A stretch of DNA of 64,000 bases from an uncultured Verrucomicrobiota bacterium (GTDB taxonomy: Bacteria; Verrucomicrobiota; Kiritimatiellia; CAIVKH01). The notes beneath the pieces were generated by a model. That model did no database searches. It saw only the letters and a list, made by a program, of their open reading frames with translations, and had not been told where the DNA came from. The position numbers and the translations under genes are program-made. This document shows positions 1-64,000 of this stretch, in pieces (position 1 is the stretch's first letter; every line of letters starts with the position of its first letter). The DNA lies in contig CAZCZZ010000002.1 of the NCBI GenBank assembly GCA_964503335.1, positions 50,164 to 114,163 on the forward strand, written 5' to 3'.

Positions 1-685
1 TCGATCAAACCTATGGGTTTTTCCTCCTCAAACCTCACACGGGTGGGGTGGGCGCGGGGCTGGAACGTGCCAGGTGGCGATCTTTCACTTTGCCACGGTC
101 GCGGATCTTCTCGAGAAAGCGGTGGAGGAGAAGGGGTCGTTAAGCCTTGGCATTACCCCTGCGCATTCGCAGCGTCTGGCGCGCCTTGTTGATGAATTGA
201 AGCCCCACTACGAACGCATGACGGTCAAGAGCCTGCTCGTGTTCCAGCGGGCGCTGCTGGACTTGACGCTGCTCGCCTTGGACCAGATTCCGGAGGAACC
301 GTCGGAGATCAAATCCGATTTCGCCCTGCGCAAGACCGACGCGGTTATGACGTGGTACATCGAACACATGGAGCAGCAGCCCAAGCTGGAAGAGGCTGCG
401 AAGGCTGTCAGCCTGTCGGTTCGCCATCTCCGCCGCCTCTTCCAGGAAGCCCGCCGCGAAAGTCCGCAGGAAGCATTCACGCGCCTGCGCGTGCAGCGCG
501 CGATGGACCTGTTGTCGCAGACCGACCGGAAGATGGACACCATCGTCGCCGCGTGCGGCTTCTCCAGCAGCAGCGACTTCTGCCGCGTCTTCAAAGCCCG
601 CCGCGGCATCAGCCCCGACCAATGGCGCCGCCAGATCCTCCGCGGCTGCAACGAATCCCACAGGGTAGAGTTCACACGGACCTGA
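1..685 (+). CDS. AraC/XylS-family transcriptional regulator, 5'-partial. The frame is open to the window start, GTG at 74 is the first possible in-window start, and the HTH_AraC domain lies at the C-terminus.
   Basis: Translation contains the AraC signature '...LRRLFQEARRESPQEAFTRLRVQRAMDLLSQTDRKMDTIVAACGFSSSSDFCRVFKARRGISPDQWRR'. There is no in-frame stop between nt 2 and 74, and 203 aa is short for the family, so the N-terminal sensing domain is probably upstream of the window. Confidence 0.75.
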   Translation, partial: RSNLWVFPPQTSHGWGGRGAGTCQVAIFHFATVADLLEKAVEEKGSLSLGITPAHSQRLARLVDELKPHYERMTVKSLLVFQRALLDLTLLALDQIPEEPSEIKSDFALRKTDAVMTWYIEHMEQQPKLEEAAKAVSLSVRHLRRLFQEARRESPQEAFTRLRVQRAMDLLSQTDRKMDTIVAACGFSSSSDFCRVFKARRGISPDQWRRQILRGCNESHRVEFTRT

Positions 686-687
686 TG

Positions 688-790
688 TGCCCACGGAGGT
701 CACGGATAGCACGGATGGGAAGGTCAGAGTCTGATGTAGGACTTATCTGAATTCGGAACACCCTCTTTATCCGTGACCTCCGTGGGCAAG
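688..790. repeat. MITE-like palindromic element, copy A: 21-bp terminal inverted repeats tgcccacggaggtcacggata / tatccgtgacctccgtgggca separated by a ~60-bp internal segment.
   Basis: Read directly: the arms at 688-708 and 770-790 are perfect reverse complements. The element starts 3 nt after the araC-like stop codon (683-685). Confidence 0.7.
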
Positions 791-837
791 CATCTTCTCT
801 GCTCAGAAGCAATCGCGTCGGTCATTCCTGAAATGAA

Positions 838-1212
838 TCAATCGTCGGGCCAGACGGACAGGTTGATTCGGTCGTAGGCTCCGCGTTTTGCGTCCTCGGG
901 GTGCGGTTCGATGGCGAGTATGGTGATTTCACCTCTATGGGGGCCATAGGCCCAGAAGAGTCGTCCGGCGGCTGGCGTGTTGTTTTCCAAGTACGATTGC
1001 CAGATCTTGAATCCGTGTCGGCGGGACAAGGGTTCAATTTCGTGGGTACCCAGACCGGGATGTCGGGGGTTTGCTTGCAGATAACCCAGGGCTTTAGTCA
1101 GCCGCTTGAAGTCCCTTGCCTCATCCTTGCCGAGGATGCCTTGGTCGTAGCGTCGCGTCAGATTCTTCCATAGCGCGTCCATGCCGGGGATGCCCATTCG
1201 TATTTTGAACAT
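838..1212 (-). CDS. Putative type II toxin-antitoxin toxin (RelE/ParE-superfamily-like; family assignment uncertain).
   Basis: 124-aa ORF placed 10 nt downstream of a small AbrB/MazE-like ORF on the same strand, which is the classic antitoxin-then-toxin order. The C-terminal 'GEITILAIEPHPEDAKRGAY' resembles the RelE/ParE C-terminal 'V.ILRV.H.R.D.Y' motif. Confidence 0.5.
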   Translation of the reverse strand: MFKIRMGIPGMDALWKNLTRRYDQGILGKDEARDFKRLTKALGYLQANPRHPGLGTHEIEPLSRRHGFKIWQSYLENNTPAAGRLFWAYGPHRGEITILAIEPHPEDAKRGAYDRINLSVWPDD

Positions 1213-1222
1213 CGGCGCGTTC

Positions 1223-1477
1223 CTACAAATACTTCTTCAATGCGATGGGGGCGGAAGCTTTTCCCTTCTTGAAGTGTCGCGCCGCCTGATCCAGCGTCTT
1301 CAGCGCTTTTTTTGAGACTAATTCCGGCGGAACCAATACTCGCGGCTCCAGCATCACGCGTCCGTTCTCATAGACTTTGACGGCGTAGTACTCCGACGCT
1401 GCCTCACGCAGCGTGATTCGACCCTTGGAGTCGAGGTGGGCATCGTATTCGCGCACAATAGTCTGTTTCATCGGCAT
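1223..1477 (-). CDS. Putative antitoxin with an AbrB/MazE/SpoVT-like swapped-hairpin fold (start MPMKQTIV at 1477; the ORF-track start at 1585 is probably an upstream extension).
   Basis: 85 aa with 'DSKGRITLREAASEY', matching the d.kGRvtiP loop of the AbrB/MazE fold. It ends 10 nt before the toxin ORF, and an operator-like palindrome sits just upstream. Confidence 0.5.
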   Translation of the reverse strand: MPMKQTIVREYDAHLDSKGRITLREAASEYYAVKVYENGRVMLEPRVLVPPELVSKKALKTLDQAARHFKKGKASAPIALKKYL

Positions 1478-1483
1478 GCCTTT

Positions 1484-1519
1484 CGCGTCTTGTGGTGGGA
1501 ATTCCCACCGCAAGACGCG
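1484..1519. promoter_or_regulatory. Putative TA operator: 17/18-bp inverted repeat cgcgtcttgtggtggga|attcccaccgcaagacgcg centred on a GAATTC site, 7 nt upstream of the antitoxin ATG. Candidate -10 (1520-1525, tacagt on the minus strand) and -35 (1542-1547, ttgcaa) lie just upstream.
   Basis: Palindrome read directly from the sequence. Its position overlapping the promoter/RBS is typical of autoregulated type II TA operons. Confidence 0.45.
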
Positions 1520-1624
1520 ACTGTATGGCAATGTTGAGCTGTTGCAAGTAGCGATTGTCCGTCCCGGGAGGTGTTTGGAACTCAAGAGGTCAGGAAGAGC
1601 TTCTTGACGACCGAAAAGGAATAT

Positions 1625-1729
1625 TGCCCACGGAGGTCACGGATTGAGAGGATGTTCAGAATTCAGAGAAGTCCGAATTCAGGCTCTGATCTTCCAATCC
1701 GTGCTATCCGTGACCTCCGTGGGCAATCA
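1625..1729. repeat. MITE-like palindromic element, copy B: same ~100-bp element as 688-790, in inverted orientation.
   Basis: Arms ttgcccacggaggtcacggat (1625-1645) and atccgtgacctccgtgggcaa (1709-1729). The internal segment is the reverse complement of copy A's internal segment at ~80% identity, including 'agcacggat(g/t)gg' and the 'gaattcgga' core. Confidence 0.7.
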
Positions 1730-1788
1730 ATCTCTTCTACTGTCCGTGTCCGTTCGACAGGTTCACGGCAGGGTTCCGTGGGCAGATC

Positions 1789-2433
1789 CTACTCGTTCCG
1801 CGCCGGAGCGTTGAAGGTGCGGTCGCCGGCGTCGCCGAGGCCGGGGACGATGAAGCCGCGGTCGTTCAGCTTCTCGTCGATGACGCACATATAGATCTGG
1901 GTGTCGGGGTAGGTGTTCTGCACGACTTTGACGCCTTCGGGGGCGGCGATCATGGAGAGCAGTTTGACGTTGCGCACGCCCCACTTGAGAACGGCCTTGA
2001 TGGCGGCGACGGCAGATCCTCCCGTCGCGAGCATGGGGTCGAGGATCATCGCAACTTCCACGGCGCCGCCGTGGGGGAGCTTCTTGTAATACTCGACGGG
2101 TTGCAGCGTCTTCTCATCGCGATAGAAACCGAGATGCCAGACCTCAGCCTCGGGAATCAGGTCAAGGACCGGATCCACCATGCCGAGGCCGGCGCGGAGA
2201 ATGGGCACGAGGCCGATTCGCTCGCCGAGGCGTCGGCAGGTTGTCGTGGCGAGCGGTGTTTCGACGGTCTGCGGCTTCAGTTCCAGATCCTTTGTCGCTT
2301 CGTACGCGAGAAGGGTGGAGAGGCGGCGCACCAGGCGGCGGAATTCGGCGGACGACGTGGACTTGTCGCGGAGCACGGCCAGGTGATGCTGGACCAGCGG
2401 ATGATCGATCTCGAACACGTTGTCCATGGCCAT
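1789..2433 (-). CDS. upp: Uracil phosphoribosyltransferase.
   Basis: The 214-aa translation from MAMDNVFEIDHPLVQHHL aligns along its whole length with Upp, including 'VPILRAGLGM', 'DPMLATGGS' and 'IPGLGDAGDR'. A GGAGGA Shine-Dalgarno sits upstream of the ATG at 2433; the ORF-track start at 2526 is an upstream extension. Confidence 0.9.
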   Translation of the reverse strand: MAMDNVFEIDHPLVQHHLAVLRDKSTSSAEFRRLVRRLSTLLAYEATKDLELKPQTVETPLATTTCRRLGERIGLVPILRAGLGMVDPVLDLIPEAEVWHLGFYRDEKTLQPVEYYKKLPHGGAVEVAMILDPMLATGGSAVAAIKAVLKWGVRNVKLLSMIAAPEGVKVVQNTYPDTQIYMCVIDEKLNDRGFIVPGLGDAGDRTFNAPARNE

Positions 2434-2662
2434 AAGGACTCCTCCCGCTCGCACGCGCTGGCGCAAGTGCTTGGTAGATAGCTTGTTTAAGTCCTGTTTT
2501 CGAGAGCAAAAAGAGGCCCCGATCAAATGCGTTTCAGGCTAAACAAAAAAGAAACAATTAAAACGTTTCTCCTAAACAGCCTCGGCGTTGGCGCGTACGA
2601 TTGAAACGCTTGACATTGGTGTCTCAGGGGATGCCGGGTCTGGCTCGACTTAACCGGTTGAT

Positions 2663-5600
2663 GTGAGGACTCTTGTGAAGAATATGGGATATGTCTTGCG
2701 CGGTGTGGTGATGGGTTTTGCGGGGGCAGTGCTCCTTGCCAGTCCCGTCAAAGCCGAAGTGATCCTGCAATTCTTCAACAATTCGTGGAACGAGATCACC
2801 GAGAAGCTGCCCGAGATTGCCGAGGTGGGTTACACCGCGCTCTGGCTCCCGCCGCCGCAGAAGGCCAGCGGTGATCTTTCCGTCGGGTATGACCTTTGGG
2901 ATCCCTTCGACCTTGGCAACAAGTCGCAGCGCGGAGGCCGGACGCGTTATGGCAACGAGGATGACCTGCTCCGCCTGATCGAGACGGCGCACCGCTTCGG
3001 CATCCGTGTCTATTTCGACAACATCATGAACCACCGGGCGTTCGACATTCCCGGCTACAACGAATTCACGCCCATCGACATCTACCCGGGCATGCTTCCC
3101 GAGGACTTCCACCTGCGCGTGACGGAGGACGGCTTCTATCGTCCCTGGGGCGACACCGCCAACTGGGGCAACACCTGGGAAGTGCAAAACCAGTTTCTCT
3201 CCGGCCTGATCGATATCGCCCACGAATCGCCGAACAGCAACTTCGGGCCCACGCTGGGCTCCACGCATCCCAAGATCCAATTTGTCCGCCATCCGCAGAA
3301 TCCGGAGTATTACGACTATCACCCCACGCTGGGCTACGTCGGCTTCGGCAATACGAACATCACGACGACGCTCATCACGAACAACCCGAACTTCTTCAAG
3401 GAAGACGTCGGGGGCTACATGATGCGCTCGGTGCGGTGGCTGATGGATCGCACGAAGGTGGACGGCCTTCGCCTCGACGCCGTGAAGCACGTGCCAGCCT
3501 ACTTCTTCGGCGAGCAGTGGGCATCGGGCAAGGACACCAACTCGGCAGGCTATTGCGGCCAGGCCCAGTGGCAGTTCAACAAGACCCGCGGCTTCAGCGA
3601 TGCGAACCACCGCGACACGGTATTCGACTCCGAGCAGCCGCGCGACGATGCGATGATGTTCGGCGAGCACATGGGTGAGCCGCCGCCTTACGACGAGTAC
3701 TTTGCCTCCGGCATGCGCCTCATTGACGCAAAGATCCACCAGACCCTGAATGACGTGCTCGGCAATCCGGGCCGCACGCTGCTGGGGCTGGAGAACGACG
3801 GCTATTCCGCGGGCTTCCAGTTCGGCGCCTATCTCGGCGTTCCGTATGCGAAGAGCCATGACGACGCCGTGGCCTATCGCGAGGAGTTGCACAACGCGAT
3901 CAACCTGACGCGGCGCGGCCTCCCGAACATCTATACCGACGGCAACCGCCAGGCCGAAACACTCGGTGAAAGCGGCGGCGCCTTCCCGCGTCACGCGAAC
4001 ACCAAGCCCTTCGGCCAGTTCGGCGACAACCGCATCCCCAATCTCGTCTACATCCACAACCAGTTTGCGCGCGGCGACCAAGTCGGGCGGCAGACGGACG
4101 GCGATGTCCTTGCCTACGAACGTCGCGACAAGCGTGAGAACTGGGACATGAGCAATGCCGAGGGCACGACGCTGCTGATGCTGATCAACGACAACTATGC
4201 GGGCGGCCAGTATCGCGAAATCCCGACCACGTTCCCCGATGGGTCGTGGCTGTGGCAGTACTCATCAGCCGGTCCCGGCTTCTACTACAAGGTTACGAAC
4301 GGGCAGGTTAGGGTGACCACGCCGCCCGGCGGCTACTTCGCCTTCTCGTGGCGCAATCCCGAGGCGTCCGACCTTTGGGGCTCGGCGGGTGGTCGTCCGC
4401 TGCAGATTTACCAGAACGGTCAGGAACCCGGCTTCATTTCGTATGTGCGCAAGGAAGGTCCCGACGGTGATCCTGCGTTCAACCCGTACGGCGTGTTCGA
4501 TTCCAACAAGACGGACTTTGCCTACACCTACTATGTGCCGCGCGTGACGACGGCCACGAACCTTCGCTTCGCCGCGCGCGTGGACGGTTCCGCCTACAAT
4601 GTCATGATGAAACTCGACGGCGGCGTGCCGATGAACACGGCGAGCCACGGCGGCGGCGATGCGCGCGACAATCCGCCGGCGCTTTCGTCGGATGTGTATC
4701 TCGGCTACGAGCAGGCCGACTTCAAGCACCGCATCCATCGCGAGAAATTCGCGGCGCGCAATACGATCAGCAACAACGTCATCGGGTCCGGCGGCGCCGA
4801 GACCTACACGTTCACCGTGGGTGTTTCCAACTACGTGATCAATGCGGGCATCACGAACAAGGACAGCGACCTTGAAACGGCGGAATTTGTCTATCACGAC
4901 CCGAACGGTTCCACCGACCACGGCTATTCGCAGTTCTGGCCGAAGCCCGAGAACGCGGCGGGCGGCGATATCTACGTGTGGGCCAAGGCCGGATTCAGCG
5001 GCGAAGTGAACCGCGTGTTCATGTACTACACGACGGACGGCATTTCCTGGCCTGAGGGCGCGGGTGGCGAAGGCACCGGCAGCACGAAGGTCAAGGAGAT
5101 GACGCTCGGCTTCACGACGAACTTCCAGTCCTGGTACACGACCGCCACGCCGATTCCCGGCGTCGCATCCGGAACGGTGTTCCGCTACAAGATCGGCGCT
5201 TATCGCGAGCAGGGCTACCTCGGCGCCCCGTGGGTTGTGCGCTTCCCCAACTCCGAATACGACATCAACAACAAGAAGAGCATGATGGGCGTCTGGCAAT
5301 TGACGAATGTCAACGTGTCGTCGTCGGTCTATCGCCCTCACAACGACTACGGCATGAGTACGACCGGCCTCGTCGAAGGATTCCACACAATCAGCGCCCG
5401 GGCCTTCCTGCAGCGCGAGGGCTCAGCCGGCGGCAACGGCAAGATGTCCGCGATCTACAACACCCTCCAGCAGACGTTCTACCTCGACACGAAGACGCCG
5501 GAAGGCGAGATCAAGTATCCTGTCGAGAACGAGACGCTCTTCGACAACCGCTACGGTGCCGTCATCCGGACGGATCCGACCGTGACCGAGGTCTGGTACA

Positions 5601-8600
5601 ACATCCTCGACAACAACGCGCTGAACGACGACGGGCAGACGGGACAGTCCCAGGGCAATGGCACGAACGCCCTTGGCCAATCGTCATGGGTCAAGGCGCA
5701 GCGCGTGACGCCGACGATCGGGCTTATCAGCCAGTACCCGCTGGAGTGGCGCCTCAACTACAACAACGTCGCATCGAACGGAACGGCCGCGATCCAGGTG
5801 AAGCTTGCCGAGTTGTCTTCGTCCACCAACCCGCTGCTCTCCGACGTATCGGGCCACTTCCGAACGCTGACCCGCAATGTCAACGCGAATGGTCCTGCAT
5901 ACTCGATGTTTGTCGGCTGGCCGCAGAAGGACGGGGACACGGTCGGCGTGCCCTACAACATGAAGCTCTACTTCAGCCAGGCGCTGTGGAACTCCGACGA
6001 AGAGACTATTCGCAACCGCTTCCTCATCACGATCGACGGCGTGGCGCAGGGCCGCAGCGGCTACGACCTGAACTGGCAGGCCGGGCCGAACGGCATGCAC
6101 GAACTCGCATTCGACCTTCCCGACCTCTACAACGGCGATCCGAACTACCTGCATGAAATCGTCATCACGCACACCAACGCCGGCGGTGGCGGCATCACCT
6201 TGTACGGCAGCCGCTATGTGAAGGCTGCGAAGTCAACGACCGGCGCCACGGTCACGATTGTGGATCCGCCGGAGTTCAACCTCGACGGCGCGCCGTATGC
6301 GATCGTCCTGCCCGATGTGCCGAACCCCACGGCTCAGCAGCGCCAGTATAGCATCCGCGTACAGACGGATTCATCGGCGAAAAGCGTCTGGATTGAATTC
6401 ACGAACTCCGTGGGCTTCACAACGTCGATGCCCGGTTCGACCAATGCCCTGACCGGCACGGTCGCCGTCGTAGCGGGCAGCGCGAACGTGGTCGGGTCCG
6501 GCACGCTCTTCGACAGCCAGGTCACGGTCGGCAGCATCCTGCGCATCAGCACCAACCTCGCGATGGTATCGCGAATTGACTCGGCCACGAACCTCGTGCT
6601 GCGCGAGCCCTATCCCGGTCCCACGGCGGGCGGCTTGTCCGTCGATGTCGTTACAGGCAATCCGCTGCGAAATGGCAGCAAGCTGTTTTGGAACTTCTAC
6701 TGGACGAACATCACCACGGCGGGCTCCTACACGCTGATCGCAAAGGTCGATACGAACAACAATCCCTCGACGGTGGAGGCACAGGCCAGCCGGACCACGC
6801 GCGTCGTCTTCCGCGACTCCGTGTCGGGCGACATGGATTACGATGACGATGACGACGGCTTGATGGACGCCTCCGAGCTTGCGAGCACCAACCTGCCATC
6901 CACGAATCCGGAAACCTGGAACAACGGCCAGGTCCACATCTGGTACGTGTACGGCAAGACGGACCCCATGCTGCCGGACACGGATGGTGACGGACTTCCC
7001 GACGGCCTGGAAAGCGGCTGGCGCGGTGCCGATCCGGGCAACACGCAGACGAATACCGACACGAACGGCGACGGCTTCCCGAACTTCCGCGGCGACCGCG
7101 ACCCGCCGTTCTTCAACACGGTTCCCGATAACTGGGACGTGCCGGACTACAACTTCAACGACAGCCGCACGAAGCTCATCGCGGGATCGATGACCGATCC
7201 CAATAACGCAGACAGCGACAGCGACGGCCTGCCTGACGGGATTGAGGACAAGAATCGCAACGGTTGGGTGGATGGCGATGGCCTGGGACTCGGACCCGAT
7301 GATCCGAAGTCGGCGCGCCCCAATGCCGGCGACTGGCCCGACGGCATCGAGCAAAGCTGGGAAACATGGAGCGAGACGGATCCGAACAACTCGGATACCG
7401 ACGGCGACGGTGACGTCGATGGCCACGGCGAAGACAAGAACTTCAACGGCCGGATCGACGGCGACGCCAATTCAAATCGCGTGTGGAATGCCGGCGAGCT
7501 GTGGATTGAGACGGATCCCCTGAACGCAGACACGGACGGCGACGGCCTTCCGGACGGCTGGGAAACGCGCTACGGTCTCGATCCTTGGGACAGTGGCATC
7601 ATCGGTCAGATCAACCGCCGCACAGGTGCGACCATCACCAACGCGCTGAACGGAGCCGACGGCAACCCGGACGGCGATGTGATCGTGGTCGGCATCGCGA
7701 CGAATCCGTACAGCAATATCCTCGAGTTCCAGAATTCGACGCATCCCTTCATTACGGACAATGGCTCGCAGCCTCCCGCCGGCTCCGTGGTGATAGGACG
7801 CGGCCAGGTCCTGGGCGTTCTGGGCGGCGTCACGAACTACCAGGAATTCACCGAGTGGACGGCGGACGACCTGCTCGCCCTTGACGAATACGAAGGCGAT
7901 GGATTCAACGATGAAGGCGGCGACGTCAACCCGTCCTGGGTTGATATGGGCAACAACAACTGGCAGTTGGACGGCTTCGACACGTCGCGCGACATCGTGG
8001 CGTTCTATGCTCGCGACGGCGGGAACTCCGACGGGAAGTTCTACTTCCGCCTCGACTTCAATGACCTCCAGGCCTTTGCCGAAGACACCTATCTCGACAT
8101 CTACGTGGTCATCGACACGGGACAGCCGGGCGTCGGCGAGGTGAATCTGCCCGACGACGTCGATCTCACGACGGACATGAAGTGGGAGCTCGTTGTTGCC
8201 GCCTACAAGAGCGGACAGGGTGCCGTCTACGTCGATACGGATCACATCAACAACACAACCGCCGAGGGGCAGGCCTTGGATGCATCTGTCGGTGTCATCC
8301 GCCGCGATCAATCCACCGCCTCGGGCTTCATTGATGCGTACTACAATTCCGAGATGGATGCCGTCGAATTCTCCATCAGTCGTCAGGCCCTGATCGACGC
8401 GGGCTGGAATGGCCTGAATCCCGACACGCTGAACTACCAGGTGTTCGTCACAAAGGACGGCACGTGCAACTCGTGCGGCGCGGGCGGAAAAGCCGGTCCG
8501 GGCGATCTCGGCGGCCGTAACGATATTCGCGACACGATCTATGACGACGGGCTTGCCGAGGACAAGGGTGACAAGCAGGCGGGCATCGATGACATCCTCC

Positions 8601-11122
8601 ATTCCTGGATTCCGGGCACCAGTTCTCCGAATCTCGCGAAGCTCGCGATGATCGTGCACGGCAACCAGGCGATCCAGCCCGGCAGTATCGTGCAGAGCCT
8701 GATCAACAACGGATCGGGCGCCGGATACTACCGCCCCCTCGACGTGCACCAGCTCTACAAGCGCAAGCTCAGCCTGCACGTCACGCCGACGCTCGCCTCT
8801 GCCATCGAGTGGGCAAAGGCTGATCCCAATGGCCCGAAGCCGTGGCTCGACGGTCCCACCTTCAACGCGTGGATCGCCACGCTGGTCCAGACGAACCTCG
8901 TCGATCTCTTCGCAAGCACGTTCTCCGACCACGCGCTCCCGTACTTCACACCCGAAGCGATCCGCGACAATGTCTCGCTCGCCAAGGACGTGCTGCAGTC
9001 CATCTACAACACGACGATCACGTCGAACTCGGTATTCTGGACGCCTGAACGGCTCCTCGACCACGACGTTTTCACGAAGATCGCGACCGCCGGGTACCGG
9101 TCCACAGTCCTCGACCAGGCAGAGCATCTGGTGAAATGGTTTGACCGCACCGAGGCGCTCGGCACACGCGGCTACCAGATGAATCGCATCAGCGGCATCA
9201 CCACGTTTGCGATCAATAACAACGCGAGCGATTTCCGATTCCAGAACAACGACAAGGGCCTTGTCATGGCGCTGCGCCGCCTCTTCAGCCGCAAGGCGCG
9301 AAGTGGCGAGAAGGACCAGGTCGTTACGCTCTTCAGCAACTGGGAAGATTTCGGCAACAAGGCGAATGCCGACGCGTACGACACAAACATGCGCTGGATC
9401 GCAAACCATCCCTGGATCCAGGTCACGACACCCGAAGCGATCCTCAACGGCAACGTGGACATCTCAGGCGACGGCCAGGGAGATCCCTGGTACGTGCAGG
9501 AGCGCGGGAACCTGACGGGCGGCCAGACCAAGACCTCGCACAACTACATCAACTACGCGTCCGAATTGAACTACGACAATTGGTATCTCGGCTCGGCACA
9601 GGAAGAAGGCCTGCTCAACAAGCGTTTCGAAATCCGGCCCGGCGTCCTCGTTCCCGGCATCTACGGCATGCTTTACAGCGGAGGCGTGGTTTCACAGACA
9701 TGGGCGAATGTGTTGACCATGGGCGACACCAACCTCGCGCGACTCGCGCGCGGTGCATTCCATGCATCCACATTCCAGTCGGCGTTCCACAACCAGGGCA
9801 CACTGGATCTCTCAAAGTACAGCGACGGCCGTTACATCAACCCCGACTCGACCAGCAACACGCTTGCAGGCTTCGTCAAGCCCGCGCAGTCCCAGACGCG
9901 CATGGCAGCAATCTACAAGCGAATCGACCAGTGGGCCGCGGCCGCCTCAGGCATCACGACACCTCAGACCTCGACCGAGGATGTGGACCTGGATGGCGAA
10001 TCCGAGTACCTCCTGTTCAACGATCGACTCTGCGGCCTGTTCGAGCGGGTGGGCGGACGACTTGTCGGTGCCTGGACGCGCGACATCCACAGCGGGCGCG
10101 TTTTCCAGGGAATCGGCAACCAGATCAGCTACGCCGGTTCCGACACCGAGCATGAAGGCACGTATAACTCCGACACGAACGGCTCGCTGGGTTCCTATCG
10201 CACCTCGGGCCTCAAGGATTGGTATGTCGCGGGCGGCAGCTACGTGAACGACCTCTACAGCTTCACGAATCAGCCCTCCGGCTGGCTCATCACCTCGAGT
10301 GACGGCAAGATCAAGAAGACCGTCACCCTCGCTGCAAAGAGTTGGGCCTTTGAAGTGAACTACGTGTTGTCCGGATCGCTCACCAATCAGCCTCTGTACA
10401 TCCGCCATGGATTCTCGCCAAACCTCTGGGATCTCGTCGTGCGCGGGCAGCGAACGCTCAGCGGCATCACAAACAGTGGTGGCGTGGTAAGCCTCGCGAA
10501 CACGAACTACAGCCACACAGTAATTACGTATGTCGGCTGCAGTGACGCAGGACACACGACCGGACATAACCCGCTCGCGGAGGACGACAATCCCGCGACG
10601 GGACGTCAGTTCGCCACGTTCAATATGCGGAACCAGGCGCAGACGCATCAGGTCGAGATCGTGGGCACCAACGCCTTCGCGTTCTCACTCGGCCTTCGTG
10701 CCTTTGGCTCGGACTGGGACGCCGACGGCCTGCCGAACGACTTCGAAGATGGCAACGGCCTGAACTCGACGAACGCTGCAGACGGGAATGCCGACACGGA
10801 CGGCGATGGCATGAAGGCCTGGCAGGAGTATGTCGCCGGCACAGCGGCCAACAATGGAAACGAATACTTCGACGTGGTCGACTCGCTGCGAACGAACAGC
10901 GCCTATGTAACAGTTCGCTTCCCGACCTCGCTGCAGCGCGAATATCGCATCTGGTACGCGAACAACGGTCTCCTGGCCCCGACATGGACGTTGGCGACCA
11001 CAAATCCCGTTGCCGGCACGGGCGGAATTGTGGAGTGGTACGACAACGGCACGCAAACGTCGCCTCATCCGTCGACCATGACCAACCGCTTCTACCGCAT
11101 CGACGTCCGCCTGCCGCAGTAG
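2663..11122 (+). CDS. Giant secreted glycoside hydrolase (2819 aa): signal peptide, GH13 alpha-amylase catalytic domain, TSP3-like Ca2+-binding DxDxDG repeats, GH57-like domain, and a dockerin-like C-terminal module. The start may be GTG 2663 or ATG 2684.
   Basis: GH13 signatures 'GYTALWLPPP', 'GIRVYFDNIMNH', 'VDGLRLDAVKHV'. Repeated 'DTDGDGLPDG', 'DSDSDGLPDG', 'DTDGDGDVDG' loops at ~6830-7590. GH57-like motifs 'WTPERLL' (WxPE nucleophile motif) and 'SNWEDFG' (DGEKFG-like) at ~9030-9360. N-terminal 'GFAGAVLLASPVKA' is a signal peptide. Confidence 0.85.
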   Translation: MRTLVKNMGYVLRGVVMGFAGAVLLASPVKAEVILQFFNNSWNEITEKLPEIAEVGYTALWLPPPQKASGDLSVGYDLWDPFDLGNKSQRGGRTRYGNEDDLLRLIETAHRFGIRVYFDNIMNHRAFDIPGYNEFTPIDIYPGMLPEDFHLRVTEDGFYRPWGDTANWGNTWEVQNQFLSGLIDIAHESPNSNFGPTLGSTHPKIQFVRHPQNPEYYDYHPTLGYVGFGNTNITTTLITNNPNFFKEDVGGYMMRSVRWLMDRTKVDGLRLDAVKHVPAYFFGEQWASGKDTNSAGYCGQAQWQFNKTRGFSDANHRDTVFDSEQPRDDAMMFGEHMGEPPPYDEYFASGMRLIDAKIHQTLNDVLGNPGRTLLGLENDGYSAGFQFGAYLGVPYAKSHDDAVAYREELHNAINLTRRGLPNIYTDGNRQAETLGESGGAFPRHANTKPFGQFGDNRIPNLVYIHNQFARGDQVGRQTDGDVLAYERRDKRENWDMSNAEGTTLLMLINDNYAGGQYREIPTTFPDGSWLWQYSSAGPGFYYKVTNGQVRVTTPPGGYFAFSWRNPEASDLWGSAGGRPLQIYQNGQEPGFISYVRKEGPDGDPAFNPYGVFDSNKTDFAYTYYVPRVTTATNLRFAARVDGSAYNVMMKLDGGVPMNTASHGGGDARDNPPALSSDVYLGYEQADFKHRIHREKFAARNTISNNVIGSGGAETYTFTVGVSNYVINAGITNKDSDLETAEFVYHDPNGSTDHGYSQFWPKPENAAGGDIYVWAKAGFSGEVNRVFMYYTTDGISWPEGAGGEGTGSTKVKEMTLGFTTNFQSWYTTATPIPGVASGTVFRYKIGAYREQGYLGAPWVVRFPNSEYDINNKKSMMGVWQLTNVNVSSSVYRPHNDYGMSTTGLVEGFHTISARAFLQREGSAGGNGKMSAIYNTLQQTFYLDTKTPEGEIKYPVENETLFDNRYGAVIRTDPTVTEVWYNILDNNALNDDGQTGQSQGNGTNALGQSSWVKAQRVTPTIGLISQYPLEWRLNYNNVASNGTAAIQVKLAELSSSTNPLLSDVSGHFRTLTRNVNANGPAYSMFVGWPQKDGDTVGVPYNMKLYFSQALWNSDEETIRNRFLITIDGVAQGRSGYDLNWQAGPNGMHELAFDLPDLYNGDPNYLHEIVITHTNAGGGGITLYGSRYVKAAKSTTGATVTIVDPPEFNLDGAPYAIVLPDVPNPTAQQRQYSIRVQTDSSAKSVWIEFTNSVGFTTSMPGSTNALTGTVAVVAGSANVVGSGTLFDSQVTVGSILRISTNLAMVSRIDSATNLVLREPYPGPTAGGLSVDVVTGNPLRNGSKLFWNFYWTNITTAGSYTLIAKVDTNNNPSTVEAQASRTTRVVFRDSVSGDMDYDDDDDGLMDASELASTNLPSTNPETWNNGQVHIWYVYGKTDPMLPDTDGDGLPDGLESGWRGADPGNTQTNTDTNGDGFPNFRGDRDPPFFNTVPDNWDVPDYNFNDSRTKLIAGSMTDPNNADSDSDGLPDGIEDKNRNGWVDGDGLGLGPDDPKSARPNAGDWPDGIEQSWETWSETDPNNSDTDGDGDVDGHGEDKNFNGRIDGDANSNRVWNAGELWIETDPLNADTDGDGLPDGWETRYGLDPWDSGIIGQINRRTGATITNALNGADGNPDGDVIVVGIATNPYSNILEFQNSTHPFITDNGSQPPAGSVVIGRGQVLGVLGGVTNYQEFTEWTADDLLALDEYEGDGFNDEGGDVNPSWVDMGNNNWQLDGFDTSRDIVAFYARDGGNSDGKFYFRLDFNDLQAFAEDTYLDIYVVIDTGQPGVGEVNLPDDVDLTTDMKWELVVAAYKSGQGAVYVDTDHINNTTAEGQALDASVGVIRRDQSTASGFIDAYYNSEMDAVEFSISRQALIDAGWNGLNPDTLNYQVFVTKDGTCNSCGAGGKAGPGDLGGRNDIRDTIYDDGLAEDKGDKQAGIDDILHSWIPGTSSPNLAKLAMIVHGNQAIQPGSIVQSLINNGSGAGYYRPLDVHQLYKRKLSLHVTPTLASAIEWAKADPNGPKPWLDGPTFNAWIATLVQTNLVDLFASTFSDHALPYFTPEAIRDNVSLAKDVLQSIYNTTITSNSVFWTPERLLDHDVFTKIATAGYRSTVLDQAEHLVKWFDRTEALGTRGYQMNRISGITTFAINNNASDFRFQNNDKGLVMALRRLFSRKARSGEKDQVVTLFSNWEDFGNKANADAYDTNMRWIANHPWIQVTTPEAILNGNVDISGDGQGDPWYVQERGNLTGGQTKTSHNYINYASELNYDNWYLGSAQEEGLLNKRFEIRPGVLVPGIYGMLYSGGVVSQTWANVLTMGDTNLARLARGAFHASTFQSAFHNQGTLDLSKYSDGRYINPDSTSNTLAGFVKPAQSQTRMAAIYKRIDQWAAAASGITTPQTSTEDVDLDGESEYLLFNDRLCGLFERVGGRLVGAWTRDIHSGRVFQGIGNQISYAGSDTEHEGTYNSDTNGSLGSYRTSGLKDWYVAGGSYVNDLYSFTNQPSGWLITSSDGKIKKTVTLAAKSWAFEVNYVLSGSLTNQPLYIRHGFSPNLWDLVVRGQRTLSGITNSGGVVSLANTNYSHTVITYVGCSDAGHTTGHNPLAEDDNPATGRQFATFNMRNQAQTHQVEIVGTNAFAFSLGLRAFGSDWDADGLPNDFEDGNGLNSTNAADGNADTDGDGMKAWQEYVAGTAANNGNEYFDVVDSLRTNSAYVTVRFPTSLQREYRIWYANNGLLAPTWTLATTNPVAGTGGIVEWYDNGTQTSPHPSTMTNRFYRIDVRLPQ
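2750..4100 (+). other. GH13 alpha-amylase catalytic domain within the 2663-11122 CDS (approximate boundaries).
   Basis: Conserved GH13 regions I-IV recognisable in the translation ('DNIMNH', 'GLRLDAVKH', 'EHMGE', 'SHDD'). Confidence 0.7.
6830..7590 (+). other. Thrombospondin-type-3-like / EF-hand-like Ca2+-binding repeat region within the 2663-11122 CDS.
   Basis: At least six DxDxDG(L/V)PDG loops read in the translation between 'DMDYDDDDDG' and 'DADTDGDGLPDGWETRYGLDPWD'. Confidence 0.6.
8590..10450 (+). other. GH57-like domain within the 2663-11122 CDS (approximate boundaries).
   Basis: 'IVHGNQAIQ' (HQP-region-like), 'WTPERLLDHD' and 'NWEDFGNKANADAY' resemble GH57 conserved motifs I, III and IV. 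Confidence 0.5.
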
Positions 11123-11139
11123 CCGAACCTTCTCTTCTG

Positions 11140-11203
11140 TAGCCGGGGTCGGTGACCCCGGATCGTAAATTCAGAAGTCCGGGGTCACCGACCCCGGCTA
11201 CAG
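11140..11203. terminator. Large GC-rich hairpin (25-bp arms tgtagccggggtcggtgaccccgga / tccggggtcaccgaccccggctaca) between the convergent giant amylase and nth genes; likely a bidirectional terminator. It overlaps the nth stop codon.
   Basis: Perfect inverted repeat read directly from the sequence. It lies between the two convergent 3' ends. Confidence 0.55.
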
Positions 11204-11842
11204 GGGGCGCGCCGACGGGCAGATGTCATTCAGCGGACATTCTCCGCACTTCGGCTTGCGCGCGATGCACGTGTACCGTCCGTGGAGGGTGATGCAGTGC
11301 GACCAGTCGGTCCAATCCTTCTCGGGCAGGATTTCGCGAAGTTCCATCTCGATCTTTGTCGCGTCGGTTTGCTTCGTGAGGCCGAGCAGCTGATTCAATC
11401 GAATCTGGTGCGTATCGATGATCAGGCCGGGCTTCTTGAATGCGTCTGCCATCAGAAGGTTTGCGGTCTTTCGGCCTATGCCCGGGAGCTTGATCAGCGT
11501 CTCGAGGTCTTCCGGCATCATCCCTGCGTGGCGTTCGACAAGAGCGGCTCCGAGGTTCCGGATGCTCTTCGCCTTGTTTCGATAGAAGCCCGTGGTGCGG
11601 ACTTCTTCCTCCAGCTTCAAAGGATCGGCATTCGCGTAATCCCTTGCAGTCCTGTACTTCTTGAATAGCGCGGGCGTGACCATGTTCACGCGCTTGTCGG
11701 TGCACTGCGCGGCGAGGATCGCGGCCACGGCGAGTTCGAGGGGGGTCGTGAAATCAAGCTCGCAGCGTGGGTCGGGAATCGCTTTGCGAAGTCTGTCGAG
11801 GACTTCTGCGGCGAAACGCTTCCTGGTTGCGACGTTCTTCAT
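11198..11842 (-). CDS. nth: Endonuclease III (DNA glycosylase/AP lyase, 4Fe-4S).
   Basis: HhH-GPD motif 'LIKLPGIGRKTANLL' and C-terminal Cys cluster 'CIARKPKCGECPLNDIC' (C-x6-C-x2-C-x5-C); 214 aa. Confidence 0.9.
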   Translation of the reverse strand: MKNVATRKRFAAEVLDRLRKAIPDPRCELDFTTPLELAVAAILAAQCTDKRVNMVTPALFKKYRTARDYANADPLKLEEEVRTTGFYRNKAKSIRNLGAALVERHAGMMPEDLETLIKLPGIGRKTANLLMADAFKKPGLIIDTHQIRLNQLLGLTKQTDATKIEMELREILPEKDWTDWSHCITLHGRYTCIARKPKCGECPLNDICPSARPL

Positions 11843-11890
11843 GCGCGCTGAGACAAAAGCAGAAAATCGGACGCGATAACAGGATTTATG

Positions 11891-12000
11891 GGTAGGGCGA
11901 ACCGTCCCGGTGAGCCGGATGGAGAACGCGGCTTACCGGGACGGTTCGCCCTACCAAAAGAAGAACCGTGATCCGTCGCTAAACGGATCACGGTTTTCGT
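11891..12000. terminator. Two consecutive stem-loops downstream of pnp: gggtagggcgaaccgtcccggt...accgggacggttcgccctacc, then gaaccgtgatccgt-cgctaa-acggatcacggtt flanked by A and T runs. Likely bidirectional rho-independent terminators.
   Basis: Inverted repeats read directly. The second hairpin is followed by TTTT on the plus strand and preceded by AAAAG, which gives U-runs in both directions. Confidence 0.55.
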
Positions 12001-12018
12001 AATTGCTGGATTCGTGGC

Positions 12019-14127
12019 TTACGTCGTCTTCGCGGCGGCGTCCATGTCCGCCAGGGCAGCCTTGCGGCTCAAGCGAACCTTGCCGTTGTCATCGACGTTG
12101 ATGACCTTGACCCACATCTGGTCGCCCATCTTGCAGATGTCATCGACGCTACGGACGCGGAAGTCGGCCATCTCGCTAATGTGAACCAGACCTTCGCGGC
12201 TGGGCATGAACTCGACAAACGCGCCGAATTCCTTGATGCCGGTGACCGTGCCCTGATAGATCTTGCCGATCTCGGGCTCGGCGCAGATGCCCATGACCTG
12301 GGCCACGGCCGCTTCCATCGCCTTCGCGTCGGTCGCGTACACATTGACGTAGCCCGTGTCGTCGATATCGATCTGCGTGCCCGTCGTCTCCGTGATGCGG
12401 CGGATGTTCTTGCCGCCGGGTCCGATGAGGGCACCGATCTTCTCGGGGTTGATCTTGAGCTTCGTGATCCGGGGCGCATAGGCCGACATTTCGGCGCGCG
12501 GCTCGGCGATGATGCCCTGCATGACGTCAAGAATCTGCATGCGGGCCTTGCGAGTGTGCTCGAAAGCGCCTTCCACCAGGTTCCACGGCAGGCCGCGGAT
12601 CTTGAGGTCGACTTGGAAGCCTGTGATGCCGTCGCGTGTTCCGGCGACCTTGAAATCCATGTCGCCGCAATGATCTTCGGCGCCGAGGATGTCCGTCACC
12701 AACACAGCCTTGTTGTCGCCCGTGAAGAGGCCTGCGGAGATGCCTGCCACCGGCTTCGAGATCGGAACACCTGCATCCATCAGTGCGAGGGTGCCAGCGC
12801 AAACCGAGGCCATCGAGGTGGAGCCATTGGAGCCCATGATTTCGGAGACGACGCGGATGCTGTACGGGTAATCCTTCGGGATGACCGGGAGGATCGAGCG
12901 CTCGGCAAGGTTGCCGTGACCGATTTCGCGGCGACCCGTGGCGCCAAGGCGTCCCACTTCACCCACGCTGTAGGGCGGGAAGTTGTAGTGGAGAAGGAAC
13001 TTCTTCTCGACCGGACCGCCTGCGATCGCGTCGAGCTCCTGCGCGTCACCTGACGTGCCGAGCGTAACGATCGAAAGAGCCTGCGTTTCGCCGCGGTTGA
13101 AAATGGCCGAACCGTGGACGCGGGGAAGGACGCCAACCGAGCCCGAGAGGGGGCGTACAGCGTCCGTGGCGCGACCGCCGATGCGGTACCCTTCGTCGAG
13201 CACGAGCTTGCGCGTGACTTCAATCTCGAGCGCGTCGAAGAGCTGGAAATACTGCTCGCCGGTCATTTCAGGGAAATGGGTCTGAAGCTGAGCCTTGAGG
13301 CTTTCCTTCAATTCGGAAACCTTGTTCTGGCGCTCCAGCTTGCCGGAGATGTGAAGGGCGTCGGCGAAGGCCTTGCCGCCGAGCTCACGCGCCTTGTTCA
13401 GGAGCGTGTGATCGACTTCGAGGTCCTTGGCGACTTTGGGAGGAAGTCCCAGGCGCTTGCGGAGTTCGAGCTGGGCGTCGAGCAGCGGGATGATCGCGTC
13501 ATGCGCGGCGCGCATCGCGGCAATCATGTCCTTTTCGCTGATCTCGTTCGCATTGCCCTCGATCATGATCGGGCATTCGCGGTTTCCGGCGTACACGAGG
13601 TTCAGGTCGCTCTGGGCGAGTTCGGAATGTGTGGGATTGAGGACGAACTGTCCGTTGACGCGGCCGACGCGCACGGCGGCGATCGGTCCGAAGAACGGGA
13701 TTTCCGAAAGCATCAGGGCTGCGCTTGTGGCGTTGATGCTGAGAATATCGGGCTCATTTTCGCCGTCGGCGACCATGAGCATGTTGTTGACCTGCACGTC
13801 GTTGCGATAGCCGTCGGGGAAGAACGGGCGGATTGGGCGGTCGGTCACGCGCGCGGTCAGGATTTCGCGCTCGCTGGGCTTGCTCTCACGCTTGAAGTAG
13901 CCGCCCGGAAACTTGCCGGCCGCGTAGTACTTTTCACGGTATTCGACCTGAAGGGGGAAGAAATCGACGCCTTCGCGCGGAGTCTTGGTCGCGGTGATCG
14001 CCGAAAATACTACGGTATCACCAATCTGGGCTTTGACGGATCCATTGGCCTGAAGGGCCAGAAGTCCGGTTTCGAATGTAATGGTCTTATTGCCGACCGG
14101 GACGCTGATCGTCTGAACGTTGCTCAT
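12019..14127 (-). CDS. pnp: Polynucleotide phosphorylase (polyribonucleotide nucleotidyltransferase).
   Basis: 702 aa from 'MSNVQTISVPVGNKTITFETG'. Two RNase PH domains, a KH domain and a C-terminal S1 domain ('GKIYQGTVTGIKEFGAFVEF') are recognisable. Located directly downstream of rpsO, as in the canonical operon. Confidence 0.92.
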   Translation of the reverse strand: MSNVQTISVPVGNKTITFETGLLALQANGSVKAQIGDTVVFSAITATKTPREGVDFFPLQVEYREKYYAAGKFPGGYFKRESKPSEREILTARVTDRPIRPFFPDGYRNDVQVNNMLMVADGENEPDILSINATSAALMLSEIPFFGPIAAVRVGRVNGQFVLNPTHSELAQSDLNLVYAGNRECPIMIEGNANEISEKDMIAAMRAAHDAIIPLLDAQLELRKRLGLPPKVAKDLEVDHTLLNKARELGGKAFADALHISGKLERQNKVSELKESLKAQLQTHFPEMTGEQYFQLFDALEIEVTRKLVLDEGYRIGGRATDAVRPLSGSVGVLPRVHGSAIFNRGETQALSIVTLGTSGDAQELDAIAGGPVEKKFLLHYNFPPYSVGEVGRLGATGRREIGHGNLAERSILPVIPKDYPYSIRVVSEIMGSNGSTSMASVCAGTLALMDAGVPISKPVAGISAGLFTGDNKAVLVTDILGAEDHCGDMDFKVAGTRDGITGFQVDLKIRGLPWNLVEGAFEHTRKARMQILDVMQGIIAEPRAEMSAYAPRITKLKINPEKIGALIGPGGKNIRRITETTGTQIDIDDTGYVNVYATDAKAMEAAVAQVMGICAEPEIGKIYQGTVTGIKEFGAFVEFMPSREGLVHISEMADFRVRSVDDICKMGDQMWVKVINVDDNGKVRLSRKAALADMDAAAKTT

Positions 14128-14271
14128 GCTCTTTTTTACCTTCCGTTGCCGGAGGACGATGCTGGGAAGGCTGCTGTGAGCGAAACCACCGGGGCTGCGC
14201 ACCTACATGCCAAACAGGAGTCCTCAAGCCTTGCTTGAAGAAAGACAACCGCTCTTACAGGGAGAGGGTGT

Positions 14272-14535
14272 TTAACGGCGCAGACCGAGGCGTTCAATGA
14301 GCTTCTTGTAGCGCTCTTGATCCCTCGTTCCGAGATAATCCAGCAAACGGCGGCGCGTGCTGACCATTGCAATCAGACCGCGGCGCGAGCTGTGATCCTT
14401 CACATGTCCTTGAAGGTGCTCGGTCAGGCTCTTGATACGCTGGCTCAACAGGGCAACCTGAACCTCCACCGATCCAGTGTCGTTCGTGTGGGTCTGATAT
14501 TCCTGTTTGATGCTCTCTTTTGATACGTTCTGCAT
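14272..14535 (-). CDS. rpsO: 30S ribosomal protein S15.
   Basis: 87-aa translation '[14 protein letters not shown]...LIERLGLRR' is a typical S15, in the canonical position upstream of pnp. Confidence 0.9.
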
Positions 14536-15122
14536 AGCCCTACCAACCCGGTATCGGGTTGTCTTTCTAGTTATTCCTTACTCGATGTGGCCGGACTTTA
14601 TAGGTTGTGACCTTGAGCAAGGCAAGCCCCTTGTGTGAAAAATCTCGCGAGACCAGGCTTTGGCCCGCCAAGACATAGCAAAAGTGACCCCTACGGAGGC
14701 TGTTCAGGTGGTCGCAGGTGATCGAATGTGCCAAATTCCGACAGATTTTGCGCACTTTGTGTGTAAGATGCTTGTGATAAATGTATTGCGCCAGAAACAC
14801 GAGCGCGAAGGCCATGTTCTCATCATTGAGAAAAGTTAACAACGAATCAATGGAGTACTTTCCCTAATGATCTTTACACTTCGCTCATCGGACCCTATCT
14901 TTAATCTGTAGCGGCACAGGTAGTTCGATTCGGAACAGGCAAGAGGTGTCATTTGCCTGCCGGGGGGTGGAATGTTCACGCATGAGGTGTGTGAAGTTTA
15001 AGTCATTTCCCCTTTCGGCTCAGGTGTCGCGGTGGCGGGGACTATTTGTGGATATGGGTCTTTCCGGTGAGAGCACTGATCGGAAGAGGTCAACGGTGGC
15101 GGGGACGCGGTTGGGGATTCCG

Positions 15123-18100
15123 ATGAGCAGAAACAATTTCAATTGTGCGCGGATCGTGCGCCGAATCCGTACGGCGGTGGTTGCCTTCGCAATGGCTTCT
15201 ACAGTTCTCACCCCCGCATTCGCAGTCACGGTCAACTACTCGCATCGCATCGGCTACTACACCACATTCGCAGGCGGAACTTCAGGCCTCTACAATCACA
15301 GCACAACGAACGAAATTGGTCACTATGCGCAGGGCGATACCGGTCAATCCGTTGGCTGGCGAACGTTCCGCACGGCGGATGGTACCGGTGGGTCCGCGCG
15401 CGAATTGCGGCATGGCGATATTTTCACGATCTCGGTGTTTGGCGATGCCCCTTTTGACGTGCTGGGCATGTCTTTCAATGACGGTGCATCCACAGGTTCA
15501 TGGGCCAATCGTCACAGCAATACGCGCGGCTACGTTCAAACAGGCGCAAACGACGAGAACAACTCGTACGCGAACTGGTACGTGCATCACAACGGGACTG
15601 CCACGGATACGGGCGCGAACCTGGGCGATGAGACGGATGACATCAAGATAGAGATTACCTCCAGCTCGTCCTTCAATGCGCAGGTCGATGGCGGGTCATG
15701 GATCTACAACCTGACGATGCGGAACTCTCCTGGAAATGCGGACCTGGTTGACGGGTATTCGATCTACTACCGGGATGACTGGGATGGTGGCGGGCGGCAA
15801 GATGCGTTCTGGAAGGCGACAACGTCGGTTGAGAACGGCGGCGATGTTCACTTTGGCGGCACGACGGATCTAACGCCGGGCTACATCAACGACGGTCTTG
15901 CCGCGGACAGCACGTCCACAGTCAGCGCGAACAAGCTCTTCAAGTTCGGCTCACATACGCTGACCCTGATCTGGACCAATGACTTCACAGGCAGGGTGCA
16001 GGCCGAGGCGGGCACGCTGAAATTCGGACATGATCGTGCACTCGGCGCGGTTCCCGGATCCGTCCAGGCCAGCAACTTCACCGTTTGGGCCGCCGCGACC
16101 ATCGAAATGACCAACTCGTTTACGATTTCGGCGAACCGTGGGATTCGGATTGAGAACGACGGAAACCCCTCCTTCACCGTCACGCCGTCAGCCTACACGG
16201 TGACCTACGACGGCATCATGACTTCGGATGGCGGTGGCGAGGGCTTCCTCAAGCGCGGTGGTGGTACGCTCCAGCTGGGCGGGAACAACACGTTGGCCGG
16301 TGCGGTCTACATTCTGAATGGAACACTTGCGGTGACGGGAACAGATCCATTCGACACGGCGATTAATGTTGGCGAAACGTCAGGCTCGGACCCCGCCACG
16401 CTCAGTATCGGGAGTGGCTCGACCGTGGTCGACACCACGGTAACGATCCGGGATGGCAGCTCGGGCATCAAGAAAATCGCCGCAACGGAGAGCGGCACCG
16501 TCAGCGGAACGGTGGACTTGCAGGAATCGGACGCCGACAAGATCGAAGTCGACGTGTCCAGCTCCAAGACGCTCACGATCAGCGGCACGATGACGGACAA
16601 TACGGGCGGCGGCGAGGTGACGAAGACCGGGGCGGGAACCTTGGTGTTGTCCAACAGCGGCAACTCCCACGACAAGAAGTTCACCATATCCGCCGGCGTT
16701 CTCAGCATCAGCGCATCTCGCAATCTAGGCGAAGATCCGGGCGGATCCTATGCCGGCAAGGTGACTTTCGCGGGCGGCACGTTGAAGGCGACGGAAACCT
16801 TCACGATGCACGTCAACAATCTTACAACGCTGGACACGGGTGGCGGCACCATCGAAGTGGATTCGACCAAGACGTTGACCTACAACCCGGTGATTTCTGG
16901 CAGCGCAAACCTGACCAAGACCGGCGCCGGCACGCTCACGATGGCCGCAGTGAACACGTATAGCGGCAAGACCATCATCAATGCGGGCACCGTCAACATA
17001 TCGGCTGAAACCGGGCTTGGCGCGAACCCAGGCTCATCCACCGCGGATCAGCTCACGATCAATGGCGGCACACTACAGTCAACGGCGACCCTCACCATCG
17101 ACGACTCCAATCGGGGAGTCACGCTGGGGGCATCCGGTGGCACGATCGATGTGGATTCGGGCACCACGTTGACGTTAACCGATACCATAGCCGGAAGTGG
17201 TGCGTTGACGAAGACGGATGCCGGCCAACTTACGCTCAACAATAGTGGCAACAACACGTATTCCGGCGCCACGACCATAAGCGGCGGTACGGTTCTCATT
17301 GCCAAAGACTCCCATTTGGGTGGTGCGCCCGGTTCGCCCACGGCGGGACACCTCACCATTTCGAGTGGTGCCAAGTTGGAGGTCAATTCGACGGCAGACT
17401 TTTCGATCAGCGCCAATCGCGGCCTCTCCATGGGCTCCGGTGGTGGTGCTATTCGTGTCGCATCAGGGGATACGACGACTTATGACGGCATCATAGCCGG
17501 CAGCGGCGATTTGACCAAAGAACTCGCTGGGACGCTCGTGTTGGGCGGCAATAGCAGCAGCTATTCGGGCAATATAACCGTCTCGAGTGGAACTCTTCAG
17601 ATCGGCAGCCATGGGAATTCATTGGGTGATGCAACGGGAATTACGACGGTGGGCTCTGGCAACACGTTGGCCTTGTCCGGCAGCGGCGTTACAATTCCGG
17701 AACCGATCACGGCACGGGGACTTGGAGCCACCACTGGAATCGGCGCGATCCGCAATATCACGGGAAATAACACGCTCTCCGGGAGGGTCACGGTGAACAC
17801 CACCGCAACCCGCATCAATTCGGATGCAGGAACGCTTACGCTGGATGTTTCCTCCGGCAATGCCCTTGAGTCGACCATGGATCTCACGCTTGGTGGCAGC
17901 GGGAACATCACCATCAATGATCCCCTCACCAATGCTGCGACGAGGACCCTGACCAAGGATGGCACCGGCACGCTCACCCTGAACGGGCTGAATACGTTCA
18001 CCAACCTGGCCACGGTCAGCGCGGGTATCGCGGTGGTGAATGGCAGCAACCCGGCCCCGTTCACGGTTTCGGCGGGTGCCTTTCTGTACGGCACGGGTAT

Positions 18101-21100
18101 CGTCAACACGCTGACTGTGAACGGCCAGATCAGTGGTGGAACGACCTCCAATACGGTCGGACACCTCAAGGCCTCCACAATGACCCTCGCAAACGATGGC
18201 CGCATGCAGGTCAATCTGTCCGCGATGACTGGCACAGCCGGCACGGACTGGGACCTCATCACGGTCGGCGGAGGGTCGGGCACCTACACGGTCAACTCTA
18301 CCGCGGGCGGTGATGAGTTCATCATTGCGCTCAAGGGCAATCCCAGCGGATTCAGCAGTTCGACGGCCTTCACGAACATCATCGTGGATGCCGGGACGGC
18401 GACGAGCTTCGCGACCAACAAGTTCACGGTGGACACGGCTGAATTCACGCCCGCGCTCGGAGGCGGCTCCTTCACCGTCGATGCGGATAGCGGAAACCTT
18501 CGCCTCATCTTCATACCGGGCGTCGCCCCGGATGTGCTGGTGCAGGGCAATGCGACGACGATACCGGACGGCGATGTGGTACCCGACTATGGTGACCACA
18601 CGGACTACGGCGATGTCCTCGTTGACGGCGGAACGTTCTCTCGCACGTTTACGATCACCAACTCGGGGTCAGCTTCGCTCGGCGTAGGCCCCATCACGAC
18701 CAATGCTGTGGGGAATCCCGGCGACTTCATTGTCACATCGCAGCCCGCCGACGCCGTTGCCGTGGGCGGTACCACGACGTTCCAGGTGCAGTTCAATCCG
18801 ACAGCATCCGGCCTGCGCTATACGGAAATCCAGTTCACAAACAACGTCGCCGGCGCGAAGAACCCCTACACATTCTATATCCAGGGTACGGGCACCTATG
18901 TTGAAATCGCCGTGAACGGCAACGGAAACAACATTGCCGATGGATCCACGGCTCCCGCCACATCGAACCACACCGACTTCGGCACCATCGGAACCGCCGG
19001 CGATACGCTTTCGCGAACCTACACCATCACGAACACGGGTAACCGAGCGATGACGCTCGGTAATGTGACGACGAGCGGAACCCATGCGGCCGATTTTATT
19101 GTTACCACGCAGCCTTCCTCGTCGGTTGCCGCGGACGGAAGCACGACCTTTGTGGTGCAGTTCAATCCTTCCGGAAACGGCCTTCGGACGGCGTCGCTCA
19201 GTTTCACGACGACGGACGATGCGGCGAGCGACGGACTCACGGAGAATCCGTTTAACTTCGATGTCCAGGGCACTGGCGCCGGAACCGGCATCTCGAATAT
19301 CCCGACCACGATCACGTTCGAGTCGCTGCTCGGCACGGCGCCGTCGCCGGCGCTTCAGGCGTTCAGCGTGACGAATGTCGGGTTGGGCACGCTGACGTAT
19401 GATCTTTCGACCAATGCCGCCTGGCTATCGGTCAATGCCGTGTCGGGTTCCGCTGCTGCCGGTGCCGGGAACATTCACACAGCCTATGTCGCGCTGGCCG
19501 TCGGCATGACGGCGGGCACATCCAATGCCTTGATCACGACGACGGGGACCGATGGTTTCACGACCAACAGTCCGAAGACCATCGCGGTGACGTGGACACT
19601 CAGTGCGATCACGAACCCGAGTGCGCAAACGGCCACGGCTGACGGCGCCGAGATGGTTCGCCTCGCATGGACGAAGGTGCCCAGTCATGATGTCTTGATC
19701 GTGTACCAGTCCGGTGGAGCGGTATCGACCGATCCGACGCAGGGCACCAGCTACAGCGTGGGCAACACCATCGGATCCGGCACGGTCGTCTATAAGGGAT
19801 CGGGTGCCGCCCTCGAACACATCGTCGCCACCGGTACTGCGCACCACTACAAGTTCTACTCGATCAATAACAATTACTACTCACCCGGCGTGACGGCGAA
19901 TGCGACGACGTTGAGCTACCAGGCGGGTGAGATCGTGGAGCAGTTCAGCTACACAAACACTGTCATCCTTAAGGATCTGAACGGTGGGCAGGGCTTCACG
20001 AATGCATGGTCCCTCAGCGTGCCGAATACGAACACCGATATCGTGGTGGACAGTGTGAATTTCTCAACCTTCCAGTCGTCCTGGCCGACCGAGCGAGGCA
20101 ACCGGATAGTGGTCAAGACTGTGGCTACGACGAACTACCAGGCCTTCCGCGGCATCAACACCGTGAATTGCGGACAGGTCTATATCGCGGCCCTCATCCG
20201 CCGCCAGTTCGATGAGGGCGCGGGCGACAACAAGTTCCAGGTCCTGAGCTTCATGAATGGCTCGACGGAGGTCGCCACAGTCGGCAAGCGAGGCGCCGGC
20301 AATGACCAGTTTGGAACGCGGTCGGGAAGCGATACGGACCTCTATGGCGCGGAGAACTCGTTCATGGACGACATCGATTTCCTTGTCATCGGCCGGTACG
20401 ACTTCGATACGGGCGTGATGTCCGGTATTTTCTATGACAATGCGACCAGTGTTCCGTCCAATGAACCTACCTACCTCGTCTCGTCGACCGATACACCCGT
20501 GAGCCAGATCACGGGCATCCGCATTGCCGCGGGTGCGGCGGTCAACGGTTGGCCCGGCGAATGTCACTTTGACGAAATCCGCGTGGCCCGCAACTGGGGC
20601 GACCTGCTCAAGTTGCTGTCGCCCGTCGTAACTAACTACTCGATTGATGGCGACAACGGTGTAACCGATGGCCAGATGACGAACGGCAGCTACGTTGTGA
20701 GCGTGGACCTCAACACCGCGGCAGGCGTCGATACAGATGGCACGCCCATCGCCACGACATTCGACCTTGTCAATCCGACCGGCACGGCGGTTGTGAACAA
20801 CGACACGTTCGGGTTCTTCACCTATAATTCAGCTTCATCGGTCACGGCGACGGATGTGAATCACGCCATCACTTCGGCGAACAATGCCTTGGGCATCTAC
20901 ACCGTCCGTGTCTCGGCGGTTTCATCCAATGGCGGCCAGATCATCGATAACAGGTTCGTCGGCAATGTCTGCACCGGAACGGTGATGACATTCACGGTGA
21001 CGGATGATGATACCGCAGCGCCTACCTTCGGCGTCTTCACGGCAATGGGTCGCGATATGTCCGGCTCGACCTACACGAGCGATACGTTTGCGGGCGGCTT

Positions 21101-24100
21101 CTGGGTTACCGGCACGGTGACGGATGCATTCAGCGGATTGTTCGCGGCGAGCAATACGTTCACCCTTTCCTACAACGGCGGCGTGGTAAGCAGCGGCGTC
21201 TTCGCGGTCAACTTCTCCGATGGCGGCGCAACGTCGGGCGGGATGGTCAGCAACAACTTCCCACAGGCCCTGATGATTGCGGGCGCCTACACGCTGACGG
21301 TCTTCAGTGTGGACTTCGATGTAGACCGTCCGTCCGACCAGCTCAAGGCCACAAACGTGTTCAGCTTCACCGTGGTGGATCCTGCTCCCGCACCCGGGCT
21401 TGCGGCTGGTCCTCTGACGCTGACGTATAGCGCCATGCTCGGGAGCGACCCCGCATCAACCGCCACGTTTGCCGTCACGAATGTCGGTATCGGTACGCTG
21501 ATGTACACGAACTACCAGACGTACGGCCCCGGCCCGTCGGGTTGGTTCACGGCAAATCCGACCAACAACAGCCTCGCGGCGACGGCGTCGCGAATCCACA
21601 CCGGATGGGTTTACACCGCTTCCTTTACGACATCCGGCACCTATGTGGCGACCAACCGCCTCGCGGGCAATCAGACCAATGCCGCCGTCGAAATCGTGGT
21701 GACGTTGAACGTGACAAATATCCCGGCCCCCACTGCGGTGACAGCGACACCTTCAGGCGCCGAATTCGTGGCCTTGCGCTGGACGGAAGCGTCGGGCCGT
21801 CAGGTCATGATCGTATACGGCCAGACGAATGCGCCGTCGGTCAGCCCGACCAATGGCACAGCCTACGCCGTGGGGAACAGCCTCGGCAGCGGCACTGTCA
21901 TATATAAAGGAACCGCCGCGTACTTCGAACAGGTGGTCGGCCAGGGCACCACGAACTTCTATAACTTCTACACGATCAACAACGACCGCTACTCGCTGGT
22001 CAGCACGGTGGGCGCGACGACGGATGTCTATAAGTCGTACGAGATCGTGGATTCGTTCTCCTACACGAATAGCCTCGCGCTCGACACGCGAAATGGCGGC
22101 AATGGGTTCACCAACGCATGGGGCAATGTTTCCGACAATCCGCGCATCGCGACGCAGCAATTTGCCACGGCGGTCGGATACCCGAGCCTCGCCGGAAATA
22201 CGATGGTGCTGACCAATGGCGCCGCGTTCCGGGGCATTCCCAATACCTCGGCGGGCAAGTTGTATGTCGCGTTCATGCTGCGCCACGGCGATGGAGCCAG
22301 CTACGCGGGCTTGAGCCTCTTCAACGGTGCTTCGGAGGAAATCTTCTTCGGCGAGCATGGCGGAGCGACGAGTGAAGCGGGTATCGACTCCGGAGCCGGC
22401 ACCACGTCACAGGGCGCGAACACGATGCCGGCCAACACGGATTACCTCATCATCGCCCGCTTCGACTTCGGCATCTCGCAGGCCGACATGCTGATCTATA
22501 CCAATGGTGGCGCCACCACGGTTCCCGTCGGTGAACCGGCGACCTGGCACGTCACACGCGCGGATACCATCACGCAGATCAATCGCATCCGCCTCGCTTC
22601 CGGCACGGGCACGCGTTGGGACGAGGTGCGTGTCGCGACAAACTGGGTACATCTCTTCCGCAGGGATGTCTCGTATCCCTTTGTCACCAACCATAGCGTG
22701 AACGCAGGCTCGGATGTCACGGACGCCGCCGTCAAGTCCGGGTCGTTCAATGTGACGCATTACGTACGCGACCTCGCCGGCATTGAGACGACCAACACCA
22801 CGCTGCCGTTCTTCTCGCCGAACTTTGATATTCTCAATACCTCGGGTACAGCGCTGCTGTCCGATGAGGTTTACAACTCATTCACCTATCAGGATTCGGG
22901 CCGGACGGTTGTGGCTTCGGACACAAGCCATGCAGGTGCGTCGCCGGCTAACATCACACTGGGTATCTACACGACCCGCGTCAGCGTCGCGAATTCCAAC
23001 GGACTGACTACGATCGACGTGCGGACGAACAGTGCGGGCGCCTCGCTCACCTTCAACGTGGTGGACGACGACACGACATCACCGCTGCTCGGAAGCGCGG
23101 GTGATTGGGATGTCATCTATAACCTGCCGGATCAGGACACGTCGTCGGGCACGACGTCGACCAACGAATATGCCATCCGCCAGCGCTTCGTGGATCGCAT
23201 CACGGCCTTGGGTTCGGGACACACCGCCTATCTCGCGACCTACACCTTCAGCGCGGCCTCTGCCTGCTGCGGCGGTGCGGGACCGATCATCGACGCACTC
23301 ACGACCGCGCTCGACGCGGGCGCAACAGTCACGATGGTTGTCGACAAGGGCGTGGATACGAATCTGGTCTCGACCGCAGCCACCACAAACAGCATCGGCT
23401 CGCTCGCGCGACGCGGCACGAATCCGCTCATTCTGGTTCAGGATGACTCCGCCTCCGGCATCATGCACAACAAGCTCGGCCTCTTTGACTACGGGTCGGG
23501 CAACAAGCGTGTCCTTGTCGCGTCATGGAATATGACCGGCGCGGCCAGCAGCCAGCAGTGGAACATCCTGCTCGATGCAAAGAGCGACACGATGTACGCG
23601 GCGTACCTGTCCGAGTTCACGGAGCTCGTGGCGGGCCGCTTCCATGACGATCCCGCCAAATCCCATGCGCACGATTCGACCACCTTCTCGATCGGCGGAT
23701 CGTGGGGTGCCAACTACGTCCGATTTGCACCTTTCACGAACAGCGCCACGGGCGCCAACAATGCGCAGAGGGACATCACCAACTTCATACACTCGGCGAC
23801 CGGGCAGATCGTCTTTGCGCTGAACAAGCTGACACGCATGACCATCGCCAGTCAGCTGGTTGCGCGCTGCGACGCGGGTGTCATGGTGGACGGCGTCATG
23901 CCGAGGAGCGACACGGACGTCGGCGGCGACTCGGCTTCGGTCTACAGCTATCTGACGAACACGGCCAACTACGCGACGACGAATCGCGTCCGCATGCATA
24001 CCGCCTACGCGGAAGCCGACTACTCGGCCTCGGACTCCGGCGAGACGGATCTTGTTCACGCCAAGTACATGATCATCGATCCGATCTCCGCGAGCCCCGT

Positions 24101-27100
24101 CGTCATCCATGGATCGGCGAACTGGACGTTCTCGGCCCTGCAGGAAACCAACCTGAACGACGAAAACATCGCCTTCCTGCGTCACGCCGGCATTGCCCTG
24201 CGCTTCCTGCAGAACTTCCAGCGGATCACGGACCGGCTGACCAACCTGACCGCCTCCGTCCAGGACGAGTCGGCCTCGGTCAGCATCGGAACGAACGGGC
24301 TTGTCAAGACCGGGAATGGGACGAACAGCACGTGGGCGACAACGGACGGCGCGCTTGCCGGTGTGGCCACCAACAATAGGCTCCGTATCAGCCTGAACAT
24401 CTACGACGTGGACAGCGGCCTGTCGCGGAACGCGTCGGAATCCGACAAGGCTACAAACACCACGCTGACGGTCGCAAACTATACGACGGACAACGTGACC
24501 AATCTGAGCCTGTCCACCAGCAGCGCGGGCACAACGACGATCACCTCGACCAGCGTCTGGGAGATGGTATCCGTCTCATCGGCCTCGATCGGCTCGCTCT
24601 TCACAGGCGTCAGCAACCTGATCAGTGCGAATATCGTCGACGCGGACGATGATCGCGCCAGCGACCAGAAGACCAATGTCAACCAGCGCTTCGGCTTCCT
24701 GTATGTCATCGACGACGACACGAACCGGCCGGTTCTAAGCGGTTTCACGGGCCAGGGCAGGCAGCTGGATACCGGAACCTTCACGAATACGGAACTGCTC
24801 AGCGGCTTGGTCATCACGGGTCTCGTGACGGACGTGGGCAGCGGCGTCTATGCGGGCACGAGCAATACGCTCACGCTCTCGCGCGACGGATCCGTGATCT
24901 TCACGACCAACTTCGTGGCCGGTTTCTCGGACGGCGGCGCCACTGCGGGTGGCTCGCTCTCCAACACGATCGCCTATGCGCTCGTTTCGTCCGCCGGCGC
25001 CTACACCGCGACGGTCTTCAGCGCCGACTACGACATCGACCGCTCCGGAGACTCCCTTACGACGAACGGCGTATTCAGCTTCACGATCGTGGAGGCGGTC
25101 GCGCCCGGCCTCGGCGTCGGCCCCCTGACGCTCACCTACAACGCGATGCTCGGCAGCGATCCGTCCACCGCGACATTCGCGGTAACGAACATCGGTCTCG
25201 GCACGCTGCAGTATACAAACTACCAGACCTACGGGCCCGGCCCGTCCGGCTGGTTCAGCGCGAACCTCACGAACAGCAGCCTTGCGGCAACGGCATCCCG
25301 CATCCACACCGGCTGGGTCAGCAGCGCATCCTTCACGACGTCCGGAACGTACGTGGCCACGAACCGTGTCGCGGGCAACCAGACCAACAGCGCGCAGGAA
25401 ATCGTGGTCACGTTGATTGTCACGAACATCCCGAGCCCGACCTCTGTCTCGGCGACCAACGATGGCGCCGAGTTGATGCGCATCAACGCGGCGGAAGCCG
25501 CGGGACGCACCGTCCTCGTCGTTCACAGCTACACGAATGCACTGACCGTGAATCCGACCAACGGAACGGCCTATGCCGTGGGCGATCTGCTCGGCAACGG
25601 ACGAGTCATCTTCTCGTTCATCGGCTCATCCACCGTCTCCAACCTGTCGCATGTCGTCGTGCCGGGTTCGACGAACTTCTATACGCTCTTCACGGTCAAC
25701 AACAGCCGCTACTCGACGAGTGTCACCGCGGGAGTCACGGCCGAGGTTTACAGGACCGAGATCTACGAGCAGTTCGGCTACACCAACGGGGTGACGCTTG
25801 ACGGCCTTGCCGGCGGAACGGGCTGGACCAATTCCTGGATCGAAAGCAATGCAGGTGCCTACACCGTCAGCGACGGCTCCTTCACGGAACAGGCGGGCTA
25901 CCCGACGGAACGTGGCCGCCAGATCAGTGTGAATCCTCCGAGCGTCAATTCGCGCACGGCACGGCGCCACTTCCCGGCGGTCACGAACGGCGTAATCTAC
26001 ATGGCCTTCTACGTGAGATACGACTTCGGAGAGGCCGGTGGCGGCGGCGACCAGAAGTATGTCGGCGCGAGCTTCATGGACGGAACCACCTCGAAACTGT
26101 TCTTCGGCGAAGTCAGCTCCCTCGACGCGGCCGCCGGTATTGACCCGCTCGGCAACGGCTCTGGTGTGAACAGCGGCGCCAACTCGATGCAGCCCGATGT
26201 CGACTACCTCGTCATCGGTCGCTACACCTTCAGCTCGAAGATCGCCCGCTTCCTGATCTACACGAACGGCGGTTCCTTCGCGGTTCCTTCGGGCGAGCCG
26301 TCCGCATGGGCGAAGACCACGACGCTGACCACGGCGATCGCCAGCATTGATGGCATCCGCTTCAATGCGGGCGCGACATCGGTCGGGACGCCCGGCACAT
26401 CGCTCTTTGACGAAGTGCGCGTCGCGACGAACTGGGTCGACCTCGTCCGCGGCACACGCACCTATCCCGTAGTCACGAACTTTGCCGTTGCGGGTAGCAC
26501 CAACGTCAGTGACTCGCAGGTCGCGGCTGGCACGTTCAGCGTCGCGATGGATATCTACGACGACAAGGGTGTCAACACGACCAACACGCAATTCACGTAT
26601 TTTGCGCCGAACTACGACATCTGGAACTCGGCGGGCATCCAGATCATCACGGACCGGGTCTTCTCGAGCTTCTTCTACACGAACAGCGGCGACACCGTAC
26701 TCGCCTCGAACACGACCCATGCGACGGTCGCAGCAGCCGGCGTCACCATCGGTATCTACACGTCCCGCTACAGCGCGATCAACTCGAACGGACTGTCGTC
26801 CATCGACCTGACCACGCTGTCCAACGGCACGGTCATGACCTTCAACGTGTTCGATGACGATACGAACGCGCCGTTCTCGACAGCCATGGACATCCCGACA
26901 GGCCTTGCCTCGACCAACCTGACTCCGGGCGATATTGCGATCATCGGGTTCAGTTCGGACGGCAGCGGCGGACTCGCGTTCGTGCCGCTGGTGAATGTTC
27001 CCGGCAGCATGACGTTCAATTTCGATGACGACGGCACCGTGGGCAGCGGCTTCCTGGCCTACACGTCGCCGGCTGCGGGTCTCTCGGCAGGTACGGTGGT

Positions 27101-30100
27101 TGTGATCACAAACACAGATGCCGCAGGCACGGCGGTTGTCGTGGGCGGTGGCGGAGTGGGCCGCAGCGGCACGTACGACCTGAACAATACCACGGAAGGT
27201 ATCCTGGTCTGGGAGGGCGCGAACACGAGCGCCGTCTATTATCTGCGGCGCGACGGCACGACGACCTACTCTGGCCTATCCGTGGGAGCCGGAACGATCG
27301 CCGACATGATCCAGAACCTGGACAACGGCGGCTACACGAACCTCAATCGGACCCTCTCGCAGTCCGGCCAGCTCTCGGCCATTGCCTCATCCAACAACTG
27401 GATCTTTACGGATGGCACGGGTGACCAGTCACAGGACTACAATGCGGCGCCGTACACCAACGGATACACGCTCACGGGTAATCGTATCACCCGCCGCCTT
27501 GAGGCATCCTATCTGCAAGTCGGCGGATGGAGCTTCACGGGCCTCGTCCGCGATACGAGCAGTGGCGTGAACAGCAATGGAGTCGTGGTCAGCGAGGCGA
27601 ACAACAACATCTCGCCGAACTTTACCGTCTACAACAGCACCGGCACGGTGATCATCACGACCCAGCCGTTCATCCAGATTCCGGCGGATGGCTCCGGTAT
27701 CACCACGGGTGCGCCAGTCGGCTCTGCCAGCGTGACCAACACCGTGGCTTCGGGGAGCCTGCCCGACGGCGTGTACACGGCGATCGTGTATGTGGCCGAC
27801 AACGATGAGGACCGGACGGGTGATCGTATCGTCGCGACAAACGTCTACACCTTCCAGGTTATCCCGCAGCAGAACCCGGCCCTGGCGGTGGGTCCGCTCG
27901 TTCTGAACTACCATACAATGCTGGGCAACAACGCCACGCAACAGACCTTTGCGGTAACCAATGTGGGCGGTGGTGTGCTGTCCTACACGAACTATCAGAC
28001 CTACGGTCCCGGCCCGTCCGGCTGGTTCGCCGCGAACCTGACCAACAGCAGCCTGGCATCCTCGCTTTCCCGAATCCACACGGGCTACGTGAACAGCGCG
28101 TCGTTCACGACTTCGGGAACGTTTGTCGCCACGAACCGTGTCGCGGGCAACCAGACCAACAGCGCGCAGGAAATCGTGGTGACGGTTGTTGTGTCGAACA
28201 TCCCGAGTCCGACTGCTGCATCCGCAGTGAAGGACGGTGGCCAGATGGTCCGGTTGGAATGGACCGAGGCCTCCGGTCGACAGGTTCTCATCGTCCATGG
28301 CAGCCCGGCGGCAACCACGATCGATCCGACCAATGGCACGGCGTACGCCGCCGGTGACGCGCTCGACGGCGGTACCGTGATCGCGAAAGTCACGGGCAGC
28401 GGAAAGCTCGAGCACATCGTTTCGCAGGGATCGACGAACTTCTACCGGTTCTACACGATCAACAACGACCGCTACTCCACGAGCACGCTGGCGGGCGCTA
28501 CGACGGATGTCTACCAGGCGTTCGAGATCGTGGACCAGTTCGCCTACACGAACGCGACGAGCCTGGATACCCGCAACGGCGGACAGGGCTTCACGAGCAC
28601 GTGGAGCGTGTCCTATGGAACGCTCACAACGGTCAGCAACAATCCGTTCACCTCGACCTCAGGCTATCCCACGAAGGGTGGCAACGTGGTCACGGCGGCG
28701 CCGACCACGCGCGTGTTCCGGGGAATACCCCAGGTCACTGCGGGCCGCGTCTATGCAGCGTTCAACTTCCGCACGGAGGATGGCGGGGCATCCAGGTTCG
28801 CGGGCATGAGCTTCTATGACGGCACAAATACCGAGGAGAAGTTCATCGGCGAAGGCTTTACGCAGGCCAACCTTCTGACCGTGGGCGGAACCACCGGCCC
28901 GACGCCACACGAGATTGCCAACAACACGCACTACACGATCATTGCGATGTACGACTTCGAAAACGACAAGGCATACGCGCTTCTCTACACGAATGGCGTC
29001 GAGACCATTCCGAACGGAGAGCCCGAGGTGTGGGATGTCGAAGACAGCGACTCCACGGTATCGCGCATAACGCACATCCGCCTCGACGGCGATGTCGGCT
29101 ACATGATTGACGAGCTGCGCGTGGCCACCAACTGGCCCAACCTCTTCGCCCGTACTGCGACGTATCCCGCGGTCACGAACTTCATCGTAAATGGCGGATC
29201 AAGCGTTACGGATGCCCTCCTCACGAGCGGCGTGTTCAACGTCGTGGCTCATATTCGCGACACGTCAGGCGTGTCGACGAGCACGTTGGGACGGTTCTTC
29301 AAGCCCAACTTCGACATCATGAACCCTACGGGCACACAGATCCTGACGAATGAGACGTTTGAGACGTTCGGTGTGCTGGATAGCCAGCGGACGTTGATTG
29401 TGACGGATACGGTCCACGCCGTCGTGGCACCGGAAGGCGTGACCCTGGGCGTCTATACCGGCCGGGTATCAGCTATCAACTCAAACGGCGTCGAAACCGT
29501 CAATGTCACGACGCAGGCCAACGGCACCGCACTGACGTTCACGGTCATTGACGACGACGCAACCGGCCCCGAGATGGCGACGATCACCTCGACCAACACG
29601 GGCGGCGGTTCGCTCCGGTTCCTGCATGTGTCAATCGGCGCGGACAACGTATCCGGCAATGGCGCGGCATCGAACAGTATCCAGTACTCGACGACCGACG
29701 CCGCCCTGACCAATCTGTCGTCCGGCAACCCGCTGCTCTTCTGGATGGGTGCGCGCGACGACAACGGCATCTATCGCGGCAATACCGACGCGGCGACAAA
29801 CTCCTGGTTGAGCGTCGGATCCGCCATCATCAGCAATGTGCTGAATTACGATGCCACGCGAAGCGATCCCATGGCGTCCACGGTCAATGCCAAGGCAACC
29901 AACGTCTGGAGCTGGATCACGCCGCTGACCGTGACGGAAATCCAGAACCTCGTCACGAACACGGCCAACGTAGGATCGAACGCTGTCGTAGCCACGTGGC
30001 GCGATGCCGATGCCGATCGTCCTTCCGACTCATCGGCATCTGTCTACACGCAGGGCTGGTTGCGGGTGACCGATGACGACGTGGCAGGGCCGACAATCCA

Positions 30101-33100
30101 GAACATCAACATCTATGGCCTCGACGGCTCCTACACCGTCCGCGTGGACGAACTGACGTCTGCCTTCGGCTGGTCCATCACGGGCCGCATCAGTGACGCC
30201 AGCGGTATCAATGTGAACTCGAACTCGACGACGCAGTTGAACAACTCACCGTACTTCGAATTGTGGGATCCGAACGGCAATCTGAAGCTGACGGAGGCAT
30301 TCGATACGCTGGCCTTCTCCGATGGCGGCGCGACCACGCTTTCCGCCTTTGCCGACACCAATCGCACGGCGCTCGGCGGCGTGGTCACCGGCGTGTGGAC
30401 GGCGCGCGTCATTGCGGCAGATAATGATGAGGATTGGGGTAACAACGATCACTCCGTGAGTACACAAGAGGTGGCATTCACCGTGGTGCCCGGCGCATCG
30501 CTCGGCGGCATCGCCCGCGCACCGGCGACTTTCAATATCACGTCGTCCTACAATGTGGTTACAGGTTCGGGGACATGGCCGACGTACTACGTCACGAACG
30601 TCGGCTCCGGCACGCTGAACTACTCGAACCATGTCACGTATAGCTCTGCATCCGGCTGGCTGACCGTGAACGCGACAAATGTCACCTTGATCGGAACGGG
30701 TACGACCACGAACCACGCCATCAGCGTCGATCCGACCCACCTGAACCCCGGCTCATACTCCGCGACGATCACGCTCAATGGCGACCAGACCAACGCAGCG
30801 CAGACTGTCACAGTCAACATCACGGTCTTTGGCTACTACGTGCGTGAAATCGTGGAACCGGCCACGAATGCCGCCGGAACTCTCCACAACAAATACGGCG
30901 GCACAGGGTGGACGGGTAACTGGTCCAACAACCCGTCTTCCGGTTACTCGTATGTCGCGACGAATGGAAGTTTGTCCGTGCCTGCCAACTATCCGTCGGC
31001 GGCCGGCGGCTACATCCGTGGCGATACGACATCGGGCGAGTTGCAATCATTCCGCACCTTCCCGACCTTCAGCACGGGCAAGCTCTTCGTCGCGGCAGCG
31101 ATCAACAAGAACGCAAACAACACCGACGGATTCATCGGCATATCGCTCATGGATGGCAGCACCGAAGCCGGCTTCTTCGGCAAGGGCTTCGGTACGGCGA
31201 ACTTCGTGATTGATGGCACCAACGGCCCCACGTCGAGCGGATTCGGCATCCACCAGTCCACCTACCTGATCGTCGGCTACTACGACTTCGACACAGACAT
31301 CTTCCGTGCCCGCGCGTGGAATCCGGGTGATACGCTGCCGGTTACAGAACCGACCGCATGGTCGTCGGCCAGCAATGGAAACTACACGATCTCCCAGGTG
31401 ACGGGCATCCGCCTTGGCGCCTCCGGCGTCACCAATGCCATCTTTGATGAAGTGCGTGTCGCGGCCACATGGGAAGAGCTTCTCAACATCTACTCCAACG
31501 AGCCATCCGCCCACGCGACCGGCCTGAACTTCAACAACGTGACGACCGGATCCATGGTGGTCGGCTGGACATCAGGCAACGGCGCCAATCGCATTGTCGT
31601 GGCTCGCGAAGGCGCGGCGGTTACGTTCTCGCCCACGGACAATGTGGCCTACGCGTTCAGCACGAACTGGACGACGGCCACGGACATCGGTGGCGGCAAC
31701 AAGGTCGTATTCAACGGCTCGGGCACGAACTTCAACTTCGTCGGCCTGACGCCCGGCACGCAGTACTGCTTCAGGGTGTTCGAATACAATGGCGCGGGAT
31801 CCACGGCCAACTACCTGACCAACGGAACTGCTCTGGCGGGATGCCGCTGGACGCTGACGACGGAACCGGCCGAGCAGCCGACGAGCTTCAACGCCTACCA
31901 GGTTTCGAACACCCAGATCAGCAATACCTGGGTCGCTGCCGGCGGGTCACCCGCTGCCGATGGGTACGTCATCTTCCGCCGCCGCCATGAGGATCCGACC
32001 AACGTCCCCGTGGACGGCGTCGCCTACACGAACCTGGAGTTGCTCGGCACCTCGCGCATCCTCGTGGTAACGCCGGGCAGCGCGACGACGTTGCTCCACA
32101 CGAACCTGGATAATTGCACCGAGTATCGATTCCGCATCTTCTCGTTCCGTCGCGATACGGCATCGGGCGAAACCTACAACTACAAGACGGATTCGTTCCC
32201 GAGCGCGACGAATTCGACGGCTTGCGACGCGCCGACGATCCAGTCGAGTAACATCGTGTTCAACTCGATCAGCTCAACGGACATGACGATCTCGTGGAGC
32301 AACGGCAGCGGCAGCAATCACCTTGTCGTCGTCCGCGGCACGAACGCCGTGAATGTGGATCCGACGGACGGTGTGAGCTACACGGCCAACCCGATCTTCG
32401 GCAGCGGCTCTCACCTCGGCAGCGGCAACTACGTTCTCTACAACGGCACTGGAGCCACGCTGAATGTCAGCGGACTCGCGACCGGTGTGACGTATCACTT
32501 CCGCATCTACGACTACTTCGGTTCGGGCGGCGGCGAGAACTACAACACCAACACGGCGAACGACAACCCGGCGAGCGCTGCCACCGTGTCGTTCTCTATC
32601 GCCCAGGACACGTTCAGCCGTACGAATACGGCGACGGGCCAGATTACGGATGAAGGTCGCTCCTCGGGCGGCAGCGGCTGGTCCAACAACTGGTCACAGG
32701 CCTTCTCCGTGGAAATCCAGCACAATGCGAATTTCTCGTCGTTCAAGTGCTACCCGCGCAGCACGTCGAACGGGCAGGTCCGGATGATCTCCGATGCGTT
32801 CAAGCATACGGCCTCGCGTGGTTTTGCCCCGCGCACTAGCGGCAAGATCTACGCCGCCTGGGTCATGCAATATGGTTCCGGCGGCTCGGGCAAGTATTCC
32901 GGGTTGTCGTTCATGAACGGGACCGTCGAAACAGGCTTTGTCGGCAAGGCGAACGGCAATACGACAAATGCCCTCTCATTCCAGTCCGGTCCCACGGAGT
33001 ACGCCAGCTCGTACATCATGAACCCGGGCTCGGCATATCTGATCGTCGCGCGTTACGACTTCGAGAATAAGACCTTGGTGGCCATGGGCATGACGCAGTC

Positions 33101-36100
33101 TTACATCCAGTCGTACGAGCCCGACGCCTCGGCGCAAGGATGGGATGTCGTGGCCACAAACATCACGATCGACCAGATCACGGGCATCATGCTGCACAAG
33201 CAGGATTCCGGCGATGTGTACTTCGACGAAGTGCGCATCGGCTCGACATGGGAATCGGTCATGCTGTGCGACTACGGCGCAACGTATAATCCCGGCCCGA
33301 CGCCCAGCCTGATCTTCATCGGCACAAATTACGTCATTGGCGCGTCCGCCATTGTGACGAACCTATCGGACGCTGAACTGAAGGAATCCTCGGGCGTCGA
33401 CTTTGCCGTGAAGTGGGAAGACACGCACGGTGTCTATACGACGAACCGCAACGCCCTGGGATCGAGCAACTTTGTATCGAATACGGGACGCATCCTGCCG
33501 AACTGGGACCCGCTGGCCGTCGGCGCCACGACCAACCAGTTCGGTTTGGACCGCTACTTCTACGCGACGAACATCATCGGTATGTCCGGCGCACAAAGCG
33601 TTACGACCTACGTCCGGAATGCATTCAGCATCACGAACATCGACTTCTCCAGCGCATACTTCGTGACGCTCAGCGCCGAGGACGACCGCCAGGTCGGCTG
33701 CAGCGTGACCGCGACATACGGCGAAGACGTGAACTGCTCGCGCGGAATGACCATCAACACCGCGCTGCAGTTCTATGTGTATGACGACGATACGGTGGGC
33801 CCGATCGTGGGCACCTCGCCGCTGAAGGTTATGACCAATGCCACGGTCGTGAGCTCCCAGACCGCGGGCACTGTCGACCGGTTCTTCCTGATCGACGGTG
33901 TCGTGACCCAGACCGGCATGCGCGTCGCCGTAAGCATCTCGGACGGCTACAGCGGAATCCAGCGTGCCTCTGCCGGCACGGCCGACACAAATATGAATCT
34001 TACGATCGCCTCGCTGACCACGAGCAACATCGCCAACTACTCGTCGTCGCTCAGCTCGTCCAGTTCCGTGCTGCCCGACTCGACCAGCGTGTGGGAATTC
34101 GCCTCCTCGATGTTCACGTACAGTTCTGTGTCCGCCATGTGGGGCGGCGACGGCACGGCGGTCCAGGGCCAGGACTTGAACGTGACTGTGAGTTCCCCGG
34201 ACGTGGATAATGATCGCTCGGCGGACGCCGCATGGACCAGCAACCAGGTCGTGGGCATTGTCCGCGTGATCGATGACGATGAAGCGTCGCCCTACCAGAC
34301 CAACATCACGTATGGCGGTGCTTCGCTTGCCACCCGCTCGTTCTGGGTCGCAACGAACGGGGTGCGTCTCCAGGGCAGCGTCAGCGGCAAGGAGCGCAAC
34401 GAGAACACCGGCACCGACACGGTTTGGACCGTTACCGATGACGAAATGTTGAATGCGGGAACCAAGGCCCTGACATTTGCCTTCGGCGCCGCCGACCTCA
34501 ACAGTGGCATCGCGCGAGGCACCTCGGGCTCGGCCGCGTCACTGATGCATATCAGCATCTGGACGAACTGGCTCAATGATTTCAGCAATTACAACGCATC
34601 GGCCAGCTCTCCGAATGCCGCCGGCGCGACGCGCCTTACGAACGTGTGGGCGTTTGGAGATGCGACGTTCGCAGAGGATGATGTAACCACCTTCTTCTCG
34701 GGTGGAGATATGCCTGTCTATGTGACCATCCCCGATGCGGACAACGATCGCACGAACGATATCTCGACGCTCACGTCGAACCTCGTCGGCTATCTGGCCG
34801 TTGTGGATGACGATGTCGAGGCCTATGGCTTCACGAACCTAACCTTCAACGGACGCCTGGCCAACCTGATCGCGCAGGGCTTCGAAAACAACGAGGGCTG
34901 GTCGAACACGGCGTCGTCCAGCTACCAGACAAGGGATTCGGCTGTCGTGGATGGCACGTGGCACTTGGAGAGCGTGGCGGCCAATCAGCTCCACGAGCAG
35001 GCCAGCAGGACACGCAAGCTGCAATTCCAGACGGGATCGTACCTTGTCCTGCCTCCACGCAATGACCCCGGCACGTTGTTCTTCTGGGCTCGTGGCAGCG
35101 CCGGTGGCCAGACGAACTTCATGACCGTCGACTACTGGCCTGCAGGCAGTTCCACCTGGATCAACTGCGGCTTCACGAACGGCATCACGGGCACGAACTA
35201 CATGCAGACCTCGTTCCCGATCGACTACGTGGGCAATGCGGTGACCGTGCGCGTCTATGCGTCGCAGATCAACAATACGGCCCTCTACCTGGACGACCTC
35301 TCGCTTACGCGGACCCTGTACTGGACCAATGAGGCAACCGTCGCGTTGACATGGCAGAATCCGACCGCGGATTACTCGGGCATTCTCCAGTTCCGCTACA
35401 CCAATGCCGCGACGGCAATCCCGTCGACGGTTACGAGCGGTGTCGCGTCGGCGACCAACAGCGCATCGTTTGCCTCGACGGCTGAAGGCATCGTCACGGG
35501 CTACGTCTTCATGGTGGACAGCGATGCGGACCGCAACAACGACAGCACGAAGGGCATGAGCGTTCCGTATGTCACGAAGATCGACCTGACGCCGCCGCCG
35601 CGCATCTCCGGCTTCACCGGAACAAACGGACTTGATGACACGTCGGAAATCGACCTCGACTGGTCGGCCGACGCGAACTCCCCGCGCGCGGCCGGATGGC
35701 GTGCAAGCGACAGCTCCGCCCTGTCACCGTGGCACACGTACCGCATCTATTACACGGATGGCGCAACCGGTCCGACGACCAACAGCACCTATCTGGACCT
35801 GACGAGCTCCTATCCTGAACTGGCGACGAACATCACGGCATCCATCACGATGTCGAACCTGCTGCCTGGTTCCGACTACCGCATCGCCATCGCGGGCGTC
35901 GATCGCGCCGGCAACATCGGGAACCTGTCGGATACCGCCGTAGTGTCCGTGGCCAACTTCGTCGTCACACAAGGTATCGTGACGGTTAGCGCCATCACCA
36001 ACGTCGACATCTCGTGGACCGCCACGAATTCCGCCGGCCAGATCCTCAAGGACTACGACGCGATCTACTACGATTCGACGAGCGGTCACTCGGACAACTC

Positions 36101-37031
36101 GACCAGCCTGTGGTCCTACATGACGACCGTGCGTGACTCGTACATGACGGATCGCGGCAGCGCCTCGCGCGCCTCCCCGTACCACTTGGGCAGCACGATG
36201 CGCTTCTATCGCGTGGCCGTAACGAATACGTGGAACATCACGAATATACCTCGTCGCGCCAGTGTGCAGATCTACGTGACGAAGCCGCTCCAGCTCGAAG
36301 TTGGCGAGAACTGGCATTCGCTGCTGTCCATTCCGGATACCAATCTGGTGAAGTTCGTATTCGGCACGAATCGCCTGCCGAAGGCGACGCTCGTTTCCGG
36401 CGCCGACGGCACGAGGATCACCTGGTATGGCGGAGCCACGAGCAACGGGCAGCCACGCACGGCGATCTACCTGTCGCTGAACAATCGCTGGACCTACACG
36501 CTGAGCAATGGTGTCGAGTCCAGCGGCACGGCGGATGACATGCTTGTGCCGATCAATGAGGGCTTCAACATCCAGTTGCCTACGAACTCGACACCGACGA
36601 ATCTGATCATGATCGGCGAGGTCCCGACGAACGTGCTGATCCAGGCGATCCAGGCGTCGAACCAGTATAATATCGTGAGCTACACGCTGCCGCGCAGGGT
36701 CCGGGTGCGTGACCTCAAGCTGCGTGAGTCCGGCTTCACGGGAGCCACGGTGTACAATGCCATGTCGGGCGCCGATGAGCTGCGAATCCTTAGCACGGCG
36801 GCTGGTGCCGGCTCGTTTACCACGCCGCGCCTGCGCGTGTGGCTCAAGATCACATCGTCGCCTTCGCCGGGCGAAACGAACTTCTACCACGTAGGCGGAG
36901 GGCTCGCGAATAATGAGTGGATTGAGCCTGACGAATCGATTATCATCTGGCGCAAGGGTACAGTACCTATGGCGATCACGAATGATCCATCCAGGTTCTA
37001 TACCCAGCCGGGTCGAAATATAAACCCGTAG
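15123..37031 (+). CDS. Giant secreted multidomain surface protein (~7300 aa). Modules in order: signal peptide; ~12 autotransporter-associated beta-strand (PATR) repeats; 2 choice-of-anchor-D-like domains; repeated BACON-like/FN3/LamG-like/Ig-cadherin-like super-modules; an embedded double-HKD phospholipase D/Nuc-like domain; 3 FN3 domains; a conserved ~330-aa C-terminal tail.
   Basis: Uninterrupted 22-kb ORF. The start is chosen at ATG 15123 ('MSRNNFNCARIVRRIRTAVVAFAMASTVLTPAFA', signal-peptide-like); the ORF-track start 14946 lacks signal-peptide character. Domain calls rest on motifs read in the translation (see findings). Confidence 0.85.
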   Translation: MSRNNFNCARIVRRIRTAVVAFAMASTVLTPAFAVTVNYSHRIGYYTTFAGGTSGLYNHSTTNEIGHYAQGDTGQSVGWRTFRTADGTGGSARELRHGDIFTISVFGDAPFDVLGMSFNDGASTGSWANRHSNTRGYVQTGANDENNSYANWYVHHNGTATDTGANLGDETDDIKIEITSSSSFNAQVDGGSWIYNLTMRNSPGNADLVDGYSIYYRDDWDGGGRQDAFWKATTSVENGGDVHFGGTTDLTPGYINDGLAADSTSTVSANKLFKFGSHTLTLIWTNDFTGRVQAEAGTLKFGHDRALGAVPGSVQASNFTVWAAATIEMTNSFTISANRGIRIENDGNPSFTVTPSAYTVTYDGIMTSDGGGEGFLKRGGGTLQLGGNNTLAGAVYILNGTLAVTGTDPFDTAINVGETSGSDPATLSIGSGSTVVDTTVTIRDGSSGIKKIAATESGTVSGTVDLQESDADKIEVDVSSSKTLTISGTMTDNTGGGEVTKTGAGTLVLSNSGNSHDKKFTISAGVLSISASRNLGEDPGGSYAGKVTFAGGTLKATETFTMHVNNLTTLDTGGGTIEVDSTKTLTYNPVISGSANLTKTGAGTLTMAAVNTYSGKTIINAGTVNISAETGLGANPGSSTADQLTINGGTLQSTATLTIDDSNRGVTLGASGGTIDVDSGTTLTLTDTIAGSGALTKTDAGQLTLNNSGNNTYSGATTISGGTVLIAKDSHLGGAPGSPTAGHLTISSGAKLEVNSTADFSISANRGLSMGSGGGAIRVASGDTTTYDGIIAGSGDLTKELAGTLVLGGNSSSYSGNITVSSGTLQIGSHGNSLGDATGITTVGSGNTLALSGSGVTIPEPITARGLGATTGIGAIRNITGNNTLSGRVTVNTTATRINSDAGTLTLDVSSGNALESTMDLTLGGSGNITINDPLTNAATRTLTKDGTGTLTLNGLNTFTNLATVSAGIAVVNGSNPAPFTVSAGAFLYGTGIVNTLTVNGQISGGTTSNTVGHLKASTMTLANDGRMQVNLSAMTGTAGTDWDLITVGGGSGTYTVNSTAGGDEFIIALKGNPSGFSSSTAFTNIIVDAGTATSFATNKFTVDTAEFTPALGGGSFTVDADSGNLRLIFIPGVAPDVLVQGNATTIPDGDVVPDYGDHTDYGDVLVDGGTFSRTFTITNSGSASLGVGPITTNAVGNPGDFIVTSQPADAVAVGGTTTFQVQFNPTASGLRYTEIQFTNNVAGAKNPYTFYIQGTGTYVEIAVNGNGNNIADGSTAPATSNHTDFGTIGTAGDTLSRTYTITNTGNRAMTLGNVTTSGTHAADFIVTTQPSSSVAADGSTTFVVQFNPSGNGLRTASLSFTTTDDAASDGLTENPFNFDVQGTGAGTGISNIPTTITFESLLGTAPSPALQAFSVTNVGLGTLTYDLSTNAAWLSVNAVSGSAAAGAGNIHTAYVALAVGMTAGTSNALITTTGTDGFTTNSPKTIAVTWTLSAITNPSAQTATADGAEMVRLAWTKVPSHDVLIVYQSGGAVSTDPTQGTSYSVGNTIGSGTVVYKGSGAALEHIVATGTAHHYKFYSINNNYYSPGVTANATTLSYQAGEIVEQFSYTNTVILKDLNGGQGFTNAWSLSVPNTNTDIVVDSVNFSTFQSSWPTERGNRIVVKTVATTNYQAFRGINTVNCGQVYIAALIRRQFDEGAGDNKFQVLSFMNGSTEVATVGKRGAGNDQFGTRSGSDTDLYGAENSFMDDIDFLVIGRYDFDTGVMSGIFYDNATSVPSNEPTYLVSSTDTPVSQITGIRIAAGAAVNGWPGECHFDEIRVARNWGDLLKLLSPVVTNYSIDGDNGVTDGQMTNGSYVVSVDLNTAAGVDTDGTPIATTFDLVNPTGTAVVNNDTFGFFTYNSASSVTATDVNHAITSANNALGIYTVRVSAVSSNGGQIIDNRFVGNVCTGTVMTFTVTDDDTAAPTFGVFTAMGRDMSGSTYTSDTFAGGFWVTGTVTDAFSGLFAASNTFTLSYNGGVVSSGVFAVNFSDGGATSGGMVSNNFPQALMIAGAYTLTVFSVDFDVDRPSDQLKATNVFSFTVVDPAPAPGLAAGPLTLTYSAMLGSDPASTATFAVTNVGIGTLMYTNYQTYGPGPSGWFTANPTNNSLAATASRIHTGWVYTASFTTSGTYVATNRLAGNQTNAAVEIVVTLNVTNIPAPTAVTATPSGAEFVALRWTEASGRQVMIVYGQTNAPSVSPTNGTAYAVGNSLGSGTVIYKGTAAYFEQVVGQGTTNFYNFYTINNDRYSLVSTVGATTDVYKSYEIVDSFSYTNSLALDTRNGGNGFTNAWGNVSDNPRIATQQFATAVGYPSLAGNTMVLTNGAAFRGIPNTSAGKLYVAFMLRHGDGASYAGLSLFNGASEEIFFGEHGGATSEAGIDSGAGTTSQGANTMPANTDYLIIARFDFGISQADMLIYTNGGATTVPVGEPATWHVTRADTITQINRIRLASGTGTRWDEVRVATNWVHLFRRDVSYPFVTNHSVNAGSDVTDAAVKSGSFNVTHYVRDLAGIETTNTTLPFFSPNFDILNTSGTALLSDEVYNSFTYQDSGRTVVASDTSHAGASPANITLGIYTTRVSVANSNGLTTIDVRTNSAGASLTFNVVDDDTTSPLLGSAGDWDVIYNLPDQDTSSGTTSTNEYAIRQRFVDRITALGSGHTAYLATYTFSAASACCGGAGPIIDALTTALDAGATVTMVVDKGVDTNLVSTAATTNSIGSLARRGTNPLILVQDDSASGIMHNKLGLFDYGSGNKRVLVASWNMTGAASSQQWNILLDAKSDTMYAAYLSEFTELVAGRFHDDPAKSHAHDSTTFSIGGSWGANYVRFAPFTNSATGANNAQRDITNFIHSATGQIVFALNKLTRMTIASQLVARCDAGVMVDGVMPRSDTDVGGDSASVYSYLTNTANYATTNRVRMHTAYAEADYSASDSGETDLVHAKYMIIDPISASPVVIHGSANWTFSALQETNLNDENIAFLRHAGIALRFLQNFQRITDRLTNLTASVQDESASVSIGTNGLVKTGNGTNSTWATTDGALAGVATNNRLRISLNIYDVDSGLSRNASESDKATNTTLTVANYTTDNVTNLSLSTSSAGTTTITSTSVWEMVSVSSASIGSLFTGVSNLISANIVDADDDRASDQKTNVNQRFGFLYVIDDDTNRPVLSGFTGQGRQLDTGTFTNTELLSGLVITGLVTDVGSGVYAGTSNTLTLSRDGSVIFTTNFVAGFSDGGATAGGSLSNTIAYALVSSAGAYTATVFSADYDIDRSGDSLTTNGVFSFTIVEAVAPGLGVGPLTLTYNAMLGSDPSTATFAVTNIGLGTLQYTNYQTYGPGPSGWFSANLTNSSLAATASRIHTGWVSSASFTTSGTYVATNRVAGNQTNSAQEIVVTLIVTNIPSPTSVSATNDGAELMRINAAEAAGRTVLVVHSYTNALTVNPTNGTAYAVGDLLGNGRVIFSFIGSSTVSNLSHVVVPGSTNFYTLFTVNNSRYSTSVTAGVTAEVYRTEIYEQFGYTNGVTLDGLAGGTGWTNSWIESNAGAYTVSDGSFTEQAGYPTERGRQISVNPPSVNSRTARRHFPAVTNGVIYMAFYVRYDFGEAGGGGDQKYVGASFMDGTTSKLFFGEVSSLDAAAGIDPLGNGSGVNSGANSMQPDVDYLVIGRYTFSSKIARFLIYTNGGSFAVPSGEPSAWAKTTTLTTAIASIDGIRFNAGATSVGTPGTSLFDEVRVATNWVDLVRGTRTYPVVTNFAVAGSTNVSDSQVAAGTFSVAMDIYDDKGVNTTNTQFTYFAPNYDIWNSAGIQIITDRVFSSFFYTNSGDTVLASNTTHATVAAAGVTIGIYTSRYSAINSNGLSSIDLTTLSNGTVMTFNVFDDDTNAPFSTAMDIPTGLASTNLTPGDIAIIGFSSDGSGGLAFVPLVNVPGSMTFNFDDDGTVGSGFLAYTSPAAGLSAGTVVVITNTDAAGTAVVVGGGGVGRSGTYDLNNTTEGILVWEGANTSAVYYLRRDGTTTYSGLSVGAGTIADMIQNLDNGGYTNLNRTLSQSGQLSAIASSNNWIFTDGTGDQSQDYNAAPYTNGYTLTGNRITRRLEASYLQVGGWSFTGLVRDTSSGVNSNGVVVSEANNNISPNFTVYNSTGTVIITTQPFIQIPADGSGITTGAPVGSASVTNTVASGSLPDGVYTAIVYVADNDEDRTGDRIVATNVYTFQVIPQQNPALAVGPLVLNYHTMLGNNATQQTFAVTNVGGGVLSYTNYQTYGPGPSGWFAANLTNSSLASSLSRIHTGYVNSASFTTSGTFVATNRVAGNQTNSAQEIVVTVVVSNIPSPTAASAVKDGGQMVRLEWTEASGRQVLIVHGSPAATTIDPTNGTAYAAGDALDGGTVIAKVTGSGKLEHIVSQGSTNFYRFYTINNDRYSTSTLAGATTDVYQAFEIVDQFAYTNATSLDTRNGGQGFTSTWSVSYGTLTTVSNNPFTSTSGYPTKGGNVVTAAPTTRVFRGIPQVTAGRVYAAFNFRTEDGGASRFAGMSFYDGTNTEEKFIGEGFTQANLLTVGGTTGPTPHEIANNTHYTIIAMYDFENDKAYALLYTNGVETIPNGEPEVWDVEDSDSTVSRITHIRLDGDVGYMIDELRVATNWPNLFARTATYPAVTNFIVNGGSSVTDALLTSGVFNVVAHIRDTSGVSTSTLGRFFKPNFDIMNPTGTQILTNETFETFGVLDSQRTLIVTDTVHAVVAPEGVTLGVYTGRVSAINSNGVETVNVTTQANGTALTFTVIDDDATGPEMATITSTNTGGGSLRFLHVSIGADNVSGNGAASNSIQYSTTDAALTNLSSGNPLLFWMGARDDNGIYRGNTDAATNSWLSVGSAIISNVLNYDATRSDPMASTVNAKATNVWSWITPLTVTEIQNLVTNTANVGSNAVVATWRDADADRPSDSSASVYTQGWLRVTDDDVAGPTIQNINIYGLDGSYTVRVDELTSAFGWSITGRISDASGINVNSNSTTQLNNSPYFELWDPNGNLKLTEAFDTLAFSDGGATTLSAFADTNRTALGGVVTGVWTARVIAADNDEDWGNNDHSVSTQEVAFTVVPGASLGGIARAPATFNITSSYNVVTGSGTWPTYYVTNVGSGTLNYSNHVTYSSASGWLTVNATNVTLIGTGTTTNHAISVDPTHLNPGSYSATITLNGDQTNAAQTVTVNITVFGYYVREIVEPATNAAGTLHNKYGGTGWTGNWSNNPSSGYSYVATNGSLSVPANYPSAAGGYIRGDTTSGELQSFRTFPTFSTGKLFVAAAINKNANNTDGFIGISLMDGSTEAGFFGKGFGTANFVIDGTNGPTSSGFGIHQSTYLIVGYYDFDTDIFRARAWNPGDTLPVTEPTAWSSASNGNYTISQVTGIRLGASGVTNAIFDEVRVAATWEELLNIYSNEPSAHATGLNFNNVTTGSMVVGWTSGNGANRIVVAREGAAVTFSPTDNVAYAFSTNWTTATDIGGGNKVVFNGSGTNFNFVGLTPGTQYCFRVFEYNGAGSTANYLTNGTALAGCRWTLTTEPAEQPTSFNAYQVSNTQISNTWVAAGGSPAADGYVIFRRRHEDPTNVPVDGVAYTNLELLGTSRILVVTPGSATTLLHTNLDNCTEYRFRIFSFRRDTASGETYNYKTDSFPSATNSTACDAPTIQSSNIVFNSISSTDMTISWSNGSGSNHLVVVRGTNAVNVDPTDGVSYTANPIFGSGSHLGSGNYVLYNGTGATLNVSGLATGVTYHFRIYDYFGSGGGENYNTNTANDNPASAATVSFSIAQDTFSRTNTATGQITDEGRSSGGSGWSNNWSQAFSVEIQHNANFSSFKCYPRSTSNGQVRMISDAFKHTASRGFAPRTSGKIYAAWVMQYGSGGSGKYSGLSFMNGTVETGFVGKANGNTTNALSFQSGPTEYASSYIMNPGSAYLIVARYDFENKTLVAMGMTQSYIQSYEPDASAQGWDVVATNITIDQITGIMLHKQDSGDVYFDEVRIGSTWESVMLCDYGATYNPGPTPSLIFIGTNYVIGASAIVTNLSDAELKESSGVDFAVKWEDTHGVYTTNRNALGSSNFVSNTGRILPNWDPLAVGATTNQFGLDRYFYATNIIGMSGAQSVTTYVRNAFSITNIDFSSAYFVTLSAEDDRQVGCSVTATYGEDVNCSRGMTINTALQFYVYDDDTVGPIVGTSPLKVMTNATVVSSQTAGTVDRFFLIDGVVTQTGMRVAVSISDGYSGIQRASAGTADTNMNLTIASLTTSNIANYSSSLSSSSSVLPDSTSVWEFASSMFTYSSVSAMWGGDGTAVQGQDLNVTVSSPDVDNDRSADAAWTSNQVVGIVRVIDDDEASPYQTNITYGGASLATRSFWVATNGVRLQGSVSGKERNENTGTDTVWTVTDDEMLNAGTKALTFAFGAADLNSGIARGTSGSAASLMHISIWTNWLNDFSNYNASASSPNAAGATRLTNVWAFGDATFAEDDVTTFFSGGDMPVYVTIPDADNDRTNDISTLTSNLVGYLAVVDDDVEAYGFTNLTFNGRLANLIAQGFENNEGWSNTASSSYQTRDSAVVDGTWHLESVAANQLHEQASRTRKLQFQTGSYLVLPPRNDPGTLFFWARGSAGGQTNFMTVDYWPAGSSTWINCGFTNGITGTNYMQTSFPIDYVGNAVTVRVYASQINNTALYLDDLSLTRTLYWTNEATVALTWQNPTADYSGILQFRYTNAATAIPSTVTSGVASATNSASFASTAEGIVTGYVFMVDSDADRNNDSTKGMSVPYVTKIDLTPPPRISGFTGTNGLDDTSEIDLDWSADANSPRAAGWRASDSSALSPWHTYRIYYTDGATGPTTNSTYLDLTSSYPELATNITASITMSNLLPGSDYRIAIAGVDRAGNIGNLSDTAVVSVANFVVTQGIVTVSAITNVDISWTATNSAGQILKDYDAIYYDSTSGHSDNSTSLWSYMTTVRDSYMTDRGSASRASPYHLGSTMRFYRVAVTNTWNITNIPRRASVQIYVTKPLQLEVGENWHSLLSIPDTNLVKFVFGTNRLPKATLVSGADGTRITWYGGATSNGQPRTAIYLSLNNRWTYTLSNGVESSGTADDMLVPINEGFNIQLPTNSTPTNLIMIGEVPTNVLIQAIQASNQYNIVSYTLPRRVRVRDLKLRESGFTGATVYNAMSGADELRILSTAAGAGSFTTPRLRVWLKITSSPSPGETNFYHVGGGLANNEWIEPDESIIIWRKGTVPMAITNDPSRFYTQPGRNINP
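15940..18300 (+). other. PATR (autotransporter-associated beta-strand) repeat region within giant protein 1.
   Basis: About 12 tandem ~30-aa units of the form 'TKTGAGTLTLSGxNTYSGxTTIxxGTLxI'. Confidence 0.7.
18590..19280 (+). other. Two tandem choice-of-anchor-D-like Ig-fold domains in giant protein 1.
   Basis: Units 'DYGDVLVDGGTFSRTFTITNSGSASLGV...FQVQFNPTASGLRYTEIQFTNN...NPYTFYIQGTG', present twice. Confidence 0.55.
23130..24250 (+). other. Phospholipase D / Nuc-like domain with two complete HKD motifs, embedded in giant protein 1.
   Basis: HKD1 'IMHNKLGLFDYGSGNKRVLVASWNMT' (~23465-23540) and HKD2 'VHAKYMIIDPISASPVVIHGSANWTFSAL' (~24052-24140). Both carry the H-x-K-x4-D core, and HKD2 also has the G-S-x-N extension. 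Confidence 0.8.
31500..32580 (+). other. Three tandem fibronectin type III-like domains in giant protein 1.
   Basis: Repeated ~95-aa units with 'W...G......Y.V...........Y.F.V.AYN' spacing (e.g. 'LTPGTQYCFRVFEYNGAG', 'CTEYRFRIFSF', 'GVTYHFRIYDYFG'). Confidence 0.55.
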
Positions 37032-37307
37032 CGTTCCGGTTCAGGGGGTTGTAAGGGGCTTGATAGGGGGGCCGGTGTTGAATGACCTTATGGTGATTGC
37101 CCGTCTTGGGTCGGGCAGGGGCAACTTCAACATCCGCAAAGCGCTATCGCGGTGTATCGTTTTCCTAATCAGGGCCTTACGTAGCTCACCTTTTTCTAAC
37201 GAAGAACTGACCCTCCCGTGGTCACATCCGAACTTCCGTAGTCCACCTTCCTCTTTACGAACCAGCAGTGTAGGGGGCAATCCCTGCTGGGTGTCGTTCA
37301 ATAGGGT

Positions 37308-38180
37308 GTGATGACCAGATCTGGGCTCAATTTATTGCCGGGGTGTATCGTTTTACTTGGCTCGCTGTTTGCAGGCTTTGTAGAGGCGCAGGATTTTCCT
37401 CTCTACGTCGCATCGAAGTATGTCATCGAGGATGAGGATGATCAGCCACTTCGGGGACTCGATCCAGCGGGAGAGGCCCTTGGACTCCCGAGGGAGAAGG
37501 GTGCCGTCGTTCAAATCCTCGGCGCAAGCGCCGGAATCTTCCCGCCCAATGCCGACGGTTCGCCCAATCTGCAGAATCCCTTGCTGGGCACTACACGTAC
37601 TGGCATCGGTGCCGCTCTTTCGCTCTCTGCGCGCGGTCGATTTGGCGCGACCGTTGTGCCCCGACCCACAACGCCTGTATTCGTCCGCGTATTTAATGGG
37701 CCGGAACTCGCGCTTGCGACGCGTTATGGCGATTCCCAGACCTTTGTGAGCGTGGACAACACGCCGTTTCTCGCCGACATCGAGGAGACGGGCGCTGCAT
37801 TTGCGACGGACAGCGATGGCGACGGACTGAACAACTACTACGAGGGCCTGCTCGGCTCAAACGCCAACCTGACCGACAGCGATGGCGACGGCGTGGCGGA
37901 CGGAGACGAGTACCGCGCTGGCTCTGGAATCGCCAACCCCTCCTCGTTCCTCGGCATCACCACGTTGAAGAAGGAAGCTTCCGGTTTCTGGACCATCGGT
38001 TGGGAATCCTCGACCGGGCGCACCTACTGCGTCGAATACAGCGGAATCGGCCTCTGCCAGGGACCAATCTACTCGATGGTCTGTCCCATGGTCACCGCTA
38101 CGAGCACCACGACCACCGTCCAGGCATCGATCCCCGGATCCGGCGGCGACGGCCATTTCCGCGTGAGGTTGATGGAATGA
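37308..38180 (+). CDS. Small secreted protein (290 aa) with a signal peptide and a dockerin-like double Ca2+-loop C-terminal module. Its stop overlaps the start of the downstream giant gene.
   Basis: N-terminal 'LNLLPGCIVLLGSLFAGFVEA' signal peptide; 'DSDGDGLNNYYEGLLGSNANLTDSDGDGVADGDEY' double loop. The TGA at 38178-38180 overlaps the ATG at 38177-38179. Confidence 0.7.
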   Translation: MMTRSGLNLLPGCIVLLGSLFAGFVEAQDFPLYVASKYVIEDEDDQPLRGLDPAGEALGLPREKGAVVQILGASAGIFPPNADGSPNLQNPLLGTTRTGIGAALSLSARGRFGATVVPRPTTPVFVRVFNGPELALATRYGDSQTFVSVDNTPFLADIEETGAAFATDSDGDGLNNYYEGLLGSNANLTDSDGDGVADGDEYRAGSGIANPSSFLGITTLKKEASGFWTIGWESSTGRTYCVEYSGIGLCQGPIYSMVCPMVTATSTTTTVQASIPGSGGDGHFRVRLME

Positions 38181-41100
38181 TTTCTCGTGATTCCCAAGCA
38201 GATGAAACGCGCGGACTTGGGGTTGAATATCCAATCCGGTGGAGCATAAATGTGGCTATAGAACCCAGATCGGATCGTCATGCCCGATCCACGTGCCTGC
38301 GACAAAGAGGATGGGCGACACATTCCGCGCTTCGCGTCGCGGCGCTCGCCACGGTCCTGACGGGGTCCGTCAGTCATGCAGAATTGCTGCTGGGGTTCGA
38401 TCTGCTGGGTCAAGGCGGTTCTCAAGTAACGACTACCAACACGGTTGCTGCAGCGAACATCTCGACGGCAGCGCCTAATGCCCGAATCACGAGGGGTTCG
38501 GGGCTTCAGTCAAGCACGGCAAGTGATTCCATGTCGTCCAGCAGCTGGACTTTGCCTGGGGCTGCCACGGTTGCGAATGCCATTACCAGTAATGACTATT
38601 TTACGGTGAGAGTGGTTCCTGAAGCGGGTTATCTTATCGACGTTACCAACTTCTCGTGGAGAACAACGCGAAGCGGGACAGGACCGACCAACTACAACCT
38701 TCGCGCCGGCAACGACGGTTTCGCGTCTGATATAGCGACTTGGCTCAACAAGGGTACTACGTCCAACTTCGTGACCACTGTCAACATTACCGGCTCCACA
38801 GGCGTGGAGTTCAGAATCTACGGCTACAGCACCCACAACAACGGCGGTACTGCACGAATCGCTCATGGTGCCGATTTTGGTCAATCGGGAATCGACTTGG
38901 CCATATTTGGCACGGTGAATGCGTCAGGTCCGGATGTTGGAGTCCTGGGTAATAACACGCTGGTCGCTGACGGCGACACTACGCCCGCCTATGCGGATCA
39001 TACCGATTTCGGAAACGTCGGACTCAATCAATCCAATCTGGTCCGTACTTTCACGATCACAAACAGTGGAACGGCTTCGTTGGGGGTTGGTAACATTACG
39101 ACGTCCGGAACTCATGCAGCGGACTTCATTGTGATCGCTCAGCCCTCGAACGCTCTTGCGGCTGGCACCATCTCCACCTTCCAAGTGCGCTTCGATCCGT
39201 CGGCCACCGGCACCCGCACCGCGACGATCCAGTTCACGAATGATGCAGCCGGCAAGTCACCCTACGACTTTGTCGTCCAGGGCACTGGCGTTGCTGCGGG
39301 TATCCTTCGCAGTCCGACGTCGATCACCGTCACGACGATGGTGGGCACAGCGCTCGGGACATCCAGCTTCGGGGTTACGAATGTCGGCCTCGGTCGCCTC
39401 GACTACACGATTTCGACAAACGCCGCGTGGCTCTCCGTATCGCCGACCTCAGCCAATCTCGCGGAAACGGGAGGGCAGCAGGAGACGATCACCTATAGCG
39501 TGACAGGACTCTCCGGCGGCACGTCCAACGCGACGGTCACGATCACGGATTCCAACGCATCCAACAGCCCGCAGACCGTCAGCGTCTCTCTCGTGCTCAC
39601 CAACATTCCCGATCCCACGGCGCAGAGTGCAACGGGTGATGGCAAGGAGATGATGCGGCTTGCGTGGACCAAGCACAGCTCCTTCAACGTGATGATTGTC
39701 TACCAGCTCGGCAGCGCCCCGGCCTCGCCCCAGCAGGGAACAGCCTACAGCGTGGGCGACAGCGTCTCCGGCGGCGGCACGGTCGTCTACAGCGGCACGG
39801 GTGCCACCCTTGAGCACGTCGTGCGGACCAATGCAACGCACTACTACGCGTTCTACTCGATCAACAATAACCACTACTCGCCGGGCGTCTCCGCGAACGC
39901 GGCCACGCCGGCTTATGGCGACGGGGAGATCGTGGACGCCATCGCGTACACCAACGGTGTGACAATCAACGGGGTGAACGGCGGCAACGGCTGGACCAGC
40001 GCGTGGTCCGTCGGTTCCGGCACGTGGACTGCGGAAACGTCCTCGCTGACCGTCGAAACCAACTACCCGACCGAGTATGCCAACCGCATCCGCGTGGCCG
40101 ATCCGGGCAACGGCGGCCAACCCTATGCGACGCGCAAATTCGCAGCACAGTCAAGCGGCACGCTCTATATGGCAGCTATCGTCAGCTACCAGTATCAGGG
40201 CCCGTGGAAGTTCGCTGGCTTCTCCTTTGTCTCGAATGCCACCGAGAAGGTCTTCATCGGCAAGATCCCGAACAGCGAGAACAACCGCTTCGGCTTGACG
40301 TCCACGCGGAATGCGACGGATTACAAGACGTCCGGCGTGACCCTTGGCGACTTCAACACCAGCACCGGCAACGTGTACCTGATGATCGGCACGTATGACT
40401 TCAGCACGCGCGACTTCAAGGCCAAGGTCTATCTGCGCACCACCGTCGTGCCCGAGACGGAACCGGGATCGTGGGATGTGGCGACCAATCTGCCCGCCAA
40501 TTACGCCAACAGCATCGACGGTATCCGGCTTGCATCCGGCGCATTGGGTGCTCCCGATGGAAGCATCGGCCAGACCCTTTATGACGAAATTCGCGTCGCC
40601 ACCAACTGGGCCGGCTTGCTGCGCATCGTGGCCGAACCGGAAATCGCCGTGCTGGGAACGAACAATGCCGTGGTGACGTCGGGCGATGCCTCGCCGGCGA
40701 CAGCGGATGGCACCGACTTCGGAAACGTTAACTTTGCCGGCAGTGTGAGTTTCACCAACGTCTTCTCGATCACGAATTCCGGCAACGCCAACCTCGTGCT
40801 CACCAGCATCAGCACAAGCAGCGCCATGGGCGCGAGCGCGGACTTTACGGTGATCTCGTGGCCGACGACCGTCCTGGCGGGAACGCGGTCGAATCTTGTC
40901 ATCGCCTTCAACCCTGAAACCACGGGCCTGCGCACCGCGCTTGTCAGCATCGCAAACAACGACTCCGACGAGAATCCTTACACCTTCGTCGTGCAGGGCA
41001 CAGGCACCGGCTATTTCGAGACCATCACGTTCCAGGGCTTCGAGGGATCGGGTACCGACACCTGGAATTACCTGTTCGTTTCAAACAACCCCGGAACGGA

Positions 41101-44100
41101 AATCTATGTCGATGGATCCACGAACGCCTCGGGCCTTTACGCCGTGGCCCTGCGTGGGTCGGCGAGTTCGAACGCCGATCCGTATGTCGAATTCGACAAC
41201 ATCGACATCAGCGCCTACGCCGTTGTGACCCTGCAGGTGGCGTTCGCAGTCGCCGGGATCGACAGCGGAGACGATCTCGAGCTGGATCTCTCCTACGATG
41301 GCGGAACAACGTGGAACGGACCCGGCAGCACGACGCTCGTCTTCGGCGCCAACAACACCAATCTCGGGTTCACGGGCATCGGTTCCACCACGGTGGCTTC
41401 GAATCCCTGGTTTGTGAGCCTGCCATCGACATCGAAGCAGGTGAAGGTGCGCATCCGGTTGGACGAATCGTCGAATGACAACTCGTTTGATCGCACCTTT
41501 GCTGACAATATCCGCCTTACCGGCGCGAATGCGGCGCCGCGCGTCCGCTTCAGTGCGGCGACGTACTACACCACGGAAACCAACGGCACAGTGACCATAC
41601 CGGTCACCATTTCCTCCTCCGCAGATGCCACCGTCCGCGTTGCGCTCGCCGGGTCGGCCCTGATCAACAGCACCAACGACTACACCGTCAACGGAACGAA
41701 CATCATCTTCGCGGCCGGCGGGACGACGACGTCGAACGTCGTGTTGACCCTGGTCGACGACACGGCCGCCGAAGGCCTCGAGGAGATCAACCTGCAGCTC
41801 GTGAATGGGCAGGGGACCGTGCCGGGTGATTCCGCTGTCACCGTGGTGCTGTTGCAGGATGACGATGCGTTTAGCGTCATGTCAGCCAACCTTACTGCCG
41901 GAACCAACATCGTCGACGGCACCTACACGTATGACGAAACGGCGCAGCGCATCATCCGCCGGCTTCGCCCGGACGTGCTGGCGATCCAGGAGTGGAAGTT
42001 CACCAACGCAAGTGCGCGTGCCTTCGTCGATTCCGTCCTTGGCACGAACTACTACTACTACATCGAGCCGGAGTCCGATCCCAACCCGATCCCGAACGGC
42101 GTCATCAGCCGCTGGCCGATCACCGTTTCCAACCAGTGGACTGACACGTTCGTGGGCGCCCGCGACCATGTGCAGGTGACCATCGACATTCCTGGTCCGC
42201 GTGACCTCCATGTAGTCTCGACACATCTCAAGGCAGGCACTTCGGATGCAGCCACGCGCCTTGACCAGGTGCGGGAACTCACCAACTACATCGCGACGGC
42301 GGCGTTCCCTACGAACGACTACCTCGTTGTGGCTGGCGACTTGAACCTGACGAACCGCACAGAGACGACGTTTGTCGTTCTGACGCAGGTGGTCACCGAT
42401 GCGCGGCAACCGGCCGATACGGAGGGCAACGTCAATTCAAGCCTCGGGAAGACCTCGCCCTTCGACCATGTCCTCCCGAACAACGTGCTCAACAACGTGC
42501 ACCTGACGAACCGCATGGCCGGCTTTGCCTTCACGAACGGCATGATCTTCGACACGGCCCAGTTCGACGATCACCTGCTCCCTGCGCTGGTGGAAGATTC
42601 CTATCCCACGAATCGCGCCCATCACGCCGTGCTCAAGCTCTTCAACTTGTCCACCGCCGCCGTGCCTCCCACCGTCACGACCACGATCGCATCCGCGACG
42701 AATCTCACGACGGCGACATCCGGCGGCAACGTTACATCAGACGGGGGTGCCTCTGTCACGAATCGCGGCGTCGTCTGGAGCACGAGTCCGGGTCCAACGG
42801 TCCCCGGACTGCAGACCACCAACGGCACAGGAACGGGCAGCTTCTCCTCGACGCTCACCAACCTGACTCCGGGCGGAACGTACTATTACAAGGCGTTCGC
42901 TCAGAACAGCGTCGGCACGGGCTACGGCGCCGAATACTCCCTCACGACGCCGTGCTTCTCGGGCATTGTCACCGGCCTTCTGGTCACCGTCACCAACGAC
43001 ATCGACTTCACGCTCACATGGAGCAATGTGCAGTATGCGACAGGATTCCAGCTCGATGTAGCCACCTCGGCGACATTCAGCACATCGGGTACGCAGGACG
43101 ATTTCACGGACGGCGACTTTACCAATAACCCTGCGTGGTCGGGCGACGCGACGGGCTATACGAATCTCACGGCTGGAACTTTACCGAGTGGTGTAGCCTC
43201 CACTGACGGAAATTACATCGGCAATCCCGCGTCGACCTCCGGCAACAACATCATGACCATCGCCTCGAGCGAGACGTCGGAATGGCGCTTCTCCCTGGGC
43301 AGTACGACCTTCAGCCCCTCGTCCGCCAATCACTTCGGCGTGATTCTCATGTCGGACAATGCTGTCCAGGGCGATGTCACGACAAACAGCTTCAACGGCT
43401 ACTATCTCCGTGTGGGTGTTGACGGCGCCACGGACTACCTTGAACTGTGGCGGAGCTCAGGCACGACCAAGACGAAGATCGGTGACTACACCACGCCGGG
43501 CAATTTCGGCGCCGACGGGCTTGAAGACGGTCTGGACCTGCGCATCACACGCAACGGAAGCGGCGTCTTCGAGCTGTTCTACGCTACCGGGTTCACGTAC
43601 GCCTCCACACCGACCAGCAACGGAGGAACGCTAACCAATACGACACATTCCAGCTCCTCCTACTTCGGCGTCTATTCGCGCTTCGCCAACACGGGTCGTC
43701 GCGTCTACATCGACAATATCCAGCTAGGGTCGGGCTCAAGTTCATATGTTGCAGGCTATTCAAACCGGGCAGTCGGCGCGACAAGCGCGACGGTGACCGG
43801 ACTAACCTCCGGTGCGACGTACTACTATCGCGTCCGTGCCACAAACGAATACTGCGTGAGCGCCAATTCCGTGACCGGCACCGTGACCACGGTGCTTCTG
43901 GCGCCGGACATCGCCGTCTATGGCAACAACACGCTGATTGCGGACGGCGACACGACGCCGGCTTATGCGGACCACACCGATTTCGGAAGCGTCGGCTTCA
44001 TCAACTCGAACCTTGTGCGCACGTTCACGATCACCAATACCGGCACGGGTTCACTCACCCTGGCCAACGTCACCACGAGCGGAACGGCTGCGGCGGACTT

Positions 44101-47100
44101 TATTGTGCTGTCGCAACCATCTACACCGGTCGCCGCGGGCGGAACCACGACGTTCCAACTTCGATTTGATCCGTCAGCGACGGGATTGCGCACGGCGACC
44201 GTCCAGTTTGCGAACAACGTAACCGGGAAGAATCCCTACGACTTCGTGGTGCAGGGCACGGGCGTTGCGGCGGGCATCCTGCGCAGCCCGACCAGCATCA
44301 GCGTGACGTCGATGGTGGGCAGCGCCCCGGCGGCGGCAGGGTTCGGCGTGACGAATGTCGGCCTGGGCCAGCTCATCTACACGATCAGCACCAACGCCCC
44401 GTGGCTCTCGGTGAGCCCGACCGGCGACACGCTCTGGGAGACGGAGGGCCAGCAGCACACGGTGAGCTTCAGCGTGACCGGATATGGCGCGGGGACTTCG
44501 AATGCCACGGTCACGATCACGGACAGCAACGCGTCGAACAGTCCTCAAACGATCGCGGTGTCGATGGTTCTGACCAATATCCCGGATGCCACCTCGAACG
44601 TGGCCACGAACGACGGAAGTGAACTGATCCGTATTGCGTGGACAAAGCCCGGGAGTCTCGATGTCATGATCGTGCACCGCGGTACCAATGCGCCCGTCGC
44701 GCCGACGCAGGGCACTGCGTACAACGTGGGCGACGCCGTCGGATCCGGTGGCGGTCGCGTCGTGTATAAGGGTGGCGGCGCGTACCTTGATCACGTTGTC
44801 AACCCGGGTAGCGACAATTACTACGTCTTCTACGCCGTGAACAACAACCACTACTCGCCCGGAGTCACGAACGTGGCGACGACACCGGCCTACGGCGCGA
44901 GCGAGCGCGTGGAGCAGTTCGGCTATACCAACGGCGTGTCGTTGAGCGGGCTTGGCGGGGGCAATCTCTTCACGAGCACCTGGTCGGTGGGGGCGGGCAA
45001 CTTCACGGTCCTGAGCAATGGCCCGACGCCGAACCTTTACGCCAACACCAATTATTCGGCCGAGGCGGCGCAGCGCGTGGTGAGCAGCAACTACGTCAAC
45101 GACACCGAAATGCGCGCGAGCCGGCGCTTTGCGGCGATCACCAATGGCTCAATCTACATCTCGTACCTCGTCGCCGTGGAATACGGTGGCGCGGGCAAGT
45201 ACACGGGCGTCCGCGCGTTGTCGAACACCACGGAACGATTCTTCGTCGGCGAAGGCGGAGGCAATGACCTGCTCGCCATCGATGGCTACGGAGGTGGCAT
45301 CCAGAACACGGCCTTCAACATCAACTCCTTCCAGTCGAATACCGGAAACGTCTACCTCGTCGTCGCACGCTATATTTTCAGCAGCAACCATGTCTCTGTG
45401 AAGGGCTACTACCGGACCGATACCGTGCCCGAGGCGGAGCCGGCGAGTTGGGATACATCCGTAACGGCCAGCAGCGACCGGTCGTACATCGACGGCATTG
45501 AAATCGTCAGCGGCGGCTTCTCCGGCAACCAACCAGGCCTTGTGGCCTTTGATGAAATCCGCGTCTCGACCAACTGGGCGGGCATCGTTCCTCCGTCGGG
45601 TGTCCCCGGAATCGGTGTCAATCCCTCCAGCGTGACGGTGTCGGTCATGCGCGGCTCAAGTCCTGCCGCCCAGACGTTCACCGTGACGAATGTCGGCCAG
45701 GGCGCCCTCAATTACAGCATCTCAACGAGCGTGAGCTGGATAGCCGTCGCACCGGTTGCCGGGTCGTTATCGGCCTTCCTGGGGCAGATCCACACCTCGT
45801 CGTTCAACACCGTTTCTCTCCCCGTCGGCACGAATATCGCCACGGTGACCGTCACGGCACCGCTTGCGTCCAACTCGCCGGTCACGGTCACCTACAACGT
45901 CATTGTGACGAACATTCCGCCGCCCACGAACGTGATCGCCAGCGCCGATGGCTACGAGATGGTCCGCCTCGGGTGGTCCCCGCCGCCCGGCCTGCCGACC
46001 GTGATGATCCTGCACGACGATGTGCCGATTGCCACGGATCCCTCGCAGGGAACGCTATACAATGTGGACAGCGCGGTGGGGCTCGCGCGCGTCATCTACA
46101 AGGGAACGAACACGTCGCTGGAGCACATCGTGGCGCCGGGATCCACGAACCACTACGCATTCTACGCGGTGAACGGGAACTACTATTCCACGGATGGTTC
46201 GTACACCGTCATCGAGTGTCCGGACACGACCGCGACCAACCTTGTAGCCGGTGACATTGCCATCTTCGGCTTGAACACGCTGACATCCGGCAGCACCAAC
46301 TACGACAGCTTCGGGTTCATCACGCTCACGGACCTGCCGACGGGGACGGCGATCAACTTCACCGACAATGGCTGGCGGAGCAACGACACCTTCAGGACCG
46401 GTGAGGGAACGATCACATGGTCGGCCACGAGTTGCGTGCCTGCGGGAACGGTGATCCGCTGGATCTCGACGAACACCCCGCAGGTCACGGTCGGAAGCAT
46501 CACGACCAATTCCTCATTCGCCCCGAATATCGACGGCGAGCAGGTGCTGGCCTACCAGGGCCCGGCAACCAACCCCACGTTCATCTATGCCCTCGGATCG
46601 CACACCGATGGCGTCTGGCACGTTGACGCGACGGATACGCATGAGTCCGCCTTGCCGCGTGGATTGACGAACGGCCTGACGGCCGTCGTCATCGCCGAGC
46701 TCAACAATGTTGTCATCAGCACAAACACGCTGGCGATTTCGGGCGATCGCGCCGCCATCCTCTCCTACTTTGGCAACACGAACAACTGGGTGGGCGATGA
46801 CAGCATCATCTTCGACCTCCTTGCGTACAACTTCTCGTTCCCCGACCTGAACACCAGCGGCGGCGGCGTGATGACCAATGTCACGATGGGCTTGTACCGT
46901 ACGAACGAAATCGTCGATGTGTTCGCGTACACGAATGGAAACTCGATCTCCTCGCCGGCGCGAAACGGTGGTTGGGGCTGGACCTCGACCTGGACCGGAG
47001 CGGCGGGAACGTGGACAGCCCTCACGAACAACACCGCCGAGATCTCCTTCCCCTCACAGCCCCTGTATCCGACGAATGCTGCAAATATCCTCAAGCTCAC

Positions 47101-50100
47101 GGATCCCGGCGTCAGCACGACCGGCCGCATGCATCGCTATTTCCAGGCTGTCACGAACGGTAGCCTCTATTTCTCAGGCTTCCTGTCCTACCAGTATGAA
47201 GGCTTTAACAAGTTTGCAGGCTTCAGCTTCATGAGCGGCGGGGCCGAGACCGGTTTCATGGGCAAGATCTCTTCGCCGAGCCATAGCTTCACGCTCGGTA
47301 TAGACACGTATGGAGGCTCCCGCGTGTTCGCCGCCTACGACCTGCGCGGCCAGGAGAACAGCACCAACAACACCTACCTGATCGTCGGCAAATACGACTT
47401 CGATACGGACCTGATCACGGTGCAGTCGTACTACCGCGGCGTTGCGGTGCCTGACACGGAGCCCGCGGATTGGGCCGCCACCGCGACCGTGTCCGGCGCG
47501 GGCATCTCCCTCATCGATGGCATCCGCGTCCACGGCGGCGCCGATGTGGGCACGATCGGCAATTGCTACTTTGACGAAATCCGCGTCGCGTCATCATGGG
47601 GCGCCCTGATCAACAGGAATCCCCCGACGGTCCTCACGCGACCCGTCTCCAACATCCTGATCTCCGCCGCAACCGGCGGCGGCGAGGTCACCTCGGATGG
47701 TGGCGCGACCGTCACGAATCGCGGCGTGGTGTACAGCACGAATGCGCTGCCGGTCTTGACCGACAGCCGGACATCCGATGGCACGGGCACCGGGATCTAC
47801 GCCAGCGTCATGACCAACCTGATCGCGGGCGAGACCTACTATGTGCGGGCCTATGCCCAGAACGCTGCGGGCACGTCGTTTGGCGCCGTCTCCAACTTCA
47901 CGACGCTGTGCTTCACCTCTGTCGTGACGGGCCTCTACGCGAACCCGACAAACAGCACAGACTTTACTGCAAACTGGTCGGCCCTTACCGGAGCGGCCCG
48001 CTACCAGCTCGATGTCTCCTCCGTATCCAACTTCACGGGCAATGCCCCGAACTACGGCGTGGAGGTGTTCACCAACATCGGCGGCGGCACATCGAGCAGC
48101 TACCTGCAGCGCAACTGGACGAATAACAATATCGCCTGGAGCGCCTTTGGCGCGCGCACGGACCAGACCATCGATGGCGCGGCGATTGCGCTGGAAGACG
48201 CGAGCGGTGCCTACATTGTCAGCGGCAGCATCACAGGCGGCATCAGTGAGCTGTCCGTGGTCCACCAGATGAAATTCTCGGGCGTGGGCAGCACGTTCGA
48301 CATCTTCGTCAACTCGACCAAGGTGGCGACCAACGTCGCCTTTGATGCCAACATCCAGACGGCGCGCGTGACAGGAATCAATGTCAGCGGCAGCTTCACG
48401 ATCTCGATTTCCAACCGGGCCACATCTGCGGAGCAGTTGGCCCTGGATACGCTGACGTGGACGAATGACAGCTCCGCCGGCTCGTTCATTGCCGGGTATG
48501 ACTCGCGCTCTGTGACGGGAACGAGCCAGAGCGTCACCGGACTCCTTGAAGGCGCCACGTACTACTTCCGCGTGCGCGCCGTTGGCGGCGGCTCGTGCGT
48601 CAGCGGCAACTCATCCACGGTCACCGTGGTCACCGTGGACAACCGGGGACCAAGCCTCTTTGCCTTCAATGTGGACAACAGGACCAATACCGACGCGATG
48701 ATCCGGAACGGGTTCGCAGTCACAGGCCTGGTGTACGATGCAGGGTATGGTGTCTCCAATGGCGTGAGCACACCGTACTACCTGATCCGGAACAATGCGG
48801 GCACTACGGTTGCAGCATCAAACAAGTTCACAACGGCGCCCGCCAATGGTTCGGTCGTGACCGGGAATCTCGCCGGCACCTTCAGCGCAGTGCCGCAGGC
48901 CGACGTGACGCTGGGCATCTACACCGCCATCGTCGGAGCAGTCGATCTGGTTCCCAATGTAAGCGTTTCGAACTTCTTCTTCACGGTGGTGGACGACGAC
49001 ACGAACATCCCCGAGCAGGTTACCCTGATGTCGACCAATACCGGCGGCGGCAACCTGCGCTTCATGCAGATTTCAATCGGCGCCGCCAATATCACGTTGG
49101 GTGGGGGCGCCACCTCCAACCTGTTCTATCCGACGACGGACGGCGCCCTCGCCGCTGTGGCCGCGGCAAATCCGCTGCTCTTCTGGATGGGCGCGCGCGA
49201 TGAATCCGGGCTCAATCGCGGTACCAGCACCCCGACGACCAACATGAACTTCACGCTCGATGCGATCGTGATCAGCAACACGGCGAACTTCGACGCGACG
49301 CGCAGCTCCAGCTTCGCGAGCACGACCAATACGCGCGCGACCAATGTCTGGGCCTGGACATCGCCGTTCACAAGCGACGAGCTGACGACCTTGATCACCA
49401 ACACCGTCAACGGCCTCGGCACGAATCGCATCAGCCTCAGCCTCTTTGACGCAGATGACGACCGGATTGGCGATGCGTTGACGCTGATCGACCGCCAGTA
49501 CGGATATCTTGTCGTGACGGACGATGACACGGTTGTTCCGACGGTGGGATCGACCGATATCAACGGCGTCGGCGCCGCCGGCCAGCTGTACACCATCTTC
49601 ACCGAAACCATGGGCACCGCCGGCACCAGCGGGGAGAGCATCGCCACGCACGAGACCAACAACCGCTTCGACAACACGGCCTTTACCATGAGTGGCACAG
49701 GCGACGCCCGCACCACGACGGCATCCACCGGCTACGACGGCGCATCGGGCTCGTTCAATATTCTGCTCAACGCCGTGGGCGAGACTTTCATCATCGCCGA
49801 CATCAATTCGTCGGCATACACGAACATGAGCCTGGTCTTCGGTGTGTACAAGAGTTCCACCTCGGAGAACGGCTCGAGCCTGGTCGTTGAAGTGAGCACG
49901 AATGGAACGACATGGAACACGCTGACCATTCCGGCGCTGCCCACGGGCGCGGGCACCGCCGACTGGTATTCGCGCACCAATTCCGCAGGGACGATACCAT
50001 CAGGCACGAATCTCCAGATCCGGTTCACCGGCAACACCACGTCCGAGCTCCGTCTTGATGACGTGAAGCTCATCAACTTGATCACGGACGTCTCGCTGAC

Positions 50101-53100
50101 CGACGGACAGATCGCGTCCGGCGGCTACGTTGTCACGTCCCGTGTCAGCGACGCCACCAGCGGTATCGCCGTGAGCAATGCGTTCGCCCCCAGTTACCTC
50201 ATCCTCAACCAGCTCGGCAACCTCGTGGTCTCGAACACCTTCACCACGCCCTTCGCAAACGGCGGAGGCCTGACGCTCACATCGGTGTATTCGACCGCCG
50301 CCGCGGCTGTCAGCACCAACGTGGTCACGTTGGGGATCTATACGACAACGGTCTATGTGACGGACGCCGATGCGGACCGGAACGGCGACCGACTTTCCAG
50401 CACCGGCACGCCGTTCAGTTTCACGGTGATCGATGATGACACGAACGCGCCTGTTGTTTCGGCCTTCCAGCTTGCGGGCGGCACAACCAACTTTGACCTG
50501 AGCCTTGGCTCCATCGCCATAACCGGTCTCCTGACCGATGCATCGAGCGTTCAGTACGGCGGCCTCACCCACATCCTGCTCCTCGACAACACCGGAGGCA
50601 TTGCCCAGAGCAACAGACTCTTCGCCGGCACTGGCTCGGCGGCTACCGGCACGCTGTCCGACGCCGGACTGAACTGCGGCAACATCTATACGGTCCGGCT
50701 GTTCGCGGCGGACGCCGACCTTGATCGTCCCGCGGACCAGCTCTTCGTGACGAACATGGCCCTGGTGATCCAGACCACAGGCACGGGCGGTCCCGCAGAC
50801 TATCCGATCGCGAGCAACCTGCTGGTAAGCGGCTCCACGGCGGCGCCGACGACCACGGTATTCGACGCAACCATTCGCACGGGCGGTTGGAGCCTCGCCA
50901 TGAGCCTGTCGCATCCCGTGGGCGTGTTTACCAATGCGACATCGCCGTCGTTCCGTGTGACCAACCTGGTCGCAGAGGTTATTGCGTTGATGCCCTGGAG
51001 CAACGCGGTGCAGTCGGGCAACACCTACTTCTTCACGAACGCGCCGCTGCCCGGCGCGGCCTACGCATCAGTCAACACGGGCATCCATTTCGTGGTGTGG
51101 TCCGCCAGCAACCAGGGCTCGTGCGTGGCCAGCATCATCGACCGTCCCGTCATCACCGGTGGCACGAACGTATTCGCGGTCGTGGATGAAGACGAGGCCG
51201 TGCCGGTCCTGAGCGGCTTCACGCTCCCGGGCGGAGGCAGCACAGTCTCTGTGGCGACTGCGTTCTCCGGATTTGCCATCACGGGCCTGATCCAGGACGC
51301 GGGCAGCGGCGTGGCCTTCACCTCGCAGCCGCCCTATGCCCTGTTCTATGACGTCAGCGGAAGCGTGCTGGCGAGCAACGCGATGCTTGGCGGAACGGAG
51401 GGCAATGGAACGTCGCCCGTCGCGTTCACCAACTGGTTCTCCGGCATCACCCTGAGCTGTGGAAACTTCTACACGGTGCGGGTCTTTGCGGCGGATGCGG
51501 ATAATGACCGCGCCAGCGACCGGACCTCGGTGAGCACCAATGTCATGGTCGTGGCGACGGAAGGATCCGGCGGCGATGCGCCGACAGCGCAGGACCTCCT
51601 CGTCAACAACACGGCCGCATCGTCTGTAACGCTGTACGACGAAACGATCGCTACAGGCGGATGGCAGGTTGCCCTCGTCATGTCGCACTCCTCGGGCAAT
51701 ATCGTCACCAACGGCCCGAATGCCCCTTCGTTCCTCGTCCAGAACCAGACAGGAACGCATGTCTATTCCACCTCTCCGCTGGTCTGGAGCAACATCGTGA
51801 AGTCAGGCGTGACGTACTACGCGACGAACACGCCGATGCCCGCAGCCAACACAAACTGGATTACGACGGGAACGTACAGCTTTGTCTGGTCCGCCCAGAG
51901 CGACGGTCTCTGCTTTGGAGTGACCAACGGAAGCGGCAATATCAACCCCGGGACGAACAAGTTCCTCGTGGTCGACGACGATGTGATTCCGCCGAACATG
52001 TCCGGCATCAGCGTGGCAGGGGGTACAGGCTCGGTGAGCGGTGCCTCGGACTGCGCGGACCCCACGGCGACCAATCTCCTCGCGGGAGACATAGCGATCT
52101 ATGCGATCAATACCAAGACAGGGTCGGGCACAAACAACGACAGCTTCGCCTTTGTGGCCCTCGTCGATATTCCGACCGGAACGCAGATCAAGTTCACCGA
52201 CAACGGATGGAAGAGCAGCACCGCATCGTTCCGCAATAACGAGGGCACGATTACCTGGATGGCGACGGGCTGTGTCCCTGCGGGCACATCCATTCGCTGG
52301 ATCGCCACGAACACGCCGCTGGTGAGCAGCGGGCAGATCATCGCCACCAACGGAACGTTCGCCCCCAACATCCAGGGCGAGCAGATCCTCGCGTATCAGG
52401 GATCTGAAAGCAGCCCGAACTTCCTGTATGCGGTCAACGACCGCCTGAACGGCATCTGGGACGTGGACGCGGTTGACTCCCATTCGTCCGCGATTCCTCC
52501 CGGCCTGATCGATGGCTACACGGCTGTAGCCGTCGGCGAGTTTGATAACATCATCATCAACACGAACAACCTCACGATCACCGGGGATCGAGACCAGATC
52601 CTCTATTACATTGGCGACAAAGACAACTGGATCGGGTCCGACACCAATGTGTTCGATCTTCTCCAGTTCAACTTCACATTCCCCGACGCCAACGCGGGCG
52701 GTGGCGCAGTAACGGACCAGGACATTCTGTTCGGCGGCTGGAGCATCACGGGCCTCGTGCAGGATGTCGGGAGCGGATTGCTCGTCAGCAACGGTCCCGC
52801 GCTTCGCTATGTCGTCCTGAACACGAACTCCGGCGTCGTGGTGTCCAACTACTTCTACACGACCTTCACGAATGGCACGAAGGTCGAGCAGAACCTCTCC
52901 AATGCGGTGAGCGCAGGCAGCTACAGTCTCAACCAGCTCGGCACCTTCACGGCCCAGCTCTACGCGGCGGATGCCGATGTGGACCGGATCGCAGACCACG
53001 CCGAGCGCAATACGAACGTGCCGTTCCAGGTTGTTGATGATGACACGGACTACCCGCAGATCGGCTTCTTCTATATCAACGGCCAGACCACGATCACCAA

Positions 53101-55474
53101 TCCGGCTGAACTGAGCAGCGTTGTCCTTTCCGGTCAGGTGCGCGACGTGACCAGCGGTATCGCTTTTACGTCGGAACCTCCGACCTACGCCATCCTGGAT
53201 TCAACAGGCGGAGTGGCCGCAAGCGGTGGATTCACCTACGGCCCGACCAACGAGGGCGCCGGATTGAATTGGACCAACCTGTGGACGACGAACCTGAACC
53301 TGACCGGGATCGCCGACTGCGGAACGTACACTGTGCGCGTGACGATCGCAGACGCCGACAATGACCGACCAGTGGATCGCCGTGAAACGAATCTCACTTT
53401 CCTTATCAGCGTGGCGAGCGGAAATGGGTCCGCCCCGATCGCGAGCAACCTTCTGGTTAATGCGACGGCGGCAAGCGCCGCCTCGATCAGCGATGCCACG
53501 GTGGCGGCCGGCGGGTGGTCGCTTGCGGTCAGCATGTATCATCCATCCGGTCTCCGGATCGACGCTCCGTACACGCCCACGTTCGTTCTGCGCAATGCGG
53601 CAGTGACGGGCGTGTCGACGCAGGAATGGACGAACATCGTGACGGCGGGCTCGAGCATGTATGCGACGAACAGCAACATGCCGGCCATCGGCTATTCGAG
53701 TATCGATACCGGCTACTACACCGTGGTCTGGTCCGCCCGCAGCCAGGGCTCCTGCTTCGGCGAAACGAATTTCTGCCCGTTCATCAATGGCGATACGAAC
53801 CGATTCCTCGTGTTTGACGACGACGTCACGGCGCCGGCCAATCCTTCCAACGTCGCATCACCCGCGGCCTACTGGACGAACCTGGCGAACGTGCAGGTTT
53901 CATGGCTTACCAACAACATCTCAGACGCTTCCAGCATGAGCTTCTACATCACGACCAACCGCACGGTACCGGTGTCGACGGCGGGCGGCGTGACGCTCGG
54001 CATGACCAATGCCTACATCTTCACCAACGCGGCGGAAGGCGTGTACACGAACTGGGTCTTTGCGGCCGACGCCGACAACGACCGCGTGAGCGACTCGCTC
54101 ATGAGCGCGATCACGAGCTTCGTCATGTACGTGGACCGCACGGCGCCGACGCAGGTTGTGTCCTTTGCCGCAGTTGTCGGCGCCAACGACAATACGTCGG
54201 AAATCGATCTCAACTGGGGCCCGCTGGCCGACGCAGGCAACAGCAACCTTTCGCCGTGGGCCAGCTACATTGTGTATTACACGGACGAGGCGACCGGGCC
54301 GTTTACGACCAGCAGCTATGTCACAGCGATGAACGGTGGACCTGCCGGGTTGGGGACCAACACGACGAGCAGCATCACGCTGCAGAATTTCGAGTTCGAC
54401 ACGACCTATCGCGTGGCGATCGCAGGCATGGATCGAGCCGGCAACATCGGGCCGATGTCCACGACCCAAACCGTTACGCTTGGCGTGTTTGCCCTCACGC
54501 AGGGTCTCGCCGCTGTCACGGAGGACGTGGATCTCTACCACACCGCCGTCACGGGCAAGCAGTACGACCTGATCTATGTGGATGCCGTGACCTTCGCGGA
54601 TTCGCTGACGAGCTACTGGAACCTGGCCCAGAGCGGGCAGGGCACGTATCGCTACGACACGGGCGCTGCATCGCGCGTTCCTCCGATCGATCTCGGGGGC
54701 GCCACGATGCGGTTCTATCGCGCGGCGCAGGAAGGTCGCTGGACCATCACCAACGTCCCGAACCGCGTTGCGAGCGTCGAGGTGTATGCGGCAAAACCCC
54801 TCACGTTGTCGCCGGGGCAGAACTTCGTCTCGCTCTTCGCGATTCCCGACACGAATCGCGTGGACTTCATCCTCGGCACGAACAAGCTTCCCGCCGGCGG
54901 CACGCTTGCCACGAGCACCGTCGTATCCTTCTATGGCGTCTCGACAAACGGTCACCCCGACGCCGTGTCGATCTGGCTCAGCGACGGAGGCTATTGGTTG
55001 TACAGCACGGGCGGCTTGGCGAATCACCAGTCGCTTCCGCTGTACGAAGGATTCAACATAGCGCTGCCGACCAGCGCTTCGACCCAGAAGGTCCTGCTTG
55101 TGGGACGTATTCCGACGAACACCGTCGTGCAGTCGCTTTCGCCCAACGCGTACAATGTCGTGAGCTACACCGTGCCGCGGCGGATGAGGGTATCCGAGCT
55201 GGGGCTGCGTGAGGCAGGACTCACCACGGGAGCGACACCTTCCACGGCCGACGAGATCCGCATCCTGCAACGCGGCCTCGGCTCCCTCACCACGCCGAAG
55301 GTGCGCATCATCCACAACGGCACGAACTTCGTCACATGGCCCGCGAAAACGAGCGCGAATAACTATATGATCGAAGCTGACGACGCCATTATCATCTACC
55401 GCCGTCCCGGCAGCACCATGAGCTGGACCAACAAGCTGTATTACACACCGCCTGTGCGGAACATGAATCCGTAG
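38177..55474 (+). CDS. Giant secreted multidomain surface protein 2 (~5760 aa), a paralogue of giant 1. It has an N-terminal beta-sandwich module, choice-of-anchor-D-like, BACON-like/FN3/LamG-like super-modules, a Calx-beta domain, an EEP (DNase I-like) domain, FN3-like domains, cadherin-like DxDxDR modules and the shared ~330-aa C-terminal tail.
   Basis: Uninterrupted 17.3-kb ORF. The start is uncertain: ATG 38177 (ATGA overlap with the upstream gene) gives a long N-region before the hydrophobic stretch 'ALRVAALATVLTGSVSHA'. The ORF-track start 38000 would overlap the upstream gene by 180 nt and lacks a signal peptide. An internal GTG start (~38250) cannot be excluded. Confidence 0.85.
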   Translation: MISRDSQADETRGLGVEYPIRWSINVAIEPRSDRHARSTCLRQRGWATHSALRVAALATVLTGSVSHAELLLGFDLLGQGGSQVTTTNTVAAANISTAAPNARITRGSGLQSSTASDSMSSSSWTLPGAATVANAITSNDYFTVRVVPEAGYLIDVTNFSWRTTRSGTGPTNYNLRAGNDGFASDIATWLNKGTTSNFVTTVNITGSTGVEFRIYGYSTHNNGGTARIAHGADFGQSGIDLAIFGTVNASGPDVGVLGNNTLVADGDTTPAYADHTDFGNVGLNQSNLVRTFTITNSGTASLGVGNITTSGTHAADFIVIAQPSNALAAGTISTFQVRFDPSATGTRTATIQFTNDAAGKSPYDFVVQGTGVAAGILRSPTSITVTTMVGTALGTSSFGVTNVGLGRLDYTISTNAAWLSVSPTSANLAETGGQQETITYSVTGLSGGTSNATVTITDSNASNSPQTVSVSLVLTNIPDPTAQSATGDGKEMMRLAWTKHSSFNVMIVYQLGSAPASPQQGTAYSVGDSVSGGGTVVYSGTGATLEHVVRTNATHYYAFYSINNNHYSPGVSANAATPAYGDGEIVDAIAYTNGVTINGVNGGNGWTSAWSVGSGTWTAETSSLTVETNYPTEYANRIRVADPGNGGQPYATRKFAAQSSGTLYMAAIVSYQYQGPWKFAGFSFVSNATEKVFIGKIPNSENNRFGLTSTRNATDYKTSGVTLGDFNTSTGNVYLMIGTYDFSTRDFKAKVYLRTTVVPETEPGSWDVATNLPANYANSIDGIRLASGALGAPDGSIGQTLYDEIRVATNWAGLLRIVAEPEIAVLGTNNAVVTSGDASPATADGTDFGNVNFAGSVSFTNVFSITNSGNANLVLTSISTSSAMGASADFTVISWPTTVLAGTRSNLVIAFNPETTGLRTALVSIANNDSDENPYTFVVQGTGTGYFETITFQGFEGSGTDTWNYLFVSNNPGTEIYVDGSTNASGLYAVALRGSASSNADPYVEFDNIDISAYAVVTLQVAFAVAGIDSGDDLELDLSYDGGTTWNGPGSTTLVFGANNTNLGFTGIGSTTVASNPWFVSLPSTSKQVKVRIRLDESSNDNSFDRTFADNIRLTGANAAPRVRFSAATYYTTETNGTVTIPVTISSSADATVRVALAGSALINSTNDYTVNGTNIIFAAGGTTTSNVVLTLVDDTAAEGLEEINLQLVNGQGTVPGDSAVTVVLLQDDDAFSVMSANLTAGTNIVDGTYTYDETAQRIIRRLRPDVLAIQEWKFTNASARAFVDSVLGTNYYYYIEPESDPNPIPNGVISRWPITVSNQWTDTFVGARDHVQVTIDIPGPRDLHVVSTHLKAGTSDAATRLDQVRELTNYIATAAFPTNDYLVVAGDLNLTNRTETTFVVLTQVVTDARQPADTEGNVNSSLGKTSPFDHVLPNNVLNNVHLTNRMAGFAFTNGMIFDTAQFDDHLLPALVEDSYPTNRAHHAVLKLFNLSTAAVPPTVTTTIASATNLTTATSGGNVTSDGGASVTNRGVVWSTSPGPTVPGLQTTNGTGTGSFSSTLTNLTPGGTYYYKAFAQNSVGTGYGAEYSLTTPCFSGIVTGLLVTVTNDIDFTLTWSNVQYATGFQLDVATSATFSTSGTQDDFTDGDFTNNPAWSGDATGYTNLTAGTLPSGVASTDGNYIGNPASTSGNNIMTIASSETSEWRFSLGSTTFSPSSANHFGVILMSDNAVQGDVTTNSFNGYYLRVGVDGATDYLELWRSSGTTKTKIGDYTTPGNFGADGLEDGLDLRITRNGSGVFELFYATGFTYASTPTSNGGTLTNTTHSSSSYFGVYSRFANTGRRVYIDNIQLGSGSSSYVAGYSNRAVGATSATVTGLTSGATYYYRVRATNEYCVSANSVTGTVTTVLLAPDIAVYGNNTLIADGDTTPAYADHTDFGSVGFINSNLVRTFTITNTGTGSLTLANVTTSGTAAADFIVLSQPSTPVAAGGTTTFQLRFDPSATGLRTATVQFANNVTGKNPYDFVVQGTGVAAGILRSPTSISVTSMVGSAPAAAGFGVTNVGLGQLIYTISTNAPWLSVSPTGDTLWETEGQQHTVSFSVTGYGAGTSNATVTITDSNASNSPQTIAVSMVLTNIPDATSNVATNDGSELIRIAWTKPGSLDVMIVHRGTNAPVAPTQGTAYNVGDAVGSGGGRVVYKGGGAYLDHVVNPGSDNYYVFYAVNNNHYSPGVTNVATTPAYGASERVEQFGYTNGVSLSGLGGGNLFTSTWSVGAGNFTVLSNGPTPNLYANTNYSAEAAQRVVSSNYVNDTEMRASRRFAAITNGSIYISYLVAVEYGGAGKYTGVRALSNTTERFFVGEGGGNDLLAIDGYGGGIQNTAFNINSFQSNTGNVYLVVARYIFSSNHVSVKGYYRTDTVPEAEPASWDTSVTASSDRSYIDGIEIVSGGFSGNQPGLVAFDEIRVSTNWAGIVPPSGVPGIGVNPSSVTVSVMRGSSPAAQTFTVTNVGQGALNYSISTSVSWIAVAPVAGSLSAFLGQIHTSSFNTVSLPVGTNIATVTVTAPLASNSPVTVTYNVIVTNIPPPTNVIASADGYEMVRLGWSPPPGLPTVMILHDDVPIATDPSQGTLYNVDSAVGLARVIYKGTNTSLEHIVAPGSTNHYAFYAVNGNYYSTDGSYTVIECPDTTATNLVAGDIAIFGLNTLTSGSTNYDSFGFITLTDLPTGTAINFTDNGWRSNDTFRTGEGTITWSATSCVPAGTVIRWISTNTPQVTVGSITTNSSFAPNIDGEQVLAYQGPATNPTFIYALGSHTDGVWHVDATDTHESALPRGLTNGLTAVVIAELNNVVISTNTLAISGDRAAILSYFGNTNNWVGDDSIIFDLLAYNFSFPDLNTSGGGVMTNVTMGLYRTNEIVDVFAYTNGNSISSPARNGGWGWTSTWTGAAGTWTALTNNTAEISFPSQPLYPTNAANILKLTDPGVSTTGRMHRYFQAVTNGSLYFSGFLSYQYEGFNKFAGFSFMSGGAETGFMGKISSPSHSFTLGIDTYGGSRVFAAYDLRGQENSTNNTYLIVGKYDFDTDLITVQSYYRGVAVPDTEPADWAATATVSGAGISLIDGIRVHGGADVGTIGNCYFDEIRVASSWGALINRNPPTVLTRPVSNILISAATGGGEVTSDGGATVTNRGVVYSTNALPVLTDSRTSDGTGTGIYASVMTNLIAGETYYVRAYAQNAAGTSFGAVSNFTTLCFTSVVTGLYANPTNSTDFTANWSALTGAARYQLDVSSVSNFTGNAPNYGVEVFTNIGGGTSSSYLQRNWTNNNIAWSAFGARTDQTIDGAAIALEDASGAYIVSGSITGGISELSVVHQMKFSGVGSTFDIFVNSTKVATNVAFDANIQTARVTGINVSGSFTISISNRATSAEQLALDTLTWTNDSSAGSFIAGYDSRSVTGTSQSVTGLLEGATYYFRVRAVGGGSCVSGNSSTVTVVTVDNRGPSLFAFNVDNRTNTDAMIRNGFAVTGLVYDAGYGVSNGVSTPYYLIRNNAGTTVAASNKFTTAPANGSVVTGNLAGTFSAVPQADVTLGIYTAIVGAVDLVPNVSVSNFFFTVVDDDTNIPEQVTLMSTNTGGGNLRFMQISIGAANITLGGGATSNLFYPTTDGALAAVAAANPLLFWMGARDESGLNRGTSTPTTNMNFTLDAIVISNTANFDATRSSSFASTTNTRATNVWAWTSPFTSDELTTLITNTVNGLGTNRISLSLFDADDDRIGDALTLIDRQYGYLVVTDDDTVVPTVGSTDINGVGAAGQLYTIFTETMGTAGTSGESIATHETNNRFDNTAFTMSGTGDARTTTASTGYDGASGSFNILLNAVGETFIIADINSSAYTNMSLVFGVYKSSTSENGSSLVVEVSTNGTTWNTLTIPALPTGAGTADWYSRTNSAGTIPSGTNLQIRFTGNTTSELRLDDVKLINLITDVSLTDGQIASGGYVVTSRVSDATSGIAVSNAFAPSYLILNQLGNLVVSNTFTTPFANGGGLTLTSVYSTAAAAVSTNVVTLGIYTTTVYVTDADADRNGDRLSSTGTPFSFTVIDDDTNAPVVSAFQLAGGTTNFDLSLGSIAITGLLTDASSVQYGGLTHILLLDNTGGIAQSNRLFAGTGSAATGTLSDAGLNCGNIYTVRLFAADADLDRPADQLFVTNMALVIQTTGTGGPADYPIASNLLVSGSTAAPTTTVFDATIRTGGWSLAMSLSHPVGVFTNATSPSFRVTNLVAEVIALMPWSNAVQSGNTYFFTNAPLPGAAYASVNTGIHFVVWSASNQGSCVASIIDRPVITGGTNVFAVVDEDEAVPVLSGFTLPGGGSTVSVATAFSGFAITGLIQDAGSGVAFTSQPPYALFYDVSGSVLASNAMLGGTEGNGTSPVAFTNWFSGITLSCGNFYTVRVFAADADNDRASDRTSVSTNVMVVATEGSGGDAPTAQDLLVNNTAASSVTLYDETIATGGWQVALVMSHSSGNIVTNGPNAPSFLVQNQTGTHVYSTSPLVWSNIVKSGVTYYATNTPMPAANTNWITTGTYSFVWSAQSDGLCFGVTNGSGNINPGTNKFLVVDDDVIPPNMSGISVAGGTGSVSGASDCADPTATNLLAGDIAIYAINTKTGSGTNNDSFAFVALVDIPTGTQIKFTDNGWKSSTASFRNNEGTITWMATGCVPAGTSIRWIATNTPLVSSGQIIATNGTFAPNIQGEQILAYQGSESSPNFLYAVNDRLNGIWDVDAVDSHSSAIPPGLIDGYTAVAVGEFDNIIINTNNLTITGDRDQILYYIGDKDNWIGSDTNVFDLLQFNFTFPDANAGGGAVTDQDILFGGWSITGLVQDVGSGLLVSNGPALRYVVLNTNSGVVVSNYFYTTFTNGTKVEQNLSNAVSAGSYSLNQLGTFTAQLYAADADVDRIADHAERNTNVPFQVVDDDTDYPQIGFFYINGQTTITNPAELSSVVLSGQVRDVTSGIAFTSEPPTYAILDSTGGVAASGGFTYGPTNEGAGLNWTNLWTTNLNLTGIADCGTYTVRVTIADADNDRPVDRRETNLTFLISVASGNGSAPIASNLLVNATAASAASISDATVAAGGWSLAVSMYHPSGLRIDAPYTPTFVLRNAAVTGVSTQEWTNIVTAGSSMYATNSNMPAIGYSSIDTGYYTVVWSARSQGSCFGETNFCPFINGDTNRFLVFDDDVTAPANPSNVASPAAYWTNLANVQVSWLTNNISDASSMSFYITTNRTVPVSTAGGVTLGMTNAYIFTNAAEGVYTNWVFAADADNDRVSDSLMSAITSFVMYVDRTAPTQVVSFAAVVGANDNTSEIDLNWGPLADAGNSNLSPWASYIVYYTDEATGPFTTSSYVTAMNGGPAGLGTNTTSSITLQNFEFDTTYRVAIAGMDRAGNIGPMSTTQTVTLGVFALTQGLAAVTEDVDLYHTAVTGKQYDLIYVDAVTFADSLTSYWNLAQSGQGTYRYDTGAASRVPPIDLGGATMRFYRAAQEGRWTITNVPNRVASVEVYAAKPLTLSPGQNFVSLFAIPDTNRVDFILGTNKLPAGGTLATSTVVSFYGVSTNGHPDAVSIWLSDGGYWLYSTGGLANHQSLPLYEGFNIALPTSASTQKVLLVGRIPTNTVVQSLSPNAYNVVSYTVPRRMRVSELGLREAGLTTGATPSTADEIRILQRGLGSLTTPKVRIIHNGTNFVTWPAKTSANNYMIEADDAIIIYRRPGSTMSWTNKLYYTPPVRNMNP
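41525..41865 (+). other. Calx-beta domain in giant protein 2.
   Basis: 'APRVRFSAATYYTTETNGTVTIPVTISSSADATVRVALAGSALINSTNDYTV...NVVLTLVDDTAAEGLEEINLQLVN...VTVVLLQDDD' has the Calx-beta layout, ending in the DDD motif. Confidence 0.7.
41870..42650 (+). other. Endonuclease/exonuclease/phosphatase (EEP, DNase I-like) domain in giant protein 2.
   Basis: Catalytic landmarks in order: 'VMSANL', 'VLAIQEW', 'VVSTHLKAG', 'VVAGDLNL', 'SPFDHVL' (Asn/Glu/His/Asp-Asn/Asp-His). Confidence 0.8.
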
Positions 55475-55503
55475 GGCATCCGTCCCCCATTCCAGGAGAA
55501 GAT

Positions 55504-58197
55504 ATGAAAAACATCGCAGTCTGTATTGTCGCCATGCTCCTGGCCCTTCACGACGTTGGAGCTGCCCAGATTGGCATCTACACATTCACCGGTGCCACGG
55601 GCGACGAGGCCACGTTGCCTGTAGACACACAGCCCAGCAACGCCGTCTTCTCGGTCATGAGCCGTGGGTCGGGATTGACCGCCTCAGCCGCGGCGAACAC
55701 GTTCAGCGCATCGGGTTGGACCACGGGCGCGCTGGACACGAATGACTACTACGAATTCTCGATTACGCCTGCCGACGGCGCATCCGCTACGTACACAAAT
55801 CTCAGCTTCACGGAGAGGCGGTCCGGCACGGGAATCGGCTCGTGGTTGCTTGCCAGCAGCCTTGATGGCTACGCGAGTGGCATTACAAACTTCACGGTGC
55901 CGGATAACACATCGGACCGGAATCACTCCATCCTGTTAGGGCCGGCATTTGCCGGTCTGTCATCCATCGTGACCTTCCGCTTGTATGGGTTTACCTCCGA
56001 GGCAGCCGGCGGGACGTGGCGCGTCGATAACGTCGCGTTGTCCGGCGACATCACGGGTGGCGGAGGCGGACCAGCAACCAATGTACAGTTCACAGCCTCG
56101 TCAGCATCCGTGAGCGAAGCGGCGGGTTCGTACACTGTCACGGTGTTCAAGACGACCGCGGACGGCAATGTAAGCGGGGAGGTCGCGATAAGCGGCACAG
56201 CCACCCAGGGAATCAGCGACGACTACACGATCGACACGACGAACTTCACCATGAATGGCGCGACGACATCAGCGACGTTTGTCGTCACACTCAACAACGA
56301 TACGAACACAGAGCCGTCGAAGACTGTGGGCCTGACCCTGGCCAATGTCACCGGCGGTACGATCGTTTCGCCTTCCGTCTTTACGCTGACGATCACGGAT
56401 GATGATGTCCCGCCGGTCCCCGCCGAGGGCATCGCGGCGTTCCGCTTCACCTCCGGTCCGCATCTCGCCGTGACGACGAAAGAGACGAACATCACTGTAA
56501 CGACAGTCGCGTTGTCGAGTGGGACCATTGAAACCAATCAGACGACGGGCACGGTGTTCCCGAATGAGCCGTTCATTCAGGAATCGTCCTGGACAGCGTC
56601 GAGCCAGGCGTCGGCCAAACGGTTCCAATTCACAATCACGCCTGATTCGGGTTACCAGGTGTCGGTCACCGGCATCAGCTTCCGCGCGCTTGCCACGGGT
56701 TCCGGGCCGACTGCGTTTGGCTACGACATCGGAGGGCTCGCCAGTTTTGCAGCGAACTTCACGAACGATGTACTCGTCGTTGTGAGCCAGTCTGTTGCGG
56801 GAGTTGATAACCAGACAGGTCCCGTCCTGATCCAGATTCAGGGCTGGACCAATGGAACGCGTGCTTCCAGCGGCGTGGGCGATTTTCGTCTCGATGATGT
56901 CGTTGTTTTCGGAACCATCGAAACCGCCGCAGTGACGACGAACGTCCGCTTCACGGCGTCATCGGCCACCGTCGGCGAAGCTGCCGGCACGCACAATGTC
57001 ACCGTCTTCAAGAATCTTGCCGACGGGAACGTGTCCGGCGAAATTGGCCTGGGCGGCTCTGCCACGATCGGTGGCGGAAACGACTACACGATCAACACCA
57101 CGAATTTCGCCCTCAACGGCGCCACAACCTCCGCGACCTTCACGATCACCATCAACGACGACGCGGCGGTCGAATCGACGGAAACGGTAGTCCTGACCCT
57201 GGCCAATGTGACCGGTGGCGATGTGGCGTCACCCTCAGTCTATACGCTGAGCATCACGAACAACGATGTGGCCCCCCCACCGTCATTCAACGTGTGGATC
57301 AATGAGCTGCACTACGACAATCAGGGTCCGGATACAGACGATGGGTTCGAAATTGCTGGCGCATCGGGGACAGACCTCTCCAGCTACAACCTGCTCCTCT
57401 ACAATGGCAGCGTACCTGGTACGATTGGCCAAGTGTACAGTAACCGTGTGCTGTCTGGAGTCATACCCAATCAGTCGAATGGCTATGGTGCGGTGTGGTT
57501 CAGCTATGACAATGGTGCCGGAAACGGTACTCAGAACGGTCCGGATGGCGTAGCCCTTGTCGTAAACACCACAACCGTAATTCAATTCCTCAGCTATGAG
57601 GGGACCATTCTCGCCGTCAACGGGGCGGCATCCGGAATGACATCCGAGGATATCGGTGTCGTGGAAGCCGGGACAGGGACCAATTTGACGGTGCTGAACA
57701 ATTCACTCCAGTTGTGTGGTACCGGCACGAATTACGCATCATTCGCATGGGCGACGAATTCGCCCAATACCCGCGGTCTGATCAATGCCTGCCAGTCGAT
57801 TCCCGGCGGCGGTGGTGGCACGGATGACGATGGCGACCTGCTGCCGAATGACTGGGAGACGCAGTATTTCGGCGGCGCGACGAATGCCACGGCGAATGCG
57901 GACAACGACAGTGATACGTACCTGAACATCGAGGAGTTTGTCGCGGGCAGCGTGCCGACGAACGGCTTGTCGTATCCCCGCGTGAGCGTGGTGACCGGGG
58001 TGGCGGCGGGTCAGCAGGTTCAGTTCCCATCCACGACAGGTCGCTTGTATTGGGTCGATTACCGCACGAACCTGCTTGCGGGTGACTGGCAGAATCTGCA
58101 GTCGAACGTGGCCGGATCGGGCGCGACGCTGCTCATCACCGACACGAACGGTGCACCGCAGAACAGCTACCGCTTCGGCGTGAAGATGGCGCCCTGA
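55504..58197 (+). CDS. Secreted 897-aa protein: signal peptide; two copies of an N-terminal beta-sandwich module, each followed by a Calx-beta domain; a lamin-tail domain (LTD); a dockerin-like double Ca2+ loop; and the shared C-terminal beta-domain.
   Basis: AGGAGA RBS 8 nt upstream of ATG 55504. 'MKNIAVCIVAMLLALHDVGAA' is a signal peptide. LTD signature 'VWINELHYDNQGPDTDDGFEIAGASGTDLSSYNLLLYNG'. Calx-beta units end in 'TLTITDDD' and 'TLSITNND'. Confidence 0.85.
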   Translation: MKNIAVCIVAMLLALHDVGAAQIGIYTFTGATGDEATLPVDTQPSNAVFSVMSRGSGLTASAAANTFSASGWTTGALDTNDYYEFSITPADGASATYTNLSFTERRSGTGIGSWLLASSLDGYASGITNFTVPDNTSDRNHSILLGPAFAGLSSIVTFRLYGFTSEAAGGTWRVDNVALSGDITGGGGGPATNVQFTASSASVSEAAGSYTVTVFKTTADGNVSGEVAISGTATQGISDDYTIDTTNFTMNGATTSATFVVTLNNDTNTEPSKTVGLTLANVTGGTIVSPSVFTLTITDDDVPPVPAEGIAAFRFTSGPHLAVTTKETNITVTTVALSSGTIETNQTTGTVFPNEPFIQESSWTASSQASAKRFQFTITPDSGYQVSVTGISFRALATGSGPTAFGYDIGGLASFAANFTNDVLVVVSQSVAGVDNQTGPVLIQIQGWTNGTRASSGVGDFRLDDVVVFGTIETAAVTTNVRFTASSATVGEAAGTHNVTVFKNLADGNVSGEIGLGGSATIGGGNDYTINTTNFALNGATTSATFTITINDDAAVESTETVVLTLANVTGGDVASPSVYTLSITNNDVAPPPSFNVWINELHYDNQGPDTDDGFEIAGASGTDLSSYNLLLYNGSVPGTIGQVYSNRVLSGVIPNQSNGYGAVWFSYDNGAGNGTQNGPDGVALVVNTTTVIQFLSYEGTILAVNGAASGMTSEDIGVVEAGTGTNLTVLNNSLQLCGTGTNYASFAWATNSPNTRGLINACQSIPGGGGGTDDDGDLLPNDWETQYFGGATNATANADNDSDTYLNIEEFVAGSVPTNGLSYPRVSVVTGVAAGQQVQFPSTTGRLYWVDYRTNLLAGDWQNLQSNVAGSGATLLITDTNGAPQNSYRFGVKMAP
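57288..57700 (+). other. Lamin-tail domain (LTD) in the 897-aa protein.
   Basis: 'INELHYDN...D..FEI.G.....LS.Y.L.LYNG' matches the LTD consensus found in ExeM/NucH-type extracellular nucleases. Confidence 0.7.
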
Positions 58198-58217
58198 TCC
58201 GGCCTCACCGAGGCCGG
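58198..58217. terminator. Short GC hairpin (ccggcctcaccgaggccgg) between the convergent 897-aa gene and the membrane/TPR gene.
   Basis: Inverted repeat read directly. It fills the 20-nt gap between the convergent stop codons. Confidence 0.4.
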
Positions 58218-60206
58218 CTACAGGGGAGAGGGTTGCCTCGCCGCCGGCGCATTCGTGGAAAAGAAGGCCTCGGTGAGTTCGCCGTTCAAGGTCGCGGCGC
58301 GCTCGCGGGCCTTCGAGGCTGCCACGTCATTGCCCGCGAGCGAATAGGCCTTGCTCAGCCAGAGCCAGGCGAGCGGCGCCTTGGGCATCCTTCTGGCGGC
58401 GATCTCGAGCGGTTCCACGGCCTCAAGGTGGCGTCCGAGTTGGACACGGCAGACGCCAAGTCCCATCCATGCAGTCGCCATCGTCGGGCTGCCGTCCACC
58501 AGGATTTCATACAGAGCCTCCGCTTCCCGGAATCTGCCGAGGTCCTGGAAGAAGCTTGCAGCCCCCGCGATGCGCGGCGATGGCGCAGGATAGGCCTTCG
58601 AGCGGACTGCCTTTGCGTAGGCCTTGCGCTCGTCTTCAAGCAGATCGAGGCCCCCCTGCTGAAGTTCCTTGTTGGCGAGGAGCACCGTCCATGGGGAGGG
58701 ATTCGCGACAAAGAGAGCGGACAGGCCGTCGAAGTAGGCGAGGATCCACTTTCGTGAAGCAAGCAGGTGCCGCACGATCATGGTCGAGCCCGGTGATGCA
58801 CAGTTCAGTAGAACGGCCTCCGGTGCACCGCCTGCCTCCAGGATCTTCGTGCTGTCCACATCGCCCATCAAAGCCTTGGCAACAATGGAGTACGCGTTTG
58901 CGCCAAGCAGGGCCGCGCGCTGGTCCAGCATCACCTTCCTGCCCGGCGTGGACCAGAGCAGGAAGCCTCCGTCATGCATCAGGTTGATCGTCCTGGCCGT
59001 AAAGGACGGCTGTCCGACGAGCTTGTCCACGACAGCGGACGGGAAGAGCGATTGCGAAAGGCCAATGCCGAATGAAGACGTGCTTCCGGACCTGTTCAGG
59101 TAGCGGTTGCTCATATGGGTCGCCGCCCCCGTGAGCAGAAGTGCAAGCAGGGCGATTCTGGAATACGTGCCTGCCTTCTCCCTCAACGCCGTTTGTGGCA
59201 GGGATGCGGCCAGGATGTCCCCCAGCGAAGCCAGGCTCAGGCACAGGAAAGGAAACACAAGGACTGCGGCCGCATCGGCAAAGTTCGGCGACCGAAACGC
59301 GAGAAATGCGCCGCACGCGCCCAGCGCGGTGTAGGCGAGCGGGAGGCGATGGCGGCACGTGACAAACGCCGAGGCAACGAGGGCGACGACGGCGTAGCGT
59401 GACCACGTCCCGGTCGATGTGCCGAAGTAGGGATACAGCATCGATATCCAGTCGTTGGCGATCGTTGCGACAGGCGATGTCAGCCCGCTGAACGCCGCGG
59501 GAAGGAGACGAGCCGCATACGGATTGATCAGGGCAACCACGAGGCACGCTGCTGCGATGGACGCGCGCTTCATCATGGCGGACGGCGAACGGCTCTCCCC
59601 GTCAAAGTATCTCGCCGCGGCGAACACGATGCAGAGCAAGGGTCCCAGGAGAAAAGAAGGATGCAGGTTTGCCCAGAGCAGTTGGACGGCCAGAATGGCC
59701 GCCAATCTGCGCTTCGAGATGACATCGCAGTCCAGAAGGAGAATAAAGAGAGCCAGTATCGGAAGTGTGAAGAGGAATGGGCCGACCCCGAGAAGTGGAG
59801 CGATAAGCCAGCCACTGATCCAGAGAGCCCAGGGAATTGCTGCCGACCACGCTTTACGGCTTCCCGCTATGCGCGCGAGAAGGTAGAAGGCAACACCGAC
59901 CGCCAGCGCGTGGGTGAGTACTATGCCGCCGGGTCCCGTCGTACTGAAGAGTGTGTAGAGGATGCGGTCGTAGAGCCAGGACGTGTTGATCCACGGCGTC
60001 CCTTCGGGCACGGACAGCGAAAAGGGGTCCGTAGCGGGAACGCCGTGTTCCGCAATATAGCGGCCCGACGCGAGATGAAGCCAGAAGCTGGGTGTGCCGA
60101 CGGTGCGGAGACCGGCCAGGACAATCACGAGAAGGCCAAGCACAACCAGGGTGCGATCAAGAATCCGGCAACGCTCCGATGAATCCGCAGCAGCTTCCAT
60201 GGGCAC
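58218..60206 (-). CDS. Polytopic membrane protein with C-terminal TPR repeats (GT-C / DUF2723-like putative glycosyltransferase).
   Basis: About 12 predicted TM helices in the N-terminal 450 aa, rich in W/L/A/F. The C-terminal ~150 aa form TPR-like helical pairs ('EAEALYEILVDGSPTMATAWMGLGVCRVQLGRHLEAVEPLEIAARRMPKAPLAWLWLSKAYSLAG'). Confidence 0.6.
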   Translation of the reverse strand: MPMEAAADSSERCRILDRTLVVLGLLVIVLAGLRTVGTPSFWLHLASGRYIAEHGVPATDPFSLSVPEGTPWINTSWLYDRILYTLFSTTGPGGIVLTHALAVGVAFYLLARIAGSRKAWSAAIPWALWISGWLIAPLLGVGPFLFTLPILALFILLLDCDVISKRRLAAILAVQLLWANLHPSFLLGPLLCIVFAAARYFDGESRSPSAMMKRASIAAACLVVALINPYAARLLPAAFSGLTSPVATIANDWISMLYPYFGTSTGTWSRYAVVALVASAFVTCRHRLPLAYTALGACGAFLAFRSPNFADAAAVLVFPFLCLSLASLGDILAASLPQTALREKAGTYSRIALLALLLTGAATHMSNRYLNRSGSTSSFGIGLSQSLFPSAVVDKLVGQPSFTARTINLMHDGGFLLWSTPGRKVMLDQRAALLGANAYSIVAKALMGDVDSTKILEAGGAPEAVLLNCASPGSTMIVRHLLASRKWILAYFDGLSALFVANPSPWTVLLANKELQQGGLDLLEDERKAYAKAVRSKAYPAPSPRIAGAASFFQDLGRFREAEALYEILVDGSPTMATAWMGLGVCRVQLGRHLEAVEPLEIAARRMPKAPLAWLWLSKAYSLAGNDVAASKARERAATLNGELTEAFFSTNAPAARQPSPL

Positions 60207-60289
60207 ATCTTCCTCTCGAGGCTGATCAGCCAGCCCTGCGCATTCTCGTTAATCTCCCGTAAGGGGCAAGAGACAAAATGGGTGTCGGC

Positions 60290-61003
60290 CTACCTGCCGG
60301 GATTATCGAGCAGGGACGGGGCACGCAGCGGCTCATCGTCCTGCATCCCTTGGCCCGTCTCAGGATTCAGCGCATCAGAACGCAAATCCTCACCCGTCGT
60401 GGTTCCCAGGCGGAGCGGGGAAACTGTCGCGCTGCTGGCATCGTCGGCCGTCGAAGCCGCATCCGCGGCATGGGTTGAAGCCGCCTCTCGCGCCTTCGGG
60501 GCTAAATCGTGGAGCATCTCGCGAAATAGGCTCGTATAGCGGATGCGGTCAAACCATGGAGAATGAACCCAGAGCTTGAATGCTTCCGCGTTCATTTTCC
60601 GATGGGCTCGACGAAGCCAGCCGACGCTCTCGGGTGTACTTCCGTCCCCCGCGTAAAGGGCGGCCAGGGCCATGGCGGGTTGGTAACCTGAACCCTCGTC
60701 GCGTGTGGCGCGCAAGAGATGTCCGACCGCCTCAATGAGGTCGCCGCCGCGCCATGCACAGACGCCGCCCACGAGCGCGACATGCCAGTCGGTTGTCGCC
60801 TCCAGAACTTCCCGCTGCGCGATGGCGCAAAGCGAGTCCAAGGCCCCGTCATCCATCCTTGCCTCGACGACTGCCAGTGCGAAGGCGGAGGTTGCGACGC
60901 CTTCCGGCGCTGGAAGGAAATCACCATACCGTGTGGGCGCTGCAGCCAGCGGTGTCACATACCCGAACAGCGCCACCGGAAGGACGAGAATCAGGCTCTT
61001 CAT
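60290..61003 (-). CDS. Secreted hypothetical protein with TPR/Sel1-like helical repeats (start MKSLILVLPV at 61003).
   Basis: Signal peptide 'MKSLILVLPVALFGYVTPLAAA'. No recognisable catalytic motif; low-complexity acidic C-terminus. Confidence 0.45.
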   Translation of the reverse strand: MKSLILVLPVALFGYVTPLAAAPTRYGDFLPAPEGVATSAFALAVVEARMDDGALDSLCAIAQREVLEATTDWHVALVGGVCAWRGGDLIEAVGHLLRATRDEGSGYQPAMALAALYAGDGSTPESVGWLRRAHRKMNAEAFKLWVHSPWFDRIRYTSLFREMLHDLAPKAREAASTHAADAASTADDASSATVSPLRLGTTTGEDLRSDALNPETGQGMQDDEPLRAPSLLDNPGR

Positions 61004-61082
61004 TGCGGTCTTGTCAAATCCTCTTGCTGAAATCGACGGTGACTTCATACCATGCCGCCCACCGCGCGTAACGGCGAAATCC

Positions 61083-62243
61083 ATGAAGATCCACGAATAC
61101 CAAGCTAAAGAACTGTTCTGTGCCTACGATATTCCCACCCAGGGCGGTCGTCTGGCCCACACCCCCGATGAAGCCGCAACGGCGGCTCGCGAGATGGGTC
61201 GCATGGTCGTCGTCAAAGCCCAGGTCCATGTCGGCGGCCGCGGCAAGGCCGGCGGCGTGAAGCTGGCGAATACGCCTGACGAGGCGAGGGAGAGAGCCTC
61301 GAAGATCCTCGGCATGGACATCAAGGGCATCACGGTCCGCAAGGTCCTGATTGCCGACGCGGCCGACATCGCGAAGGAAGCATACCTCGCCGTAACGCTT
61401 GATCGCACGAACAAGGGCATCCTCTTTATCGCCAGCGCCGCGGGCGGCATCGACATCGAGGAGGTCGCGGCGACCCAGCCCGAGAAAATCCTCCGCGTCT
61501 CCACGCAGTCCAAGACCTTTCCCGAAACCGATGCACGGAAGGCCGCCGCAGCACTCCTCGGCGCGGAGCACGAGGCCGCGGTGCTCGATATCATGCGGAA
61601 GATCTTCAAGCTCTTCGTGGAGAAGGATTGCTCGCTCGTGGAGATCAATCCGCTCGTTCTCACACCTGATGGCAAGGTCGTTGCCGTCGACGGGAAGATC
61701 AACTTCGACGACAACGCGCTGTTCCGTCATCCCGAAATCGAAGCCCTGCGCGATATTGCAGAAGAAGACGCCAACGAACTCGAAGCCAAGGCGAAGGGCC
61801 TCAGCTACGTCCAGCTTGATGGCAATATCGGCTGTATGGTCAACGGCGCCGGACTCGCGATGGCGACGATGGACATGATCAAGCTCTTCGGCGGACAGCC
61901 CGCGAACTTCCTCGACGTCGGCGGCAGCTCGAACCCGGAGAAGGTCGTGAGCGCTTTCCGCATCCTGCTCGGCACCGGGAAGGTGAAGGCCGTGCTCATC
62001 AATATCTTCGGCGGCATCACGCGCTGTGATGACATCGCACGGGGCATCCTTGAAGCCTTCAAGCAGATGACGATTTCCGTTCCCGTGGTTTGTCGTCTCA
62101 CGGGCACCAATTCCGCGGAAGGCCTGGCCCTCTTGAAGGGGTCCAGCCTGATCCCCGCGGCGACGTTCTCCGAAGCCGTGCGGCGCGTCGTTGAAGCTGC
62201 AGGCGGACCGGTTGTGGAGGATGCCGATGAGCATTCTGATTAA
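61083..62243 (+). CDS. sucC: Succinyl-CoA synthetase beta subunit (ADP-forming).
   Basis: '[22 protein letters not shown]' ATP-grasp N-terminus and a CoA-ligase C-terminal domain; 386 aa. The ORF-track start at 60705 is an upstream extension. Confidence 0.9.
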
Positions 62244-63099
62244 TCAAGATACGCGCGTCATCGTACAGGGCATCACCGGACGCGATGGCTCCTTCCATGC
62301 CAAGGGCATGCTCGACTACGGCACGAAGGTGGTCGGTGGCGTCACCCCGGGCAAGGGCGGCCAGCAAGTTCACGGTGTTCCTGTCTTTAACTCCGTCAAG
62401 GAAGCCGTGGCGGCCACGAAGGCCAATGCGACGGTGATCTATGTTCCCGCGCCGTACTGCAAGGCAGCGATCCGCGAAGCGGCTGACGCGGGCGTCCCGC
62501 TGATCATCGCGATCACGGAAGGTATTCCCGTCCTCGACATGATGGATGTCTATCACGAGGTGCGTGCCAAAGGGCTGCGCCTCATCGGCCCGAACTGCCC
62601 CGGCCTTATTTCACCCGGCTCATGCAAGATCGGCATCATGCCCGGCTCGATCCACAAGCCGGGCCGCGTCGGTGTGATTTCGCGCAGCGGCACACTGACG
62701 TATGAAATCGTGCACGCGTTGACGTCGCTCGGCATCGGTCAGTCGACCTGCGTCGGCATCGGTGGCGATCCGATTGTCGGCACCGGTCCTATGGATTTGC
62801 TCCCGCTTTTCGAAGCCGACCCCGGCACGGATGCGATGGTCGTGGTCGGTGAAATCGGCGGCGACGAAGAAGAACGCACCGCCGCCTTCATCAAGCAGCA
62901 CATCAAGAAACCCGTCTTCGCCTACATCGTCGGCATCACCGCCCCCGAAGGCAAACGCATGGGCCACGCCGGCGCCATCGTATCGGGCGGCAGCGGCACC
63001 GCCGCCTCGAAACTCAAAGCCTTCTCCCACGCCGGCGTCCCCGTCGCCAACACGATCGACGAGCTGGCTGACCTCGTTCACGACGCCCTCAAGCGATAG
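62227..63099 (+). CDS. sucD: Succinyl-CoA synthetase alpha subunit.
   Basis: '[24 protein letters not shown]', 'SRSGTLTYE' and the phospho-His loop '[10 protein letters not shown]'; 290 aa. It overlaps sucC by 17 nt. Confidence 0.9.
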
Positions 63100-63126
63100 C
63101 TGAGGCAGAGAGGAAATCTCTTGGTA

Positions 63127-63180
63127 GGGACGCGACTCCGCTCGCGTCCGCTCTTCGGCCCGGAACGGAGTCCGGGCCCC
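63127..63180. terminator. Two adjacent GC hairpins (ggacgcga-ctccgct-cgcgtcc and ggcccgg-aacggag-tccgggcc) between the convergent sucD and pirin genes.
   Basis: Inverted repeats read directly from the sequence. Confidence 0.4.
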
Positions 63181-63225
63181 ACCAGGAAGAATGCAGCGAT
63201 TCAATATAACTTAGGCGTCGTCGGG

Positions 63226-64000
63226 CTATTCCGGCAAGGACCCCATCTTGCCGCTCTGAAAGTCGATCATTGCCTGGCGGAGTTCGCCTTTTGTGTTCAT
63301 GACGAAAGGGCCTTGGGCGGCGATGGGTTCGTGAATGATTTCACCGTTGAGCAGGAGGATCGTGGAGTCTTCCTTCGCGTCGATGCTCACGAGGTCACCG
63401 GCTGTATTCAAGATCGCCATCTCGGCGTTGCCCATCGGCACATCGCCGCAGACGGTAACGCTTCCCTTCAGCACAAACACGGCCGTCATGTAGCCTTCGG
63501 GAACGGTGAGCGACACCGTCTTCCCCGCCTTCAGCCGGATGTCCCACAGGTTGATCGGGGTAAACGTTTCGGCGGGTCCCTTGTGACCGTCATGCGATCC
63601 CGCGATGATTCGAATCGTTCCGCTGTCGTTCGGCAGGGTGACTACCGGAATGCTCGCGTTCAAAATCGACTGGTAACGGGGCGCGGCGGCTTTGTCCCGT
63701 GCGGGTAGATTCACCCAGAGCTGCACCATTTCAAACAGGCCACCGCGCCGGGCGAAATCGCGCGAGTGGAATTCCTCGTGAAGGATGCCGGAGGCGGCGG
63801 TCATCCACTGCACGTCACCGGGTCCGATCACGCCGTGATGGCCGACAGAGTCGCGATGCTCCACTTCTCCGGCGTAGACGATCGTAACGGTCTCAAAGCC
63901 TTTGTGCGGATGTCCGTCGACGCCGCGTCGCTCTTCGGTCGGCGTGAACGTCGCGGGTCCCGCATAGTCCATCATGAGGAACGGACTGATCGACGGTGTG
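63226..64000 (-). CDS. Pirin-family (cupin) protein, 5'-partial: the N-terminus probably extends past the window end.
   Basis: Cupin metal-binding motif 'HPHKGFETVTIVYAGEVEHRDSVGHHGVIGPGDVQWMTAASGILHEEF' and a C-terminal pirin domain. The reading frame reaches the window edge. Confidence 0.8.
   Translation of the reverse strand, partial: TPSISPFLMMDYAGPATFTPTEERRGVDGHPHKGFETVTIVYAGEVEHRDSVGHHGVIGPGDVQWMTAASGILHEEFHSRDFARRGGLFEMVQLWVNLPARDKAAAPRYQSILNASIPVVTLPNDSGTIRIIAGSHDGHKGPAETFTPINLWDIRLKAGKTVSLTVPEGYMTAVFVLKGSVTVCGDVPMGNAEMAILNTAGDLVSIDAKEDSTILLLNGEIIHEPIAAQGPFVMNTKGELRQAMIDFQSGKMGSLPE

Follow-up and report, generated by a model that had tools for sequence, protein, structure and literature searches.

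Residues 1177–1550 of giant protein 2, encoded in a 64,000 nt stretch of DNA from an uncultured Verrucomicrobiota bacterium (the window), would form a two-part module in which a Calx-beta beta-sandwich passes directly, with no linker, into a catalytically competent, divalent-metal-dependent EEP phosphodiesterase. The module would lie at roughly one quarter of the length of a secreted protein of ~5,700 aa. Since giant 2 consists mostly of Ig-like repeats, the enzyme would be kept at or near the cell surface and not released. Sequence and structural model together leave hardly any doubt that the domain is an EEP, and from its residues it is very probably catalytically competent. The likeliest substrate would be extracellular nucleic acid, cleaved by a surface nuclease either for scavenging of phosphorus and nucleotides or for remodelling of matrix DNA. 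This is the least certain step, held with a little less than even confidence, and since the weakest step sets the strength of the whole, the complete explanation is held just as tentatively.

Giant protein 2 and its Calx-beta and EEP cassette

The stretch at 41525–42650, where a Calx-beta and EEP cassette had been proposed, reads as quoted in the preliminary description and is in frame with the open reading frame of giant 2. The features of the protein are listed below (positions in the window).

38000–55474, + strand: giant protein 2, unbroken open reading frame of 5,824 codons
38252–38380, + strand: putative signal peptide, ...HSALRVAALATVLTGSVSHA / ELLL, inferred from the translation
38933–40633, + strand: upstream copy of a ~580-aa repeated scaffold module, residues 312–878 (BLASTP, NCBIfam choice_anch_D)
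41528–41863, + strand: Calx-beta domain, residues 1177–1288 (Pfam PF03160), with the acidic motifs LVDDTAAEGLEE and a terminal QDDD
41858–41866, + strand: DDD at the Calx-beta/EEP junction, residues 1287–1289, invariant in five giants
41867–42649, + strand: EEP (endonuclease/exonuclease/phosphatase) catalytic domain, residues 1290–1550
41888–41890, + strand: N1297 (ANL), first EEP landmark, 100% conserved
41990–41992, + strand: E1331 (IQEW), metal-binding Glu by inference, 100% conserved
42224–42226, + strand: H1409 (VSTHL), 100% conserved, equivalent of DNase I H134 and SMase H151
42338–42346, + strand: D1447-L-N1449 (GDLN), 100% conserved
42464–42466, + strand: D1489 (FD in FDHVL), 100% conserved
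42467–42469, + strand: H1490, no catalytic landmark, variable among orthologues and family
42617–42622, + strand: A1540-H1541, terminal catalytic His after Ala, the His 100% conserved
43823–45592, + strand: downstream copy of the ~580-aa scaffold module, residues 1942–2531 (BLASTP, Pfam DUF1573 / HYDIN-like Ig)
53870–55471, + strand: C-terminal ~530-aa domain with the terminus ...VRNMNP, common to giants 1 and 2

The true start of giant 2 is probably the GTG at 38252 (residue 85), with a GGAG 8 nt on its 5' side, and the translated N-terminus, consisting of a basic N-region, a hydrophobic core and an A-x-A-like end, is a probable signal peptide. Searches with Pfam and NCBIfam recognised the EEP domain as the sole catalytic domain, the remainder being choice-of-anchor D / HYDIN-like Ig, DUF1573, BACON_2, fn3-like and unannotated sequence. 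When compared with giant 1 by BLASTP, the upstream scaffold module is 44% identical to residues 1320–1892 (E 2e-115), the downstream module 42% identical to residues 1292–1889 (E 5e-101) and the C-terminal ~530 aa 41% identical to residues 6792–7361 (E 3e-102). The C-terminal domain gave no match in family searches and is a candidate anchoring or export domain; no lamin tail domain (LTD) was found in giant 2 at E<=0.01, and the protein has no GlyGly-CTERM. Orthologues of the giant were identified in four Verrucomicrobiota MAGs, with the catalytic residues all intact and the cassette in a collinear position in all four, and among them the EEP domain is more conserved (62–78% identity) than its Calx-beta neighbour (53–59%).

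The Calx-beta domain scores 28.7 bits (E 1.5e-6, cut-off 27) against Pfam PF03160 when a 575-aa piece is scanned and only 25.7 bits within a 5,000-aa piece, which makes the Pfam call borderline. With an HMM trained on the copies from the five orthologues (2e-54 on self), the domain was recognised directly against the EEP domain in 34 other family members, and homologous copies in relatives score 58–103 bits against Pfam Calx-beta. The terminal DDD and the acidic DD..E..E of the E-F loop region are predicted to be Ca2+-site motifs, and with its DD...E..EE and DDD the domain would most likely serve for spacing or positioning, made rigid by Ca2+. It ends 3 residues, and the DDD 2 residues, ahead of the first EEP strand, in line with the proposal that Calx-beta immediately precedes the EEP domain. 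The proposal of a cassette inside a secreted protein of several thousand residues likewise holds, and the EEP fold is confirmed by sequence and by the structural model.

Calx-beta directly abuts the EEP domain in 35 of the 244 family members, the window protein included, most of them with the junction pattern [RQ]-D-x-D-[SA]-hydrophobic, and the pair recurs as a module of two domains in proteins that range in length from 375 to >3,800 aa. This stereotyped junction marks the cassette as a pre-existing module, and giant 2 took up the Calx-beta and EEP pair, not a single hydrolase.

Catalytic residues and the secreted EEP family

The EEP domain matches Exo_endo_phos (PF03372) at giant-2 residues 1316–1495 with E 4.3e-10 and 40.2 bits (cut-off 24.5; 34.6 bits in a 5,000-aa context) and is predicted by the structural model to form the four-layer alpha/beta sandwich expected of an EEP member. 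Alignment of 243 sequences, 238 family members and the five giants, showed N1297, E1331, H1409, D1447, N1449, D1489 and H1541 to be 100% conserved and in canonical order. H1409 aligns to the His of GTHLQA in SMase and to H134 of DNase I, D1447-L-N1449 to GGDMN of SMase and GDFN of DNase I, and D1489 to LDYIF of beta-toxin; D1489 is the Asp heading the strand that in other EEPs orients the terminal His. By analogy with the EEP superfamily, E1331 together with N1297, D1447 and N1449 would bind Mg2+/Ca2+ and the scissile phosphate, a water would be activated by H1541, itself oriented by D1489, and the leaving group would be assisted by H1409. The metal-binding role of E1331 is taken over from its equivalents, E39 of DNase I and E53 of SMase.

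The landmarks first proposed from the sequence therefore stand for the N, E, H and D-N positions, while the D-H motif had been placed at FDHVL, of which only D1489 is retained. The residue after it, H1490, varies, being H/H/F/F/V across the giants and Y/W/F/V/A elsewhere in the family, and the terminal His is instead H1541 in RAHHAVLKLF (codon 42620–42622), inside the interval originally reported and directly ahead of the last beta-strand (model residues 258–264). This registration relies on the family-wide invariance of H1541 and its place before that strand, since hhalign of the family profile against bovine DNase I aligned the H...GD.N segment only, with 4% probability, and was of no use for the C-terminal motifs. 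So registered, the catalytic His and Asp are both invariant and the Asp directly before the His is replaced by Ala; at residue 1540 the five giants have A or T (Ala here) and the 238 other members Gln in every case, the canonical Asp of the SDH motif being absent here and across the whole family. The missing Asp is no bar to EEP membership, since in Rv0888 the Ala mutant of the residue equivalent to position 1540 (D472A) loses only 15% of its activity, and that of D438, the counterpart of D1489, loses 92% (PMC4733049).

A protein homologue search with the EEP domain returned 14 matches only, at <=43% identity, and the family became visible through an exhaustive HMM search and a genome scan, giving 583 clusters at E<1e-30 (50% identity) from Verrucomicrobiota, Kiritimatiellae and predatory Myxococcota. 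The relatives have signal- or lipoprotein-like N-termini. The hydrolase had been described as normally free-standing, which does not hold for this family, where single-domain members amount to only ~29% (47 of 163 representatives <400 aa) and the majority carry Ig-like, LTD, PPC or Calx-beta partners. LTD is the commonest partner (18 of the 81 multidomain members), and the closest relatives in architecture, P0121 (1,901 aa) and P0140 (3,015 aa), combine LTD with the Calx-beta and EEP pair. A fusion of EEP to a ComEC membrane protein, suggested by one NCBIfam ComEC match, was rejected, as neither several hydrophobic segments nor an HxHxDH motif occurs in any member; the match probably concerns no more than an MBL-type domain.

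Gene neighbourhoods of six free-standing relatives gave no consistent context. One consists of the row Endonuclease_1 - EEP - EEP near a thymidine kinase and a DHH phosphoesterase, one adjoins pilMNOPQ in two contigs, one adjoins GDSL lipase and MBOAT genes, and three are uninformative. The EEP domain of giant 2 has a pI of about 5 and a net charge of -11 (family median pI 4.8). Bovine DNase I is acidic too, so this acidity does not discriminate with respect to DNA binding. The family has invariants of its own, D1518, D1533, R1388 and the PAD..GN.NTN..R loop, with no counterpart mapped in known enzymes, and the giant clade departs from the family by G1378N, F1390H, W1392Q/H, A1393V, R1484K, M1539R and Q1540A/T and by the loss of R1520. 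These seven replacements fall at positions that are 92–100% invariant in the 238 relatives, and each of them is occupied in the five giants by a single new residue or by one of two, so that the specificity of the giant clade may differ from that of its relatives.

The substrate of the EEP domain

The statement in the preliminary description that the substrate is not predictable from motifs is upheld. The domain fits neither the ExeM/NucH nor the sphingomyelinase family model. Nucleic acid is favoured by the LTD fusions together with the one nuclease gene row, and also by the architectures of P0121 and P0140 and the pilMNOPQ neighbour. An equivalent of H1409 occurs in DNase I and SMase-type EEPs and is absent from those of the ExoIII/APE1 type, which was counted in the same direction. 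LTD is known as a partner of the ExeM/NucH nucleases (PMC6085458), and two surface EEPs, BT3563 (PMC8851478) and Rv0888 (PMC4733049), are proven DNases. Against nucleic acid stand the inconsistent neighbourhoods of the relatives, the lack of an LTD in giant 2 and the lack of a nuclease model match; NF033681/NF033680 (ExeM/NucH) gave no match at E<=0.01 for the window cassette and matched only 1 of 81 relatives, and no sequence or profile similarity to DNase I-like nucleases (DNase I, CdtB) was detected beyond the common EEP motifs. The lost Asp before the terminal His and the seven giant-clade replacements also count against the proposed explanation as a whole.

A different substrate is suggested by sequence comparison with solved structures, among which bacterial sphingomyelinase C and beta-hemolysin rank best, with matches of E 4e-6 for the single sequence and 1e-7 and 1e-9 for profiles. 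The EEP domain would then be a sphingomyelinase or phospholipase-C-like lipid phosphodiesterase on a giant surface protein, cutting phospho-headgroups from (sphingo)phospholipids of neighbour or prey cells or vesicles, with the PLD of giant 1 as a partner lipid enzyme. This is possible though unlikely. TIGR03395 is the sole NCBIfam catalytic model touched, with weak matches in 9 of 81 relatives, but it gives 26.6 bits against a cut-off of 248.2, and the SMase alignments are limited to the central third of the EEP domain. Between D1489 and H1541, at model residues 219–232, the domain carries an extra beta-hairpin whose tip is aromatic (AGFAFTNG; family consensus G...FP.G), presumably roughly where SMases (2ddr, 3i41) have their hydrophobic membrane hairpin, but its aromatic residue is conserved in <85%. 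The relative beside the GDSL lipase and MBOAT genes is consistent with lipid cleavage, while the LTD partners indicate nucleic acid. The PLD domain of giant 1, put forward as a parallel to the EEP cassette, is confirmed as PLDc_2 (E 5.5e-25); as a lipid enzyme it would fit, but PLDc_2 includes nucleases too, which leaves the parallel neutral, and a phmmer search of the region against PDB gave no match at E<=0.01. Somewhat less likely still is the cleavage of another extracellular phosphoester (phosphorylated glycans, teichoic-acid-like polymers, nucleotides or inositol phosphates) as phosphate scavenging beside the glycoside-hydrolase-bearing giant encoded upstream. That neighbouring giant (ORF 2663–11122), with its alpha-amylase and GH57 domains, suggests a polymer-foraging locus, the family fits no characterised subfamily, its partners are mainly generic Ig-like or adhesin-like modules and the family-specific invariants are without mapped counterparts, but no specific alternative substrate is positively supported and nucleic acid accounts better for the LTD association.

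Two further readings concern the activity and the role of the domain. The Ala in place of the canonical Asp, the seven replaced positions and the lost R1520 could mark a catalytically dead binding or structural module of the scaffold, which is very unlikely given that the seven core catalytic residues are kept in five orthologues diverged to 62–78% identity, that D472A has only a mild effect in Rv0888 and that the whole family is without this Asp; the replacements are themselves conserved, pointing to a selected new state and not to decay. A polymorphic-toxin or contact-dependent effector, with the EEP domain as a DNase delivered into competitors, would agree with the giant secreted proteins with nuclease domains typical of such systems (PMC3482391) and with the PATR autotransporter-type repeats of giant 1. 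It was rejected on architecture and is highly improbable, since the EEP domain lies inside the protein (residues 1290–1550 of 5,824) and not at its C-terminus, the last ~530 aa are common to giants 1 and 2 and not variable, the cassette is collinear in four orthologues and no small immunity-like gene lies on the 3' side, where the next ORF encodes an 897-aa Calx-beta protein.

A broader proposal concerns the giants together. Giants 1 (PLD) and 2, perhaps with the amylase/GH57 giant, could constitute a surface system in which common repeats and a C-terminal domain display interchangeable hydrolases, the captured EEP domain having shifted in specificity towards a substrate unlike that of its free relatives; this is rather unlikely. 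That giants 1 and 2 had exchanged cassettes at corresponding sites of a homologous scaffold is not supported, as BLASTP showed the flanks of the inserts not to be homologous.

Known EEP proteins and significance

Among known systems, ExeM, NucH and Xds of Shewanella, Aeromonas and Vibrio (LTD and EEP) are likewise secreted, cell-associated EEPs with accessory beta-sandwich domains, and their LTD partner is frequent among the relatives of the window EEP. ExeM requires Ca2+ plus Mg2+/Mn2+ and remains cell-bound, its single large EEP extending over nearly all of its 871 aa (PMC6085458), whereas the window EEP is a compact domain of about 260 aa, part of a protein that exceeds ExeM about 7-fold in size and is without the NF033681/NF033680 match, LTD or GlyGly-CTERM. 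With sphingomyelinase C and S. aureus beta-toxin (PDB 2ddr, 2uyr, 1zwx, 7cne, 3i5v) the domain has S-x-H, GD-x-N, h-D-h-h-h and a W-P-I strand in common (GVISRWPI against AIVSKWPI), but these are stand-alone toxins of about 300 aa that end in D-H, where the window EEP has A-H and its family Q-H, and they lack the extra loops of the family (PAD..GN.NTN; D1533-S).

The cell-envelope EEP Rv0888 (SpmT) of Mycobacterium tuberculosis has the same landmark set, N, E, H, D-N, D and (D-)H, and is reported to act as a nuclease dependent on Ca2+/Mn2+ (PMC4733049) and also as a sphingomyelinase (PMC5893642), so that one surface EEP can have both candidate activities; it differs in its size (490 aa), its other anchoring domain and its intact D-H pair. 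BT3563 of Bacteroides thetaiotaomicron, a surface and OMV-associated EEP DNase that degrades extracellular DNA of the matrix (PMC8851478), is a lipoprotein of ordinary size, unlike giant 2. Secreted proteins of several thousand residues with enzymatic domains among repeats are described for PVC bacteria such as Omnitrophota (bioRxiv 10.1101/2023.11.21.568195); these giants reach >30,000 aa with other domain sets, and no mention of nuclease or Calx was found in that paper.

The EEP domain of giant 2 is an incremental addition to the surface-tethered EEP hydrolases and brings no new principle; the recurrence of the Calx-beta and EEP unit in many environmental bacteria makes the find real and fairly ordinary. 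It defines an uncharacterised, sizeable subfamily of secreted EEPs without the canonical D-H pair, often built as a Calx-beta and EEP unit, and gives a concrete catalytic handle on an otherwise opaque protein of 5,800 residues from an uncultured Verrucomicrobiota lineage. If directed at lipids, the EEP domain and the PLD of giant 1 would indicate membrane attack; if a surface nuclease, it would bear on the recovery of phosphorus from extracellular DNA by these abundant degraders of polymers.

The cassette and its carrier protein

The features of the locus, in window coordinates, are as follows.

2663–11122 (+): ORF of 2,819 aa, alpha-amylase catalytic domain N-terminal and GH57 at residues 2072–2260
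14946–37031: giant 1, 7,361 aa, paralogue of giant 2
37308–38180: ORF with TSP3 repeats
38000–55474 (+): giant 2, one unbroken ORF of 5,824 codons
41525–42650: in frame with giant 2, Calx-beta and EEP (endonuclease/exonuclease/phosphatase) cassette
42131–42178, 42449–42451, 42557–42559 and 42614–42619: codons replaced in the giant clade (giant 2 and its orthologues)
44441–44623: weak PBP match in giant 2
55504–58197 (+): ORF of 897 aa, signal peptide and two Calx-beta domains

Pfam scans were run on a 575-aa piece around 41525–42650 and also on a 5,000-aa piece of giant 2. In the former, Exo_endo_phos (PF03372) was matched at residues 1316–1495 (E 4.3e-10, 40.2 bits, gathering score 24.5) and Calx-beta (PF03160) at residues 1177–1288 (E 1.5e-6, 28.7 bits, gathering score 27) and, with both domains matched in an uninterrupted ORF, the cassette proposed in the preliminary description was confirmed. 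The Calx-beta score drops to 25.7 bits in the 5,000-aa context, so that this assignment is borderline taken alone; relatives with the same domain, found with an HMM of the five orthologous copies, score 58–103 bits for Pfam Calx-beta, and the giant 2 sequence contains acidic 'DD...E..EE' and terminal 'DDD' motifs.

As called mechanically, giant 2 starts at TTG 38000, inside the final part of the upstream ORF with TSP3 repeats; the true start is probably the GTG at 38252, which follows a GGAG at a distance of 8 nt and precedes a signal-peptide-like segment ending ...SVSHA. Common to giants 1 and 2 are a repeated module of ~580 aa, situated in giant 2 at residues 312–878 and 1942–2531 on either side of the cassette-bearing region, and homologous C-terminal ~530–570 aa (41% identity) ending R-N-[IM]-N-P. 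Giant 1 contains PATR repeats, no EEP and two PLDc_2 units, which bears out the parallel drawn earlier with its PLD domain, and each giant holds a different phosphodiesterase-type insert. A cassette swap at a homologous site was not supported, the flanks of the two inserts being non-homologous.

The locus is chromosomal; genes for PNPase, endonuclease III and succinyl-CoA synthetase are located nearby and the identical endonuclease III protein was found on 12 metagenome contigs. With the alpha-amylase/GH57 ORF the locus encodes three giant proteins, every one with hydrolase domains. A similar short C-terminal motif, which may be a shared sorting or beta-sandwich signature and differs from the RN[IM]NP terminus of giants 1 and 2, is found in the ORFs ending at 11122 (...NRFYRIDVRLPQ), 38180 (...GHFRVRLME) and 58197 (...NSYRFGVKMAP). 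Downstream of the EEP domain, residues 2148–2208 gave a sub-threshold match to PBP (phosphatidylethanolamine-binding protein family; E 1e-4, 23.1 bits vs cut-off 24) and, if this is real, giant 2 would also contain a phospholipid- or anion-binding module. Residues 52–174 of the 897-aa ORF directly downstream resemble giant 2 residues 163–287 (33% identity), and its product could serve as an accessory surface protein in the giant 2 system.

Catalytic residues

Two alignments were made, one of the EEP domain with 14 first-pass homologues and one of 243 family sequences taken from the exhaustive HMM search and the genome scan. In the latter N1297, E1331, H1409, D1447, N1449, D1489, D1518, D1533 and H1541 are 100% conserved. 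The landmarks first proposed in canonical order therefore stand for N1297, E1331, H1409 and D1447/N1449, but of the 'D-H' in 'FDHVL' only D1489 is invariant; H1490 is replaced by Y/W/F/V/A in the 14 homologues and reads H/H/F/F/V among the giants. The true terminal His is H1541 in 'RAHHAVLKLF', immediately ahead of the model's last beta-strand, which is where EEP enzymes place it (DNase I H252, APE1 H309). The Asp canonically preceding it is missing: giant 2 has Ala, the giants as a group Ala or Thr, and 238 of 238 other members Gln.

Its HMM match, its fold and its catalytic residues all place the domain in the EEP superfamily, although the D-H dyad is absent, and the presence of H1409 groups it with the DNase I/sphingomyelinase-type EEPs and not with the ExoIII/APE1 type. 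By analogy with the superfamily it would perform metal-dependent phosphodiester hydrolysis, where E1331, N1297, D1447 and N1449 would bind metal and phosphate, H1541 and D1489 would activate water and H1409 would assist. D1489, aligned to 'LDYIF' of S. aureus beta-toxin, corresponds to the Asp orienting the terminal His; its counterpart in Rv0888, D438, was the most sensitive residue under mutagenesis (PMC4733049).

The EEP family and the giant clade

A word-indexed search revealed only 14 relatives (≤43% identity, all 271–431 aa) with signal-peptide-like or lipoprotein-like N-termini, while the exhaustive profile search reached 2,933 representatives at E≤1e-3, of which 583 passed E≤1e-30; the best 150 are 255–3,015 aa long. 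In a one-genome-per-species scan, whose set lacks the source genome, 246 loci were found, chiefly in Verrucomicrobiota, Kiritimatiellae and Myxococcota, the best EEP-domain match (79% identity) being from an uncultured Verrucomicrobiota MAG. Archangium, Cystobacter and Myxococcus frequently carry multiple copies per genome, as in the predatory Archangium gephyra (L027, L028, L063) and Cystobacter fuscus (L035, L043), and many of these predatory paralogues have a C-terminal extension of ~230–260 aa.

No NCBIfam equivalog covers the family. The sole model touched by the cassette, TIGR03395 (sphingomyelinase), reached 26.6 bits where the cut-off is 248; of 81 relatives nine touch it weakly and one touches ExeM. 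The available tests place the domain outside ExeM/NucH, the sphingomyelinase C equivalog and the DNase I-like group, and no DNase I or CdtB match was obtained at E≤1 in the profile search of solved relatives.

Among 163 representatives, 47 are shorter than 400 aa, 83 are 400–700 aa and 33 exceed 700 aa. Pfam partners in the 81 multidomain members are LTD (lamin tail domain, 18), PPC (9), Big_13 (7), He_PIG (6), Calx-beta (6) and various Ig-like modules. In 35 of 244 members, proteins of 375 to >3,800 aa, a Calx-beta-like domain ends a few residues from the EEP core with a stereotyped junction, [RQ]-D-x-D-[SA]-hydrophobic-x-hydrophobic-x-[SA]-A-N. Since the closest non-giant relatives, the Kiritimatiellae proteins L005 and L006 (47–49% identity), also have this arrangement, the pair is, as read from these sequences, an inherited two-domain unit and not a lone hydrolase landing by chance beside a Calx-beta repeat. 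The cassette is embedded in a giant scaffold as first described, but 'normally free-standing' does not fit this family, and what the giant took up was the pair.

Collinear orthologues of giant 2 were found on four Verrucomicrobiota MAG contigs (L001–L004; 52–68% identity across 800–1,900 aa), their ORFs exceeding the fetched locus and in L001 and L004 reaching past the contig end. The EEP domain is 62–78% identical vs 53–59% for the neighbouring Calx-beta and all catalytic residues are retained, which is evidence of purifying selection on a predicted active enzyme. At positions 92–100% invariant elsewhere in the family the giant clade shows G1378N, F1390H, W1392Q/H, A1393V, R1484K, M1539R, Q1540A/T and loss of R1520. 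Within the clade each new residue is either conserved or one of two alternatives, and we read the changes as a selected shift; L005 retains the family-typical residues, which suggests a change in specificity or packing associated with residence in the giant. Some of the replacements could represent compensatory packing within a single hairpin, others a relocated positive charge near the active site.

Putative activity and substrate

An intact EEP active-site set, under selection, is carried by a secreted giant protein. That its substrate could not be predicted from motifs proved a sound caution, the evidence being split between nucleic acid (LTD, gene rows) and lipid (sphingomyelinase similarity). 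The most likely function, tentatively assigned, is a surface nuclease. LTD, a partner of ExeM/NucH nucleases (PMC6085458), is the commonest partner in the family; P0121 (1,901 aa) has the order LTD, Calx-beta, EEP, and P0140 (3,015 aa) an N-terminal LTD with the Calx-like and EEP pair mid-chain. The clearest nuclease-type context is that of P0014, in a same-strand row Endonuclease_1 (PF04231) - EEP - EEP (L081 6891–10468, on a 2.95-Mb contig) near thymidine kinase and a DHH/DHHA1 phosphoesterase. P0007, which has TSP3-like Asp-rich repeats at its N-terminus, divergently adjoins a pilMNOPQ type IV pilus operon on two independent contigs (L082 3150–8969, L083 149–5968), and the surface EEPs BT3563 (PMC8851478) and Rv0888 (PMC4733049) have proven DNase activity.

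Less probable than a nuclease is an SMase/PLC-like lipid phosphodiesterase, to which the bacterial sphingomyelinases point by leading the solved relatives in the profile search (E 1.3e-9, followed by TDP2 at E 2e-3), together with an aromatic-tipped hairpin roughly where these enzymes carry their membrane hairpin. Action on another phosphoester substrate ranks third and is rather unlikely. An inactive module is improbable, and the absent Asp before H1541 is no argument for it, since the corresponding Rv0888 D472A lost only 15% of activity (PMC4733049); a polymorphic toxin is the most improbable of these readings.

In predicted function the EEP domain of giant 2 resembles the cell-bound hydrolases ExeM, BT3563 and Rv0888, and enzymatic domains within giant repeat proteins are already known from PVC bacteria (bioRxiv 10.1101/2023.11.21.568195), so that it adds a member to a known type. 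Of real interest are the widespread, uncharacterised Q-H/A-H EEP subfamily, Calx-beta and EEP as a fixed module, and the family-invariant residues that were replaced specifically in the EEPs of the giant clade.

Follow-up and report, generated by a model that had tools for sequence, protein, structure and literature searches.

Three exported proteins encoded in a window of 64,000 nucleotides (the whole stretch of DNA analysed here) from an uncultured Verrucomicrobiota bacterium carry copies of one homologous C-terminal module of about 125 amino acids. The module is widespread in Verrucomicrobiota and Kiritimatiellota and uncharacterised, and literature searches found no description of it. Quite possibly, though only tentatively, it represents a lineage-specific surface-anchoring or docking domain stabilised by Ca2+. 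In soil, sea and gut, bacteria of these two phyla are among the major degraders of polysaccharides, and how their enzymes and giant adhesins are placed at the surface is largely unknown. A recognisable C-terminal module shared across the lineage would provide a simple sequence handle to predict the surface or secreted proteome, an entry point to whatever receptor or machinery recognises it and possibly a tag for engineered display. Should it be only a structural FN3-like cap, it would be a useful domain annotation and nothing beyond.

Three homologous tails in the window

The original prediction had described the same tail layout on three secreted proteins, and three plus-strand open reading frames indeed have it at their very C-terminal ends. 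The peptides quoted for the tails were correct, whereas their coordinates were a few bases off. The genes and the parts of their tails are as follows.

2663-11122, plus strand: gene A, a 2819-aa exported GH13 + GH57 protein (Pfam Alpha-amylase and Glyco_hydro_57) with internal TSP3-like repeats (partial matches, aa ~1440-1645) and the C-terminal module
10709-11119, plus strand: tail A, complete module, 137 aa, E 1.4e-12
10712-10747 and 10793-10828, plus strand: loops of tail A
10844-11119, plus strand: β part of tail A, ending ..RFYRIDVRLPQ-stop
37308-38180, plus strand: gene B, a 290-aa exported protein with a signal peptide, a β-rich N-domain of ~140 aa and the module
37803-38177, plus strand: tail B, complete but more divergent module, 125 aa, E 3.6e-8
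37809-37844 and 37875-37910, plus strand: loops of tail B
37926-38177, plus strand: β part of tail B, ending ..HFRVRLME-stop
55504-58197, plus strand: gene C, an 897-aa exported protein with a signal peptide, two Calx-beta domains and the C-terminal module (from the ORF translation; Pfam Calx-beta E 8e-14; N-terminus MKNIAVCIVAMLLALHDVGAAQ)
57817-58194, plus strand: tail C, complete module, 126 aa, E 1.7e-18, with the stop codon at 58195-58197
57823-57858, plus strand: putative Ca2+ loop 1 of tail C, DDDGDLLPNDWE, of TSP3/EF-hand type
57901-57936, plus strand: putative Ca2+ loop 2 of tail C, DNDSDTYLNIEE
57952-58194, plus strand: β-sandwich of tail C, ending ..SYRFGVKMAP-stop (independent β HMM E 1.7e-18)

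Signal-peptide-like N-termini are found on all three proteins. An identical copy of gene C is present on a Logan contig, and P0001, a very similar sequence, appears by eye to be a tail fragment of a gene A orthologue. An exact look-up of protein B returned no match, probably because of a start-codon difference.

Since DxDxDG loops by themselves are present in many phyla, archaea included, and swamp profile searches, similarity of the tails might arise by chance or from the low complexity of Asp/Gly-rich loops. Pairwise Smith-Waterman comparison of the whole tails gave z = 11-16 against 500 shuffles. With the Ca2+ loops removed, the β parts still gave z = 4.7-8.1, and in every pair the observed score was reached by 0 of 500 shuffles. 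In addition, a β-part HMM built from 113 metagenomic relatives, with the window sequences left out, was run on the window translated in all six frames and matched only tails C, A and B (E 1.7e-18, 1.4e-12 and 3.6e-8, respectively). Because both the loop-free shuffles and the independent HMM (E 4e-8 to 2e-18) are significant, chance similarity is refuted and keeps next to no probability. The original prediction had named a non-significant profile comparison, or loss of the tails from orthologues, as findings that would speak against it; the comparison is significant and orthologues keep the tail, and both results favour a shared module.

Architecture of the module

In the module, a short helix follows each of two 12-residue DxDxDG...E loops, and a six-stranded FN3/Ig-like β-sandwich comes after them. 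The loops follow the consensus DxDxDGxxNxxE and are joined rigidly to the sandwich through the motif EYxAGTDPxN. The EF-hand ligand pattern D1-D3-D5-(N/D/A)9-E12 is kept in 6/6 loops of the window; in loop 1, residues D3, D5, D7, N11 and E14 are invariant in the alignment of the three tails, and in loop 2, D29, D31, D33 and E40 are so across 117 sequences. Such conservation of the motif suggests that the loops bind Ca2+. An AlphaFold2 model of tail C, made with the 117-sequence alignment, shows a single compact and confident fold (pLDDT 94.8, pTM 0.83); residues 11-18 and 37-43 are helical, and the six strands fall in the stretch from 57 to 124.

The β part, first given as ~90 aa, measures 81-92 aa in the three tails, and the alternating hydrophobics noticed at its end correspond to the last β-strand of the model. 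It bears the signature RxYxV ... W..L ... D ... RFYR and closes with a conserved R-F-Y-R-x-V-x-P motif a few residues ahead of the stop codon; of the 91 members with this terminal motif, 61 have Pro as their final residue. No Pfam or NCBIfam model was found to cover the sandwich. Among Foldseek matches of the β part the best were only FN3 domains (Tencon FN3, E 5e-3, TM 0.45 on target), and a profile search gave weak matches to 3mpc, an Fn3-like module of Clostridium (E 1e-3), and to chitosan-binding modules (E 6e-3). The β part differs from FN3 domains in its number of strands (six, not seven), in drawing no match to Pfam fn3 and in a conserved signature of its own. With a mean net charge of +0.3, the β part is nearly neutral and offers no hint of a ligand.

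By their profile matches, the loops are bacterial TSP3 repeats (PF18884, of the form DxDxDGxxDxxE...G(T/S)(D/N)P) and not dockerin repeats. TSP3_bac is matched in 106 of 117 module members (best E 3e-25), and window protein B scores slightly below the 25-bit cut-off (E 1.4e-4, 22 bits). Further matches of the two loops taken together were to the dual EF-hand region of Staphylococcus Bap (7c7r, E 2.6e-5) and, weakly, to models of MtsD, CglD and Amuc_1099, which are surface or adhesion proteins (E 1e-11 to 1e-13, far under the curated cut-offs). Membership of the Amuc_1099 family of pilus-like system proteins (NF042425) was rejected: 107/117 members match it, only at profile positions 105-153 of 321, which are the TSP3 pair, with a best score of 45.6 bits among ten members scanned singly and 20.4 bits for tail C against a 50-bit cut-off. 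The paired loops are common to the module and to these TSP3-type proteins, whereas MtsD, CglD, Amuc_1099-family proteins and the Bap region are without the β-sandwich of the module.

Distribution, position and cargo

A whole-module profile run against 1.8 billion representatives returned 125,860 matches, which were swamped by TSP3 arrays, so this number is useless as a measure of family size. In a genome scan run with a 10-sequence alignment, TSP3-only matches came from many phyla and also from archaea, whereas 29 of the 30 β-positive genome loci were labelled Verrucomicrobiota or Kiritimatiellia. TSP3 repeats occur in all phyla and at any position, in contrast to the full module, which is PVC-specific and terminal; outside Verrucomicrobiota and Kiritimatiellota the complete form is hardly ever found.

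The module ends 0-3 residues from the end of the protein in 112/117 members, and 28 of 35 β domains in genomic loci, and 15/18 among giant representatives, lie at most 4 residues from the stop. A few internal copies were found (L033, L048, L072, P0127 and P0132), and tandem or internal copies are occasional, as in L004. Several loci carry more than one copy, often in neighbouring genes: three in the window, three in adjacent genes of locus L036 and two each in L027, from the cultured Haloferula rosea KCTC 22201, and L043. Among orthologues, the Kiritimatiellia amylase in L082 likewise has the β domain.

As originally noted for the window, functionally different secreted proteins share the one module. 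The cargo includes GH13/GH57, Calx-beta, Ig, metallophosphoesterase with PKD, and CBM96 with DUF11, and further NHL propellers, amylase with malectin, Hcp-like proteins, YD repeats and LamG. In a crude screen by hydropathy, 14/21 complete homologues showed signal-peptide-like N-termini.

Proposed surface anchoring or docking and its alternatives

In the favoured anchoring or docking reading, the N-terminal signal peptide would direct the cargo to export by Sec. Outside the cytoplasm both loops would bind Ca2+ and lock onto the β-sandwich, and the folded module would then serve enzymes, adhesins and accessory proteins as a common, cargo-independent anchor or dock, either at the cell surface itself or in a shared surface matrix or fibre. 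A common sorting or anchoring signal had been proposed from the outset. The terminal position, promiscuous cargo and multi-copy occurrence fit such a role in localisation; the role itself, including surface location and anchoring to a putative partner, is what we infer from them. Among 150 TSP3-rich giants, 15 end in the β domain and ~17 in tails resembling TM-type sorting signals, as if both occupied one 'anchor slot', and this was counted for anchoring. Binding or anchoring domains, rather than translocation signals, typically show tandem and internal copies such as those in L004 and the giants. Counted against anchoring were the lack of a partner, which was found neither in the window nor in ~90 related loci, the neutral β part, the resemblance to FN3-like domains, which often serve as passive spacers, and the internal position of some copies.

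The β-sandwich may instead be an ordinary FN3-like domain that caps TSP3 repeats, either structural or with a ligand-binding (CBM-like or adhesive) function, that was spread among surface proteins by domain shuffling and has no common sorting role. This explanation appears rather unlikely. In its favour are the fold, which matches FN3/Ig only, the weak profile matches to the 3mpc Fn3-like and chitosan-binding modules, the internal or tandem placement of some copies, the divergent copy inside the giants and the abundance of TSP3 arrays in such proteins. The explanation does not readily account for the strong terminal bias (112/117 and 28/35), nor for the conservation of a fixed unit of two TSP3 loops plus β domain, with its terminal motif, over very different cargo. 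Moreover, a substrate-binding module would not explain conservation on non-carbohydrate cargo such as Hcp-like, NHL and phosphoesterase proteins.

By analogy with the C-terminal domain (CTD) of type IX secretion (T9SS), the module might also be the tag by which a PVC secretion route not described so far recognises and translocates its cargo, and might possibly be removed after transport. For T9SS, the literature describes the CTD as an export signal in the form of a C-terminal β-sandwich (PMC4804311). The cargo logic of the two is shared, a Sec signal peptide and diverse, unrelated cargo being combined with a β-sandwich of ~80-90 aa at the extreme C-terminus, although this resemblance is functional only. 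Like the T9SS CTD of Bacteroidota (TIGR04183/PF18962), the module is lineage-restricted and occurs in many paralogues per lineage, and the conserved terminal RFYRxVxP with its frequent final Pro (61/91) also suits an export signal. It differs in its phylum, in the two Ca2+ loops always ahead of the sandwich, in the six strands and in the RFYR...P end. Neither the window proteins nor the 117 members matched the TIGR04183, PF18962 (Por_Secre_tail) or type B CTD models in Pfam and NCBIfam searches, and the T9SS CTD is absent from the top 50 fold matches. T9SS is, to our knowledge, found only in the Bacteroidota/FCB group. Tandem and internal copies, including that of the giants, would be odd for a pure export tag, and no candidate machinery is linked to the module, a secretin near L087 and T2SS E/F near L088 being single cases. 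An export signal is improbable, and less likely than anchoring or docking.

A broader proposal, which is likewise improbable, combines several of these elements. The two TSP3 loops and the 'RFYR' sandwich would together be the cargo tag of an undescribed Verrucomicrobiota/Kiritimatiellota sorting system for outer-membrane export or dedicated surface attachment, and the protein B family and the related internal domain of the giants would belong to the same surface assembly. Such a system would play the part that the T9SS CTD plays in Bacteroidota.

Other known C-terminal signals were compared as well. RTX substrates of type I secretion are similarly very large secreted proteins with Ca2+-binding repeats just upstream of a C-terminal element, and folding triggered by Ca2+ once outside the cell is plausibly a principle common to both. 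The module proteins differ from them in their Sec signal peptides, in the lack of GGxGxD nonapeptides and in a C-terminal element that is predicted to be a folded β-sandwich. A BAM β-signal or autotransporter C-terminus was rejected, as the tails end in Q, E and P without a terminal aromatic residue and form a soluble sandwich, not a barrel. A PEP-CTERM or TM-type sorting signal was dismissed since the tails have no hydrophobic helix, and lipoprotein anchoring was rejected from the sequences.

Dockerin likeness, giants and neighbourhood

The tails had at first been called dockerin-like. Type I dockerins (PF00404) indeed resemble the module in having two tandem 12-residue DxDxDG-type loops with helices, located C-terminally on secreted enzymes, and their docking role would be similar to that proposed here for the module. 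As a family assignment, however, the name did not hold. No match to the Dockerin_1 profile, which has two 22-residue F-hand repeats, was obtained at E<=1 for the A tail, B and C, or at E<=0.01 for the 117 members, 106 of which match TSP3_bac instead. Alignment by hhalign to the CelS dockerin gave a probability of 0.2% and E 0.33 over 11 columns, that is, the loop only. A dockerin is a stand-alone all-alpha domain of ~70 aa, whereas in the tail C model shorter helices are fused to a β-sandwich as one unit, and the two are not homologous beyond the loop. That no cohesin-like partner is obvious in the window had been noted before, and the large proteins of the window gave no Cohesin match at E<=1e-3.

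Protein B belongs to a conserved family of ~255-322 aa, in which the β domain is detectable in 46/57 matches (~40 full-length relatives), and its AlphaFold2 model is also confident (pLDDT 90.9, pTM 0.82). A gene of this family lies directly upstream of a giant in six of seven genomic contexts; this count includes L089, where the contig ends 105 aa into the gene after the B-like one and the giant, of 7287 aa, is on the upstream side. The two giants of the window hold related internal sandwiches:

35958-36230, plus strand: divergent internal β-sandwich copy without TSP3 loops in giant 1 (ORF 14946-37031), followed by a terminal domain of ~265 aa
54488-54739, plus strand: divergent internal β-sandwich copy (..ATMRFYRAAQ) in giant 2 (ORF 38000-55474), followed by a terminal domain of ~245 aa

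HMM matches to these copies are weak, whereas a profile-profile comparison of the giants' segment (A5) with the module (A2) by hhalign gave a probability of 89% and E 2.2e-6 over 63 columns. The C-terminal 340 aa of the giants used as a query returned just 4 short fragments.

These arrangements, together with the tandem pair of loop-helix Ca2+ motifs, could be taken to mean that the module plugs, Ca2+-dependently, into receptor repeats of a scaffold in a cohesin-dockerin-type assembly, for which the adjoining giants would be candidates. The absence of Dockerin_1 and Cohesin matches, the negligible hhalign probability and the lack of a β-sandwich in dockerins speak against it, as does the observation that most module genes in Verrucomicrobiota loci are not beside giants and many are themselves giants; such an assembly is very unlikely. 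The only conserved neighbours in related loci are the giants and one TPR membrane protein. The names given to B-family relatives and the synteny of their loci point to a Kiritimatiellia-like PVC bacterium as the source of the window. In L084, L086 and L088, a neighbouring protein of ~209 aa has a clear PEP-CTERM tail.

Gene organization of the window

The window has a G+C content of 60.7% and carries a plus-strand run of genes for very large exported proteins, with housekeeping genes on both sides. Its features, with the C-terminal tails of the amylase giant (A), the 290-aa protein (B) and the Calx-beta protein (C), are as follows:

Left flank of the window: AraC regulator and upp
2663-11122, + strand: A, 2819 aa, exported, GH13 and GH57 domains
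10709-11119, + strand: tail A, reaching the last codon of A
Between A and G1: nth and pnp
14946-37031 (ORF), + strand: giant 1 (G1), 7361 aa, PATR repeats, PLD-like domain, fn3
37308-38180, + strand: B, 290 aa
37803-38177, + strand: tail B, reaching the last codon of B
38000-55474 (ORF), + strand: giant 2 (G2), ~5760-5824 aa, EEP nuclease domain, Calx-beta and Ig-like domains
55504-58197, + strand: C, 897 aa, two Calx-beta domains
57817-58194, + strand: tail C, reaching the last codon of C
Right flank of the window: TPR membrane protein, sucD and pirin

The N-termini of A, B and C are signal-peptide-like and carry no lipobox cysteine. In A, GH13 is N-terminal and GH57 lies near aa 2070-2260, and an internal array of TSP3-like loops (aa ~1440-1645) is present besides the terminal module.

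One C-terminal module on three secreted proteins

In pairwise local alignment the whole tails scored 11-16 standard deviations over shuffles, and the beta part alone, with the acidic loops left out, scored 4.7-8.1. A three-tail HMM found no additional complete copy in the six-frame translation of the window; its extra matches were partial, TSP3-like and within A. When 113 metagenomic relatives, without the window sequences, were used to build a beta-only HMM, this recovered exactly the three tails (E 1.7e-18, 1.4e-12 and 3.6e-8). Since the beta part is significant without the acidic loops and this HMM recovers all three tails, a low-complexity artefact is ruled out, and chance similarity is refuted. 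The shuffle tests and the independent HMM thus agree on what the original prediction had proposed, the same C-terminal module on three secreted proteins.

Module architecture and family assignment

Alignment of the three tails with 114 relatives gave the consensus DSDGDGxPDxWE, 10-15 residues, DxDGDGMxNxxEYxAGTDPTNxxSxL and a beta region of the form RxYxV ... W..L ... (GTG) ... D ... RFYRxxVxP. Each loop has the 12-residue EF-hand ligand spacing (D1, D3, D5, N/D9, E12), and D1, D3, D5 and E12 are kept in all six window loops. AlphaFold2 modelled tail C with this alignment as a single compact unit (pLDDT 94.8, pTM 0.83), with a short helix after each of the two loops and six strands. Conservation in the beta part is highest at Y78 (98%), W91, D109 and R-F-Y-R at 116-119. 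The protein ends 4-8 residues past the [F/Y]YR motif, and proline is the last residue in 61 of the 91 motif-carrying members. An outer-membrane-protein beta-signal was rejected, as the terminal residue is non-aromatic and the fold is a soluble sandwich.

Within the module, Pfam recognised the loops alone (TSP3_bac, PF18884, in 106 of 117 members), with no family over the beta part; neither the window proteins nor the 117 members matched Dockerin_1, Cohesin or Por_Secre_tail. Sub-threshold NCBIfam matches to Amuc_1099_fam, MtsD and CglD were confined to the ~48-residue paired TSP3 unit, which corresponds to Amuc_1099_fam profile positions 105-153. In a profile search of PDB sequences, the loop pair matched Staphylococcus Bap in its dual EF-hand region (7c7r, E 2.6e-5) and the beta part matched Fn3-like modules weakly (3mpc, E 1e-3), and Foldseek against PDB returned generic FN3/Ig matches alone (best E 5e-3). 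A comparison with the type I dockerin of CelS by hhalign aligned 11 loop residues with a probability of 0.2%. Taken together, these results identify the loops as TSP3 repeats, an already known family, and the sandwich as an uncurated FN3-like family. The term dockerin-like, used in the original prediction, therefore holds just for the generic Ca2+ loop-helix layout. A genuine cohesin-dockerin-type system in which the giants serve as scaffolds is very improbable. The module might also be a simple FN3-like cap, structural or adhesive, that plays no part in sorting, which is considered rather unlikely.

The Pfam-A and NCBIfam copies searched hold no curated model for the beta-sandwich or for the fixed terminal architecture of two TSP3 loops plus sandwich, and a literature search found no published description of either.

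Distribution, position and cargo

A word-indexed search yielded 216 relatives, mostly C-terminal fragments on short metagenome contigs; those named came from Limisphaerales, Verrucomicrobiae and Terrimicrobiaceae. In a genome scan covering one genome per GTDB species, 30 of the best 80 loci were positive with the beta-only HMM. Twenty-seven of these are labelled Verrucomicrobiota (among them Limisphaerales, Pedosphaera, Akkermansiaceae, Luteolibacter-type MAGs and the cultured Haloferula rosea KCTC 22201) and two Kiritimatiellia. The sole one outside Verrucomicrobiota/Kiritimatiellota is an Enterobacteriaceae-labelled MAG (L007, contig CAZQUC010000130.1), whose label is probably a binning or labelling error; it carries a complete module on a metallophosphoesterase+PKD protein. 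For those of the best 80 loci that belong to archaea, Bacteroidota, Myxococcota, Proteobacteria, Lentisphaerae and Planctomycetota, the match covered the TSP3 pair alone.

In 112 of 117 members just 0-3 residues follow the module, and at genomic loci no more than 4 residues separate 28 of 35 beta domains from the stop codon. The same near-terminal position was found for 15 of 18 beta domains in TSP3-rich giant representatives. Exceptions are a few internal copies and a tandem pair in L004 (1622-4609, two beta domains at the end). Among 150 TSP3-rich giants, 15 end in the module beta domain and ~17 in transmembrane-type sorting-signal-like tails, suggesting that the module occupies an "anchor slot".

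The cargo is very diverse and includes GH13/GH57, Calx-beta, Ig, metallophosphoesterase+PKD, CBM96+DUF11, NHL propellers, amylase+malectin, an Hcp-like domain with signal peptide, YD repeats and LamG. By a crude hydropathy screen, 14 of 21 complete homologous ORFs have a putative signal peptide. Module genes are clustered: the window has three, L036 has three side by side, and L027 and L043 have two apiece. In L036 (394-7296) three consecutive genes all end in the module, and both of those scanned with Pfam encode NHL-propeller proteins. In an uncultured Akkermansia sp. MAG (L016, 3278-4363), a Sec-type signal peptide, a T6SS Hcp domain (Pfam E 1.6e-25), two TSP3 loops and the beta domain occur in one protein; an exported Hcp-like domain is unusual.

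Conservation of the tail in orthologues

The B family comprises ~40 proteins of 255-322 aa with 31-47% identity over ~90% of their length, one of them annotated from a Kiritimatiellia MAG. The beta domain is detectable in 46 of 57 matches to B, and a Kiritimatiellia CBM48+GH13+TSP3 amylase adjoining a B-like gene ends in ..SFYRVVVNP. Because the tail is kept in these orthologues and the profile comparison is significant (beta-only HMM E 3.6e-8 to 1.7e-18), the predicted homology stands on both counts. The relative P0001, very similar in sequence when judged by eye, is apparently a fragment from the tail of an A orthologue. For B itself, the predicted fold comprises the loop pair and two beta-sandwiches (pLDDT 90.9, pTM 0.82), and no informative structural neighbour of this model was found.

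The giants and the putative role of the module

The giants with an available C-terminus (G1, G2, and those of L082, L087 and L089) have in common a ~400-aa C-terminal region of 33-45% identity (43% between G1 and G2). In G1 and G2 it consists of fn3, a divergent "RFYR" beta-sandwich and a ~250-aa terminal domain that ends in YYTPPxxNxNP and has no Pfam family. The segment ending ..MRFYR.. gave a weak single-HMM signal and matched the module beta-sandwich in profile-profile comparison (probability 89%, E 2.2e-6, 63 columns). Thus, all five large exported window proteins bear such a sandwich near the C-terminus. In A, B and C it is terminal and accompanied by TSP3 loops; in the giants it is internal, has no loops and is followed by the ~250-aa domain.

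The module is conserved, compact and terminal, carries Ca2+-ligand motifs and sits on exported proteins of unrelated cargo; it is also lineage-restricted, multi-copy, clustered and kept in orthologues. It would be a localisation-type domain at the C-terminus of secreted proteins, in a phylum for which no characterised signal of that sort is known. Regarding the proposed common sorting or anchoring signal, the terminal position on varied cargo fits, and the anchoring role itself is tentative: on the favoured reading, the module may be a cargo-independent, Ca2+-stabilised anchoring or docking domain, which would keep its cargo on the cell surface or a common surface structure. In the window and about 90 related loci no partner of the module was found; the conserved neighbours there were the giants and a TPR membrane protein. 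A T9SS-CTD-like export signal would likewise be terminal, but tandem and internal copies do occur occasionally, and they and the giants' related internal domain are more in keeping with a binding domain than with a tag for translocation alone; the export reading is improbable. Membership in a new PVC sorting system is similarly doubtful. The module is a solid, widespread and testable domain with a putative anchoring function.

Gene neighbourhood of B

A giant (2193 to >6700 aa) lies directly downstream of the B-like gene in the window, L082, L084, L087 and L088. The B-like gene of L089 follows a giant of 7287 aa, an order also seen in the window, and the next gene is truncated by the contig end after 105 aa. 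With L089 counted, the B-family gene is directly upstream of a giant in six of seven contexts; one context has no giant. The stop codon of B adjoins the region where G2 probably starts. This conserved gene pair suggests an accessory or partner role for B with respect to the giant.

Directly upstream of the B-like gene, three other genomes encode a ~209-aa PEP-CTERM protein, its tail being ..VIPEPSS, a hydrophobic helix and KK:

L084, 9311-9925: ~209-aa PEP-CTERM protein
L086, 3185-3814: ~209-aa PEP-CTERM protein
L088, 9375-10004: ~209-aa PEP-CTERM protein, gene overlapping the B-like gene by 4 nt

No homologue of it was found in the window. The window locus adjoins pnp (12019-14202, - strand), and the L084, L086 and L088 loci adjoin the nusA-infB-rbfA-truB-ribF operon. 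The L084 copy of the TPR membrane protein is 37.5% identical to that of the window (58218-60206, - strand). This context and the common TPR membrane protein suggest a conserved chromosomal neighbourhood in Kiritimatiellia-like genomes.
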